A DNA stretch of 64,000 nt from Heteronotia binoei (lineage: Eukaryota). Of this stretch, positions 1 to 64,000 are shown in pieces. The stretch covers positions 180,544,001 to 180,608,000 of the forward strand of contig NC_083243.1 of NCBI RefSeq assembly GCF_032191835.1. The letters are read 5' to 3'. A model generated the notes under the pieces. That model searched no databases and was not told the DNA's origin. It was given only the letters and a program-made list of their open reading frames with translations. The position numbers and the translations under genes are program-made. Every line of letters begins with the position of its first letter. Position 1 is the first letter of the stretch.

Positions 1-149
1 TGCAGTGAGGCATGCTACTTACCGGTAATGGCTACCGTAGTGTCTTCCTTGGCTACCCAAGCTTTGCTGTGCATGCATGTTTTCCTTACAACATGAATGT
101 GTGTCTCTGACAACAATGGTTCTCATCATCTTTGCACTGGTGCGATCAT

Positions 150-345
150 TTAACAGGATCCCTCTTCCTTAAACTTAGCGTCCTTTTGTCTTGCTGAGAT
201 TATTCATGGGCGTCTAGTTTAGAGAGCCTGAAAAGCTGTCTTTGTTAAGGATGGCCGCAAAAAAGCAAAAACCTTTCCTTGACATGTTTTAACGAGATCT
301 TAAAGTTGTACCTCATGTGGGTTTCCTAAGTGTTTCAGTTCTCAC
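150..345 (+). pseudogene. Possible very decayed DIRS tyrosine-recombinase fragment
   Basis: Gapped translation suggests LNL.VL.VL...KAVF.LRMA.AKK...P..GF..KV.S; weak. Confidence 0.25.
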
Positions 346-518
346 AGTCTTTTTTTTTGTATGTTAACCCTTCTCTCTGCCTCTAACTAGGTGAGTTTCA
401 GGATGCTGGGTGCCACTGAAAGTAGCGTTTCAGTTCTCACAGACTTTTTTGTATGTTAACCCTTCTCTCTGCCTCTAACTAAGTGAGTTTCAGGATGCTA
501 GCTGCCACTGAAAGTAGC
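332..518. repeat. Tandem duplication of about 95 bp
   Basis: GTTTCAGTTCTCACAG...CCACTGAAAGTAGC x2. Confidence 0.9.
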
Positions 519-1339
519 TGTTTTCAGATCGGCTCCTCCTAAAAATACTTTTGAGTTTATAGATTCTTAAGCCGCTAGCTGAGGGGGGATGGTGTTTTAC
601 AAATTTCTTTTCAGCATGTTCAGTGATGGCACTATTATGGCCTCCCTTGGTTCACAGAAGGGCTCTTTATCCCCCCCCACCCTTCCTTCAGCAAATATAC
701 AGAACTTTAATAAGGAACAAATAAAAATAGTGTCTTTTGCCTTCCTTTATTGTAGCATGAGAAACATATTGTATATTAAGACAAGAGACAATATGATTTA
801 GCCAGGCCAGAAGTTCCTTACTGAAGACTTCTCCTGTCCATGCTTGTCCTCATTCTTTCTCTCCTGTTTTTTTTTTTTTTAATAAATAAAGGCTTTTTAA
901 AAAATTTTGGCCATCGCAACTACTTAGAAAGCACTCGACCCTTTTAAAATTCTACTGGTTTTAGTTTGCCAAGAAGCTATGTCTGTTAAAGGGAGAAAAA
1001 TTGTTTATTTGTCCTGTACATTTCCCACATTTGATGGAGCTACAGAAAAGGTAGGGGTAGTATCATCCAATCTAATCGAACCAGGGAAGATTCTGAAAGC
1101 CTTCTGCTCCAAGGCTATTTCTTGGGATTTCTTCCACTTAGTGATGGAAAGTGATGTCATGTCACAGCTGATTTATGGTGACCCCATAGGATTTTCAAGG
1201 AAAGAGGTAGTATGCAATTCCTTGCCTCTGCATCATGGCCCTGGTATTTCTTGGAGATCTCCCATCCAAATACAAGCCAGGGACAACCCTGCCTACCTTC
1301 CAAGATTTGATGAGATCAGGCTAGCATGGGCTATCCAGG

Positions 1340-1556
1340 TTAGGGAAAGCCTTATCTAAATTGATAGGGAAAGCCTTATCTAAATTGATAGGGAAACCCT
1401 TAGGGGAAAGTCTTAGGGTTAGAGAAAGCCTTATCTAAATTGATAGGGAAAGCCTTAGGGAAAAGCCTTAAGGTTAGGGAAAGCCTTATCTAAATTGATA
1501 GGGAAAGCCTTAGGGGAAAGCCTTAGGGTTAAGGAAAGCCTTATCTAAATTGATAG
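1340..1556. repeat. Modular minisatellite (AGGGAAAGCCTT / ATCTAAATTGAT / TTAGGG modules)
   Basis: Direct reading of repeated modules. Confidence 0.9.
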
Positions 1557-1639
1557 AAATGAGTACTGCAGGAAATGAATTTATTTGAAAGTCTCCCACC
1601 ACCTTCTCCGGACGAACACATTATTTGTATTGACATAAA

Positions 1640-1821
1640 CAGGGCTTTTTTGTAGCAGGAACCCCTTTGCATATTAGGCTGCACCCCCCTGATGTAGCCA
1701 GTCCTCCAAGAGTTTACAGTAGGCCCTGTAAGAAGAGGCCCTGTAAACTCTTGGGGATTAGCTACATCAGGAGGGTGTAACCTAATATGCAAAGGAGTTC
1801 CTGCTACCAAAAAAAGCTCTG
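1640..1821. mobile_element. Palindromic hAT MITE family C
   Basis: TIR CAGGGCTTTTTT; TSD GAC(A/G)TAAA; a related partial copy lies at 8267-8362. Confidence 0.85.
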
Positions 1822-2002
1822 GACGTAAAGATGAATAATCGAGACAGGAAAATGATGCCTTATCCAGAACCTTTTCTCCCAATGTGGCTTGTTCATGCAA
1901 GGTCAGCTCCAGTATGTATGGGTGGTGGATAAATCTGTAATCTCATGATTAGGGTTTGTAGAATCTTTCGGGCTCAAGTGCCGTGTTCTACTGGAGAAAG
2001 TT

Positions 2003-2100
2003 TTTCTTCCAGACGTTTCGTTCTCAGCTGCGGAGAACATCCTCAGTGGCGTTGCAGCCGGAGCAGGCGCTCTGTCCTTCTTGGCTGCTGTGCATTGAGT
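2003..2100 (-). mobile_element. Penelope-like terminal fragment
   Basis: CCAGACGTTTCG...CATCCTCAGTGG motif, typical of PLE ends. Confidence 0.45.
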
Positions 2101-3823
2101 CATAATCTCATGTATTAATAGCTATCTTTCCTACCACGTTCAAATGCCATCAGTGATCAAATGAGCATCATTGATTCCTAAAGCACAGCGCGTCACTGAC
2201 TGAGCCATATATATTCAACTAAGCACAAAGCTAGTGAAAGCACAAATCCCCAACATTGCAAAGGTTTCAGTATCGTTGGTGGCACTAGCTGCCTCTTAAC
2301 CTGTGATTCATTTCTTGATTGAATCAACAGTACATTTCCAAGCCTGATGGCGAAATCCTAAATAAATGCTTCTTGACTTTAAGATAGCGAACCGCAATTG
2401 AAAAAGGAATCAAAGTTGTAAAGCGAGGCAGACTGCTCATGGGAGGCACTTTTTTAATTGACAAAGCAAGAAAGCAAAAAGATTGTAATTTCTCTTCTGG
2501 TTAGATGTCAGGAACATTGGAGGAAATGTATGCATCGGTTATTACCGATATTTTTGGAAGCTCAGATAGCCAACCATGTGTCTAGCGTGCCGGTCTTCGA
2601 AATGGGGTTTAAATTAGAGGTCAAGTCAGTATATTTGCCTACTTTGGCTGCTGATTGTGGATTTTGAATCTTCCACATAACTGAAAATTGGTCTTGACTT
2701 GTTGAATGCAAATTATAGCTGCCTATGGAGAAATATTGTGGTCTGAGTGGTCCATTGTATAGCCAGAATGGTTTTCATCATGCACTCAGTATATGGGGGG
2801 AAATGTCAGAAGAGTTGCAATATATTACGTCATCTGTATCTCATCTGTTGGCGCCACAAAAGCCTAATTCTGTGTGCCATCAAACCAAATCAATTAGTAT
2901 AGTATCTTATTGCAGGCAACAGTCTTCTCATAAAAGAAATGTCATCTCTAAACAAGAAGCGGTGGCAAAGAAGGGTGTTTGAAATGGCTTCTGCTAGAAA
3001 TGTGTCAGAGCTTCATCCTAGTCAACTTTTTACGTTCCTGAATCATAGATGACAGAGGCTGAGTTGCAAAGGCATCGACCTCCTTAAATATCTCCACTTT
3101 CATCTTATTTCCCCCTAGGCATCTGTCTCAATAGGTTCAGTGTCTCCACTCACCATCTTCTTTAGTCCATTTCTGACTGTTATGAACAGAATAGAGGACA
3201 GCCTCTTTTTTCGGTTCTCGAAGGGAAATATTGGTTTTCCTGAAACAAACTTTGGAGAGGCTTGAGTATTAGAGATATTCCTTTTCTTCCCCTTCCAGTC
3301 TTTTAGTATTCCTCCTCACATTGGTTTCCTTTATGCCTTATCCTTGAAATGAATGGCACAACATTCTTGAACAATGATGGAGAACCACCATCTTAAGATA
3401 ACTTGGACTAAATTGTCCTTTTTATAATATCTGTTATACCTGACTTTCAAAGCTTTGTCTCGATGCCATAGCTTCACTTGATATTTCTACAATGCACTGA
3501 ACTAATTTGGGGCTCTCATTCAGCTTCCCTGTGGAATATTTCCCTACAACTTACTAAAGCCAGCCGTGTTAGATTCACAGAGTCATGGTTGCTCTGGCAG
3601 AGGAGACAACTTTCAGGAGCAAGAGCATGATAAGGAGGAAAGCGGTTGAGTTATACAGGATCGGAACCAGCGCAAGGAACCTGTGAGGATCCCTACTCCC
3701 CACAGCAGGAATGTTGATTCATGGGGTTTCAGGGCCTGTGCGGAGTAAAAGCCATGTGGGTTCAAAGCAGGATTGCCATCTCCTGGGGCTTGAGATCTCT
3801 CTGAATTACAGTTGATCTCCAGG

Positions 3824-4546
3824 TAGGGCTGCCAAGTCTGTGTTGGAAAACACCTGGAGTAGGGTTGCCAAGTCCAATTCAAGAAATATCTGGGGACTTT
3901 GGGGGTGGAGCCAGGAGATATTAGGAGTGGAGCCAAGATCAAGGCTGTGACAAGCATCATTGAACTCCAAAGGGAGTTCTGGCCATCACATTTAAAGGGA
4001 CGGCACACCTTTTCAATGCCTTCCTTCCATAGGAAATAATGAAGGATAGGGGGTACCTTCTTTTGGGGCTCATAGAATTGGACCCCCTGGTCCAATCTTT
4101 TTGAAACTTGGAGGGTATTTTGGGGAGAGGCACTGGATGCTATACTGAAAATTTGGTGCCTCTACCCAAAAAAACAGCCCCCCCCCAGAGCCTCAGATAC
4201 CCACGGATCAATTCTCCATGATTTTCTATGGGAATAAATCTCCATAGGGAATAACAGAGTTCCCAGCAGACATTTCCCTCCCCCCCCCCGCTTTCTGATG
4301 ACCCTGAAGCGGGGGGGGGCTCCAAACCGGGGGATCCCCTGCCCCCACCTGGGGATTGGCAACCCTAACCTGGAGACTTTGGGGGGGGGGGTGGAGCCAG
4401 GAGAGTGTGGGGTTTGGGGAGGGGAAGGGCCATAGAGTCCACCCTTCAAAGCAGCCATTTTCTCCAGGGAAGCTGATCTTCGTCAGCTGGAGATCACTTG
4501 TAAAAGTGAGAGATCTCCAGGCACCACTGGGAGGCTGACAACCCTG
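3824..4546. mobile_element. hAT MITE family B hosting the family A copy; itself inside another family B copy (about 3768-4697)
   Basis: Ends TAGGGCTGCCAA / GACAACCCTG; TSD TCTCCAG(G/A). Confidence 0.75.
3860..4367. mobile_element. hAT (Blackjack-like) MITE, family A
   Basis: TIR TAGGGTTGCCAA; perfect 8-bp TSD ACCTGGAG. Confidence 0.9.
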
Positions 4547-5469
4547 TCTCCAGATTATATAGACCAGTTCCTTTGGAGTAAATGGCTACTTTGGAGGAAG
4601 CATTCTGCCCTGCTGAGGTTCCTCCCCAAACCCTGCTCTCCCCAGGTTCCATCCCAAAATCTCCAGGGATTTCCCAACACAGAGTTAACAGGTGTAGTCT
4701 GGAGGTTGCAATGAGGAGGAGGCAAAATCATTCTCTTTCTCTTCCATCAGTAGATGTCACCTTACAGAAGAAACACCTGACAATTTTACACCTTTCCCCC
4801 CCTCCTCATTGCAGCCTTATTACTCCACATGCTTCCCTCGACATGGGGAAATATTTAGAAACTGTTGCTAAGGAAAGGGGGGGGGGTGCTATGCCTTCCA
4901 TTGACAGACTTCAGGATCCAACCCATAATTTCCATAGATGCTTATAATGCCCTATTCACCCATTTTCCTCCATGAGGTTTTTACATACACGTAGCAATTT
5001 TGTTCTCATTACCTCACAGAACTGCATTCGCAAAGGTTTTGCTACAGATTGCTGCCTAAAAGTTTAGTGTAGTTTTGTGTGGGGGGATTGGTTCAAATTG
5101 TGGAAATCACCTAGTTGACTGCTGAGGATAAACTACAATGTGATAAAGGGAAAAGGTCCTAGACTGAGACTTCAAGAACTTCTGGACTGTTGGTGGCAGT
5201 GTGTTGAAGAAGGCTACAACAGCTGCCCTGGAAAATGGGGGAAGATGACCAAACGGGTTAAAGCTTCATTAACCACGAAACTGTGTCACTTTTCTGTCAT
5301 GCTCCCAAATCAAGAATGAAATAACAAGTGCTCTTGATGGGCGGAAAAACTACTCTTTGATGCTATTAAGGTTTTTTTCTCTAAAATAATAAAAAGGGAA
5401 AAAAGAATCTGATATAACATTGTGAGATTTACTTTGTGCTTATTTATTTCCAAACCAGGTTGCTTTTAA

Positions 5470-5805
5470 CGATTCATAAACGCCTGGGGCTCTTTATCTC
5501 GGAGAAACGTCGACTGCGGGGTGACATGATAGAGGTTTACAAGATAATGCATGGGATGGAGAAAGTAGAGAAAGAAGCGCTTTTCTCCCTTTCTCACAAT
5601 ACAAGAACTCGTGGGCATTTGATGAAGTTGCTGAGCAGTCGGGTTAAAACAGATAAAAGGAGGTACTTCTTCACCCAAAGGGTGATTAACATGTGGAATT
5701 CACTGCAACAGGAGGTGGTGGCAGCTACAAGCATAGCCAGCTTCAAGAGAAGATTGGATAAAAATATGGAGCTGAGGTCCATCAGTGGCTATTAGCCACA
5801 GTGTG

Positions 5806-5844
<39 letters not shown>

Positions 5845-5932
5845 ATAATTTTTTTGGGCCACCGTATGACACAGAGTGTTGGACTGGATGGGCCATTGGC
5901 CTGATCCAACATGGCTTCTCTTATGTTCTTAT
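5470..5932 (+). mobile_element. CR1 LINE 3' fragment with an internal (TA)n(TG)n microsatellite
   Basis: LGLF..EKRRLRGDMIEVYKIMHG, TRTRGH..KL, FFTQRVIN.WNSL, FKR.LDK; 3' tail CCTGATCCAACATGGCTTCTCTTATGTTCTTAT. Confidence 0.95.
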
Positions 5933-6400
5933 AAAGAACCAGATATGGTTGACTTGCTTGCCAATTTTCAGTGAAGGAAATGTACAGGGAGGTGTGTTGC
6001 CCATGTTCAATTGACCAGGAGAGATATTGTGAATCACTATCATATTGGACAAAAGGGCAGAGATCACATGGCTGGCATGCACTGGACATTTCTCCAACAT
6101 GCACCTATGTCCACATGAAGCTGATTACTGATCAATCTATCCCAGTATTTTCTGCTTCACTTAGTCTTGCTTAGCTCTGTACCCAAATTCCTTTAAGTTA
6201 CCAAGGGTTTAAGCAAGACTTTCTGAATGCAATACAGACCAATGTTCTATCACTCTTTCCCTAGTCCTGACCATCCTTTAAACACTATCAAAAGATAGAG
6301 GGAGCATCACTCAGTGACAGAGCACCTTTGCATACATCTTTGCAACTATCTCCAGTTTTTTTTTTAAGGATTAGGTAGTAGGTGATGTAAAAGATCATGG

Positions 6401-6948
6401 TAGGGTTGCCAATCCCCAGGTCCCAGCGGGGGTTCTCCCACTTTCCCAGGCTCCTTCCCATTCCCAGGGAGCTGCCCCCACAGCCACCATGTGCCTTTCC
6501 ACCTCTGGAGGCTTCAGACTCCACTTGGAAAGGCTTCCTCTTGGGATAGTGTGTCTGTGTCTTTAAGGCTGAATGGGGGCGGGGTGAACAGGAAGAACAA
6601 CATGGCTACTCCCAATGGCTGTGAAAGCAGCCCAGACCCCATTGGTTGCACAATTTTTTGAGGTAGAGGCACCTAATTTTCAGCATAGCTTCTGATGACT
6701 CTCCACAAAATGCTCTCCAGGTTTCAAAAATATTGGACAAGGGGGTCCAATTCTATGAGCCCCGAAAGAACGCGCCCCTATCCTTCATTATTTCTAATGT
6801 AGGGAAGGCATTTAAAAGGTGTGCGGTTTCTTTAAATGCGATGGCCAGAACTCCCTTTGGATTTTAACTTTGGTTATGGCTCCACCTCCAATGTATCCTG
6901 GCTCCACCCCCAAATTCAATATTTATTGAATTGGACTTGGCAACCCTG
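6401..6948. mobile_element. hAT MITE family A (variant left arm)
   Basis: TIR TAGGGTTGCCAA; TSD GATC(A/T)TGG. Confidence 0.85.
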
Positions 6949-6984
6949 GATCTTGGAGAGTTACTGCCAGATAAAGGAGGCAAT

Positions 6985-7141
6985 TGTCATGGGTGCTGGG
7001 GACCCTGCAGAGGAAGACGAGTCTTCCGAGGAAACTGTACCCCTGCCACCTGCACCAGTACCCCTGCCTCCTGCTGAAGAAGATCCCAGCCCCCCTGCCT
7101 CGCCCTCTCGGGTGGCTCGTGTGCATGACCGCCTCCGTCAG
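6985..7141 (+). repeat. Truncated copy of the same LTR family as 18830-19426
   Basis: Aligns to the first about 157 bp of the solo LTR with the reading frame preserved. Confidence 0.9.
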
Positions 7142-7324
7142 ATGGTGATCCACGCTCCGATTACATCCAGTCAGTGCATGTGTTTAAAAAGTGCTGGTAG
7201 TCTTGCATAAGATTACACTGATTTCCATTAGTTTCTCTCCTCAGTACTTGGGAGAGCCCCCCCCCCCCAGTGCTGGTACTCAGTACCAGTGCATAACACA
7301 CACACCCAAAGCCCTGCATCCACG

Positions 7325-8250
7325 TGAGCGTACTAAAATGCATTTTACATGGGGCTGCCTATGAAAATGGTCCAGGAACTTCAGCCTGTCCAAAATTCAG
7401 CAGCCAGGCTATTGTCTGGGTGAGATACAAGGATCGTATTTCCCCAGCACGACTTACTTATTTCTGGACATGATTCAAAGTGTTGGATTTTACCTTTAAA
7501 GCCTTAAATGACTTTGAGCCAAGGTGCTTGAAGGATTTCCTCCTCTCATATTGTGTAGCCCATCAGTTAAGATCTGGGGAGGGACGGTGGCTCAGTGGTA
7601 GAGCATCTGCTTGGGAAGCAGAAGGTCCCAGGTTCAATCCCCGGCATCTCCAAAAAAGGGTCCAGGCAAAAAGGTATGAAAAACCTCAGCTTGAGACCCT
7701 GGAGAGCAGGGGAGGGACGGTGGCTCAGTGGCAGAGCATCTGCTTGGGAAGCAGAAGGTCCCAGGTTCAATCCCTGGCATCTCCAAAAAAGGGTCCAGGC
7801 AAATAGGTGTGGAAAACCTCAGCTTGAGACCCTGGAGAGCCGCTGCCAGTCTGAGAAGACAATACTGACTTTGATGGACCAAGGGTCTGAGTCAGTATAA
7901 GGCAGCTTCATATGTTCATATGATCTGCCTCACAAGCCCTGTTCTCTGTGCCCCCACCTTCCATGTAAGTTGGGTGGCAAATGGAGACAGGGCTTTTTCA
8001 GTACTGGCACCTTGCTTGTGAAATGCCCTTCGCCTTGTGGCTTGCCTGGTGCCTACATTGCTTTCTTTTAGGTGCCAGATCGAAATGTTGCTGTTCACCC
8101 AAGCTTTTAATGAAAGGGTTTATTTGAACATTTATTTTAATCTGAACCCTTATTTTATGCTGTTTGTGGTCTGTGGTATGGTCTATGTTTTTACATTGAG
8201 CTCAGTCCCCCCCTCCCCCGCCATAATGTTGATTTGTTATGATCATCTTT
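7325..8250 (+). mobile_element. Old L2 3' fragment interrupted by a SINE
   Basis: YMGLP.K..Q.LQ.VQN.AARL, FKV..FTFKALN...P..L.D.L; continues after 7927. Confidence 0.7.
7577..7921 (+). mobile_element. tRNA-derived SINE with CR1-like tail (Squam2-like), partial dimer
   Basis: A box TGGCTCAGTGG, B box GGTTCAATCC; two heads (7577 and 7709); TSD GATCTG (7571-7576 and 7922-7927). Confidence 0.88.
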
Positions 8251-8811
8251 TAATGTTGATGACAATCAGGGGTGGAATTCTAGCAGGAGCTCCTTTGCAT
8301 ATTAGGCCACACGCCCCTGATGTAGCCAATCCTCCAAGAGCTTACAAGGCTCTTTTTTGTAAGTACATAAATTCTTGCACCCAGAGATGGTGCTTCATCC
8401 ATGACACAGCGTTTCCAAGGAAGTTTTCTTTGGAGAAAAGAGCACCATAGACTTCTGTTTGCTTATATACCTAAGGACTGGACAGGAGTTACAAGGAAGC
8501 AGATTTAAGTATACAGCAGGAACTACTATTTAAAAAAACTGGAGTAAAAGAGTAATGTATAGAAAAGGATTTTATGTCCATTAAGACCATCTCCTTCCAT
8601 ATGTTCCTGTGCCCAGCTACAGCCATCTGCTGGCTATCTTGCTACTTAGAGTAACCCACAAACACTGACCAGAACCCAGGCCTTTTCTATCATGGTTCCC
8701 TGAAAGAGGTGGTGTCCCCACCACCCACCTTGGAGATCTTCAGGAGGTGCTGCAAGATACCAAAAAGGAATGAAGAGTGACTATCCCCTAATTTCTAGCC
8801 CATCGGTTAGA

Positions 8812-9008
8812 CAGGATTGCCAACCCCCAGGTGGGCCTGGGAGATCTCCCAGTATTACAACTAATCTCCTGACAATGGAGATCAGTTCCCCTGCAGAAAA
8901 TGGCTGCTGTGGAGGGTGGACTCTATGGCGTTATACCCCACTGAGGTCCCTTCCCAGGTTCCAACCCAAAAATTTCCAGGAACTTCCCAATCTGTAGTTG
9001 GCAGCCTG
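8812..9008. mobile_element. hAT MITE family B
   Basis: CAGGATTGCCAA...TTGGCAGCCTG; similar to 17247-17446. Confidence 0.75.
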
Positions 9009-9067
9009 CCTTTGGGTCATAAGAGATGGCAGCAGTATATCGCAGAAATGTCATATGGTGCCATTTA

Positions 9068-9662
9068 AAGAAGAAGAAGATCTTGGATTTATATCCCGCC
9101 CTCCACTCCGAAGAGTCTCAGAGCGGCTTACAATCTCCTTTACCTTCCTCCCTCACAACAGACACCCTGTGAGGTGGGTGGGGCTGGAGAGGGCTCTCAC
9201 AGCAGCTGCCCTTTCAAGGACAGAGGCTCAGAGCGGCCTACAATCTCCTTTCCCTTCCTCCCCCACAACAGACACCCTGTGAGGTGGGTGGGGCTGGAGA
9301 GGGCTCTCACAGCAGCTGCCCTTTCAAGGACAGAGTCTCAGAGCGGCCTACAATCTCCTTTCCCTTCCTCCCCCACAACAGACACCCTGTGAGGTGGGTG
9401 GGGCTGAGAGGGCTCTCACAGCAACTGCCCTTTCAAGGACAAGCTCTGCCAGAGCTATGGCTGACCCAAGGCCATGCTAGCAGGTGAAAGTGGAGGAGTG
9501 GGGAATCAAACCCGGTTCTCCCAGATAAGAGTCCGCCCTTTCAAGGACAACCTCTGCCAGAGCTATGGCTGACCCAAGGCCATTCCAACAGGTGCAAGTG
9601 GAGGAGTGGGAAATCAAACCCGGTACTCCCAGATACGAGTCTGCACACTTAACCACTACACT
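9068..9662 (-). mobile_element. Squam3-type (tRNA-CORE-L2 tail) SINE with internal tandem duplications
   Basis: tRNA-like head, CCTCACAGGGTG CORE motif, L2-like tail GAGCCGCTCTGAGAC...GGGCGGGATATAAAT, (CTT)n end; body unit x3 and head unit x2. Confidence 0.85.
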
Positions 9663-10171
9663 AAACTACACCTAGGCCCCTCTTGATAAGCATCTTTCTT
9701 CAACAAGAAATGCAATTCATTCAGTCAAAGCATTCCATAGACCACATAGATAGTTTACATTAAATCGTGTTACCAGCAGCACTAATAGCTAAACATAGTA
9801 CTGAAGAAGAGACAGTTTATTATTCAAGATATTAGTGTTAGGCACTACTAAAAACTGACCCTCACCTATCCTGTTTCTTTCAAGACTGTTTTTCATGCTT
9901 TTTGATATAGATGCAAGATTCAAGAGAAGTTAATGTGGGACGATATTTAAATAGAAGAAATAATTTTATTTTATTTTTAGGGAATCCAGCTTGTAAACAA
10001 TGTTAAATCTGAATATTTTTGTTTCTTTACCAAAAACCTCCACGAAATGAACAGTTGCTTTTTTTTTTTTAAAGGGAACTTGCAAAACGTTATATTTTCA
10101 ATTTAATAACAAGAAAATATTAAAAAGGGCCTTAAGGCTTCATGAATGTGAGAATGGGGTATACAAACTAT

Positions 10172-10457
10172 CAGCGTTTTCACACTGACCTTACTCCTGA
10201 GCGACGTCCCCCTTCACCGCGCAGCGTCTGCGCGGATTTCGCACCAATTGCTCCGCAGAACCCGGAAGAGCCGCAAAGTCCCACGGCTTTTGCGTCGCAA
10301 ATGTAAACCACCAAAAACCAGTTTACATTTGTGACGCAAAAGCCGCGGGACTTTGCGGCTCTTCCGGGTTCTGCGGAGCAATTGGTGCGAAATCCGCGCA
10401 GGCGCTGCGCGGTGAAGAGGGACGTCGCTCCGGAGTAAGGTCAGTGCAAAAATGCCC
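10172..10457. mobile_element. Foldback MITE, probably PIF/Harbinger type
   Basis: Near-perfect inverted repeat over its whole length; 3-bp TSD TAT. Confidence 0.78.
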
Positions 10458-11626
10458 TATATTTCTGTTCCAGCAACACCCTAGAATAAAAATCCCTTTT
10501 CAAATGAAGATGTGTAAGTCCCACAAGAATAGCAGAAAATTCAGACACTTGTGGGTATTAATTTCTGCAAAACTCTTGCCAGCTTCTGCTGCCTGTGATT
10601 CAGCTTGCTAGAAAGAAAGTCATGAAAGATTCGTGCGGAAGTGAAAAATGCCTCACAAAATTGGAAGAAAAAGCTGTATTTCATTTTGTGATCAGCCCTG
10701 GTGTGATTGGCACAAGAGTACCTTGAATGGCAGCCTCACTCACTAATTAGGTATATTTGAATTGGTCCTTATAGCTTTAGTTGATGGATCTACCAATTAG
10801 ACCAGTTAAAGCTTTCAGCCCCTGGTTTCTCTTACTGCTTTATTGCATCGTTTTGTTCAAAAATCCTTTTTTATGTTTGCCCTAAATATAGAGTATTTTT
10901 TATTTCTACTATTGAAGGTCAGAGGTTTTTGTGTGACTATCCTCTTTTGTGGAGCCTAAATGTAGGAGTGTCTCCACGTCATTTCTGTTAGGCATGCACA
11001 GCCCCGTTGTAGCTCTCCCTCGGACCTTCTCCAGACTGCCAAGGGCCAAGGAACTAATGAATGAAACGGGTGGCATTTGTTAAAGCGTGATTGTTTCCAT
11101 TCATTTTGTTACTCTTGCTCAATGAAGGAAATTAAGGGGGCTGGGGGAGAGGGATAGCTGTTCTGAAAGTGCATCCCTACCAGAGAGGATGAGCATAATC
11201 TATTTTTATATTACAATATGTGATCATTTTAAATACAATTTACAGTTTATTTTATTGTTACATTTTATCCAGCATGGTATTGTCATTAGAGTGTTGGAGG
11301 ATGGGAGGCTCACTCTGCTATGAAGCTTGCTGGAGACCTTGGGCCTGTTTTTCTCTCTCAGTTTAATTTAACTCACAGGATCGCTATGAGGACAGCATGG
11401 AAGAAGGAAATGCCACCCTGAACTCCTCCTTCAATCTACTACGTACCTACCTACATACCTACCTACCTACTTATCTATCGAGAGATAATTGTACCTGCAA
11501 CTGACAACAAAATGTTGATGGATCAACTGACAACAAAATGTGTGCCAATCAGAATAAACAGCCATTACCAAATAAAGTAACAGCAAAATGTAGTTCCTGG
11601 TATCAATCTACTCTATATAGATCTTC

Positions 11627-12056
11627 TAAGGTTGCCAATCCCCAGTTGGGGGCAGGAGAGTCCCTGATTTGGAGGCTGTGCCCTGCTTCATGGTTATCAG
11701 AAAGTGGTGTGGGGGAATGGTCTCTAGGCACTCCATCACAGCTGTGGAGAATTGATCCATGGGTATCTGGAGTTTGAGGGGGGCTGTTTTTTGGAAGTAG
11801 AGGCACCAAATTTTCAGCATCGCATTTGATGCCTCTCCTAAAAAAAGTGCCCCAAGTTTTAAAAAGATTGGTACAATTCTATGAGCCCCTCAATAAAGTA
11901 TCCTCCTCCTCCATTATTTCCAATGGGAGGAAGACATTTAAAAGGAATGTGATGGCCAGAATTCCCTTTGGAGTTCAATCGTACTTTTCACAACCTCACT
12001 CCTGGCTCCACTCCCAGAAGCCCCAGATATTTCCTAAGTCAGACCTGGGAACCCTT
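11627..12056. mobile_element. hAT MITE family A
   Basis: Degenerate TIRs; TSD (A/G)GATCTTC. Confidence 0.8.
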
Positions 12057-12364
12057 GGATCTTCTCAAAAGACATGGTTTCTATAAGGTGGTAAGCAGAA
12101 TGCAGTGCAATAGTTGGTAGCTCTCCAACCACACCCCCATCAAGGAGACCCAGAGAATTAGTGGGGACTAAATAAGCTCCTTTCCAAGTCCTTACAAACC
12201 TCTGTGGGGCCTCTCTTGTTAACCTCAGCAGGCAGAGAAGACTTTACAGAATATATCCTTCAGACATGCAAGACCCAGGTCGTGTAAGGCTTTATAAATA
12301 TTTTCCAGTAACTTGCACACGGCCCTGGAACTTAACTGGAGCCAGAATTTTTTTTTTCCTGCAG

Positions 12365-12800
12365 AAAAAATAAGTTTATTTAATAATTCAGTCATTTACA
12401 ATTCTCCACAAATTTTGTAGCGGATATTCACAGGTTATGCAAGCGTCCAAGCATTTATGCAGTCGTTACAAATAAAATTACAACAATGTTCAGAACGAAA
12501 GGAAACTTATTAAACATATTCGGATACAGATTGTGTCACTAATTGAAAACGATTCTTCTCACAATGCGAATAACGTCTGACAGACAGGCTTCTTTAAAAT
12601 AAAACCAAACTAGATAAAAGCACATCATGTTGAGGTATGTCTAACTTTATGTTATCCATAGGAGCCTTAGTTATAAAAGGAAACCACTTCTTGGAGAGAA
12701 AGGAATTACTTCTGTCACTCTGGGTAGGATTCAAGTCAAAAGCCAGAATAGAGCAGCCAGAATGGAGCATAACATTGTCCTCTCTGATCCAGTGAAAGAA
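12365..12800 (-). mobile_element. Probable L1 3' fragment
   Basis: ...FLSKKWFPFI resembles the L1 ORF2 C-terminus, followed by an AT-rich UTR, AATAAA and an A-tail; inserted in an L2 relic (about 12100-13130). Confidence 0.35.
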
Positions 12801-13494
12801 GGTGCCCATATCCATTATTTCCTATGGAAGGAAGGAATTGAAAAGGTGTGCTGTCCCTTTCAATGTGATGGCCAGAACTCCCTTTGGAGTTCAATTATGC
12901 TTGTGACAGCCTTGATCTTGGCTCCACCCCTAATGTCTCCTTGCTCCACCCCCAAAGTCTCCTGGCTCCACCCTCAAAGTCCCCAGATATTTCTTGAATT
13001 GGACTTGGCAACCCTGTCCACAGCACTCTGAACTGGTTGCAAATCTGGAGACCAGTTCAATGGTTCTCCAATATGGACATGTCTGACTACCCTGGACAAC
13101 TGTGAGAATCAGTTCTGTGCTCTTATAGACGTCCCAAAACTTCTAATAGCAAACCAACTGATTTTTTCCCAAATATATCAGATGTATTTCAATCCTTGCA
13201 ATTTACACCCACAATTGGCTAATATTGGGTACAAGGGCCAACTTATAAAGCCTTGAGCAGGCAAAAACAATTACTATTAATTAACGCAACGACATTTTGT
13301 TTTATTGATATGTTTCCTGAAATTCCTGCTCCTTCATCCTTTGCCCCAGCGTCCCCTTCCTGCTTCCCCTCCTCCTCCAAACTAAGCTGAAGATGGGAGG
13401 GGGACAATGTTGTTTAGGCAACAAGACTGAGCTGAGAAATGGGTATCAAGAGTCCACAAGAAGAGGGGAAAGATCAGCTTGCCTCTCTCCCCTG

Positions 13495-13992
13495 GAGAGC
13501 CAGTTTGGTGTAGTGGTTAAGCGTGTGGACTCTTATCTGGGAGAACCGGGTTTGATTCCCCACTCCTCCACTTGCACCTGCTAGCATGGCCTTGGGTCAG
13601 CCATAGCCCTGGCAGAGGTTGTCCTTGAAAGGGCAGCTGCTGTGAGAGCCCTCTCCAGCCCCACCCACCTCACAGGGTGTCTGTTGTGGGGGAGGAAGGG
13701 AAAGGAGATTGTAGGCCGCTCTGAGCCTCTGTCCTTGAAAGGGCAGCTGCTGTGAGAGCCCTCTCCAGCCCCACCCACCTCACAGGGTGTCTGTTGTGGG
13801 GGAGGAAGGGAAAGGAGATTGTAGGCCGCTCTGCGCCTCTGTCCTTGAAAGGGCAGCTGCTGTGAGAGCCCTCTCCAGCCCCACCCACCTCACAGGGTGT
13901 CTGTTGTGGGGGAGGAAGGTAAAGGAGATTGTAAGCCGCTCTGAGACTCTTCGGAGCGGAGGGCGGGATATAAATCCAAGATCTTCTTCTTC
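13495..13992 (+). mobile_element. Squam3-type SINE with the same x3 internal array
   Basis: GAGAGCCAGTTTGGTGTAGTGGTTAAG head; three body units of about 120 bp; tail ATCTTCTTCTTC. Confidence 0.88.
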
Positions 13993-14370
13993 AAATGGCA
14001 CCATATGACATTTCTGCGATATACTGCTGCCATCTCTTATGACCCAAAGGCAGGGGTGCCAACTACAGATTGGGAAGTTCCTGGAAATTTTTGGGTTGTG
14101 AGATTTTGCAGGTAACTGCCTGCCTTCCTCCTTGAGGCCTGAGAACAGGTATCCTGGTGAGTCTGTGTCATATATTACAGGGTGTAGCCAGTGGTGGGAT
14201 TCAGCCGGTTCGCACCGGTTCTGCAGAACCAATACCTAATGTGCTATCGGTTCGGCAGAAGCGGTTGTTGGCCGGGCGCCTGCTTTTAATTTTTATCCAC
14301 AAAGGAGCCTCCAGCAGCCCGCCGCATCGCGGCGTGGCCGCCGGGGAGATTTTCCCCCCTCCGGAGGAGA

Positions 14371-14416
14371 GAGCGGCCAATCTAGCGCGCTTTTGGCGCG
14401 TTTGCAGGGGGCGGGG
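14371..14416 (+). promoter_or_regulatory. CCAAT, E2F-like and GC-box cluster in a CpG-rich segment of the hAT element
   Basis: GGCCAATC (CCAAT at 14377), TTTTGGCGCG (14391-14400), GGGGGCGGGG (14407-14416); motif match only. Confidence 0.3.
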
Positions 14417-15176
14417 CTTCTGTGTGCCTTCAGAAGCCTCCGCTCTGTGTTAAGAGCGGCGTGCTGCGTGCATCGCCTTCGCCGTCCTCAGGACTCAGGA
14501 GCCCTCCTCTGCAGCTGATTTCCAGCGCTCAAGATTTGTGGGCCACGCATGCAGGGAGACCGAGGCTTCGCTCAGCTGCCGCGGCTTGGAGGACTTTCCC
14601 TTCAGAAGGTTCCTTTTGGCTTTTTTTTTTTAGCTTGTTATATTTTCTTTAAAATGGTAGTTGATATTAATTATTTTTTCTATATCACCCTGGGAAGTGC
14701 CAGTATATTATGAACACGAATTTACAAGCCTCGCATGGAGCCCTTCAATGAGAAATGAGCCTCTGAATGCTTATAGTACCAGTTTTATAAAACTGAAGGC
14801 TTATAGTACCAGTTTTATAAAACTGTACCAGCGGCCTGCTCCTCTCCCCTCCCGTCCCCTCGGGTAAAAGCAGAGAAGAGGGTGGAGGCAGGCCAGGACT
14901 TGGACTTGGGGCTGCTAAAGCGGCAGCAGCGCACAGCGGCCTGCTCCTCTCCCGTCCCGTCCCCTCAGGTAAAATCAGAGAAGAGGGTGGACTCGGCTGA
15001 CTCACTTTTGTGCATTGGCCCTGAAAGATGACAGAGGGGTATGATGCTAAAAATATTTGCATGTGCGCCTGGAGCACACAAGGAGCAAGGGCCAGATATT
15101 CCATGGATTGTGAGTACCTAGTTAGTGCCTTTCATTTTGTTTATTTTCCTCAGTGCACCTGGATTTACCTTGTAGT

Positions 15177-15683
15177 TAGGGTTGCCAATCCCCAGGTGGG
15201 GGCAGGGATCCCCTGGTTTGGAGGCCCTCCCCCTGCTTCAGGGTCGTCAGAAAGCAGGGGGGGGAGGGAAATGTCTGCTGGGAACTCTGTTATTCCCTAT
15301 GGAGATTTATTCCCATAGAAAATCATAGAGAATTGATCTGCAGGTATCTGGGGCTCTGGGGGGGGCTGTTTTTTGGGGTAGAGGCACCAATTTTTCAATA
15401 TAGCATCTAGTGCCTCTCCCCAAAATACCCTCCCAGTTTCAAAAAGATTGGAGCAGGGGGTCCAATTCTATGAGCCCCAAAAAGAAGGTGCCCTTATCCT
15501 TCATTATTTCCTATGAAAGGAAGGCATTGAAAAGGTGTGCCGTCCCTTTAAATGTGAGGGCCAGAACTCCCTTTGGAGTTCAATTATGCTTGTCACAGCC
15601 TTGATCTTGGCTCCACCCCTAATGTCTCCTGGCTCCACCCCCAAAGTCCCCATGTATTTCTTGAACTGGACTTGGCAACCCTA
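15177..15683. mobile_element. hAT MITE family A inside the large hAT element
   Basis: Full-length match to 3860-4367 in the opposite orientation; no TSD read. Confidence 0.85.
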
Positions 15684-16014
15684 GCTGGGTGACCTAGATA
15701 GATCATGCCCCCCCCCCCTCAACCCTGAGCCTATAGACACCTTTGAAATTCTGATGCATAGCCACAAAATATCTACCATAAAATGGCAGCTACAAAATGG
15801 AGCCAGCTACAAAATGGCTGCCACAGCTTCAGTCACACAGTGAAGATCCTTGAATTCAGCCAATCAAATACCCAGTGGCCATTCAGAAGTCTTGCTAGGC
15901 AAAAACTCTATCTGACTCCACCCACTTTATAAAAAACACTCAGTGGATGTCAGAAAAGCTGTTAGCAGACATCATTCATGGCCCTCATGGATGGATGGAT
16001 GGACGGACACTTCC

Positions 16015-16370
16015 TGTTCTTTTTTTTATTTTTTATTTTAGTTTCCAAAGATCTTTTTTCTTCTTGTCAAACCAAGGGATAGCATTACATATCCATACAA
16101 TACAATCAGAAGTACTAAATCAAGTCAGTTATCACTCACCAAATGAGTTATAATACCATATACGTTTCTCAGCTTGCGATTGTTAACAAAACGTAATCAA
16201 AAGAATAACAGCTCCTTATAAAAAGCGTGCCTTGGAATAATATCTTGTTCACTTAGGTACTCAACCACAGGAAGCCAGACACTCTCTGTTCTTGTCAACA
16301 GTTTTAGCCGTATGATTTCCACTGTTGCTTTCTGTGGCTTTGTTTGGTAGATTGAAATAGCTGAGATAAG
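16015..16370 (-). mobile_element. Probable L1 3' fragment inside the large hAT element
   Basis: Gapped ...W.PVVEYL motif, then UTR and A-rich tail. Confidence 0.3.
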
Positions 16371-17246
16371 CAAACTTGAAATTATTCCAATTCAAATACA
16401 TGTAGTCTCTGTGTGTGTGTGTGTGTGTTTGTGTATCTCTGGAGGATATTCAGAGAGGTGGCTTGATCCAGCTTGTCTTCCCACCTTTCGGTATATCTTT
16501 TGGTATAGTTAAAATGGTCATTAGGACATAGAACCTGTTGTTAATTTATTTGAATCCCACCACTGGGTGTAGCCCATGTTATCAATGACCCTCTCAGTTG
16601 CCCAGCTAGTTACTTTTGGAAGGGGGCTGGGAGTCATCAACCTCCTTCCTCATGGCTTGGTGCGTGTTTCCATTAGTGCTTTAATCATCATCAGCGGTCA
16701 TCATATTTTATTCCATTTCTACCAGGCATTGTTTAGGCATCTATCTGATTTTTCTTCACCAAGGCTTATCTACAACAGCCTGGTTAGATAAAGGGATTGA
16801 CAGATCTAGGCACACAATGAATCTGTGTCAATTAGCCTACAAGGTAAGTTTTCCCCCTATTAAGCAAGGAAGAAGTAATTCCTGTCCTCTCCAAGTTTCT
16901 TATTTGTCATTCCAAGTTTCTTATCTGTCATTTGCCTGTTTAACATCCTACACAATGAGTCAGCTCTATGGCACCTTCCAGAGACCAATCACAGAGGTTC
17001 TGTTTTGTTATTGGATTGTTACTTAGGGTCATTGGATTTTGTTGCTTGTCACTGATGGCTGTTTGACAACTATTGCTTGGTCTACATTATTTAAGCCAAT
17101 TGTACAAAGATTGCTGTTTGTGCGCGATTTTCCGTTTCCATAATGCTCTCCCTGCCACTCTAAGAGACACAACCAAGTTTCATTTACCGCACTTACCCAT
17201 ATGGGAGATGAACAAGTTCCTCCTTTGGTCATTTCAATGGAAGCGC

Positions 17247-17446
17247 TAGGGTTTTCAGCCTCCAGGTGTGGCCTGGAGATCTCCAGCTGGCAGAGATCAG
17301 CTCCCCTGGAAAAAAATGGCTGCTTTGAAGGGTGGACTTTATGGAACTGTACCATGTTGAGGCCTCTCCCTTCCCCAAACTCTGCCCTTTCCTGGATGCA
17401 CCCCCAAAGTCTCCAGAAATGTTCCAACACAGACCTGGCAACCCTA
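17247..17446. mobile_element. hAT MITE family B
   Basis: TSD GGAAGC(G/A)C; a related partial copy lies at about 20593-20790. Confidence 0.82.
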
Positions 17447-18829
17447 GGAAGCACTCACACAGAGGGAGACAGCAATTGTGTTGCTTCTGCTTGTAAAATC
17501 CAAGGCTCTTAGCTAAGAAGTGATTTATAACCCCACAGTTCAGTGGTTAGATCCAGGGGCCATAAACTGGGCCTTTTGTTCTTTAGGGGCCTGTTTGAGC
17601 TCAGTACTAGGGCATCAGTTTTGTATAGATAAAATCCCAGGCTCTTTCCCAAGGAACTTTGGGTACAGGTATATGCCTGAGTGTACCAATAGCCTGACAT
17701 AGTATGAAGCAGCTCATAATATCTTTGTTATGACTGGGATGATTGATCAACAGATAACTGAAGACAGCGGTGTTGCACATTAAGTTTATCAAGGGATAAT
17801 TATAATTATCACATAACTGATTTACCATGTGAAATTGAGTTCACCCTTAATTACACTTTGGGAAGCTTGAACCCATTCCTATTAATTTCCGAAGCGGAGA
17901 AAAAAAAAATCACTGCTGTGTAACTTCCTCTTATCACTTTTGTGGATTGTATCTTTGTTTTGAATACAACCATAGACCATGTTTATTCAGAGCGGAAATC
18001 CACTGAAACAAACTCTATGATGCGGTAAAGCTCAACACAAGAGGGTTTCTTTGGAACAGGGGCCCTCCGTCTGACAGAGCTTTGAGCTTTTAACCCTTGC
18101 GAAGAACTGTGTGGCAACACTTATTCACCACATGTTTTTGTCATGCTGACCCACACGCAGGACATTCCCCCACAGGTCTGTTGTTCCAGCTCGCCTTCTT
18201 ATCAGTTTTCCTTCCAATGTAGCCATTCCTACATTCTCCTGAGTGTACCAGTATCAACAAGTAGGAAAGGAGCTCAGCTATTGAGAGCAGACAGTTACAA
18301 CAGGGTCTGTCTCTGCAGAGGAATAATTATATAAGAAATAAGTTGGAGAGACAAAAGACGACGGCGATGGAGCAGAATGCTGGACACGCTGCAAGTTTAT
18401 TTTTTCTTCTTTACTGAGACTAATAGTTTATAACTTCGCAACCTCCCTGCTATTTATCTCTGTCCCTCGGCTGTGTTGTTTATAATTTATTTATTATTGT
18501 TTGAACTCTTGCTGAAAGACTGTTTTATTGTTATGGGCTGTTATCTTGCTGAGTTCCAAGAGTAGTGAAATCACTTGTAAATTACTCCCAGTCTTAGCAG
18601 TGGTAAACTGCCACGTGACTTAGAGGATAGAAACATACAGCCAGCACAAAAACAAAGACTGGAGAGTATTTTATTTGTAGCAAGAAGGATGCTTTTAATA
18701 TATCTACTTCAAATCGCTACTCCCCGCCCCCCCCCCCAGCAGGTGTGGACACTGAGTGTGTGAGAATGGAAGATTTAGTGAGAGATGCTGACGCTCTGTC
18801 AGATTTGGTAAATGAAGAGTCCATCACTT

Positions 18830-19426
18830 TGTCATGGGTGCTGGGGGCCCTGCAGAAGAAGCCGAGCCTGCAGAAGAAACTGTGCCCCTGCCACCTGCAC
18901 CAGGGCCCCTGCCTCCTGCTGGAGAAGATCCAAGCCCCCCTGCCTCGCCCTCTCGGGTGGCTCGTGTGCGTGACCGCCTTCGTCAGGACCTCAGGGATCG
19001 GAGGAGGGCGGCACGCTCACGAGCAAGACGCTCCCTGAGCCCTGAGTTTTGAAAGGATTCTGGCCCTTCTAGGAGTGAGGATGCTTGAGTCTCAGCAGGA
19101 TCCTGGCTGCCTTTCTGAGCCAGCAATTAGCCCAAATGGGCAACAGACAGCAGAGGGCTATATAGCTGTGGGCTTTGGGAGGAGGCTTCGTGGAAGCAAC
19201 TAGTCACTTATCTGACGTTCTAGCATCCACTTTGGCTTTTGACTTTGGCTTCTGGACCCCCTGACTTTGGCTTTGACTTCTGGACCCCCTGACTTCGGCT
19301 TCTGAACCTCTGACCTGCGATACCTGGACGGTGATTTGGTTTTGGCGCTTTGGACCCTCCTTGCTACCCAGCTACAGCCCTTGGACTGCCTCTGGACTTC
19401 GCCTGGCCTGGCCCCAGCCTGTGACA
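18830..19426 (+). repeat. Solo LTR of a Gypsy family related to the chromovirus; contains a 72-aa ORF (18834-19052)
   Basis: TGTCATG...TGTGACA with 5-bp TSD CACTT (18825-18829 and 19427-19431). Confidence 0.92.
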
Positions 19427-19817
19427 CACTTCTACAGTGAGTAAATACTCTGAACTTACTGCCCTAACAGTAGCTCGTGTCTTTGAGTTGCTGAATGTTC
19501 TAAAAAACTCCACTGATAAGCTGGCACAGGCAGTTTCAAGACTGTCTGATGAGACCCAACTCAAGAACTTCCCTACCTCAGCTCAGGGCGGTGACCTCCA
19601 AGGATCTGTGAGTTCTGTTACACTGGCAGCAGATTGCTCTTTACCACAGACAAAGCCACCAAAGGATAAGGGCAAAGAGCGGCTGCAGAGTTCCCAGTGC
19701 TTGACTTTACGACTGCATAGAGTATGTCTCTTAATATGCCATCAGAGGCTATTTGCAGTCCTGGAGATCTAAATGGTAGGCTAGCAGACACCTGAGGAGT
19801 GTGCTCAAAGGTGTAAG

Positions 19818-20383
19818 CAGGGCCGGCCCTAGAGCGCATAGTGCCCCAGGCGGATACCGCCTGCCGTGGCCCACCCGTTGATCAGCAGATCGACGGATAA
19901 AATGCTGCTGCCCCCTCCCTTTCTGCGGCGCTGCGCTCCACCCCCTCACCCCCGGCATGCTGAGCGCAGCTAGAATTGGCCCTACCCTTATACTCAGCCC
20001 GTGCCTCTCAGTGTTCTTCTCCCTCACTTCCAGAAGTGAGCAACACTGCTAGGCGCAGGCAGAGTTTAAGGGCAGGGCTGATTCTAGCCGCGCTCGGCGT
20101 GCGGGGAGGGGGCAGCAGAGCATGATGCCACCCCAGAAGGGAAGGGAGGGAGCAGTGGCAGCAGCATTTTACCGCTGATCAGCTGATCGGCAGGAGAGGG
20201 TTAAAGTGGCCAGGAATTGGCATAGAAGGGAAGGGTGGGAGGAAGGCAACGGTGTGTGTGTGGGGGGTGTAAACTAGGCATTTGCCTTGGGTACAGGGAG
20301 GGAGGGAGAGCCCAATTTGGCATCCACTTCCTCCCGGCACCCTAGGCAATTGCTTAGTTTGCCTAGTGGGTGAGCCAGCCCTG
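19818..20383. mobile_element. hAT (Tip100/MER45-like) non-autonomous element
   Basis: TIR CAGGGCCGGC / GCCAGCCCTG; perfect TSD GGTGTAAG. Confidence 0.88.
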
Positions 20384-22799
20384 GGTGTAAGACAGCCTTT
20401 GGACCTTAGTTCAGTGGAAGTACTGAAGGATATAAAGCAGTTCCAGAGAGTCATATTCACATTTGAAAGCTCTGTTTTTCCTTCCCTGATCCTGACTCAG
20501 AAACCCAGCTTGAGACTTAAAGGGATTTGTCCAACAAGAGCATTTACAAACGTAGAAATCATCCCTCTTCTACCTAATCTATGCTTTTTCTCCAGGTTGG
20601 CCCTGGAGATCTCCTGCTTTTACAACTGATCTCCAACGGACAGAGATCAGCTTCCCTGGAGAAGATGGCTGCTTGGAAAGGCGGATTCTATGGTATTGTA
20701 TGATGCTGAGGCTTCTCCCCTCCCCAAACCCCACCTTCTCCTGGATCCTTCCCCAAAGTCGCCAGGTATTTTCCAACCCAGACCTGACAGTCCTTGTGAT
20801 ACTTCAGTGGCTGCCTGTTAGCAGAGCCATGGAGAAGCCTGGAATTTGAATGAAGGCTGCTGATGGCGAGTGACTCCTTACAAAGTACCCACTCACTTTC
20901 ATAAAGGGGAGTAACAAGAAAAGTCCTGGCCGGTGCCATGGGCGCCCAAGGGCACCATGTTGGGTCTACATTGCCTAAATTGGTCATCTGAACGGCACCC
21001 TCTGCTGCCCACTCTGCCCTCCACTGAGCCTGGATTTGTCACAAGTTCCAAACGTCTGCAGCTTCCAAATGGTGCAGTGAAGTTGCAGGAGTTCATCTCG
21101 ACTCGGTATGGAGGAGGCAGCAGCCGGTCCTTTCTGTGCCACTTGCTCAGCCTTCGGCACTGCAGTTGAAATTCATCCCCCAAAAGGCACAGCTCCTGGC
21201 TCAAATAAAAACCTTCACTGTTCAAAGAACCCGGTCAGAGAGCAACTAGCAATTTATCAACATTGCTTGGCATGGAAAACGGAAACTTTGCCTCCTGCGT
21301 TGGAAGTCCAAAAAGGTCACCAACGTTTACCACTACCTATATGGGAAGAAGCTTTGAAAGGTTCAGTTAGCATAGGGATCGGGCAGCAGTGATAGGGGAG
21401 GAAAGAAGGTTCTTTCAGAACAGCCATTGTGCTGCAAAACAGGATAACGAATGAGTTAATTACACCAGTGGTTTAGACCGATGCAACCCATCTGCTGCTT
21501 TGATTAATTAAAATCCTCACTGACTACGTCTTTAGGCTGAAAGCAATTAATGGTCAGTATCCTCGATCCAATTATCTGTTTCTCCTGAAGTTTTTTAGAG
21601 GAAAAAATCTGGATGGGGGCTGCGTTGCCAACATTATACTGGATTGTGTTGGTATAATACTGATGGGACAAGTCCATGAATCATATCATATTTTTCTGCC
21701 AAGCCCTTTCCCCAAGACCATATGGAATATAAACCAAGCCACTTAGATCAACGCTTGACATCAAGATGAATCACAGAGTAGAGCCATAAGGTTCAGCTTA
21801 GAGCAAAGTTTAAATTGAAGGAATCCCGACACAGGGTTGAGGTTCTACGCACCGGTCTGTCTTCTCTGACAGTGGTCATTTATTTTATACGCTTCTCTTT
21901 CCACAATCATTTACTACAAGCATGTAGAACAAGGAGACAGATGTTTACCTTTAGCTCTAACACAATATGTATTCCAGGAAGGAGGTGAAAGGTAGCACTC
22001 TAAGAGCATCAGCTCTCTTGCATAAGGGCAAAGTACACAGTCTTAAGGCTGCCTTCTAAGTCTATAGAATTCAGGACAAGGCTGGCGTGCCAAAGCTTTG
22101 ACTTTTCCTTCATAAATTCCCTTCTGCCCTCTACACCACATTGGCCCTCAGTCATCCTTTCTGTCTCAAGCGTCTGCCTGGAAAACTAGTATATTTCAAA
22201 AATTATTACATCAGCTCAGAGACACAGAAAACTGTTCATGTGAGCAAGCAAATGTGATAACAAGAGGTTTGCGAATGGAAGATTCTTCTGCAGCTTTCTT
22301 TATGCATTCTAAATATGGTGCGGCCAACACAACTGAATACGCACCTATTAAAAATAGCTGGACGGATGGAAATCCCATGACAATGGATGAATTCAGACAA
22401 GGACTAATTCCAGAAGAATGGTCAAGTTCGTTGCAGCAAATATGTATTGTGGTAATAAGTTGTGATTTACCATGGTAAGCATGAATGTATGTGGGGAACC
22501 TGTCATTGGGAACATATTCCCATATTAGGGTGATTTTTACCCCACTTCCCTGGGTTTCTGACTGTAGAGGTATAGAACAGTTCTTCTCTTCATGTGGGTT
22601 TAAGTTGAATGAAGGTGATGTCCCTTTAAATTTTTATGCCATGCCTCATGACAGGAAGCCTGATAAACAATTTAGCCCTGTTGAAATGTCTTTAAAGTGA
22701 TCACTGTGGAACACGTGTTGTTTAGTGAGTGTCTTCCAAATTTACATAGAACAAGTTTAGTAAAGAGAAGAAAGTTTGATTACACTTGTTACCAGACAG

Positions 22800-22831
<32 letters not shown>

Positions 22832-23204
22832 GTATAACCTGAAGTAACACCACTTGTTTCTGTGCTCAGAAGAATGGTGAACACATGCCAGAAACAGGCC
22901 TAGATTTCCTAAGACTAATTAAGAGAACCAGGACTTGTTTTGTAGAAAAAGGTCCAACAGGAACTCATTTGCATATTAGGCCACGCCCCCTGACACCAAG
23001 CCAGCCAGAACTGTTTTCCTGTGTGTTCCTGTTAAAAACAAAAACAAAAAAACCCTGAAGAGAACTGATCAAACCTCCAACAATTACAATTTGTGAATAT
23101 TAACAAAAAAAATCAGAATACTCTCAGGCACGTGAACTTTGACTGCCACAAATTCAGTTTTGTCCTTTAAAACCTAGGTGGCTTGGAACTGGGAATCTGA
23201 AGAT

Positions 23205-23470
23205 CTGTCTTCTCCCATATGTTCCCGCTCAGAAATTAAGATCACAGGGAGTCCTCCAGACTGCCCCACCAATCAATGAAGCTCATCTCATAGGCATATA
23301 AGACAGGGCCTTTTCAGTGGCAGCCTCCTAATTGTGGAACAACCTGCCCAGAGAGGGTCGCCTTGCTCTCTCACTTCCTGCACACCTGCCACCCCCCCCC
23401 CCTCACTTTTAATCTTCAGGAGGCAGCTGAAGACAGTTTTTATTTGGGACTTCATTTGAACTAATTTAGT
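23205..23470 (+). mobile_element. Old L2 3' fragment
   Basis: L.PY.P...LRS, RAFSVAA..LWN.LP, FRRQLKT.LF. Confidence 0.65.
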
Positions 23471-23782
23471 TTTTATTATCTGCTGTCCTAGCTGGAGTTT
23501 TTAATTTGTGATTTTTTTAACTTGTTAAAATTGTTGTATCATTCATACTGTTTTTATTCTGCTTTTATAATTGTTTGAGTTCTGCAAGGGAGAAAGACTA
23601 AATGTTCTAAATAAAAAGTTTAAAAAGTTTTCCAAGTCTGCAACATAGAAATATATTAGTATTTGGAAACCATATAGTTTCAGATTTGTAACTTGTGACA
23701 GTAACAAATCCCAATAGTTAAAAAAATCTATTTGTTTAAAAGACTTTTGTGCTGCCTTTCCACTTGATCAAATGGATATATG

Positions 23783-24263
23783 TAGGGTTGCCAAGTCCCA
23801 TTCAAGAAATATCTGGGGACTCTGGGGGTGGAGCCAGGAGACATTGGGGGTGGAGCCAGGAGCAAGGTTGTGACAAGCATAATTGAACTCCAAAGGGAGT
23901 TCTGGCTATCACATTTAAAGGGACTACACACTTTTTAAATGCCTTCCCTCCACTGGAAATAATGAAGGATAGGGGCACCTAGCCCAATCCTTTTGAAACT
24001 TGGAGGGTATTTTGAGGAGAGGCATTGGATGCTATGCTGAAAATTTGGTGCTCCTACCGCAAAAACCAGGCCCCCCCCCAGAGCCCCAGTTAACCACAGA
24101 TCAATTCTCCATTATACCCTATGGGAATCGGTCTCCATAGAGAATAATGGAGTGCCCAGCAGACATTTCCTCCCCACACACACACTTTCTGATGACCCTG
24201 AAGTGGGGGGAGGGCCTCCAAACCTGGGGATCCCCTGCCCCCACCTGGGAAGTGGCAACCCTA
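23783..24263. mobile_element. hAT MITE family A
   Basis: TIRs TAGGGTTGCCA / TGGCAACCCTA. Confidence 0.85.
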
Positions 24264-24273
24264 TATATGTGGT

Positions 24274-24455
24274 CAGGGCTTTTTTTGTAGCAGGAACTCC
24301 TTTGTATATTAAGCCACACACCTTTGAGGTAGCCAATCATCCAAGAGCTTACAGGGCTCTTCCTACAGGAACTCCTGTAAGCTCTCGGAGGACTGGCTAC
24401 ATCAAGGGTGTGTGGCCTGATAGGCAAAGGAGTTCCTGCTACAAAAAAAGCCCTG
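24274..24455. mobile_element. Palindromic hAT MITE family C
   Basis: TSD TATGT(G/T)GT. Confidence 0.85.
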
Positions 24456-24608
24456 TATGTTGTTGATTATACTGTACGATACGTGTATACAAGACCTTGC
24501 TCAGTCTCACAACAAACGCCAACACTACATAACATGTAATATACATTAAGAACCAAAAAGGCTAACTGGATACAAAACAAGGGGCTCAGTATTGATTTCA
24601 ATAAATAT

Positions 24609-25361
24609 GGGCTTTTTCACACAGTCTATGTATTCTGGTATGGAAGCTGGTCAGTTACTGAACAGTAACGGGTTTCTGCTGGCATTTCAGACAGACCCGA
24701 TTCAGTAACTGGCTGCTACCGGAATACTCTCACCTTTTCACACACTCCCGCAGCTGTCCCGGTAGTGAGGCATGCCTGAGTCATTACAAACAAAGAGCAG
24801 CTTCTTCCACTTTTCAACCCCTCCTTCCGGGTTGAAATTGCTATGGGGTGCTGTGTGAAATGTCCAGTATCTAACCCGGGAGCAGTTTTCGCGCCCTTTT
24901 TCGCCCGCCGGCGCGCGCGATCTCCGGCTTTTTTTTTTGGGAACGTTGGGCTAAGATCGCTATAGCGCTATAGTGACGTATCACAACAGCATCACCATAG
25001 GGATGCCTGGGCTCCATTAAGATGCCAGATATCGCCACTGCTGAAACCTGGTAACTTATCTCAATAGAGCCTAGCCATCTCTATGGTGTTGCTGTTGTGA
25101 TACATCGCTATAGCGCTATAGCGATCTTAGCCGACGTTTCAAAAAAATAATAAGCTGGAGATCGCGAGCCGGCAGGCAAAAACGGCTGGCGCTGGTGGAA
25201 GCGAGATAAGAGCGGAACAGTGTGAAATGGCTCGGTTCAATCACGGAACCCTACCGGAAAAAAAAACATGTGTCTGAAAACTCCCATCCCTGTCTCGGAT
25301 TACTGCAAGCGGCACAATACCGACTCCCTTCCGGTTTCCACTGGTAAGTGTGAAAAGGGCC
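24609..25361. mobile_element. PIF/Harbinger-like non-autonomous element with a palindromic core
   Basis: TIR GGGCTTTTTCACAC / GTGTGAAAAGGGCC; TAT on both sides; central inverted repeat at about 24900-25170. Confidence 0.75.
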
Positions 25362-25371
25362 TATAAAACAT

Positions 25372-25373
<2 letters not shown>

Positions 25374-25449
<76 letters not shown>
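25374..25449. repeat. (TA)n microsatellite
   Basis: Direct reading. Confidence 0.95.
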
Positions 25450-25451
<2 letters not shown>

Positions 25452-26214
25452 CAAATTATAATAATGCAAATTATACAAAAATACACGTATTTACCACAAA
25501 TTGGTTTTTACAACAGTTATAGGCCTCAATGTAGCCTCAATAAGGATACAATTCATACAATATTTCAAAATTAGGCTCTAGCACAAATGTTGCACGTAAG
25601 ATCAATTACTGCAACAATCGTATTAATCAATATAGGACCAAGGGAGCATTACGTTGATAGCTATCAGTGACTGAAGGCAAGGAAGTACCTTATAGGCCTT
25701 GTGTCCAAATCAGACACATGTGATCAGAGGTCATTTTGTAGAAAAAGAGGTGGTGGAGCTCATCCAGGAATTGTTAAGCAGCTGCATATACCATTCAATG
25801 GACAAGGAGGTGGAACTCTCAGGAGGCGGAACTCTCAGAAAGATTCAGGAGCTATGCTCCTGTGAGCTCCCACTGAATCGGAGACCTGCATGTAATCCAA
25901 ATGGTATTACAATTATGTACCTTCTGACTGTGATACAAAAGAATCAATTCTAGAAGCAATATGGAGTCATAGCATGTGTCATGGAGTCGTAGTAATATGG
26001 AGTCATGGTAAAAAAACAACATTGTTTGAAATCCCTTGCTGTATAAGCATCCTAGGTTTACCTAAGGTTGAGCTCCAGAATCTACATCGTTTTACATTTG
26101 AAGCTCTTCCTTATTGGTATAAACTGAGGTTAATTCGTGATCATTATTTCTCCTGACAGGGAGCATATACTGAATCATTTCAAAGCAAGTGTCTCATCAA
26201 GTCAGGGACTTGCC

Positions 26215-26984
26215 TAGGCTTCCCATTCCCCAGGTCCCAGCGGGGGATCCCCCATTTTTACAGACTTCTCCCCGCCCCCAGCCAGCTGGCTGGCAGGGGA
26301 AGCCCCGCCCCCCACAATCACCATGCAGTTTTAGAGCTCCTGCAGGTCCGTATTTAAAATATGTGCCTTTAAGGCTGAGCAGGAAGCAGGAAACAGGAAG
26401 GGCTTCGGAGAACGGCCCCTCCCTTTGTTTTGCTTTCGTTTTCAGATCAAGTAAAGTTCTGCAGGAACAAGACCCAGTAAGTATTTGTGTGTGAGAGAGA
26501 GGGAGCGGGCAGGGGATTCCCTGGTTTGGAGGCCCTCCCCCCTTTAGAAAGCAGGGGTGGGGAGGGAAATGTCTACTGGGTACTCTATTATTCCCTATGG
26601 AGAATGATTCCCATAGGGAATAATGGGGAATTGATATGTGGGTATTGGGGGCTCTGGGGGGGGGTCTATGTTTTGAAGTAGAGGTACCAAATTTTTAGTG
26701 TAGCATCTAGTGCCTCTCCCCAAAATACCCCCCCAAGTTTCAAAACGATTGGAAAAGGGGGTCCAATTCTATGAGCCCCAACAGATAGTGCCCCTATCCT
26801 TCATTATTTCCTATGGAAGAAAGGCATTTAAAAAGGTGTGCTGTCCCTTTAAATGTGATGGCCAGAACTCCCTTGGAGTTCAATTATGCTTGCCACACCC
26901 TTGTTCCTGGCTCCTCCCCCCAATGTCTCCTGGCTCCACCCCCAAAATCCCCAGATATTTCTTGAATTGGACTTGGCAACCCTA
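26215..26984. mobile_element. hAT MITE family A with extended left arm
   Basis: TAGGCTTCCCA start; the common right half ends GGACTTGGCAACCCTA. Confidence 0.8.
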
Positions 26985-27044
26985 CCCATGACTGTTCCAG
27001 TAGCAGAGGGACTTTCTTCCAATGGAAAGAGTCTTCCTCACTAG

Positions 27045-27203
27045 CAGGGGTCATTTTGTAGAAGAATAGGTGGTGAAGTTCATCCAGGGATTGTTATGCA
27101 GCTGCACCTACTATTCAATGGGCATGGTGGGATGGAGGAGGGGGAACCCTCAGGGAGATTCAGGAGCTGCACTCCTGTGAGCTCCTGCTGAATTCGAGGC
27201 TTG
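27045..27203. mobile_element. hAT MITE family D (second copy at about 25723-25890)
   Basis: Perfect TSD CTCACTAG. Confidence 0.8.
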
Positions 27204-27736
27204 CTCACTAGTAAAACCAAACTCAAGATTCAATCCTGTTGTTCAATGCACAGGCAGAAGTCCGGTAATTTCAACAGACTCATAAAGGATAAATTCCGAT
27301 TAGGATTCTATTGTAGTCATGGGCTAAATCCTCTAGATCTTTCCAAAATCAAACAGGCTGTCAATCAGACACCGGAGATAGACCACAATAACTGCTACAG
27401 AACCGATGCAGCAACTTGTATAACCATGTGTGCTTTCACTGTTTAATAGCTGGGTTCCATCGAAGAGGACAAAGCCACATCTCCAATTTGCAGATCACAC
27501 ATTTTCAGGCCTATGAAGCATAACAGGCCCATGATTAACATGCTGGGTTTACAATCCATTTCAAACATTTATGATTCTAAAATTTATCGTTAATACCTTT
27601 CGTGGTTAGACTCAGTTTAGGAATAGCTTAATTTCACATTAGCTAAACCCAGTAGTGATTTTATATGGTTTAACCTTGAATCAGCATTCAAGAAGATTTT
27701 GCCTCCTTTCTGCAATAAGTCCCAGTGCTTCCCGCC

Positions 27737-28228
27737 TAGGGTTGCCAAGTCCAATTCAAGAAATATCTGGGGATTTTGGGGGTGGAGCCAGGAGACTTCG
27801 GGGGCGGAGCCAGGAACAAGGGTGTGACAAGCATAATTGAACTCCAAGGGAGCTCTGGCCATCACATTTAAAGGGATGGCACACCTTTTCAATTCCTCCC
27901 TTCCATAGGAAATCATTTTGGGGCTCATGGAATTGGACCCCCTGGTCCAATCTTTTTGAAACTTGGGGCGTATTTTGGGGAGAGGCACTAGATGCTCTTC
28001 TGAAAGTTTGTTGCCTCTACCCCAAAACGCAGCCCCCCCAGAGCCCCAGATACCCGCAGATCAATTTTCCATGATTTTCTATGGGAATAAATCTCCATAG
28101 GGAATAACAGAGTTCCCAGCAGACATTTCCCTCCCTTCCCCCCGCTTTCTGACGACCCTGAAGCGAGGGGGGGGGAGAGTCTCTAAACCGGGGGATCCCC
28201 TGCCCCCACCTGGGGATTGGCAACCCTA
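27737..28228. mobile_element. hAT MITE family A
   Basis: TIRs plus perfect TSD TTCCCGCC. Confidence 0.9.
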
Positions 28229-29444
28229 TTCCCGCCCCTGCCCCCCCCCCCCCTTCAGCCTATGTTAGGTCTCTGAAGCCTTTGAGCTCCTTGAACATTC
28301 TGGAAGGAAGGGCTAACCACTTTCGCTAGCGTAGGGCTGCCCTTCAAAATGGGGCACCTATGAATGCAAAAAGAAGTGTTTTATTCTAGGTCCTTGAACA
28401 GGACAAGAAGAGCAACAGGTGTGCTAGGAAGGCCTGCCAGTAAATCAAGCCAATAAACAGGTGACAGCAAAGAACAAACCAACAAAAAGAGAGAGAATGA
28501 CTGTGAGAGAATATTACAACCTGCTTTTTTTCTGCTGCAGAAGGCCATACCCCTTGTAAAAACATCCCAGTTCATCCATAATAGCCCAAGGCTGTTGCCC
28601 CTGCTGTGCGCATTACAGCCTGAGATATTAGGCATTAAAACCTCGAGTCGTTCGAACACCAAATTACTGACACTGCTGTTAACACAAATAACAAATGATC
28701 TCTCTTTGAAAAGCCTCGTAAAAACAGAGCATCCAATTTAAGTGTGTGTCTGCCATTTGTTCTGAAAAGAAGAGGGGAAAGTTCTCACAACCGTATTCTG
28801 TGCCCCACAGCCTGCTGAGCCAGAGATAAGTGTGACTCTATCTCCAAGTTCTATTAGTAAATATAAATTATGCATTTTCTCTTGGGGTGTTAACAGCACA
28901 ACTGCCCAGTCAATAACATGATCCCAGAGCTTTCAGAGTGCTAGTAAACAAAGCAACACAGAAAGCCTGTGGCAAACAGAAAACTCCACAGTATTTCTCA
29001 TCCAGCATCAACAAGACAACAGAGGAGAAGTGACTCCATGGAACCATTCCCAACCTTTAAAAATTCATGTTAGAAGCTTTGACTTCATGTCTTTTTGTAG
29101 GAGAACACAAGGGAATTTCTGGAAAGGTGCTCCTAGCACTCCATCTGTACATTGGTGTATATAGTACCTGCATTTCCTATTTTCACCCCAAGTAGCCTTC
29201 TACTGCATTTGTACACTCCCAGTGATCTAGCAGTCTAATGACCACCTGTCTCCCTTCCTTGGCACTTTTTTATTAATGTGTTCAAGTACTTTTTTTATTA
29301 ATGTGCTTATTGGAGTACAAAGAACAAACTTCCACTATTCAAAATAATACATTATTTTTTAAAATGGTACAATTGATCATGGTATCTTTCTGGAGATGTG
29401 GTGCTGGGGGACCACTGCTGGGAAACCACTGCTCCAACCCTTGG

Positions 29445-29650
29445 CCTATGGGGTCCTGCAAGTTTCTAACTTGCCTATATTGTTTTTCAACATCTAGGTA
29501 AAGTCTCTGGGAGAAGTCATCTGTAGATCTGGACTGAGTTTCTATCTATATGTGGATGACACTCTCATCAATCCTGCACTTCCAGAAGATCCAGGGAGGC
29601 TGTGGAAACTGTAAGCAGGTGCCTGGAGGGAGTTTTGGAATGGGTGCATT
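29445..29650 (+). mobile_element. Old L2 RT fragment
   Basis: GVLQ...LFNI..K.LGEVI...GL....YVDDT. Confidence 0.6.
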
Positions 29651-29694
29651 TGCACCTTTGAGTATATGTATCCAGAACAGATCAATGTATAATA

Positions 29695-29867
29695 AGAACG
29701 AGTGTAGTATAGTGGTCAGAGTGCTAGAGTGGGACCCAGAAGACCCATGTTCAAATCTTCACTCTTTAATGGGAGTTTGCTGGATGATCCTGGGCCAGTC
29801 ACACACTCAGCCTACTTCACAGGGTTATTGAGGAAAAAATGGAGGACAGGAAAATGATGTAAGGTGC
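29695..29867 (+). mobile_element. Older CORE-type SINE split by the Gypsy insertion (continues at 33877-33915)
   Basis: tRNA-like head and CORE CTTCACAGGGTT; the tail TTTGGATCCCCACTGGG resumes after the TSD. Confidence 0.6.
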
Positions 29868-30182
29868 TGTAATGTATTAGTGTTGTTAACTGAATGTTTG
29901 AGCTTGAGGCAGGTGCCTATTACTCTCTTGGATTTTGATGTCTGCATTCTGATTGGCCATTCTCTCAGAACTGGCCAATCAGAATGTGAGGGATTTCTCT
30001 AGGAAGTACATATGAAGGATCCTGAAGAGGAGAATAGGATTGGCTGGTGCCTGCCAGAAAGGCATGGTTGAAAATTTCCTAACTGTATGTAGTTCACTAA
30101 TGTGGCTGGTTGTTCTTGTGACTGTTCTTGCTAATAAACGAGTTCTGTTGAGATGAGAGCTGTCTGGACTCACTATTTAACA
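29868..30182 (+). repeat. 5' LTR of the old Gypsy
   Basis: TGTAATG...TTTAACA, followed by the PBS; homologous to 33338-33871. Confidence 0.9.
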
Positions 30183-30317
30183 CTGGTGATGAGGATGGGA
30201 TCCTTGCTTGGGTAGGCAGCCCCAAGAACTGAGATGAATCACTGAGCTGCATCACTTTGCCAGTGAGGAACTGTCGCCTCAACATCCAGCATGCAGTCAC
30301 CCTGTCATCCAGTCAGT

Positions 30318-33060
30318 ATGGCCGCCAAGGGCCACATTGAGCCATTTGATCCAGCAGCAGTAGACTGGGGCCGGTACATCATTCGATTTAAGTACTACCT
30401 CATGGCCAATGCCGAGGCCAAGAAGAAGAAAGCTACATTTTTCAGCATCTGTGAGTGGCCTACTTTTGAGGTTGCTTGAGCTCTCACCTTACCAGCACTA
30501 CTGTGAGATGTGTCATTTGCCTTGAAACCTAAGATCAAGGAAGAACTGGACCGTCTGATCACCCAAGGAGTCCTGGAACCCATATCCCAGGCTCACTGGG
30601 AAACTCCAGTTGTGACCCCACTAAAGGCAAATGGGGCCATCTGCATCTGTGCTGATTACAAGTGCACAATCAATAAAGCACTTCAGCAGCATGCATATCC
30701 AGTTCCTGTGGTGAGCAGTGTTCCCTGTAAACTGAGTTAGGGTTAGTTAGCTCACAGATTTTTAGCCTCCAGCTCACAGATTTTTGCTTTAGCACATGAA
30801 GGATGGCCCCAGAGCGCAATAATTTATGCAGTAGCTTACAACTTTAATGCTAGTAGCTCACAACTTTAATACCAGTAGCTCACAAAGTAGAATTTTTGCT
30901 CACAAGTCTCTGCAGCTTAGAGGGAACATTGGTGGTGAGTCATCTGCTGGAATCACTGTCTAGTGGGAAGATCTTCACCAAACTCAACTCTTCACCAAAT
31001 AAGCATACCAGCAACTCTCTGTGGATGACACCACTGCAGAAGCCCAGACCATTGTCACCCACTGAAGTGCCTTCAAGGTGAAGCAGCTGCAGTTTGGGGT
31101 TAATGTGGCTCCAGGCATCTTCTATAGTTTGACTGAAGGTATTTTGAAAGGAATTCCAGGGGTCATTACCTCTTTTGATGATGTGCTGATATCTGAGGAC
31201 TCTGCTGCAGAACTGTCTGACTGTCTCCGAGAGGTCCTCTGCAGATCGCAAAATGCTGACCTGAAGGTACAGAGAGAAAAGTGTCAATTTGGGGTTCCAC
31301 AGGTTGAGTTCCTGGGGTTCCTCATTGACACTACTGGCATTCCCTCAACAGCCACCAAAGTGAAGGCAATCTACAGCGTGCCTCCACCTAGGTCAAAGAA
31401 GAAACTCCAGTCATTCTTAGATCTGCTGAACTTCTACCATTCATTTCTGCCACACAAGGCATCGCTTGTTGAACCTCTGCACAGACTCCTAGAAACTAGG
31501 AATTCCTGGGTATGGGCCCAAAAGAAAACAAGGCTTTTGCCACTGTCAAGGACTTGCTATCATCTGGCAGTGTGCTGACACACTTTGACGAGCTAAAACC
31601 ACTTGTCCTTGCTTGAGACCAGCTGTCTGATGGATGGGAAGCCCCTACTGCTTACTACTCCCGAACTCTGTCCTTGGCTCAGCGAAACTACACCCAAATC
31701 AAGAAGGAGGCACTTGGTGTCATAGCTGGAGTAAAGAAATTTCATGATTATTTATATGGCAGACACTTTGACATTGTAACTGACCACAAACCACTCTTAG
31801 AACTGTTTGCGTCTGACTTCCAGATTCCACAAATCCTGTCACCGCAAATGATGCCCTGGTCTGTGTTCCTGTCAGCTTACACTCTTTGCTGCAGACTGGG
31901 CAAGGCTTTGGGACCTGACAATGCCCTCAGCCATCTGCCTGGCAAAGCCGCCGATCCATCTCCAGTTCACAGCATCATGCTGCTCAAGGATCTCCCTCAA
32001 CTGCCTCTCCACGTCTCTGATGTAGCTGCCCATACAGCCAAAGATTGCACCTTGTCAAAGGTTCTGAACTGAGTGTGGAGGGGGTGGCCAATAGGCTGTT
32101 TTGATGCTGAATTCCAGCCTTTCAGTTCCCGCCAACACAAACTGTCAGTGCACAAGTGGTGTCTGCTCTGGGAGAACCACACTGTCATTCTGCCCAAGCT
32201 GAGACAACAGGTACTACACGTCAATCATCCGGGCATCATCTGCATGAAAACTCTGGGCCGCAGCTATGTATGGTGGCCAGGGTTGGATAAGGCTATTGAA
32301 GAGTGGGTCTGGTCTTGCCAGCAGTGCCAGGTTCTCACCCTGCAGTGCCACAGGCTCCAGTCCAGTCATGGTAGACAACATGCACACTGTAGTAAAGACT
32401 CCACATTGATTTTGTGGGTCCCTTCCAGGGACAAGCTTTCCTCATCATTGTGGACTCCTACTCTAAGTTGCTGGAAGTCATTCCAGTGTCTACTGTGATG
32501 TCTACAGTTGTCATCCACTCTCTACAGCATCTGTTTGCAACTCATGACCTGTCAGACACTATTGTATCAGACAATGAGGCTCAGTTCATGTCAGCAGAGT
32601 TCCAGCACTTCCTGGCCAGCAATGTGATCCGGCACACCATGACAACCCCTTTCCACCCATCCACAAATGGGCAGGCAGAGCGGATGGCGCAAACAATGAA
32701 ATACTCATTCTGCAGGATTGTCCAGAGAGACTGGCACTTTAGGCTGGACGATTTCCTATTACAGCAACGCATCACTCCTCATATGACTACTGGATGGAGC
32801 CTGGCTGAACTCCTCATGAAAAGGAGACTCATCACCCTCCTGGACAGACTTAAAGACAGACCAGCCACCATGCACGGAGATCCAGGATGGGTGTTCCAGC
32901 CAGCAGATCAGGTCTACACCCGAAACTATGGGGATGGACTGGCCTGGATCCCTGCAACAGTCATCAAGGCAATCAGACTGGTGTTGTACTGGGTCACTAC
33001 ATCAGATGGCAGGATCCTGAGCTGGCACATTGATCAGCTCAGGTGTCGATGGTTGGACTG
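30318..33060 (+). pseudogene. Gypsy gag N-terminus fused to RT-RH-IN remnants
   Basis: GHIEPFD...W..Y..RF.Y...AN (gag); KIKEELDRL..QGVLEP...W.TPVV; QFGVNVAPGIF, DDVLI; NYTQI.KEAL, TDHKPL; H..HPGI..MK.LGRSYVWWPG; SDN..QF.S.EF, FHPSTNGQAER. Confidence 0.9.
30716..30931. mobile_element. hAT MITE inserted in the Gypsy RT
   Basis: TIR CAGTGTTCCCT / AGGGAACATTG; perfect TSD GTGGTGAG. Confidence 0.88.
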
Positions 33061-33337
33061 GCACCACTGACAGACTTGGACTTGAGGCCACAACTGGCTA
33101 CCCCTGCTGATGGATCTATTGCATATGACTCTGTGGCTCCTTTGTCGGCAGCTCCTGCACCCACCAAGGACATTGCAGGTCAGAGTTCAGAGCCAGGCCC
33201 GGATTCCGCTTCTCCTCACAAAGCAAGCCCCATGCCCGATACAGCACTGGTGGAAGAGCTGTGGTGCCCACTGCATTCCTATGCCAAGTAGTTAAGATAT
33301 GTTTAAAGAGAAGCTACTTTCAATTCCAAACTAAGGA

Positions 33338-33871
33338 TGTTATGTATTAGTGTTGTTAATTGAATGTTTGTCTGAACTTTAGGCAGGCACCCATTACTCT
33401 ATAGGAACCTGATGCCTGCATTCCATTTGGCCATTCTCTTGGATTTGGCCAATCAGGATGCAAGGCATTTCTCCAGGAAATGAAGGATCCCAGAGAGCAG
33501 AATAGGATTGGCTGGTGCCTGCCAGAGAGGCATGGTTGAAACTTTCCCAACAGTATATGGATTGCTGTTGTGGCTGGTTGTTCCTGTGACTGTTCTTTCT
33601 AATGGACATATGGACATATGAAGCTGCCTTATACTGAATCAGACCCTTGGTCCATCAAAGTCAGTATTGTCTACTCAGACTGGCAGCGGCTCTCCGGGGT
33701 CTCAAGCTGAGGTTTTTCACACCTATTTGCCTGGACCCTTTTTTGGAGATGCCAGGGATTGAATCTGGGACCTTCTGCTTCCCAAGCAGATGCTCTACCA
33801 CTGAGCCACCGTCCGTGCCCAAATAAACAAGTTGTGTTGAGATGAGAGCTGTCTGGACCCACTATTTAACG
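33338..33871 (+). repeat. 3' LTR of the old Gypsy, split by a SINE at 33604-33820
   Basis: TGTTATG...TTTAACG followed by TSD GGTGC. Confidence 0.88.
33604..33820 (-). mobile_element. Same tRNA-derived SINE family, inserted in the Gypsy 3' LTR
   Basis: Reverse-complement match to 7709-7921. Confidence 0.9.
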
Positions 33872-34238
33872 GGTGCTTTGGATCCCCACTGGGTAAAAAA
33901 GATGGAGCGTAAACTGAGCCAATAAAAAAACCTCCGCCATTGCCATCTAGGATGAAAACCTTGAGAGAGACTAGGAAGAAAAAAAGCTGCTAATGGCTCA
34001 AAGGGAGCTAACATCAGTTAAGCTAAGATCCCAGAAAAAGACCATTGGGGTACTATGGGAGCCCCGGAGAGGTTAAAGATCACATAACTCTTTGAGGAAC
34101 ACTTTGGAAGATTGGTGTGAAAAACCAGTGTTGTATTTATCTGTAACTGTTGTTCAAGTTGTTTTCTGTGCAGGCAAATACTGGGACTGCACTTGCATAA
34201 ACTGACCACCGGAGGGCTTTTCCAGCAATTTCTAGGGT

Positions 34239-34756
34239 TAGGGTTGCCAAGTCCAATTCAAGAAATATCTGGGGACTTTGGGGGTGGAGCCAGGAGACTT
34301 TGGGGGTGGGGCCAGGAGACATGGGGCGGAGCCAGGAGCAAGGGTGTGACAAGCATAATTGAACTCCAAGAGAGTTCTGGCCATCACATTTAAAGGAACA
34401 GCACACCTTTTAAAATGCCTTCCTTCCATAGAAAATAATGAAGGATAGGGGCACCTTCTTTTGGGGCTCATAGAATTGGACCCCCTGACCCATTCCTTTT
34501 GAAACTTGGGAGGTATTTTGGGGAGAGGCACTAGATGCTATACTGAAAATTTGGCACCTCTATTTCAAAAAACAGCCCCCCCCAGAGCCCCCAATACCCG
34601 CAGATCAATTCCCCATCATTCCCTATGGGACTTGTTCATGGAGGTGCATAATGGCTTTGGGGGCGGGGCTTCCCCCGCCGGCCAGCTGGCTGGGGGAGGG
34701 GGGAAGCCTGTAAAACCGGGGGATCCCCCGCTGGGCCCTGGGGATTGGGAAGCCTA
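34239..34756. mobile_element. hAT MITE family A (variant arm)
   Basis: Perfect TSD TCTAGGGT. Confidence 0.88.
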
Positions 34757-35899
34757 TCTAGGGTTAAAAGAAACCTTGGGAGAGTTCCTCCCCTTCAGAG
34801 CTACAGTGGGGCCTTACTGCCAAGGACTTCCAATTTCCCACACGTTCCAACCCCGCGACTTAAATTTTTAACATTTTATTTCTGGTGCTTGTCGTCACTA
34901 CCGCTGGCAAGCCCCACGCCACCCTCTCTCACCGGCCGCCGTCTCTCCTTGTGGGCAAGCTGGCAAGGCCAGCGCTGCACCTGCTGCCCTCCGATCCCAT
35001 GCCATGGCCACCTTCTGGAGGCTTCTCCCGAATCTCAACCTGTCCATTACCCGTAAGAGAGGTAGCTCCACATCCCGGTCCCATCCCCTCCAGCAAAAAC
35101 TTGCAGCGCCACACCAGCAGGCCTTGATTGGTGCCATCTTTTACAGAGGGAGGAGAAGCCCCCAACCATCCACCATCCCAGCCCCAAAGGGAGAAACGTT
35201 TGTCAGCCAGGCTTCCACAAAGCTGCCCCCAACGGGGGAGGCCGACACAATCACCCTGGGGGAGAGGTGGCAAGCTGGCACATGCCCATAGGAAATTTCT
35301 CTTGCATACTGTGACCCCAGGCAGGCTTACTTGGGAGGAAGTCTCCTGCAACTGCAATGGCGCTTCTTCCAGAGGAAAGCTTCCCTATGGCCAGCCTGCA
35401 ACGATGATCGACTTTCCGGGCCAAATGGAATGCAAGCCAGCGCAGCTTCCACCTCCATAGGAGAAAAGTGCTTTTACGGTGCTGCTGGTTGAATCCTGAC
35501 CCACATAGTGGCCTCCTTTCAAAGAGCCTTCCCTGTTCACAGGGGTCTCACGAGAGAGCCCCCTTCCCTGAGAAAACAGTCCACTGCTAGGGCTGATCTA
35601 TGCAGGTGGGCAGGTGAGAGGCTTACGTGGATGGACCAGTTTGCAAAGACCAGCTGGGGCAAGGGGCCAGCCAGTGTGTGTGTTTATTTTATTTGATCTT
35701 TACAGCAAGGACATGTCTGGGGCTGCTTTGGGGGGGGGCACCACTTTCCCCAGCTTCCACCCCTTAAAATTTCCTGGCTACAGGCCCAACACAAGTGATC
35801 ATTTTCCCACTCAAATGGTCCCAGAGTCTGGGGAGTGATGCTTCCTTTTCCCTCAGTTCTCCTGAGCCACCATTAATTATATACATGAAGAGCTCACAG

Positions 35900-37330
35900 T
35901 GGGGCAGGAGGGAAGGAATGTGCGCCTGCACAGAAGACCAATAGATGAATAACAGTTACAGGTATGTTCAACACTGTTTTCACCTTCAGTCCTCTGTGCA
36001 GTCCCAAATTGGGAAACTAACAAATTACTCACTGTGGAGGCAGGGTTGAGGTTCTCACCGGAACAATGAATGCAGAACTGCCTTGCCAACTGATGTATCT
36101 CTTCTTGCATTTATGTCTACAGAGTAATGCTTGACAAACTTCCCAGAAGACAATTATGTAGCCACTCTGTAAATGTCCATGCATGGAGTACTTTGATGAA
36201 ATGGAGCTGATGTCGCCTGAGAATGTATGGAGTGTGCTTGGCCATGAAGAGGGTGAGGCAGCGTGCTCGTAACATACTTTAGTCACAGAGACTACCCACC
36301 AAGAGATAGTTTGGAATGTAACTGCCTTTTCCTCAGAGGGGCTAGACAAACAACTGTGATGTTTTATGGAATGACTGTCCTTCTGAGGTAATACAAAAAG
36401 GCACTTTTGACATCTTACAAATGAAGTTTCCTTTCTGCCTCCAAAGTGAGAGATGGAAAAAAGGCAAGACAATGTCTTGCACTAAATAGAAAGGGACATA
36501 ACTTTCAGGAGAAACTGTAAGTGGAGTCATAAGACCACTTTTTCTCCAAGAAATTTGATAAAAGGAGGAGTCAATTCATAAAACTGCTAGCTTTCTCACT
36601 TTCCTTGCAGATGTGATCACTACCAAAAATACTACCTTCATGGACAGAGGGCTAAAACTACACGAGGCTAGTGGTTCAAAGGGTGGTTCAAACCTGAATC
36701 CTTCAAGGTAAGGAGGTATTTGAACACAAGGGAGAGAGAAAATAATAGCAGAAGCCCCTCTAGATACTACCCACATGGTAAGATGTAAACATTTCTTTGA
36801 GTAGGAACATTTGGTGGATGGTCTCTGAGCATTAAGGAGAACATTAGCAACCTGCTCACAGAAATCTAATTGTGTTACTTCAGTAACTATGCTGTCCTCT
36901 ACAACCTGCAAACTTCATGGTGAATGAGGAGGCCCCTGTGTAGCAAATTTGACCTGAAATACAGATGTATGGACACTCCTTTGGACACCAACAGCAGAAT
37001 GTGAAACCACATTTGATTGGCCCAAAAGGCATAATAAGAATATACTGGGTGTCCTCTGATTGGATCTTGGAGAAGACATTGTTGAGTAGTGGTATGGGAG
37101 GGAGGCATAAAAGAGGTCATCTGTCCATCAAAACTGAAAGGCATCCCTCATGGAATGGCAATTGCTACCCACCCTGGAACAGAAAATCTGTGATTGGAGT
37201 ACCCCAGTGAGCAAAAATGAGACACAGATATTCTTCTCCCAGAGATCATTCATGGTCTGAACACATTTGCTATGGTGTTGTCACTTGGACCTGAACCAAT
37301 GTTCTTCTTGTAAGAGTTTAAAATTAGTTA
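35900..37330 (-). mobile_element. Older DIRS relic (MT plus YR plus ICR)
   Basis: HWGTP.TDF, DAF...WTDDLFYA.PPIPLL..V..KI (MT); FEPPFEPLASCS...LSMKVVFLV.ITSARK, FYLVQDIVLPFF (YR); 35925-36010 resembles the ICR at 54000-54090. Confidence 0.75.
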
Positions 37331-37911
37331 CTGCTTGTAACTCTAGAACATTAATATGTAATTTCCTTTTCCTTGGAGGTACTACAGATAACCCTTGATG
37401 AGCAAGAGAATTCAACTGACACTTGATGAGCGAGAAGACTCAGCTAACCCTCCCACTGCATTCCTATGCCAAGTAGCTGAGATATGTTTAAAGAGAAACT
37501 GCTTTCAATTCCAAACTAGGTTTTTGTTTTTGGGGGTTTTTTTTGCAAATATCTGGACAGCTATCCAGATATCTGGACAGCTGGACAGCTATGGGCTGTA
37601 AATTTGCACCACAGCTGGCAAATTTATGAATAATTTTGAAAGCCAGTACATCCTAAATGATAACATTTATATAAATAACATCATTATATATAAAAGATTA
37701 TATGTTATATAAATAACATCATTATATATAAAAGATTTTTTTTTTACTCTGGAGAGGCTCAGAACAACTAATGGTTGAATTTAAACAATTCATCAGTAGT
37801 GTACATGAAAGTATTAAATCTGAGATGAATTTTGATAAAAAATACCATTAATTTTCTAGATATGGAAGTGAGAAGAGTGGGCAATGTGATTGACTGATAC
37901 TTATAGAAAAC

Positions 37912-38394
37912 CAGGGCTTTTTTTTGTAGTAGGAACGCCTTTGCATATTAGGCCACACACCCCTGATGTAGCCAATCCTCCTGGAGCTTACAGTAGGCCC
38001 TTTACTAAGAGCCCTGTAAGGAATTCTAGGACCTCCTTTGCCTATTAGGCCACACACCCCTGATGTAGCCGATCCTCCTGGAGCTTACAGCAGGCCCTGT
38101 GAGAAGAGCCCTGTAAGGAATTCTAGCAGGACCTCCTTTGCATATTAGGCCACACACCCCTGATGTAGCCGATCCTCCTGGAGCTTCCAGTAGGCCCTGT
38201 ACGAAGAGCCCTGTAAGGAATTCTAGCAGGACCTCCTTTGCCTATTAGGCCACACACCCCTGATGTAGCCAATCCTCCTGGAGCTTACAGTAGGCCCTTT
38301 ACTAAGAGCCCTGTAAGCTTTTGGAAGATTGGCTACATCGGGGTTGGGGGGTGGCCTAATATGCAAAAGAGTTTCTGCTACAAAAAAAGCCCTG
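37912..38394. mobile_element. MITE family C with four tandem internal units of about 100 bp
   Basis: Family C termini enclosing repeats of ...TTTGCATATTAGGCCACACACCCCTGATGTAGCC...GAGCCCTGTAAG. Confidence 0.85.
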
Positions 38395-38396
38395 TA

Positions 38397-40075
38397 AAAC
38401 CAACTGATGCTAATTCCTTACTTGTAAGTGACAGTTTTCACCCCCAGCAATTAAAGAACTTACCTTATTCTCAAATGCTGAGACTTAGAAAGAATTGTAG
38501 CCAGGCCTCTTTACTGATGCGACAGTTTAGGGAGAAAGGTTACTCCTCCAGAGTAGTCAAACAAACTTATCACAAAGCAGAAAACACCTGAATGTCATCC
38601 TTAATGGTCCCAACAATTGGACAAAGTCAAAGTGAGAAGCTAATTATTGTCTTAACATTTGGTGGTAGGTCAAGACAGGTAAGGGAAATTATTATGAAAC
38701 ACTGGCATCTCCTCGCTAATGTTCCCAGATGCTATCCTCCTCCCCTTTTTACATATAGAAGATCAAGGAACTTGAAGGGTGTGTTAGTTAACAGCAGATT
38801 AAAATCCATTCAAACAAGACAGATGGGAGTGGATGGCAGGGTCAGACTGGGTGGGTAGTTTTCCATGTGGGGGGTTGCTCCGTTTGCAGTTTAATGTATC
38901 GCACAGATTATTTTCTGGGCTCTACTAAGCAGAAAAAAAAGTATTTCATTAAGTCATTCCTTAATTGTCATTCCAAATCAGTTATTTATTGTACAATATG
39001 CTGTGATTTAATGTACATTGGCTATCCAACTAGGTCTGTGAAGACTAGGATTTGTGAGCACAGAAGCAACATCCATCTTCAAAAGAAGAATACTCCTTTG
39101 GTAAAACACTGGACTTCATCAAATCACCTGCAAGTTGTCTTGGAACAAATACGTGCTCCAAAATTACAGCTTGTGCAACGGCTGAAAGACATTTTGGATT
39201 CATACCCTAGTTCAGGGGTGGCCAATGGTAGCTCTCCAGATGTTTTTTGCCTACAACTCCCATCAGCCCCAGCCATTGGCCATGCTGGCTGGGGCTGATG
39301 GGAGTTGTAAGCAAAAAACGTCTGGAGAGCTACCATTGGCCACCCCTGCCGTAGGAACTTTAAAACCTCTTGGTTTAAATGAGAAAATTGATGGGTTTTG
39401 TGTGTACTGGGGAGATAATCTTGGAATATCTGTGAAATAATTTTTGTAACTTCTTAGGTTTTCCCATATACCTGTAATTGTCCCCTTATGACCTTTGCTC
39501 TAATTATATCATGCACCCTGATTGGGCCATGATTGCATCATCTGGTCCTTTGCATTTTAAAGCTGAGCGCCAGCTTCAGTCCATGACACACAATTTTTGG
39601 CACATAGGCTCTGACCTTATATCGACTTTGATCAATTCTGGACCATTTGGTGAGGTAACCTTTTAAATTTGTAATTTGTGTTTTTATTTAGCATTATTCT
39701 CCAGTATATTTTAATTTTAATATTTGGACAATATTTTAGGCATACAAGACACAATTCAACTTGTATGCCCTTGCTTAGGCCATAAGGCTGCACAATAAGA
39801 GGCCTTAAGTACATCTTTAAGCCTTTGTCACTTCATTGTAAGTAATTCATTAATTCTAAATATTATCATTAAATTACATAAGAATAATTTTCACAAATTT
39901 ACATTTTTTTTCTTTTTTTATTACAGAAATTCCCTTTGGTCCAGTGTTGTTCTATTGATTTATTGTATTCTGCATTATGAGCCTATATGTGTATTGACTT
40001 GTTTGACCTCTGAAGAAGCCCAGTCTAGGTAGAAATGAGTCAGGTCAAGTGGTTTTATGATTTTATAAAGGAACG
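38397..40075 (+). mobile_element. Penelope-like element (RT C-terminus plus GIY-YIG endonuclease, Neptune-like), decayed
   Basis: SFHP..LKNLPYSQMLRLRKNCS, F.EKGY, C-G-G-C-X2-C, NC.SK.VIYC..C..LMYIG...RS.K.RICEH; tail ...TGAAGAAGCC...GAAA near 40010-40050. Confidence 0.82.
39213..39348. mobile_element. Palindromic hAT (Charlie-like) MITE inserted in the Penelope-like element
   Basis: TIR CAGGGGTGGCCAA. Confidence 0.85.
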
Positions 40076-41742
40076 AGGCTAATGATTGGCCTCTAAATGT
40101 TTCCAACCTTCTGTAATATATATTTGCATTTTGTATTATTTATTTTGCATATATTTTTGCATTATTTACTTTGCATATATTTTTGCATTATTTACTTTGC
40201 ATATATTTGCATTGTTATATATTTTGTTTTTAATTTTCGGCCCTCTAGTTTGCATATTAACCTTTCAGGTTTCTTAACACACACATGGCTTGACCCCACA
40301 AAGTCCCATTTATGTCAAATTGGCCCTCGTAACAAATGAGTTTAACACCCCTGCTTTAAAGGGCCTATGACCTAGAAAAATCTTCCAAGCAGTTGGCCTG
40401 TATATATGCACAGAAGACCAAAGATTAATTACTAGATTGGTTGGATGTAAACAGCTTGCACTAATGAGTATATGTAAAAGACTGTCTTTCAACATCTCTT
40501 TATAGGTACAGTGATGTGGCTGAAATGAATGTATGAAGACACCGGATATTGAATCAGCACAGTACCGTCCATTCTGGTTGGCAGTGGTTCAGAAGACTTC
40601 AAGCAGAATGCAATCTTTTCTAATGCCTTCTCCTTGAAACTTTTTCGACCGGGAACGTCAGACGTTAAGTCTGGGACCTTCTGCATGCTGATGCATGTGC
40701 TACCATTACAAAGGCTCCTTTTGCCCATAGCCTTAATTCATCTATGACCATCACGGATTTATTCATAGTCACGTTACCTTTTCAATCAGTTTACTCCAAA
40801 ATTGAACTCGGTGCCTAAAGTATTTTAGTTCTCTACTGTCCAGACAGCCAATTAAGAGGAAGGTAAAATTACTGATGTTCCAGTTTTATTTGTTCCCATG
40901 CTGTGAAAAGTGCAGGCTATCCTATATATCCTTCCATGAAAATTAGAAACTCACAATATGTGTATAAACAACAGCGTAACAATGTAAAACAAGATTACTT
41001 GCCATCAAAGGCACTGAATGTATTTTCCTCTATCCACCCTTCTTTCCTTCCTTTTTATTCTTTGAGGCTAGCTAGAAGGATTTCTCTGATTGCTTGCTTT
41101 TAATGTTTGAAAGCTCATCTTCTACATGATGAGGAAAAATTGCTGTTATGTATCAGCTCAAGAGAGAAAAATAATGAATGAGCAAACTTAGTTTCTAGAA
41201 ATCTAAGTCAGATTAGTGGGTCTTAAGGTAATAATGTTTAATGTGAACAGTCAGTTCAGTGTGATTTTGGACGCAGCTTTAGATTTCCCTTGGCTGGAAG
41301 CCTGCTGAAGTCCAATGCTGGATATTTTTTTTCAAATACTGCAATATTCTTCTATGGTTTTATAAAGTCCACTCAAAGTAGCATTGCTTCTTAGCTGTTG
41401 ATACTTCAGCATGTATTTGAACGTGCAGCGCTTACCTGTTTTTTAATATAAAGGTAGTTACTTTGGCCTTGAGGACAGGTTAAAAAAATCAAATAAATGT
41501 AGCAGTTGTACATAATAAAAAAGTCCTATGGAGACAGGGAAATTGAGCAAAAATCTTGACCTGTATACTCCTAAAATGTAGTACCAAGCTGGCTTATTTG
41601 TGCTCAAGTGTTTGAAAACATAGGCTGAACTTTAAGATGGTGTTTACTTCAGTAAATATAGCACAATGGGGAAACCCTAACACAGATAAACTCAGAACTG
41701 AGTAAACAGACAGCGGAGAGTTTTAAAGCCACCAAATGTTTA

Positions 41743-42042
41743 CCATCTTTTTCGCTCCATAAGACACACCTGACCATAAGATGCACCCCTTTTTTGCCCG
41801 CCAGCGCGCGATCGCCGGCTTTTTTCTTTTTTGGAACATCAGGCTATAGCGCTATAACGCTATAGCCCGACGTCCCCCCCCCAAAGCCGGAGATCGTACG
41901 CCGGCGAGCAAAAACGGCTGGCGCTGGTGGAAGCGAGATAACGTGCACTCTTTTTTGCAGTATTCGCTGCATAAGACGCACACACTCCCCCACACACACT
42001 TTTTTTTGGGGGGGAGTGTGTCTTATGGAGTGAAAAATATGG
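41743..42042. mobile_element. TcMar (Tc2-like) MITE containing a Harbinger-MITE core
   Basis: TIR CCATCTTTTTCGCTCCATAAGAC / GTCTTATGGAGTGAAAAATATGG; TA TSD. Confidence 0.78.
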
Positions 42043-42114
42043 TATATCCCAAAGTCTGAGTCAACCATTACACTATTTTCTGTAGAGAGATGATTTATAA
42101 CATAATCATCACCT

Positions 42115-42330
42115 AAACAGCTCCAAGTTAGACTTCAGTGGTACCTTTAACACCAACAAAGTATTATGCAAGGTGTGAGCTTTTGTGTGCAAGTAGACTT
42201 CCTCAGACAATGAAAAGGAATTTTGTGTGCTTGCATACTAAAGCTCACACCTTGAATAAAACTTTGGTCTTAAAGGTGCCACTGGACTCAAACATTGTTC
42301 TGTTACTTCAGACCAACACGGCTGCCCGCC
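42115..42330. repeat. Inverted pair of Penelope-type tail sequences
   Basis: AAAGCTCACACCTTGAATAAAACTTTGGTCTTAAAGGTGCCACTGGAC and its inverted copy. Confidence 0.6.
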
Positions 42331-43333
42331 ATAATGGACCTAAACAACTGTTATGCATATAAGCCCCTACAATACACAAAGGAATCCTGTAGTACCCTAG
42401 AGGGAGCTTTGACTATCAAAAGCTTACACCCCGAAAATCTTCCTGTTTTGTAAGGTACTATTACTCGTATCATAAGGTACTACAATCTTCCTGTACTACT
42501 GTAGTCCAACGTGGCTATCCTCTGTAACTTATTTCCCTGAAAGAGCCAAGAAAGGGAAGGAACAGGGACTTCCTTTCCCACATCTGCTTATATGAATCCC
42601 ACTCTGAGCTTTCTCCCTGTGTTGGTAATGTTTTATTTGCTTACTTTTTTGTACAGCATTTTAAAATTGTTTTCCAGTATCCATGGGACGACTGAATTTT
42701 ACATTTTAAAAAGGTTTTAAAAAACTTTTAAATTCATTTTCATTTCACACTGATACAGTGGTTATCACATTTCTTGCTGTAACTTTTATTGCTGTTCATC
42801 TATATTTGGATGACATTTTCAGAGATTCCATCCCTTATCCCTGAGCTCATTTTTGGGAAGGGCGGGGTAGATATCTGAAATAACAATAAATCCAAAGGAC
42901 ACTCCCTTGCCAAGTATCTGGCAGACAAGCCCCACTTTTGGGGGGGGGTGTAATTAAGCACACAATGTATTTTTATCTGTAGCATTACGGTTTAACCCTT
43001 AAATTAGGTGAAATTCTCAGTGATTGTACCCCTTCTTGCAACGATCCACCTTGGCATATTTCAAGCAGATTTCAGCAATACTCAGTTTTATAATAATAGT
43101 AATAATAAATTTATTTTTGTATCCCGCCCTCCCCCGCCAAAGGCAGGCTCAGGGCGGCTCACAGACATGGAACAACCATGATTCCAATAAAATACAATCA
43201 ATACAATAAGACAAATTAAAATACAATTAAATTACAGTTATAAATTAGGTTAAAATTAAATAAAACAGCTGTTATATGTTAATAATTAAGGTGCTACAAT
43301 TCACAGTCATATATAAGATGGCTAGAAGTCAAT

Positions 43334-46298
43334 TTAGCCGGGTTCTATCTTGAAAGCGAGCTGAAAGAGGGTGGTTTTGCAAGCCCTGCGAAACTGATTC
43401 AGGTCCCGCAGGGCTCGCACCACCTCTGGAAGTTGATTCCACCATCGGGGGCCATTGCTGAGAAGGCTTGCTCCCTCGTTGTTTTTAATCTAGCTTCTCT
43501 TGGTCCAGGGATTTTTAAAAGGTTTTGGGAACTAGATCTCAGTGCTCTCTGGGGAACATATGGGGAGAGGCGGTCCCTAAGGTAGGCAGGTCCTCGGCCA
43601 TATAGGGCTTTAAAGGTAATAACCAGCACCTTATAGCGAACACGATACACAACCGGCAGCCAGTGCAGCTCCTGTAGCCCAGGCTGCACGTGTCCCCACC
43701 GAGATATTCCCACTAACAGCCTGGCCGCCGCATTCTGCACTAACTGCAGTTTCCGCGTTCGGTATAAGGGCAGCCCCATGTAGAGGGCATTACAGTAGTC
43801 TAGCCTCGAAGTGACCGTTGCGTGGATCACAGTTGCCAGGTCACTACATTCCAAGAAGGGAGCCAACTGCCTCGCCCTCCTAAGGTGGAAAAAGGCGGAT
43901 TTAGCAGTGGCAGCTATCTGGGCTTCCATTGACAAGGAAGACTCCAGTAGTACTCCCAAGCTCTTGACCCTGCGCACTGGTATCAGTGGCACACCGTCAA
44001 AGGCCGGTAGGGAGATCTCCCCTCCTGGCCCGCTGCGACCTACGCAAAGGACCTCAGTCTTCGCTGGATTCAGCTTCAGCCCACTCAGCTTGAGCCAGCC
44101 AGCCACGGCTTGTAGCGCCCGGTCCAGATTTATAGGGACATCGCCAGTCCGGCTGTCCATCAATAGATAGAGCTGGGTGTCATCAGCATACTGATGACAA
44201 CCGAGCCCATACCTCCAGGCAATCTGGACAAGGGGGCGCATATAGATGTTAAACAACATCGGGGAGAGAACTGCCCCCTGAGGCACCCCACAATGAAGTA
44301 GGTGTCTCTGAGACAGCTCCCCTCCAATTGCCACCCTTTGTCCCCAACCTTCAAGGAAGGAAAGCCACTGTAAGGCTAGCCCCCAAATTCCCACGTCGGC
44401 GAGACGGCGGGTCAGCAGCCGATGATCGACCATATCGAACGCAGCCGATAGGTCTAGCAGCAGCAGTACTGCCGAGCCGCCTCGATCCAGTTGTTGCTGG
44501 AGGTCATCCATGAGGGCGACCAAGACTGTCTCCGTCCCATGGCCCGGGCGGAAGCCGGACTGGCATGGGTCTAAGGTGGAAGCGTCATCCAGAAAGTCCT
44601 GTAACTGCAGCGCCACAGCCCTCTCAATAATTTTGCCCAAAAAGGGCAAATTTGAGACCGGTCGGTAGTGCGCCAATTCGGCCGGGTCTGATGTAGCCTT
44701 TTTCAGGAGAGGGCGGACCACTGCCTCTTTCAGGGGTGTTGGAAAAGAGCCCTCTGAAAGAGATCTATTTATGATGTCCCGTATAGGACATCTTAGCTCC
44801 GCCTGGCAAGCCTTAATTAGCCAGGAAGGGCATGGGTCCAGATCGCAAGTTGTGGGTCGTGCAGTGCCAAGGATTCTGTCGACTTCCTCCAAGCTGAGCA
44901 GGTCAAAGCAGTCCAGGGTCAAATCAGAAGACACGCATTGGGCCTCGAGTTCACTTACTGTATCTAAATTGGCAGGGCAGTCACGGCGGAGCGACTGGAC
45001 CTTGTCTGCAAAAAATTTCGCAAAAGCCTCGCAGCCTATCTCCAATTTCTTAACGTTTGAATTGCCCTGTGGCAATGTAGTGAAATTCCGAATTATCCTA
45101 AATAATTGAGCCAGGCGCGAATTTGCAGATGCAATCTTAGCTGCAAAGTATGTTTTCTTTGCGGTCTTGATTGCCATCTCATAGGACCTCATAAACTTCC
45201 TATAAGATGTTCTAGTCGCTTCGTCGCGGGTACGCCACCATTGCCTCTCTAGCCGTCTGAGACCTTGTTTCAGCTGGCGTAACTCTGGGGTATACCACGG
45301 GGCCAGCCTAGTCCGAGGTCGTAGAGGGCGTCGAGGTGCGATCTCTTCTATGGCCCTAGAGAGCCGGCTATTCCAGGTCTCAATCAAGCCATTGAGAGAA
45401 TCGTCAGAGGGCCAGGGATCCCGCAGCACCATTTGGAACCGTTCCGGGTCCATCTGGCTCCGCGGGCGAGCCATAATAAGCTCATTGCCTAAACAGGTTT
45501 GGGGTGGCATGTCTACATGGGCCCTGAGGGCGAGGTGGTCCGACCATGGCACCGCCTCCGTGGTTATATCACCCACTGTAACCCCGGCCGCAAAGATCAG
45601 GTCCAATGTGTGCCCGGCCTGGTGAGTGGGGGTTGTAACAAATTGAGAGAGTCCTAGCGTCGCCATGGAAGACACTAGGTCCGTCGCCTAACTGGAAGAT
45701 GGGTCATCAGCATGGACGTTGAAGTCACCCAGGATTATCAACCTTGGGTGCTCCAGTGCCCGGCCTGTCGCCGCCTCGAGCAGGGACGGTAAGGCGCTGG
45801 CTGGTGCGTTAGGCGTACGGTACACCAGCCAGATCGCCAACCCCTCTCCAGCCTCCCACGCCAGACCGGCACATTCAATACCCTAGATCCTTGGGGCCGG
45901 GAGCGCCCTGAAGGAGTAAGCCTCCCGTATAAATAATCACTTCTCCCCCCCGCCCGCTAGTCCGCGATTGGTGGAAGACTGAATAACCGGGGGGAGCGGT
46001 TTGTGAGAGGGCTACTGTATCTCCCGCTCGAATCCAGGTTTCAGCAAGCCAGGTCCATGTCCTGTTCGAGTAGAAACTCCCGAAGGACGGAGGTTTTATT
46101 AATGCACCTGGCGTTGCATAACACCAATGACGGAAGCGAGTTATTCGGCCTGACCCTACTACCTGTCACCGTTGGGATGGGACGCAGATTGGAGGAAGAT
46201 CGAGCACTATTCTGTCTCAGTCTTCCTCCCTTGTAACATCTGTTCCCACCGCCGTACCTCCCCCTCCCCATGAGCACTGGAATCCCTGAGCCAGCCAT
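43334..46298 (-). pseudogene. L2 ORF2 (APE endonuclease plus RT); 758-aa open stretch at 43399-45675, lesions in the EN domain and near the C-terminus
   Basis: LCNAR..NKT, ETW, LGDFNVH; RT LLDLSAAFDMVDH, GVPQGAVLSPMLFNIY, YADDTQLY, LNPAKTE, SRLDYCN, LQLVQNAAARL, LHWLPV. A 1-nt loss near 43450 hides the usual APRWWNQLP...FRRACKT end. Confidence 0.93.
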
Positions 46299-46598
46299 TC
46301 CCCGTTGGCAGCAACCGCTATTTTAACCACTATCAAGCACTGCTATCAGAAATATCCTCACACTACTCCGTCCCACTAGATCCCAGTATTTCAAATTAAC
46401 CCAATAAAGGCCCAACCCTAAATTTCCCATGTATATGATTGGTAAGAGTTTAAATCAAATAGCATAATTAATTATAGTCCCACCCTTGTAGCCATTCTTA
46501 AATTAATTAGCTAAAAATATTTTACCAGTCCAGATCCAATATATACAATAAACTAATCAAAATGAGTTAATTAGTAAACAAAAAAAAAATTTTTTAAA

Positions 46599-47294
46599 CT
46601 AGTGGATTACGGGCAAGTGGAGGTAGAAGTTGTTAAAGTGCGATATAAGTTCTTCTAATGAGGCAAGTAGAGGCACCAGCAGGGTATGGGTGGAGTGCTG
46701 CAGGCAAGATGTTAAAGGCAATAACACAGAATAAAGTGCGAGGTGCAGAGTCAAGCTCAGACGCCGGCGACAAGGGGGTGCCGTATGGAATGTACCGGGG
46801 GTAGCGCTGAGAGCAGCAGACTCCAGGTGCAGAATCCAGTGGCTAAGGGTCCTGACCGATGTTTCCCACGTAGCCTGGCGAGCCCGCGGAGGGTGGAGAC
46901 CCCCCTCGTGCTCCCCCGCCACGTAGTAGAACCCCACCGCTTTGTCTATGGGGGCAGTCAGTTCATTTAAAGCTCCATTTCGCCTGTGTATCCAGTTGTT
47001 ATACTCGTCCGCACAAGTCGCCTGCATCAGCTCCTCAGCATTGCCCGTCGCTACCACCAAACTCCCCCGGGCGGCTCGACCCCTCCGGTACTCCTCCCGT
47101 CGTGCCGAGCAAGCGTCTCTGGCCTCAGCCAAGCCGTGACATCGGCTCCACTCCCCGTCCGGCCGCTTGCACCGCCGCCTCAGCCGGCTCACAGTCCACG
47201 CCGCTGCTTCAGCTGCAGCCGCATCCGGAGCAGGCCTTGCCCTCGGCTCGGCGATGGAAACTTGGCGATGGAACCAGCTCTGTCCGCACCCCAA
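46599..47294 (-). CDS. Putative ORF1 of the L2 element (231 aa, no recognised domain)
   Basis: Open frame upstream of ORF2, separated from it by about 300 bp of AT-rich spacer. Confidence 0.45.
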   Translation of the reverse strand: MGCGQSWFHRQVSIAEPRARPAPDAAAAEAAAWTVSRLRRRCKRPDGEWSRCHGLAEARDACSARREEYRRGRAARGSLVVATGNAEELMQATCADEYNNWIHRRNGALNELTAPIDKAVGFYYVAGEHEGGLHPPRARQATWETSVRTLSHWILHLESAALSATPGTFHTAPPCRRRLSLTLHLALYSVLLPLTSCLQHSTHTLLVPLLASLEELISHFNNFYLHLPVIH

Positions 47295-47819
47295 CTCTCC
47301 AGGCCCTCCAGTGTCTCACCCCCTCTCCAGGAATCAGCGCCAGCCTGTCCAGGTCTTACGCCACTCAAAGGGTGGTTAATAGACAGGTAGGAACCCGGTT
47401 TTCAGGAGCTCTAGCACCTGAGCTCCTTCCTTGTCGCCATCTTGATAAGGCAATTCAAATTGCACAGGCAGAGGTAAATATCTAGAATCTCTTCAGGATA
47501 ATAGATACCACTTTGTTTTCTAAAAGGACACTGTACACTTTACAAACTCTCTGTGTACACTGGGTGCTGGCACAAAGACTTTGAATCGGACAGTTAATAG
47601 GAGCTTTGTGTCTCCCCAACTCATGTGAGCCTTTCCTCAGCATGACTAAGGCACACAGGCAGAAGATGAGACTGCCTTCTCTCCATACTATTTCTTCTTC
47701 AAGTGTCCTATGAAGCTATTACTATGCCCACTGCAAAACTTGTATGTAGCCAACAGGATGCTTTAAGGAGGAAAAAGCAAGACAGCTGCCACTTCTGCCT
47801 GTGATGAACAAAGGGCTGC

Positions 47820-47996
47820 ATGAATCTGGGAGACACAAAACCAGTCATCTATGCTTGCTGGGGAGAAAGCGTAGATGACTGGGGAAGGCAATGGCAAACC
47901 ACCCCGTAAAAAGTCTGCCATGAAAATGTTGTGAAAGCAACGTCACCCCTGAGTCGGAAATGACTGGTGCTTGCACAGGGGACTAACTTTACCTTT
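47820..47996 (+). mobile_element. Sauria-SINE/RTE-type 3' fragment
   Basis: GGGGAAGGCAATGGCAAACCACCCC...GAGTCGGAAATGAC...(TTTACC)n, typical of BovB/Sauria tails. Confidence 0.65.
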
Positions 47997-48203
47997 GGGG
48001 AGGGATGGTGGCTCAGTGGTAGAGCATCTGCTTGGGAAGCAGAAGGTCCTGGGTTTAATCCCCAGCATCTCCAAAAAAGGGTCCAGGCAAATAGGTGTGA
48101 AAAACCTCAGCTTGAGACCCTGGAGAGCCGCTGCCAGTCTGAGTAGACAACACTGACTTTGATGGACTGAGGGTCTGATTCAGTATAAGGCAGCTTCATA
48201 TGT
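47997..48203 (+). mobile_element. Same tRNA-derived SINE family
   Basis: Full head-to-tail match to 7709-7921. Confidence 0.9.
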
Positions 48204-48833
48204 CCAAAACTCATACTGAAAGCCTGAGTCAAAGGCCTCATGTCATTGCCTAAGAAACATGAAGACTTGGTGACATGTGAAAAGGCCTGCAGTTTTGTGT
48301 TGTGTACTTAGCTATGTCCAAAAGTTGACCTCCATTACAGCAAAGAAAGATATTTTCTAAGCAAGGAATCATCCATTTGTGCAGTGCAGAAATCTATAAG
48401 CCAAAATTCCTAAATATATTTCAGCGTTTATTAATTTTGGCGTTTTAGTTTTTCCTATGGCGATGCTATGAAATATTAACAAACTACTGGCATGAGACGG
48501 TATTATACAACATCTATTTTAATGGTGCTGACAATCAGGCAGACCATGAGACTCTGAAGTCACATTAGGAGAAGAAAGATTAGGAAAAGAATCAAAGATA
48601 GCGCCATCGTTGAGAAATATGAAGTTTTCCAAAACCAACCTGGGAGTGGGAGGGAGAAAATGACTGGAATTTACAGCCAACTGCTTCGGGCTACTTTAGA
48701 GTAGGACTGCCAAATGCATACCAAAGACTATGCTTACCAAAATTCTCCAATGCAATGGAATAGGGTGCAGCCCGTTGCAGTGTCTTCTCCTCTGCTGTGC
48801 CTTCCACCCACTCTTCTTTCACATGCTGTAGGA

Positions 48834-48973
48834 CAGGGGTGGCCAATGGTAGCTCTCCAGATGTCTTTTTTTGCCTACAACTCCCATCAGCCCCAGCCAT
48901 CAGCCATGCTGGCTGGGGCTGATGAGAGTTGTAGGCAAAAAAACATCTGGAGAGCTACCGTTGGCCACCCCTG
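48834..48973. mobile_element. Palindromic hAT (Charlie-like) MITE
   Basis: Perfect TSD CTGTAGGA. Confidence 0.9.
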
Positions 48974-49994
48974 CTGTAGGACAACAAGGGAGTCCTACTA
49001 CAACAGGCCAGCAGAAGAAGAGGCTCAATGATGGGACCAGCCCTGGAGTTATAGTAGCTGTTAATGAATTTTTAGACGTATAGGCTCATTTTTGGAGTGA
49101 AGGTCCAGCTATCCTGTAGCCATCAATTCTACGTTATGGCAACAAAAGCCTGATTTGTGATGTGTTTATAAGGTGCTAAACTGGAAATATTAGGACTCTG
49201 ATGCATGAGTATGGGTGAACATTTGCCATGACTGCCACATGGGTAGTTTATGGGCCTTTGGAACAGATTTTGAAATTATCAACATTTATGGTTGCAATGA
49301 ACATACAGTATAGCTTTAAGTAAGCAAAGAAACATACTCCCACATAGGAGTCAATCCAGACTTATAACAGTACTCTCTCTCACTCTCATACTAGTGAAAT
49401 TATGATGCTGTTCTTCCTGGATTCCAGAGACATCTTCTGATCATAGATGGCTGGATGCTGCTAATCCACTTAAATCATGTCCAGCTGCAAAAGAAAGCAA
49501 CATTTTTGGCAAGAAGGCCACCAACTTCAAGGTAAGGCTTAGGACAGTTAGAGATGACCCTTATTAATGAAAAATATTGGGCAGCTTCTTAAAGCTCGAG
49601 ACAGATCTATTTGTATATTTGACAGAACTTAACCAAACACTTTCTGACCTTAGCAGCCTTTTCTGCTAAGCACATATGCCTGAAGGGCGGCTGTAATGAT
49701 GCAGTGATTAGAGAAAGACACTTTGTACATGTTCATAAACATCTAGCTTACAGCCGTTAAAGGAAACCAACAGTTCCTGCAAATGTAGTTTCAAACTTTA
49801 GAATCTCAGTAGCACTCTCATCTCATAATCCCTTACATGATTTAAATAACAATTAATGTTCTGTCCCTTGTTTGTGTTAGTAAATTAAAGTTATGGCATA
49901 AGAACCAGCACCTTGAATTGTGCCCAGCTGTAAACTGGGAGCCACTTAGATGAGCTAAGACTGGAGAGCTATGGGTAACTGCTATGGGTGTAGG

Positions 49995-50243
49995 GTGAGC
50001 TCTGACTCACAAAAGACTACACTAGAATAAATTGTGTTAGTCTGAATTACCACTGGACTTGTGTTTAATTTTGCTGCAACAAACTAATTGTGCTGCTCCC
50101 CTGGGATTCGGGAATTTCTAAATTCCCTAACGCCAGAGGAGCAGCCACATTAGTTTGTTGCAGCAACATTAAACGCAAGTCCAGTGTTAACTCAGACTAA
50201 TAAAGTTTATTCTAGTGTAATTTTTTTGTGAATCAGAGTTCAC
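49995..50243. repeat. Inverted pair of Penelope-type tail sequences around a short hairpin spacer
   Basis: Arms about 49995-50100 and 50135-50243. Confidence 0.6.
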
Positions 50244-50339
50244 TTTACATCCATAGCAGTTATCCACAGCACTTCAGTCTTAGCCCATTCACACAGGCTC
50301 CCAGTTTGCTATAAGGCAATTCATGGTGCTGACCTTGAT

Positions 50340-50720
50340 AATAATAATACTTTTTATTTGTATCCCGCCCTCCCCGCAAGAGCAGGCTCAGGGCGGCTCA
50401 CAACATATGATCTTCAAAGCCCTATATAAGTTTGGGACCAACATACCTAAAAGACTGCCTACTCACTTATGAACCTGCCGGGCCACTATAGTCATCTTTA
50501 CTGGCCCTGGTTTGGGAGCCCTTGCCTTCTGCGGTTAGGCAGCTGGCAACTAGGAGAAGGCAACCTTGGTCATGGCACCAAATGTGGCGTTCAGTAGTCC
50601 CTCTAGCCATCTCCCAGCTCGTCTTAGGAACTTTCTATCAGGGCACTTTAAGACTAATACCAAGAGGGAGGCAAAGCTCTTTCACCTTCCCCTAAGGTTG
50701 TTGCCACCAGCCTGGTATTT
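50340..50720. mobile_element. L2 tail (minus, 50340-50402) abutting an older plus-strand L2 fragment
   Basis: The tail matches the end of the 43-kb L2; then FKALY..G...LKDCL..YEP.R.L. Confidence 0.65.
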
Positions 50721-51252
50721 TTCCAGGGCCCAATCCACCCTGTTTCCCCTAAAGGATCAACAATCTCCAAATGACCAAAGAGTTACTTATGGCATTCACA
50801 CGCTCTTCTGAGTAGGGCTGAAAGGCACTGGTCCCTTCTGCAAGCCACTGACACCAAACAAATACAGGTATTTTCCCCAACACCATGTAACAAAATAACG
50901 GCTTTAAAAGCCGTCTGTTTACCTTGACCCTCGGGCCAATTGTAGAGCGCTAAAAGGTTCAGGGTTCCACAGGCACTCCCTTCTGGGACGGTCCAACCAA
51001 ATCCACCGGGATTCCCAAGAATACTCTTACTGACCTTCATGTCACCACAGGTCCCTGCCTAAGCAAGCAGCCCAGAAGACTCAAACTAGGAGGAGAAATC
51101 TCTTTTACTAGCCCTCCAGCCTCTAACTGGCAATCAAGACCTAATGCCTGGCAGCTGGTGGGTCCACCCTGGGGCTTGCAACGGAAGGAGAGAAATCTTG
51201 CAGAACCTAATCACTAAAACTGGCACTACGCCAAAGCTGTGGAACTCTCTCT

Positions 51253-51465
51253 CATATGAACATATGAAGCTGCCTTATACTGAATCAGACCCTTGGTCCA
51301 TCAAAATCAGTATTGTCTTCTCAGAATGGCAGCGGCTCTCCAGGGTCTCAAGCTGAGGCTTTTCACACCTATTTGCCTGGACCCTTTTTTGGAGATGCCA
51401 GGGATTGAACCTGGGACCTTCTGCTTCCCAAGCAGATGCTCTACCACTGAGCCACCGTCCCTCCC
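51253..51465 (-). mobile_element. Same tRNA-derived SINE family
   Basis: Reverse-complement match to 7709-7921. Confidence 0.9.
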
Positions 51466-53711
51466 TCCTGGGAGATTAGTCTGTCCCCTTCTGTTACCAT
51501 CTTCTGTCAGCAGGTGAAGGCTTTTTTTGTCTGTCATTTCCCCAACGAAATCTCTTCCTGAGGAATGTTTTAATTGTTTTTTATGTTTTTGTGGGTATTT
51601 TAATTCTTTTAAAAAACTGCTTTAATGATATGTGTTTTCTTGGGTGTATGTGACTTCAATGATTTTTTAAAAAATGATTTTATAATGTATTCTACCTGTT
51701 GGTCCTTGTAAGAAAGGTAGGATATAAAATACGTAAAATAAATGTTTAAGTTACAAAGCGACAGAAATGTGGGACTGGGGAGATATTACAAAGTGAGTCC
51801 AGTTTGAATCAATAACCAGTCCAACAGAACACTCCATTAAGACTGGTTTAGGACCACTCACGTCACTGAAGGTAGGAACAGTAGGATCAACATAAGATGG
51901 AGTGTGAAACTTAATAAACAAAACTAATAATTAGCATCTTTAAAGAGTGAGCCACATAGTGAGTCAGGACACCCAAGCTCTTGTTTCAGGCCTGGGGGAT
52001 CTCTTGATGAATCCTACTTCAGTGCTTTCACGTTGGACTCTTTTCCTGCAACTCTTTTGCAGGAAGGAGTATAATAACCCTGTTGCTGATCTGAAGGTTA
52101 CTGTCTACTGGATTCACTTCCTCTATAGAGTTTCACATTCCGCTTTCTCTACCAAGCTTTGTTCCCCCACAGCCTAGGGGACTGTCTCATCACTGATTTA
52201 CAAATTAAAACTATGAAAAAAAAAAGGTTTTTGTATATTTTGGAAGAGTAGCTTAAGAGCTGGATCTGATCCACGGATTGTCCTGCCCTAGAATGCTGAA
52301 GTATGAAAAACCTCCCGCTGACATAGTTAATGACGGTCCACATTGGATCCCCCTAAGCAGTTTAGTTGTTTCCATATTCACGAAATATTTCTTTAAAGTA
52401 CTTACAAGATCATCGACATCACCTTCATCTGCCGCTGGTGAAATTTCCATGGACTTTTCTTTGGGAACAAGGAACTGCAAATAGAATTCATAGCAATTCA
52501 CATCAAATACAACCTCTAGCAGGTAGTCTTGTAATAGAGCATTAAAAAGTACACTAGAGTTACATCAAGGCTAATCATCATTAACTTGTGTTCAGAGTGT
52601 TTAGCAACGTTACAAAATGTGTTTTTAAATGTGTTTAAAATGGGGAGGAAATCGACTACTGCATTGGTTGGTATGCACGCCTTAAGACAATCAATGGAGG
52701 ATAATTTGGCCTATCATAAACAGCTATATTAAGCAAGCACTAACATTCCATAGAACCAAGTTCAGTCTAATTGTAAGGATGACATCCTGCCTTCATTGAT
52801 ATGCAATGGAAGCTGGTCTGAGAAATAACCCACCTACTCTATCCCTTTGTCGCTTAGTGCAGATACAGTATATCAGGGCTCTTTATCCTGCCAATTCTGA
52901 AAAAGGGAGAACATACCTATGCGGAGAGCTCCATGAGTGGATTGCAGCTATCTGTCCTAATTCAATGAGTTAACCCAAAGTGCAAGATTCCGCATGATTT
53001 ATTTTTGCACCCTACATAAGATATAGACATATCTGTTGTAGGGGGGGATGCTGCATTTGCCTAGTGCCTGGGAGCAGGAATCAGATAATTTAGGCTTTAT
53101 TTAAACATTTAAAGCAGGTGCCTTAATGTGGTGTCCTTGGGCTCATGATGCCTACCGTGACCTTTCCTGGCACTACCAAGTGTTTTGAGAAAGAGGGCAG
53201 GGCCAGTTGGGGCTTTTCTTCATCAAGGCTTCTGATTGGCTGTGCAGATATTCAAAATATTGGTTTGGTAACAGCTGTCACCACAGCACAACAATCTTCA
53301 CTGGGTGACTGAAAGTGAGCTGTGGCAGCCATTTTGTAGCTGGTTCTGTCTTCAGCAACAGCCATTTCATGGCTGCAACTGTGTTATAATTCCAAAGGCT
53401 GTATTTTAACGTTTACTGCTTTGTATTTTACTTGTATCTGTATTGACTTTTGCTTAAAACCTTCAATCTGATGTGCGTAATAATAAAGGAAAGGGCAACA
53501 TTATATTAATGATGTCTCCATCTATACGCAAAGAACATAAAGCGGTGGAGGGAGAAGAGAGAACCTCACAGCATTGGATGTGAAACTGCATCTTTCCCAG
53601 TAATATAAGTGCACCTGGAAGTCATGTTGACCTGACCCCTACTGGGGGCCTGGAGGATATTCAGAGAGGTGGCTGAATAAAGCCTGCCACTATCCTCTTG
53701 ACTGGACAGAA

Positions 53712-54054
53712 AAACAGGTTGCTAACCTGTAACTGATGATTTTCGAGTGGTCATCTGTGCAGTCACACACATGGGTTTTCTGCCTGGAAACGAACCCAAC
53801 CTCGGAGAATTCAAAGCTAGCCTAGACGTTTTATTTTGGCACACATTCCCTCTCAATCTGGGGAGCAGGCATCCACTGTGCATGCCTGGAACGAGGGGAA
53901 GGCGTTCCACCCACCCAGTTTCTTCTAGCCGCTGTATAGAGAAGAATTTATATTAGAAAGAAGATTAAACCAGCAGCGGGGAAGGCTGGGCGGGCGTGTG
54001 TGACTGCACAGATGACCACTCGAAGATCATCAGTTAAAGGTAAGCAACCTGTTT
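53712..54054. repeat. DIRS terminal inverted repeat / internal complementary region
   Basis: AAACAGGTTGCTAACCTGTAACTGATGATTTTCGAGTGGTCATCTGTGCAGTCACACAC (53712-53770) is the reverse complement of 53996-54054 with about 3 mismatches. Confidence 0.88.
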
Positions 54055-54206
54055 AACTTCATCATGGTCTCTGTGCAGTTCCACAGATGGGTGACTGGTA
54101 AGCTGGAGTGCACGGTTGGTGGGTGCTGATTCAGGGATAAAAGCACTCCTGTTAAACATGCATATAAATGACATGAAATATTGTACAGGGCATGGAGCTG
54201 GAGGCG

Positions 54207-55200
54207 TCAGACAAAAATGGAGCGAAGTACAGCCTGCCTGAAGGATACGTCACGCCGTGCACGAACGTCTAGGGCGTAGTGCATGGCAAACGTAGATGGA
54301 GAAGACCAGACCGCAGCGGCACAGTTGTTCTCCATTGGTACACCTCTGCAGAAGGCTGATGATGTGGAAACAGCTTGAGTGGAATGAGCTCGCAAGTGTT
54401 CAGGTAAGGGTTGTTTAGCCAGTAGATAACATAAGGCAATTGCAGACAAAACCCACTTTGAAAATCTCTGCGTTGAGATCTTGTAGCCCTGCTTATGTGT
54501 CCCGTAGGCTACAAAAAGTCTAGAGTCTTTTCGAAAGGGACATGTCCTATCGATGTAGAATGTGAGGGCCCTACGTACGTCGAGATTATGTAGAGTTTTT
54601 TGTCTGGCATCACTGAGGTTTTGGAAGAAGGAAGGAAGTGTAGTCAACTTCCCTAGGTGGTAAGGTGAAACCACCTTTGGGAGGAAAGTAGCACCACTCT
54701 GTCATGGAGAAAGACAGTGTATGGGGGGGGGGTCTGTCCGGAAGGCACAAATGTCACCAGCTCTCCTGCCGGATGTAAATGCCAACAGTAACGCCATCTT
54801 CCATGACAAGAGATGCAGTGGGATGGATGCCACCGGTTCAAAGGGAGGTTTCATCAACTGGCTAAGGACAAGAGAGAGGCTCCACGTTGGTTGAAGTTGA
54901 CGAATTGGAGGGTGAAGATGCAGAATGCCCTTTAGGAAGATTTTTGTCACGGAATGAGAGAAGACAGTGTGTCCTTCAATGTGTGGATGAAGAGCTGAAA
55001 CAGCAGCCAAGTGAACCTTCAGGGAGGAGTAGCCAAGACTGGAGTCTTATAGAAACAAGGTGTACGACAGAATTTGGGCTATAGAGGACAACTCAAGAAG
55101 GAAGTTGTGTTGAGCAGCGTATGCTGAGAAACGCTTCCACTTTTGTGAGTAGGATTTCCTAGTGGTCAGTTTTCGGGCGTTGAGGAGGATTCGTCGGACC
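54207..55200 (-). pseudogene. DIRS tyrosine recombinase, frameshifted
   Basis: WSLSLVLSQLMKPPFEP...LSWK.ALLLAFTSGRR, LDVRRALTFYIDRT, RAHSTQAVSTS, AVWSSPSTFAMHYALDV. Confidence 0.92.
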
Positions 55201-55213
55201 TTGGGAGGGAAAT

Positions 55214-55700
55214 CTAGAAATTGATTTTCCAGGCAGTCAGTCGCAGAAGAGCTGGGTCATGGTGCAGGACTTTCCCTTCTTGTTGGGAGATTAAGCCTTG
55301 AATTGGAGGGAAATGATGGAACACATTGTGTGACAGAAGTAGGAGGGTGGTGAACCATGGTTGACAGGGCCACCAGGGAGTGATGAGGATACAGTTGGTC
55401 CAATCCAGTTGGATTTTCTGAAGAGTTCTGGTTATCATTGGAATCGGAGGGAATAAGTAGTGGAGTGGTCCCAACCACAAGTGGAGAAAAGCATCTCCCG
55501 CGGATTGTGGGGATGGAGGGCCCCAAGTGTAAAAGTGTGGGCATTGTGCATTGGCCAGAGAGGCAGAGACGTCTATGGCCGGAACCCCGAAGGTCCTGAA
55601 GACTATTTGAAGGTAGGTGCGGTTGAGGGCCCATTCGTAGTCGTTCACAAGGTGCCAGTTTAGCGTGTCCGCTTGAACATTTTGGATTCCCGGCAGCTGT
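55214..55700 (-). pseudogene. DIRS methyltransferase-like (Dam-like MT) domain
   Basis: FG.PAIDV.AS..NAQC..F, DAF...W...L.YLFPPIPMI.R.L.KI, ILITPWWP.QPWF, the characteristic DIRS MT signature after RNase H. Confidence 0.8.
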
Positions 55701-57060
55701 ACAGCTGTCAGTAATATGTTGTGAGCAATGCTCCAATGCCAGAGAGATAGGGACCGTCTGCAAAGGCGGACGGAGGCAGTGCCCCTGTCGGTTGACTTAA
55801 AATACAGTGGCTGCGTTTACTGAGGTGACCTGGACATGCAGACCACAAAGGGACGGTAGAAACGACTTGAGTGTTCTGTGGACCGCCAAGAGTTCTAGAC
55901 AGTTGATAAGTAGAGACTTCTCGTAGTCTGTCCACTGCCCTTGTACCGTCAGAGTTCTGAAGTGGGCTCCTCAACCCCACCTCAAAGCATCAGTCATGAC
56001 AATGGCCGATGGAGGTGTCCATATGAACGGCGTTCCCACCAGAAGATGATGTTCTATTTTCCACCACTCAAGGGAAGTGAGAATGCGGTGTTGTCGATGC
56101 GGATGGAAAGTTCGCATAAACCATAGTTGCAGAGGTCTCATGTGGAGTCTTGCAAAGCACAGTACAGAGGTCGTAGCAGCCATAAGTCCCAGCATGTGCT
56201 GAAAAATGAATGCTGTTTGGGTAGTGTGTGATATGATGGTAGAGGCCAGAGACTGGATGTGACGGGCTCTGTCTATAAGAAGATAAGCCTTGTGGGATAT
56301 CGTGGATAGGCATGCGCCTATGAATTGAATGTCCTGGATTGGAATCAGATTGGACTTTGTCAAGTTGGCTTGAAGGCCCAATGAGGACAGGAGAAGCAGA
56401 GTGGTAGAGATGTCTTGTCGGAGTTGCTCTCTGGATTGTGCCACAATGAGCCAGTCATCTATGTAAGGATATATGGAAATTTTTTGTTGGCGAAGTGTCG
56501 CCCCCACCACCGCCATGCACTTTGTAAAAACTCTTGGTGCAGTAGAGAGACCGAAGGGGAGGGAGCAAAACTGGTAGTGTTGATCCCTGACGGCAAACCT
56601 TAGGAATTTTCTGGGATGATGGTTGATGGTGAGATGGATGGTTGATGGTGAGATGGTCTTGAAGGTCTATCAACGTCACCCAAGCATTTTTTGGGATCAA
56701 TGGAAGGATAGACTGTAGGGTAATCATGTGGAATTTTTTGTACTGTACATGGCGATTGAGTTTGCGAAGGTCCAGTATCTGACGTTGCCCTCCATTTCTC
56801 TTTGGTACCAGGAAGTATCGGGAATAGAACCCTGTGCGATGGAACTCTGATGGAACTGGTTCTATGGCTGCCTTGTCAAGCAAGGCGCAGATCTCCGATT
56901 GAAGTGGAAGAGATGGAGGGGTACGTACGAAACAATGGAACTTCGGGGAAGAATTGAACTCTATGGTGTAACCTCTGAGGATTATCGCCAGGACCCAGGA
57001 GTCTGAAGTTATGGATTCCCATATGGGATAAAACGGAAGCAGTCTTGTAGTATTGGACGG
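55700..57060 (-). pseudogene. DIRS RT/RNase H, frameshifted (includes a 19-bp tandem duplication at 56618-56655)
   Basis: WESITSDSWVL, GFYSRYFLVPK..GG.R.ILDLRKLN, FHMITLQSIL, IDLQD, YPYIDDWLI, ARLHMRPLQ, VMTDA..WG. Confidence 0.9.
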
Positions 57061-57112
57061 ATGTGGTGGTGGTGGTGGTGGTGATGGTGGAGGTGGAGAT
57101 AATGTTAGGAAG

Positions 57113-59250
57113 TCAAAGGGACTGCTTTGAAGCGGGAATCGTCTTCTTTGTGGTCTGAACACGAGGCCGTTGATGGAAAGGTTGTTTGGTTGGTGGAGCT
57201 TTGCGCTTCCAGTAGTCGGCTTGTTTCGGTGAGCGGGGATGTTTATAGTAGGATGGTTTCCAAACTCTCTGCCGATTGGGTTGAGCTTGTTGTTGACTGA
57301 CTCCCAATCTCCTAGCCCTCTTTCTGCTATCATCGTCAGTCGTTGCATTGAAGAGACCCTGATTGTCAAAGGGCAGGTCCTCGATCTTAAATTTAATGTC
57401 TGGTTTCAGTGAGGAGGATCGAAGCCAGGTATGGTGATGCAAGGCGATGGATGTGGCCATGGTCCTGGATGAGCAAGCCACAGCATGACAGACTGTGTTA
57501 ATCTGTTGTTTGCTAACCCGGGAAATTTCTTGTAGGAGTTGCGATGCTTGCTTCTGCACAGAATCAGGTAGAGAAGAAACCAGCGTAGTTTGCTGTGAAG
57601 TTAAATTAAAGGTATAAGCTGAAAAGTATGCTAGATAATTATGAATTTTAGAGGAAGCAGTAGTGAGGGAATAAATCTTTCTTCCTAGGATGTCGAGTTT
57701 TTTCCCTTCCTTCTCAGGTGGAACCGGATGTCGCGTCTGTTTGGGCTTCAATAAAGAGTGCACAATCATGGAGTTGGGTGCAGGATGATTGAACAAGAAT
57801 TTAGAATCCGGTGCACAGATTTTATATAATGATTCGACCCTCTTAGATGCAGGAGGAACCGATGCAGGCTTATCCCAAGCCTCTTTGAGGCCCTCGAGGT
57901 GAACAGGAAGCACTGGGAGGAAAGATCCAGCAGGTAAGTTAGCGTGGACTAGGTCATGGACCACATCTGATACTCTAGGCAAATCAGTAGTGAGCTTGAT
58001 ATTTAGAATGTTAGCCATGTTGGTTAGCAGGTCTAAATAGGCCTTGGAGCCCTCTGATGGTGAAAGATCTGCCAGTTTAGTGATGTCAGAAATAGGTGAT
58101 ACAGGTGCGGATCCTACAGATTGAGAAGAATAGGAGTGTTCAGAGTCAGAATCTTCAGATGCGTCCATAGATGTACTTGGATGGTCGTGTGAAGGTTTGG
58201 TTGATATCAATATAGCCTTTTCCAGATGGGTAGGTTGGCCAGGTTGTTCTCTCTGTTGTTTAGATGGAGCGGACTGGGCAGCAGAAGTTGAAGCCACCAG
58301 TGATCGTGGTTTCGAATCCTGGCTGTCATGCCTGTGTCGATGTGGAGATAAACCCTAGTGGTATCGGGGGTAGTAGATTTCCTCACGGTACCAAGGCTAG
58401 TAGGCTTCCTCACGGTACCGAGGTTGATGGAGCTTGTAGAAAGGTGATCGAGAAATCCTATAGTGCTGCCAATACCGACGTGGAGGCGAAGGTGATCCAG
58501 ATCACGATGGACTATAATAATAGTGATCCGTGTGTCGGCTTGGAGATCATGGGTCAGCATAGACTTGGGTAGAAAAATCTCTATACATTGGTGACCGGTG
58601 CAGCGGGGATCGTAAACGACATTGATCATGAGATGAGTTGAAGGCTCTTGATATAGTGGAGAGATGGCCGAGTCCTTAAAGGTGCGGGGCGCCGACACTT
58701 CTCGGAATGAATGGAGTCCAAGGAGATTAGCTCGCTGTGCTAGAGGTCGAAGTGGTAGGTCGAGAGATTCAGCGGCAAGGATCTCATCTGGTAGTGATTT
58801 GTGGACAGAAGGGGATCGTGACTGGATGCAGATGACCTTGTCGGTTATGACATTGGTGGAAGCCAAGAGTTCTGCTGGAATATTAGGTGCCGATGATACC
58901 GCAGCCGTGGCTGCCGCCATCACCAAGTGCGAGGTCGATGCGGAAGTCGATGCCATGGTATGGTCAGAGGGTCCCAAATCCAAAGACTTATGGTCGGTCT
59001 TCGCTTTGGATTTTGATGCTATCAAGTCCGATCAATGTTTGGAAGACGATTCCGGTCTGTGTTTTTCCGTGGAGTCGTCAGATTTCTTAGAGTGCTTTTC
59101 AGACTTATGCTTGCTGGGTGTCAGGACCCAGACCTGCAGACAACGACGGGCAGCTTCTGTTGCCCTGGCAATCGGCCAGGACGCTGGCTGTCGGCTGGGG
59201 TGTTTCCAAAGGCAGCACGAACGTTATCTTTACAGTCCTTAATTGGTCTG
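57113..59250 (-). pseudogene. DIRS ORF1 (Gag with LAP2alpha-like domain), frameshifted
   Basis: LPVHLEGLKEAWDKP, YKI...LFNHPAPNSMIV, PPEKEGKKLDILGRKIY, DLPFDNQGLF resemble the DIRS Gag/LAP2alpha-domain family; preceded by a Ser/Thr-rich low-complexity segment. Confidence 0.75.
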
Positions 59251-59754
59251 TGCCATAAATCAGGCCAGCCGAAGGGAGTAGCGAAGCGCGGAGTCTCAGG
59301 AATGCAGAAGGGTCGTCAACCAGGGAAAGCAAGCCGAATGTATACAAAGTACTTAGCCAAAGCAGAGTCCAGTTTCCAGTCCAAAGTCAAGCCGGGTCGG
59401 GAAGCAGACAGGTTCGTTCAGCAGGCAAGGGGGTGCAGGGCGCGGTCACGTCGGAGGGTGATCATTCAACTACATTGTCAGAACTCTGGGCTCAGATCTC
59501 TCCTAGCACGCCTGCGTGCTTCTCTACGCCTGTCTCTGAACTCCAGCCGTCTCCTCTCGCGTAGCCGTTCTGCAGGTGGTGATGATTCTGGAGGCGATGA
59601 GCTAGTGCCTGGTGTGGCCTGATCGGTTTCAGGTGGCCCCTGCTGCTGGCTTGCTCCTTCAGGACTTACGTCCGACGTTGGTAGAGGCATCTGCACAGCA
59701 GGGGCGGGGTCAGAAGCAGGCACCTGCTCTGAGTCAGCAGGGGCAGGCATGACA
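59251..59754 (-). repeat. 3' LTR of the chromovirus, with an in-frame 90-aa ORF (59478-59750)
   Basis: Begins TGTCATG directly after the PPT; pol reads through it to LSPEF-stop. Confidence 0.85.
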
Positions 59755-62700
59755 CTATCCCCCCCCTCAGGCCCCCCCTCATCCAAGCCGCCTGGCTTAT
59801 CTGGGTAGGCCTCGTGGAATTGCTGGAGCAGGTCAGGGGTATGCAGGTGGGTAGCCGGTTCCCAGGAACGGTCCTCGGGAGGGTAGCCTTCCCAGTCCAC
59901 CAGGTACTGGAGCTGACCTCGGTGCAGCCGGGAGTCCAGGATCTGACGGACCTCGAACTCTTCCTCATCGTCCACCAAAACCGGTGGTGGAGGCGGTGGT
60001 GGAGTGTCCCTGTTTGGGTCTGGTGCTGCCGCTGGTTGGAGGAGGGAACGATGGAACACTGGGTGGATCCGGAGGTGGGCGGGGAGGCGTAGGCGGAACG
60101 CCACGGGGTTGATTTGCGCCTCTATGGGGAATGGACCGATGAAACGGGCGGTGAGCTTGGCGGATCGGCCAGGAGTCCGGAGGTACCGGGTCGAGAGCCA
60201 GACGGAATCCCCGACCTTGAGGGGGGCTCCGTCCTGGCGATGTCGATCCGCGGCCAGTTTGTATGCGTCTTTGGCGCGTTGGAGCTGGGTGCGCAAGAGG
60301 TCGTGGAGCGCATGGAGTTCCTCGATCCGGTTGTCGGCCGCGGGGACGTTGGCGGATGGGCCGAGCGGAGGGAAGAACCGGGGGTGCAGTCCGTAGTTGG
60401 CCGCAAACGGTGTGGTCTGCGTGGAGCTGTGCAGCGCGTTATTATATGCAAACAGGGGCAGCAGAGAGGCCCAATTGTCCTGTTGATAGCTGGTATAACA
60501 GCGCAAGTACTGCTCCAGGGTGGCGTTGGTCCGCTCTGTCTGCCCGTCGGTCTGGGGATGGTAGGCGGAAGACAAGTGAAGCTCCGTCCCCAAACCGTGC
60601 TGGAAGGCTTGCCAAAAGCGGGAGGTAAATTGCGGGCCCCGATCTGAGATGACCTGCGTGGGTAACCCGTGCAGGCGGAAGACGTGGTTTAGGTAGAGCT
60701 GGGCAGTTTCCGGTCCTGACGGTACTTTGGCGCAGGGGACGAAGTGGGCCATTTTGGTGAACAGGTCCACCACAACGAAAATGCAGGTGTGGCCCTGGGA
60801 TCGTGGTAGGTCCACGATAAAGTCCATGGACACCACATCCCAGGGACCGGCGGGAGTAGGCAGGGGCTGTAGGAGACCGGAGGGCTTGGCCGGTACGTTT
60901 TTGGCTCGGCGGCAGACCTCGCAAGAAGCCACGTATCGACTGACGTCTGCTCGGACGCGGGGCCACCAGAAGTCTCGGGTCAATAGATGAGCGGTCTTGT
61001 TTTGCCCGAAGTGGCCAGCCGGGGGTGCATCGTGGGCAAGACGGAGGATGCGGGAACGGAGAGGCCCGGGAGGGACATACAACTGCTCCCGATGGTAGAG
61101 CAGCCCATCCCGGGTGGATAGTTCACTGGCAGGGTCTTGCTGCGGTTCCTGCAGGTGTTTCTGAGCCCAAGGGTCGGTGTCTTGACTGGCCTGTATCTCT
61201 GCCACCAAGGCGGGTGCGGTCAGAGTGGCAGCAAAGACCGAAGGTGGCAGGATGCTAGCCTTGGGGGCTTCGGTGGTACTAGAGGCGTTATAGTCCGGCC
61301 GGCGGGACAGAGCGTCGGCTTTTTGGTTCTGGGAGTGCGGGACGTAGGCAATGGTAAAGTTGAACCGTGAAAAGAACAGGGACCACCGGATCTGCCGCTG
61401 GTTCAGCCGGCGAGTGGTCTGCAAGTGCTCCAAGTTTCGGTGATCTGTGAAGACTTGGACCGGATGTCGGGCTCCCTCAAGGTGGTGACGCCACACCTCA
61501 AAAGCCACCTTGATGGCCAAGAGCTCTCTCTCCCATATGGTGTAGTTGCGCTCGGCGGCAGAGAGCTGCCGGGAGTAGTAGGCGCAGGGTTGCCACGGCT
61601 GGCTGGGATCGTCCCGCTGGGAGAGCACGGCTCCGAGGGCCACATTGGAGGCGTCTGCTTCCACCATGAAGGGCAAGCGGGGGTCAGGGTACCGCAGGAG
61701 GGGACTTGAGGAAAAGCTATGCTTGAGTTGGCGGAAAGCCTGGTCGGCTTCTGGGGTCCACTGGAAGGGCTCCTTAGGTCGAAGGAGTCTAGTCAAGGGC
61801 TTGGTCAGGTCGGCGTAGCCCGCGATGAATTGCCTGTAATAGTTGGCGAAGCCCAGGAGGCGCTGGACGTCCTTCCGATTTTGAGGGGCCTGCCACTGCA
61901 GGATGGCGTCGACCTTCCGCGGATCCATCTGGGTTCCTTGGGGGGAAATGATGTGCCCCAGGAACTCGACGGACTGAAGGTGGAAGGCGCATTTCTCTAG
62001 CTTGGCATACAGGTGATGGGCCCGGAGTCGTTGTAGCACCTGGCGGACGTGTTGGACGTGCTCCTGCTCGGAAGTGGAGTAGACCAAAATGTCATCTAGG
62101 TAAATGATCAGGAACCGGTCTAGCAGGTCGCGGAACACGTCGTTCATGAACCGTTGGAACACGGCAGGGGCATTGGTGAGCCCAAAGGGCATAACCAGGT
62201 GTTCGTACTGGCCATACCTGGTGCCAAAGGCGGTCTTCCACTCATCTCCGGCTTTGATACGAACCAAGTTGTAGGCCCCTCGAAGGTCGAGCTTGGTGTA
62301 GATCGTGGCCCCCTTGATACGGTCGAGGAGCTCCGGGATCAGCGGCAGCGGGTAGCGGTTCCGAATGGTAATCTTGTTGAGGGCTCGGTAGTCGTTGCAC
62401 AGCCGTAAGTCCCCGGTTTTTTTCTTGACGAACAGGACCGGTGAGGACAAGGGCGAGGTAGAGGGTCGAATGAACCCTCGGGCCAAGTTCTTTTCCAGGT
62501 ACTCCCGGAGGGCAGCTAGTTCCGGGTCCGCCATGGGGTAAAGGCGGCCTGCTGGTAGCGGGGCGCCGGGTATCAGGTCGATGGCGCAATCGTAGGGCCG
62601 ATGTGGGGGAAGCTGGTCTGCTTCCTTCTCGTTGAAGACGTCCGCGAACTCCTGATAGGGAGCTGGTAGAGTGGTGGCAGCCCCCAGGAGGCTGGTGGCG

Positions 62701-63221
62701 AGTGGGGAACCGGGTTGGTTGGCAGGCGGCACCGGAGCCGAGTCGGGTGGTAGTGTGGAACAGGGCGCGAGGGCACTCGAAAAGCTCAGTTCGCGTTGCA
62801 CCCAGTCCACATGAGGGTTGTGGGCCTCAAGCCAGGACAGGCCCAGGATGACCGGGAAACGGGGCATGCGGGCCAAGTCAAAGGTCTGTTTCCCCTGGTG
62901 CTGCTGGACCCATAAAACGAGTGGTAGAGTCTCGTGGCAGACGGGTCCAGAGCGCAGCAGACGACCATCCACGGCCTCAACCAGTGTAGGAGTCTTCTTT
63001 TCCCGGACGGGGACGCCATGCTCCTTGGCAAAGTGATTGTCCATGTAGCAGCAGGCAGCCCCTGAGTCCAACATGGCATGGACGAAGATCCACCGGTCGT
63101 CAGGAAGCCGCAGACGGATCGGGACCAGGAACGGGGTGGGTGGTGGGTGGACGGAGCGGGAGGACCTCGAGGAGTGCCCCAGGTCAGAAGGTCCAACTAG
63201 ACCTGGGGCTGGCCTTTTACC
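59478..63221 (-). CDS. pol: Pol (protease, RT, RNase H, integrase, chromodomain, LTR-encoded tail), in the -1 frame relative to gag
   Basis: Protease LDSGA; RT LCNDYRALN, KLDLRGAYNL, MPFGLTNAPAVFQ, YLDDILVYS; RH EADAS, ELLAI, TDHRNL, ADALSR; IN H-X6-H..C-X2-C, SMDFIVDLP, SDRGPQF, GQTER; chromodomain FEVRQILDSR...YLVDWEGYPPEDRSWEP. The ORF track starts at 63497, but the functional start is inferred at the frameshift site. Confidence 0.95.
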   Translation of the reverse strand, partial: GKRPAPGLVGPSDLGHSSRSSRSVHPPPTPFLVPIRLRLPDDRWIFVHAMLDSGAACCYMDNHFAKEHGVPVREKKTPTLVEAVDGRLLRSGPVCHETLPLVLWVQQHQGKQTFDLARMPRFPVILGLSWLEAHNPHVDWVQRELSFSSALAPCSTLPPDSAPVPPANQPGSPLATSLLGAATTLPAPYQEFADVFNEKEADQLPPHRPYDCAIDLIPGAPLPAGRLYPMADPELAALREYLEKNLARGFIRPSTSPLSSPVLFVKKKTGDLRLCNDYRALNKITIRNRYPLPLIPELLDRIKGATIYTKLDLRGAYNLVRIKAGDEWKTAFGTRYGQYEHLVMPFGLTNAPAVFQRFMNDVFRDLLDRFLIIYLDDILVYSTSEQEHVQHVRQVLQRLRAHHLYAKLEKCAFHLQSVEFLGHIISPQGTQMDPRKVDAILQWQAPQNRKDVQRLLGFANYYRQFIAGYADLTKPLTRLLRPKEPFQWTPEADQAFRQLKHSFSSSPLLRYPDPRLPFMVEADASNVALGAVLSQRDDPSQPWQPCAYYSRQLSAAERNYTIWERELLAIKVAFEVWRHHLEGARHPVQVFTDHRNLEHLQTTRRLNQRQIRWSLFFSRFNFTIAYVPHSQNQKADALSRRPDYNASSTTEAPKASILPPSVFAATLTAPALVAEIQASQDTDPWAQKHLQEPQQDPASELSTRDGLLYHREQLYVPPGPLRSRILRLAHDAPPAGHFGQNKTAHLLTRDFWWPRVRADVSRYVASCEVCRRAKNVPAKPSGLLQPLPTPAGPWDVVSMDFIVDLPRSQGHTCIFVVVDLFTKMAHFVPCAKVPSGPETAQLYLNHVFRLHGLPTQVISDRGPQFTSRFWQAFQHGLGTELHLSSAYHPQTDGQTERTNATLEQYLRCYTSYQQDNWASLLPLFAYNNALHSSTQTTPFAANYGLHPRFFPPLGPSANVPAADNRIEELHALHDLLRTQLQRAKDAYKLAADRHRQDGAPLKVGDSVWLSTRYLRTPGRSAKLTARFIGPFPIEAQINPVAFRLRLPAHLRIHPVFHRSLLQPAAAPDPNRDTPPPPPPPVLVDDEEEFEVRQILDSRLHRGQLQYLVDWEGYPPEDRSWEPATHLHTPDLLQQFHEAYPDKPGGLDEGGPEGGDSVMPAPADSEQVPASDPAPAVQMPLPTSDVSPEGASQQQGPPETDQATPGTSSSPPESSPPAERLRERRRLEFRDRRREARRRARRDLSPEF
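63162..63221 (-). promoter_or_regulatory. -1 programmed ribosomal frameshift signal (heptamer plus H-type pseudoknot)
   Basis: On the minus strand: G_GTA_AAA, 5-nt spacer GGCCA, stem 1 GCCCCAGGTC/GACCTGGGGC (10 bp perfect), and loop GGACCT able to pair with downstream AGGTCC. It lies at the gag/pol overlap, as in PEG10. Confidence 0.75.
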
Positions 63222-64000
63222 GAGGCGGCAGAACTTGTGGGGCGCTTTGATTTGGCCGGACATAAGCTTGCGAAATGCCCGTCTCCACCACAATACAGGC
63301 ACAGGTGGTTGGTGCGCCGTCGGTTCTTCTCCTCGGGAGTCAGGCGAGGGCGGGCGACGCCCAGCTGCATGGGTTCTGCAGCCGGCGGAAGAGCTGGGGT
63401 GCCTGAAGCAGGAGCCGCCGTGGGGACCCTGGGTGGGGTGTGGCCCCTCTTCTGCCTCTGGCGTCGACCCTGCAGCCGCCCATCGATGCGTAGGCACAGC
63501 AGGATCAGATCTTGGAGGGCGGCTGGGCGGTCACTGCGTGCTAGTTCATCCAGGACAGCATCAGAGAGACCTTCAGTATATTGGTCCACCAAGGCAGCTT
63601 CGTTCCAGGCCAGGTCTTGGGCCAATAGCTGGAACTCTGTGGTATAATGGGACACAGAGTTTTGGCCTTGGCGCAAGGCCCGTATCTTACGATTAGCCGT
63701 CTCAGCACGCACGGGGTTGGCATAAGCAGCCGTGAAGTGGGCCTTGAACCGGGTGTAGTCTGCCAGCAGTGGTGAGGGCTCTAGCAGCAGAGGAGTGGCC
63801 CATTTGGCCGCTGGCCCTTTAAGCAGGCTCAAGATAAAGCAGACCTTAGTCTTGTCCGTAGGGAAGTCGCCCTGCCTTATCTCCATGTAGAGTTCACACT
63901 GGGCGAGGAAGGCAGGGAACTCCTCCAGGCTTCCAGCAAATTTCTCAGGAACGCTCACCGGGCAGCGAGAGCGGGGAACGGCGTGGGCAGCCAAGGCCAC
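63197..64000 (-). CDS. gag: Gag (Retrotrans_gag/PEG10-like capsid plus CCHC zinc knuckle), N-terminus outside window
   Basis: PEKFAG..EEFPAFLAQCELY, KVCFILSLLKGPAAKWATP, LRQG..SV..YTTEFQ.LA..L.WNE.AL..QY..GLSD, knuckle CLYCGGDGHFASLC. Confidence 0.93.
   Translation of the reverse strand: MALAAHAVPRSRCPVSVPEKFAGSLEEFPAFLAQCELYMEIRQGDFPTDKTKVCFILSLLKGPAAKWATPLLLEPSPLLADYTRFKAHFTAAYANPVRAETANRKIRALRQGQNSVSHYTTEFQLLAQDLAWNEAALVDQYTEGLSDAVLDELARSDRPAALQDLILLCLRIDGRLQGRRQRQKRGHTPPRVPTAAPASGTPALPPAAEPMQLGVARPRLTPEEKNRRRTNHLCLYCGGDGHFASLCPAKSKRPTSSAASVKGQPQV

Follow-up and report, generated by a model that had tools for sequence, protein, structure and literature searches.

An arginine-rich peptide encoded in the LTRs of gecko Gypsy elements is most probably the C-terminal tail of a chromovirus integrase

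Two LTR families in the window, that is, the whole 64,000-nucleotide stretch of Heteronotia binoei DNA analysed here, encode an arginine-rich peptide ending in LSPEF, and we consider it highly probable that this peptide is the C-terminal tail of a vertebrate chromovirus integrase, with Pol reading through the polypurine tract (PPT) into the 3' LTR. An LTR-overlapping integrase tail under protein-level selection was one of two readings offered in the preliminary description of this DNA, and this reading is supported by three gecko and several teleost families, which share both the frame through the PPT and the terminal motif. According to the proposed working, Pol would be translated as one ORF from genomic RNA, past the chromodomain and through the PPT, the G-runs of which would be read as glycines, into U3 of the 3' LTR; because reverse transcription copies U3 to both ends of the element, a silent coding copy would then reside in every 5' LTR and every solo LTR. 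The apparent mini-gene of the LTR would thereby be explained, solo LTRs of these families holding a dead copy of the integrase end and no gene of their own, and a vertebrate chromovirus clade ranging from teleosts to geckos would encode the last 13 to ~110 integrase residues inside U3.

The LTR peptides and the end of Pol

The coordinates of the features in the window are collected in Table 1. Translation of the two LTR ORFs gave the peptides of the preliminary description, namely, MGAGGP...LSPEF* in the solo LTR and MPAPAD...LSPEF* in the chromovirus LTR, and the fragment starting at position 6985, said there to keep the same frame, indeed does so.

Table 1 Features of the window discussed in the text (minus-strand chromovirus and its surroundings first, then the solo LTR family)
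Feature	Position	Strand	Basis and remarks
Chromovirus Pol ORF, intact, 1339 aa	59478..63497	-	ORF list and Pfam
Chromovirus gag; ORF continues past the window end	63197..64000	-	Pfam DUF4939, Retrotrans_gag, Ty3_capsid
PPT, bipartite G-run, within the coding frame	59755..59780	-	Read directly; translated ...GGPEGGDS
Chromovirus 3' LTR, 636 bp, 59754 down to 59119	59119..59754	-	Start from PPT and TGTCATG; end coordinate inferred
LTR-encoded integrase tail, 90 residues and stop	59478..59750	-	Translation, MPAPAD...RRDLSPEF*
Long ORFs downstream of the chromovirus	58207-59025, 57113-58297, 56455-57369, 55971-56516, 55257-55763, 54207-54674	-	
Solo LTR, 597 bp	18830..19426	+	TGTCA...TGACA ends; read directly
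Solo-LTR ORF, 72 codons and stop	18834-19052	+	Translation, MGAGGP...RRSLSPEF*
Last 29 codons of the solo-LTR ORF: arginine-rich helix (predicted), then R-S-L-S-P-E-F	18963..19049	+	Codon comparison
TATA-like box of the solo LTR, TATATAG	19159..19165	+	Read directly; putative promoter role
Truncated second copy of the solo-LTR family	6985..7141	+	blastn, 91% DNA identity; frame intact for 51 codons, then break-off

The 1339-aa Pol of the minus-strand element showed Pfam matches to RVT_1, RT_RNaseH, Integrase_H2C2, rve, SH3_Tf2-1 (residues 1096–1155), and Chromo (residues 1181–1229, E = 3.9e-13), and this domain order, RT, RNase H, integrase, and chromodomain, fits that of a chromovirus (Ty3/gypsy with a chromodomain). 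Pol and the LTR ORF constitute one reading frame, which runs without a stop from the chromodomain through the PPT into the 3' LTR, as the preliminary description had stated in placing the LTR ORF as the in-frame end of integrase after the chromodomain. The tail within the LTR consists, by translation and structure prediction, of an acidic/proline-rich disordered linker, an arginine-rich helix, and the terminal DLSPEF. The end of this 3' LTR was set at ...GGGTCCTGACA, which is similar to the ends of related LTRs, and the 5' LTR lies beyond the end of the window.

The solo LTR begins with TGTCATG at position 18830, finishes with TGTGACA, and is flanked on both sides by a perfect 5-bp target-site duplication, CACTT (18825–18829 and 19427–19431). 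Its ORF stops ~107 nt before the TATA-like box and is on this ground assigned to U3. The helix assigned to its last 29 codons in Table 1 is taken from the prediction on the homologous segment of the minus-strand chromovirus family.

Gene models in H. binoei and Gekko kuhli were picked up in a protein search for which the integrase C-terminus served as query, and their loci were then compared. The H. binoei locus (L003) contains, at 39000–44515, a full-length element of the family of the window's solo LTR, with open reading frames for gag (296 aa) and pol (1171 aa), a nearly identical LTR pair (579/581), and both LTRs 88.6% identical to the solo LTR over the full length. Its Pol ends with ...GGPGGGDSVMGAGDPSEE...RRSLSPEF*, and the solo-LTR peptide is 90% identical to this in-frame end; thus, the solo-LTR peptide corresponds to the in-frame end of that family's integrase, and the comparison identifies the ORF in the solo LTR as a relic copy of the integrase C-terminal tail. 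The Gekko kuhli locus (L004) represents a third family, with identical LTRs (709/709) and a Pol ending with ...GGDSVMPAPAD...RARRSLSPDY*. Several of the elements are very young, with LTR pairs 99.7–100% identical.

In both the H. binoei and the Gekko kuhli elements, the PPT abuts the 3' LTR start, which was set by comparing the LTR pair, and the three gecko families share the junction pattern G-run, CCTG(A/G), G-run, GATAG/TGTCATG (the slash marking the LTR start), identical from the second G-run on. The integrase C-terminal regions of the three families are ~62–64% identical in protein, and this similarity, together with the near-identical PPT/LTR junction, indicates that the LTR families come from sister lineages; between them, only the first few dozen bases and the ORF end still align. 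The two LTR families of the window, which had been called unrelated-looking, are therefore sister chromovirus lineages with ~62% amino acid identity in the integrase C-terminus. The same arrangement, with the PPT and the LTR start inside a stop-free ORF running into the 3' LTR, was found in the window element and in all four of the compared loci, two from geckos and two from teleosts (L001–L004), the LTR starts of which were mapped by 5'/3' LTR comparison.

The other reading in the preliminary description was a separate accessory protein of the mouse mammary tumor virus (MMTV) Sag or HIV Nef type with a Rev/Tat-like arginine-rich motif, made from a spliced or subgenomic RNA. Such a protein would start from the ATG at LTR base 5, and read-through into solo LTRs would be a further conceivable source of it. 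An ATG is indeed present at LTR base 5 in both families of the window; a Met occurs there in the three gecko families and in a copy from Rhineura floridana, with G at -3, and in young elements neither LTR copy interrupts the ORF. We nevertheless regard a separate protein as very unlikely, since the ORF is fused in frame to Pol, stop-free, in every family examined. The ATG lies within GATAG/TGTCATG, which is identical at the DNA level in the three gecko families and is situated beside the PPT and at the LTR terminus; these are cis-acting sites, so that the conservation of the adjoining ATG is explained by cis requirements, in agreement with a caveat already raised that the ATG may simply be part of the terminal repeat. 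Moreover, other residues occupy the position of the ATG in relatives that keep the tail all the same, namely, Thr in frog tails and the majority of fish tails, Arg in the Oryzias tail, and Val in Vipera. The TATA-like box also comes after the ORF, and the promoter of a solo or 5' LTR would therefore be unable to transcribe it, contrary to the suggestion that every solo LTR is a potential mini-gene. The MMTV sag and HIV/SIV nef genes likewise overlap U3 of the 3' LTR with coding sequence; they are separate ORFs with their own start codon, expressed from spliced or LTR-initiated mRNA, whereas the ORF described here continues pol and its start codon is unconserved.

RNA reads bear on the accessory protein only weakly, for reasons of depth: three raw-read runs and one contig set contained no splice joint. 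The raw reads on the window element amounted to 13–57 per run, with 92–99% likeness and on both strands, and showed neither joints nor clustered starts, a coverage too sparse for locating a transcription start or dismissing a spliced RNA, with the 5' leader located outside the window. In metatranscriptome contigs of one run (X1), the summed word depth peaked at 306 over positions 59584–59754, versus 34–130 over most of pol; the peak spans the first 170 bases of the LTR, i.e., the part coding for the linker, and its probable cause is the copy number of the LTR, not a separate transcript.

Purifying selection on the tail at the protein level

Over the last 29 codons, the peptides of the solo LTR and the chromovirus LTR have 20 identical residues, 15 of which use different codons, and our codon comparison thus reproduced the counts reported earlier. 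With the stop codon included, identity by codon position was 21/25/9 of 30, and the NG86 method gave a dN of 0.28 over the 29 codons with dS saturated and not estimable; the constraint inside U3 is accordingly exerted at the protein level, as had been claimed. Both peptides are ~45% Arg, a residue with six codons, and two arginine-rich, low-complexity ORFs in GC-rich LTRs might come to resemble each other by chance, an explanation to which we assign a practically negligible probability. In 200,000 composition-preserving shuffles, the number of identities averaged 6.9 and never exceeded 16, as against the 20 observed, and hence Arg-richness does not account for the match; the same ending was, moreover, found again in independent families and species.

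When the last 32 codons were compared between pairs of gecko families, 16–20 residues were identical, with second-position identity of 23–24/32, third-position identity of 8–15/32 (8–10 in most pairs), dN of 0.33–0.45, and dS of at least 1.5 or saturated. Within one family, the window's solo LTR was compared with the H. binoei full-length element: dN/dS over the whole ORF was 0.32, the 16 differences were split 2/5/9 by codon position, and divergence was 7.3% in the ORF versus 13.8% in the remaining LTR.

Constraint could in principle act on the DNA of a cis-regulatory element in U3, the ORF being incidental. The three gecko families do have the string CTGAGCCC(T/A)GA in common, and blastn between the LTR families recovers only this island. 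However, the third codon positions are near random in most of the gecko pairs, against the second positions that are largely retained, and fish use other codons for the same residues: geckos encode the Ser of the motif with AGC, fish with TCA, and the stop codons comprise TGA and TAG, the latter in fish. These differing Ser and stop codons indicate a constraint on protein, not on DNA. In addition, the motif lies anywhere from 13 to 112 codons from the LTR start, and a cis-regulatory origin of the conservation is in our judgment extremely unlikely. Collectively, these codon comparisons show purifying selection on the tail, acting on its basic helix and most of all on its last heptad. Because the first part of U3 is coding, the LTR promoters of this clade are restricted in how they can evolve.

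A 195-aa ORF on the plus strand (59035–59622) lies antisense to the chromovirus LTR tail. In this frame, which has the same codon register, 18/29 residues are common to both LTR families, and a stop is present in the solo LTR. We rejected it as a gene because such an ORF is the expected mirror image of a conserved arginine-rich coding strand.

The terminal heptad, its candidate partners, and known systems

Teleost Pol relatives picked up with the integrase C-terminus of the window element (Cirrhinus, Labeo, Oryzias, and Prochilodus) end with REPSPEY, REPSPEF, REPSPDF, or RSPSPEF, and the motif common to geckos and teleosts is R-x-x-S-P-[E/D]-[F/Y]-COOH. In Cirrhinus (L001), the junction reads ...GGGDS/VTPSQQREPSPEY* with 13 codons within the LTR, and in Prochilodus (L002) ...GGGD/VTLPG...VRSPSPEF* with ~41 codons. 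The frame is constant in every family: the G-run PPT encodes glycines, LTR base 1 falls on the third position of a codon, and bases 2–4 encode Val. Apart from the ~41 codons in Prochilodus, the LTR-encoded segment measures about 13–21 codons in fish, as against 72–112 in geckos, and by this comparison it has grown from fish to geckos as the linker that separates the terminal motif from the junction became longer.

Among 120 listed relatives of the Oryzias melastigma Pol C-terminal region, 67 end exactly in SPx[F/Y], and in a further 30 the motif lies somewhere in the final 200 residues; the three gecko families and these 67 fish relatives thus all finish with S-x-x-[F/Y]. The 67 represent 36 distinct endings, in all of which Ser-Pro at -3/-2 is given by construction of the filter. 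Arg is found at -6 in 36/36, Glu or Asp at -1 in 35/36, and the last residue is Tyr in 21 and Phe in 15, while position -5 is occupied by Glu, Ser, or Thr in 30 and by Ala in 6. An exhaustive search of representatives yielded 3 endings in SP[E/D][F/Y] among 150 listed, with fragments and chimeric gene models predominating, and was of use chiefly in bringing up the gecko, Rhineura, Vipera, and frog (Ranitomeya) relatives. The last heptad alone is universal, the arginine-rich helix being missing from the LTR-encoded part in fish, which have a basic PRGRPRR stretch upstream of the PPT.

In fish integrases (P0012, P0013, P0166, P0192–P0202, and L001), the region that separates the chromodomain from the PPT includes a conserved segment, ...RPAPRPRGRPRR..., which has RGRP as its core and is similar to an AT-hook. 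It is missing from the gecko families, which have the LTR-encoded arginine-rich helix instead.

An AlphaFold2 model was built for the last 260 residues of the window integrase with a 12-sequence alignment. The SH3-like and chromo domains were folded, residues 161–228 (linker) had no confident structure (pLDDT < 50), a helix at residues 229–256 (pLDDT 84–88) coincided with the arginine-rich segment, and the last four residues, SPEF, were extended. The tail would accordingly be composed of a variable acidic/Pro/Ser-rich disordered linker of ~10 to ~80 residues depending on the family, followed in the gecko families by an arginine-rich α-helix of ~28 residues, and finally by the almost invariant heptad. 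We infer that the basic helix may serve nuclear import and/or nucleic-acid or chromatin binding; the heptad may act as a short linear docking motif tying the integrase, or the intasome, to a host nuclear factor. The Ser of the motif, with Arg at -3 and Pro at +1, is probably phospho-regulated, and a host protein would read the free carboxylate, the aromatic last residue, and the Ser-Pro of the heptad. The heptad offers a compact, testable handle on how these elements engage the host nuclear machinery. Where repeat libraries and annotation pipelines divide elements at the PPT into LTR and interior, the C-terminus of integrase is cut off together with this most conserved short motif.

Short, disordered, conserved peptides at or near the integrase C-terminus are known from other elements: the integrase tail of MLV binds BET proteins, the targeting domain of Ty5 integrase binds Sir4, with its targeting peptide being phospho-regulated, and the C-terminus of Ty1 integrase binds the Pol III subunit AC40. 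Those peptides dock host chromatin factors, and a docking tail of the chromovirus integrase would resemble them in this; they have no sequence similarity to the present tail and are not LTR-encoded.

Several classes of C-terminal or linear motifs were rejected by their binding rules. A PDZ class I–III ligand is incompatible with Pro at -2; 14-3-3 mode III requires one or two residues after the phosphoserine, where the heptad has three; and the terminal residues are not SKL-like as in PTS1. A cyclin RxL docking site is present in geckos (R-S-L and R-D-L) and absent in fish (R-E-P).

The best specific candidate partner, offered as a lead from analogy, is a tandem-BRCT reader. Abraxas ends with ...Y-S404-R-pS406-P-T-F409-COOH, the F409 of which is accommodated in the BRCA1 BRCT pocket with its carboxylate bonded to R1699 (PMC4747905), and the C-terminal SQ[E/D]-hydrophobic-COOH of H2AX is read by the tandem BRCT of MDC1 (PMC11143218). 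The heptad resembles Abraxas in Ser at -3, Pro at -2, and an aromatic last residue with a free carboxylate, and often has S/T/D/E at -5 in the place of Abraxas S404; it resembles H2AX (pS-Q-E-Y-COOH) in Ser at -3, E/D at -1, and an aromatic end. The gecko S-L-S-P-E-F and D-L-S-P-E-F as well as many fish E-P-S-P-E-Y endings fit the pattern S/D/E at -5, S at -3, P at -2, and F/Y at 0, a likeness of four to six residues only. The endings differ, on the other hand, from the BRCA1 pSPxF consensus in having Tyr as the last residue in some tails, and from the H2AX SQ site in Pro at +1 of the Ser; furthermore, Ala at -5 in 6 of the 36 distinct fish tails means that the analogy with doubly phosphorylated Abraxas is not general. 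It is conceivable, although we think it improbable, that the phosphorylated heptad mimics host C-terminal phospho-marks and brings to the intasome a DNA-damage protein with tandem BRCT domains, namely, BRCA1, MDC1, or one of their relatives. If so, the recruited protein might aid repair of the gapped integration intermediate or steer integration to damaged or repair-active chromatin, and the tail would supplement the chromodomain as a device for targeting or for coupling to repair, retained for more than 400 million years.

With regard to precedent, the gag-pol ORF of plant CRM-clade chromoviruses and of the Beta vulgaris element Bingo extends into the 3' LTR (PMC3605345), and the general architecture is therefore not new. 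As in those Ty3/gypsy chromoviruses, in which the LTR-encoded integrase end specifies the target (PMC3605345), the C-terminal end of integrase is encoded here past the PPT, inside the 3' LTR. The likeness to CRM is one of layout: the chromodomain-like CR motif of CRM lies in the LTR, whereas the vertebrate elements have a canonical chromodomain upstream of the PPT and only the post-chromodomain tail is LTR-encoded. The statement in the preliminary description that no account of such an arrangement was known consequently does not hold for the ORF entering the 3' LTR, and it does hold, as far as our search went, for the vertebrate terminal motif. In the literature searched, which left most subscription journals outside its scope and thus provides weak evidence of novelty, we found no description of the LTR overlap or of the terminal motif in vertebrate chromoviruses, and the conserved C-terminal motif appears to be undescribed. 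A word-index protein search with the last 65 residues gave no match at E <= 10, a result uninformative on novelty for a short, low-complexity query against a 5.8-billion-sequence database; an ESM Atlas feature search with the 90-aa tail gave no usable match, and a PDB sequence search with the last 40 residues gave no match at E <= 10.

Related copies and neighbouring retroelements

The Gekko kuhli element (1453–13160 of its locus) has 100% identical LTRs with starts 11 kb apart, and its interior contains an extra 1253-aa ORF (6697–10458) between two open pol pieces. Its appearance is that of an insertion nested very recently, or else of an unusual composite.

Some annotated gene models also contain chromovirus sequence. 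The Rhineura floridana model P0034 (L005, 6070–6843), annotated as "chromo domain-containing protein cec-1-like", is a chromovirus integrase C-terminal part with the junction GDSVM, an acidic linker, and a basic end. It finishes with ...VSLRPKR*, compared with ...RSLSPEF* in geckos, so that the stop is at the same position and the motif is lost; a decayed copy has here probably been given a host-gene annotation. The single copies from Rhineura and Vipera both have the layout DSV[M/V], acidic linker, and basic end but lack the terminal SPx[FY], and they may be decayed or poor gene models. Two H. binoei gene models named Sec31B and EFCAB6 (P0015 and P0030) include chromovirus Pol pieces, residues 717–1419 of P0030 being 73–75% identical to the window's Pol and residues 574–608 of P0015 being 86% identical to its chromodomain; both are probably chimeric.

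Within the window, the region directly downstream of the chromovirus 3' LTR (54200–59100, minus strand) is occupied by the series of long minus-strand ORFs listed in Table 1, with a partial RVT_1 as the single Pfam match among them (E = 7e-6). A further retroelement, unusual or decayed, may be present here, the chromovirus having been inserted within it or next to it. Farther along the same strand (43399–45675), a 758-aa ORF with a full RVT_1 (E = 4e-34) and without integrase is probably a non-LTR (LINE-type) reverse transcriptase.
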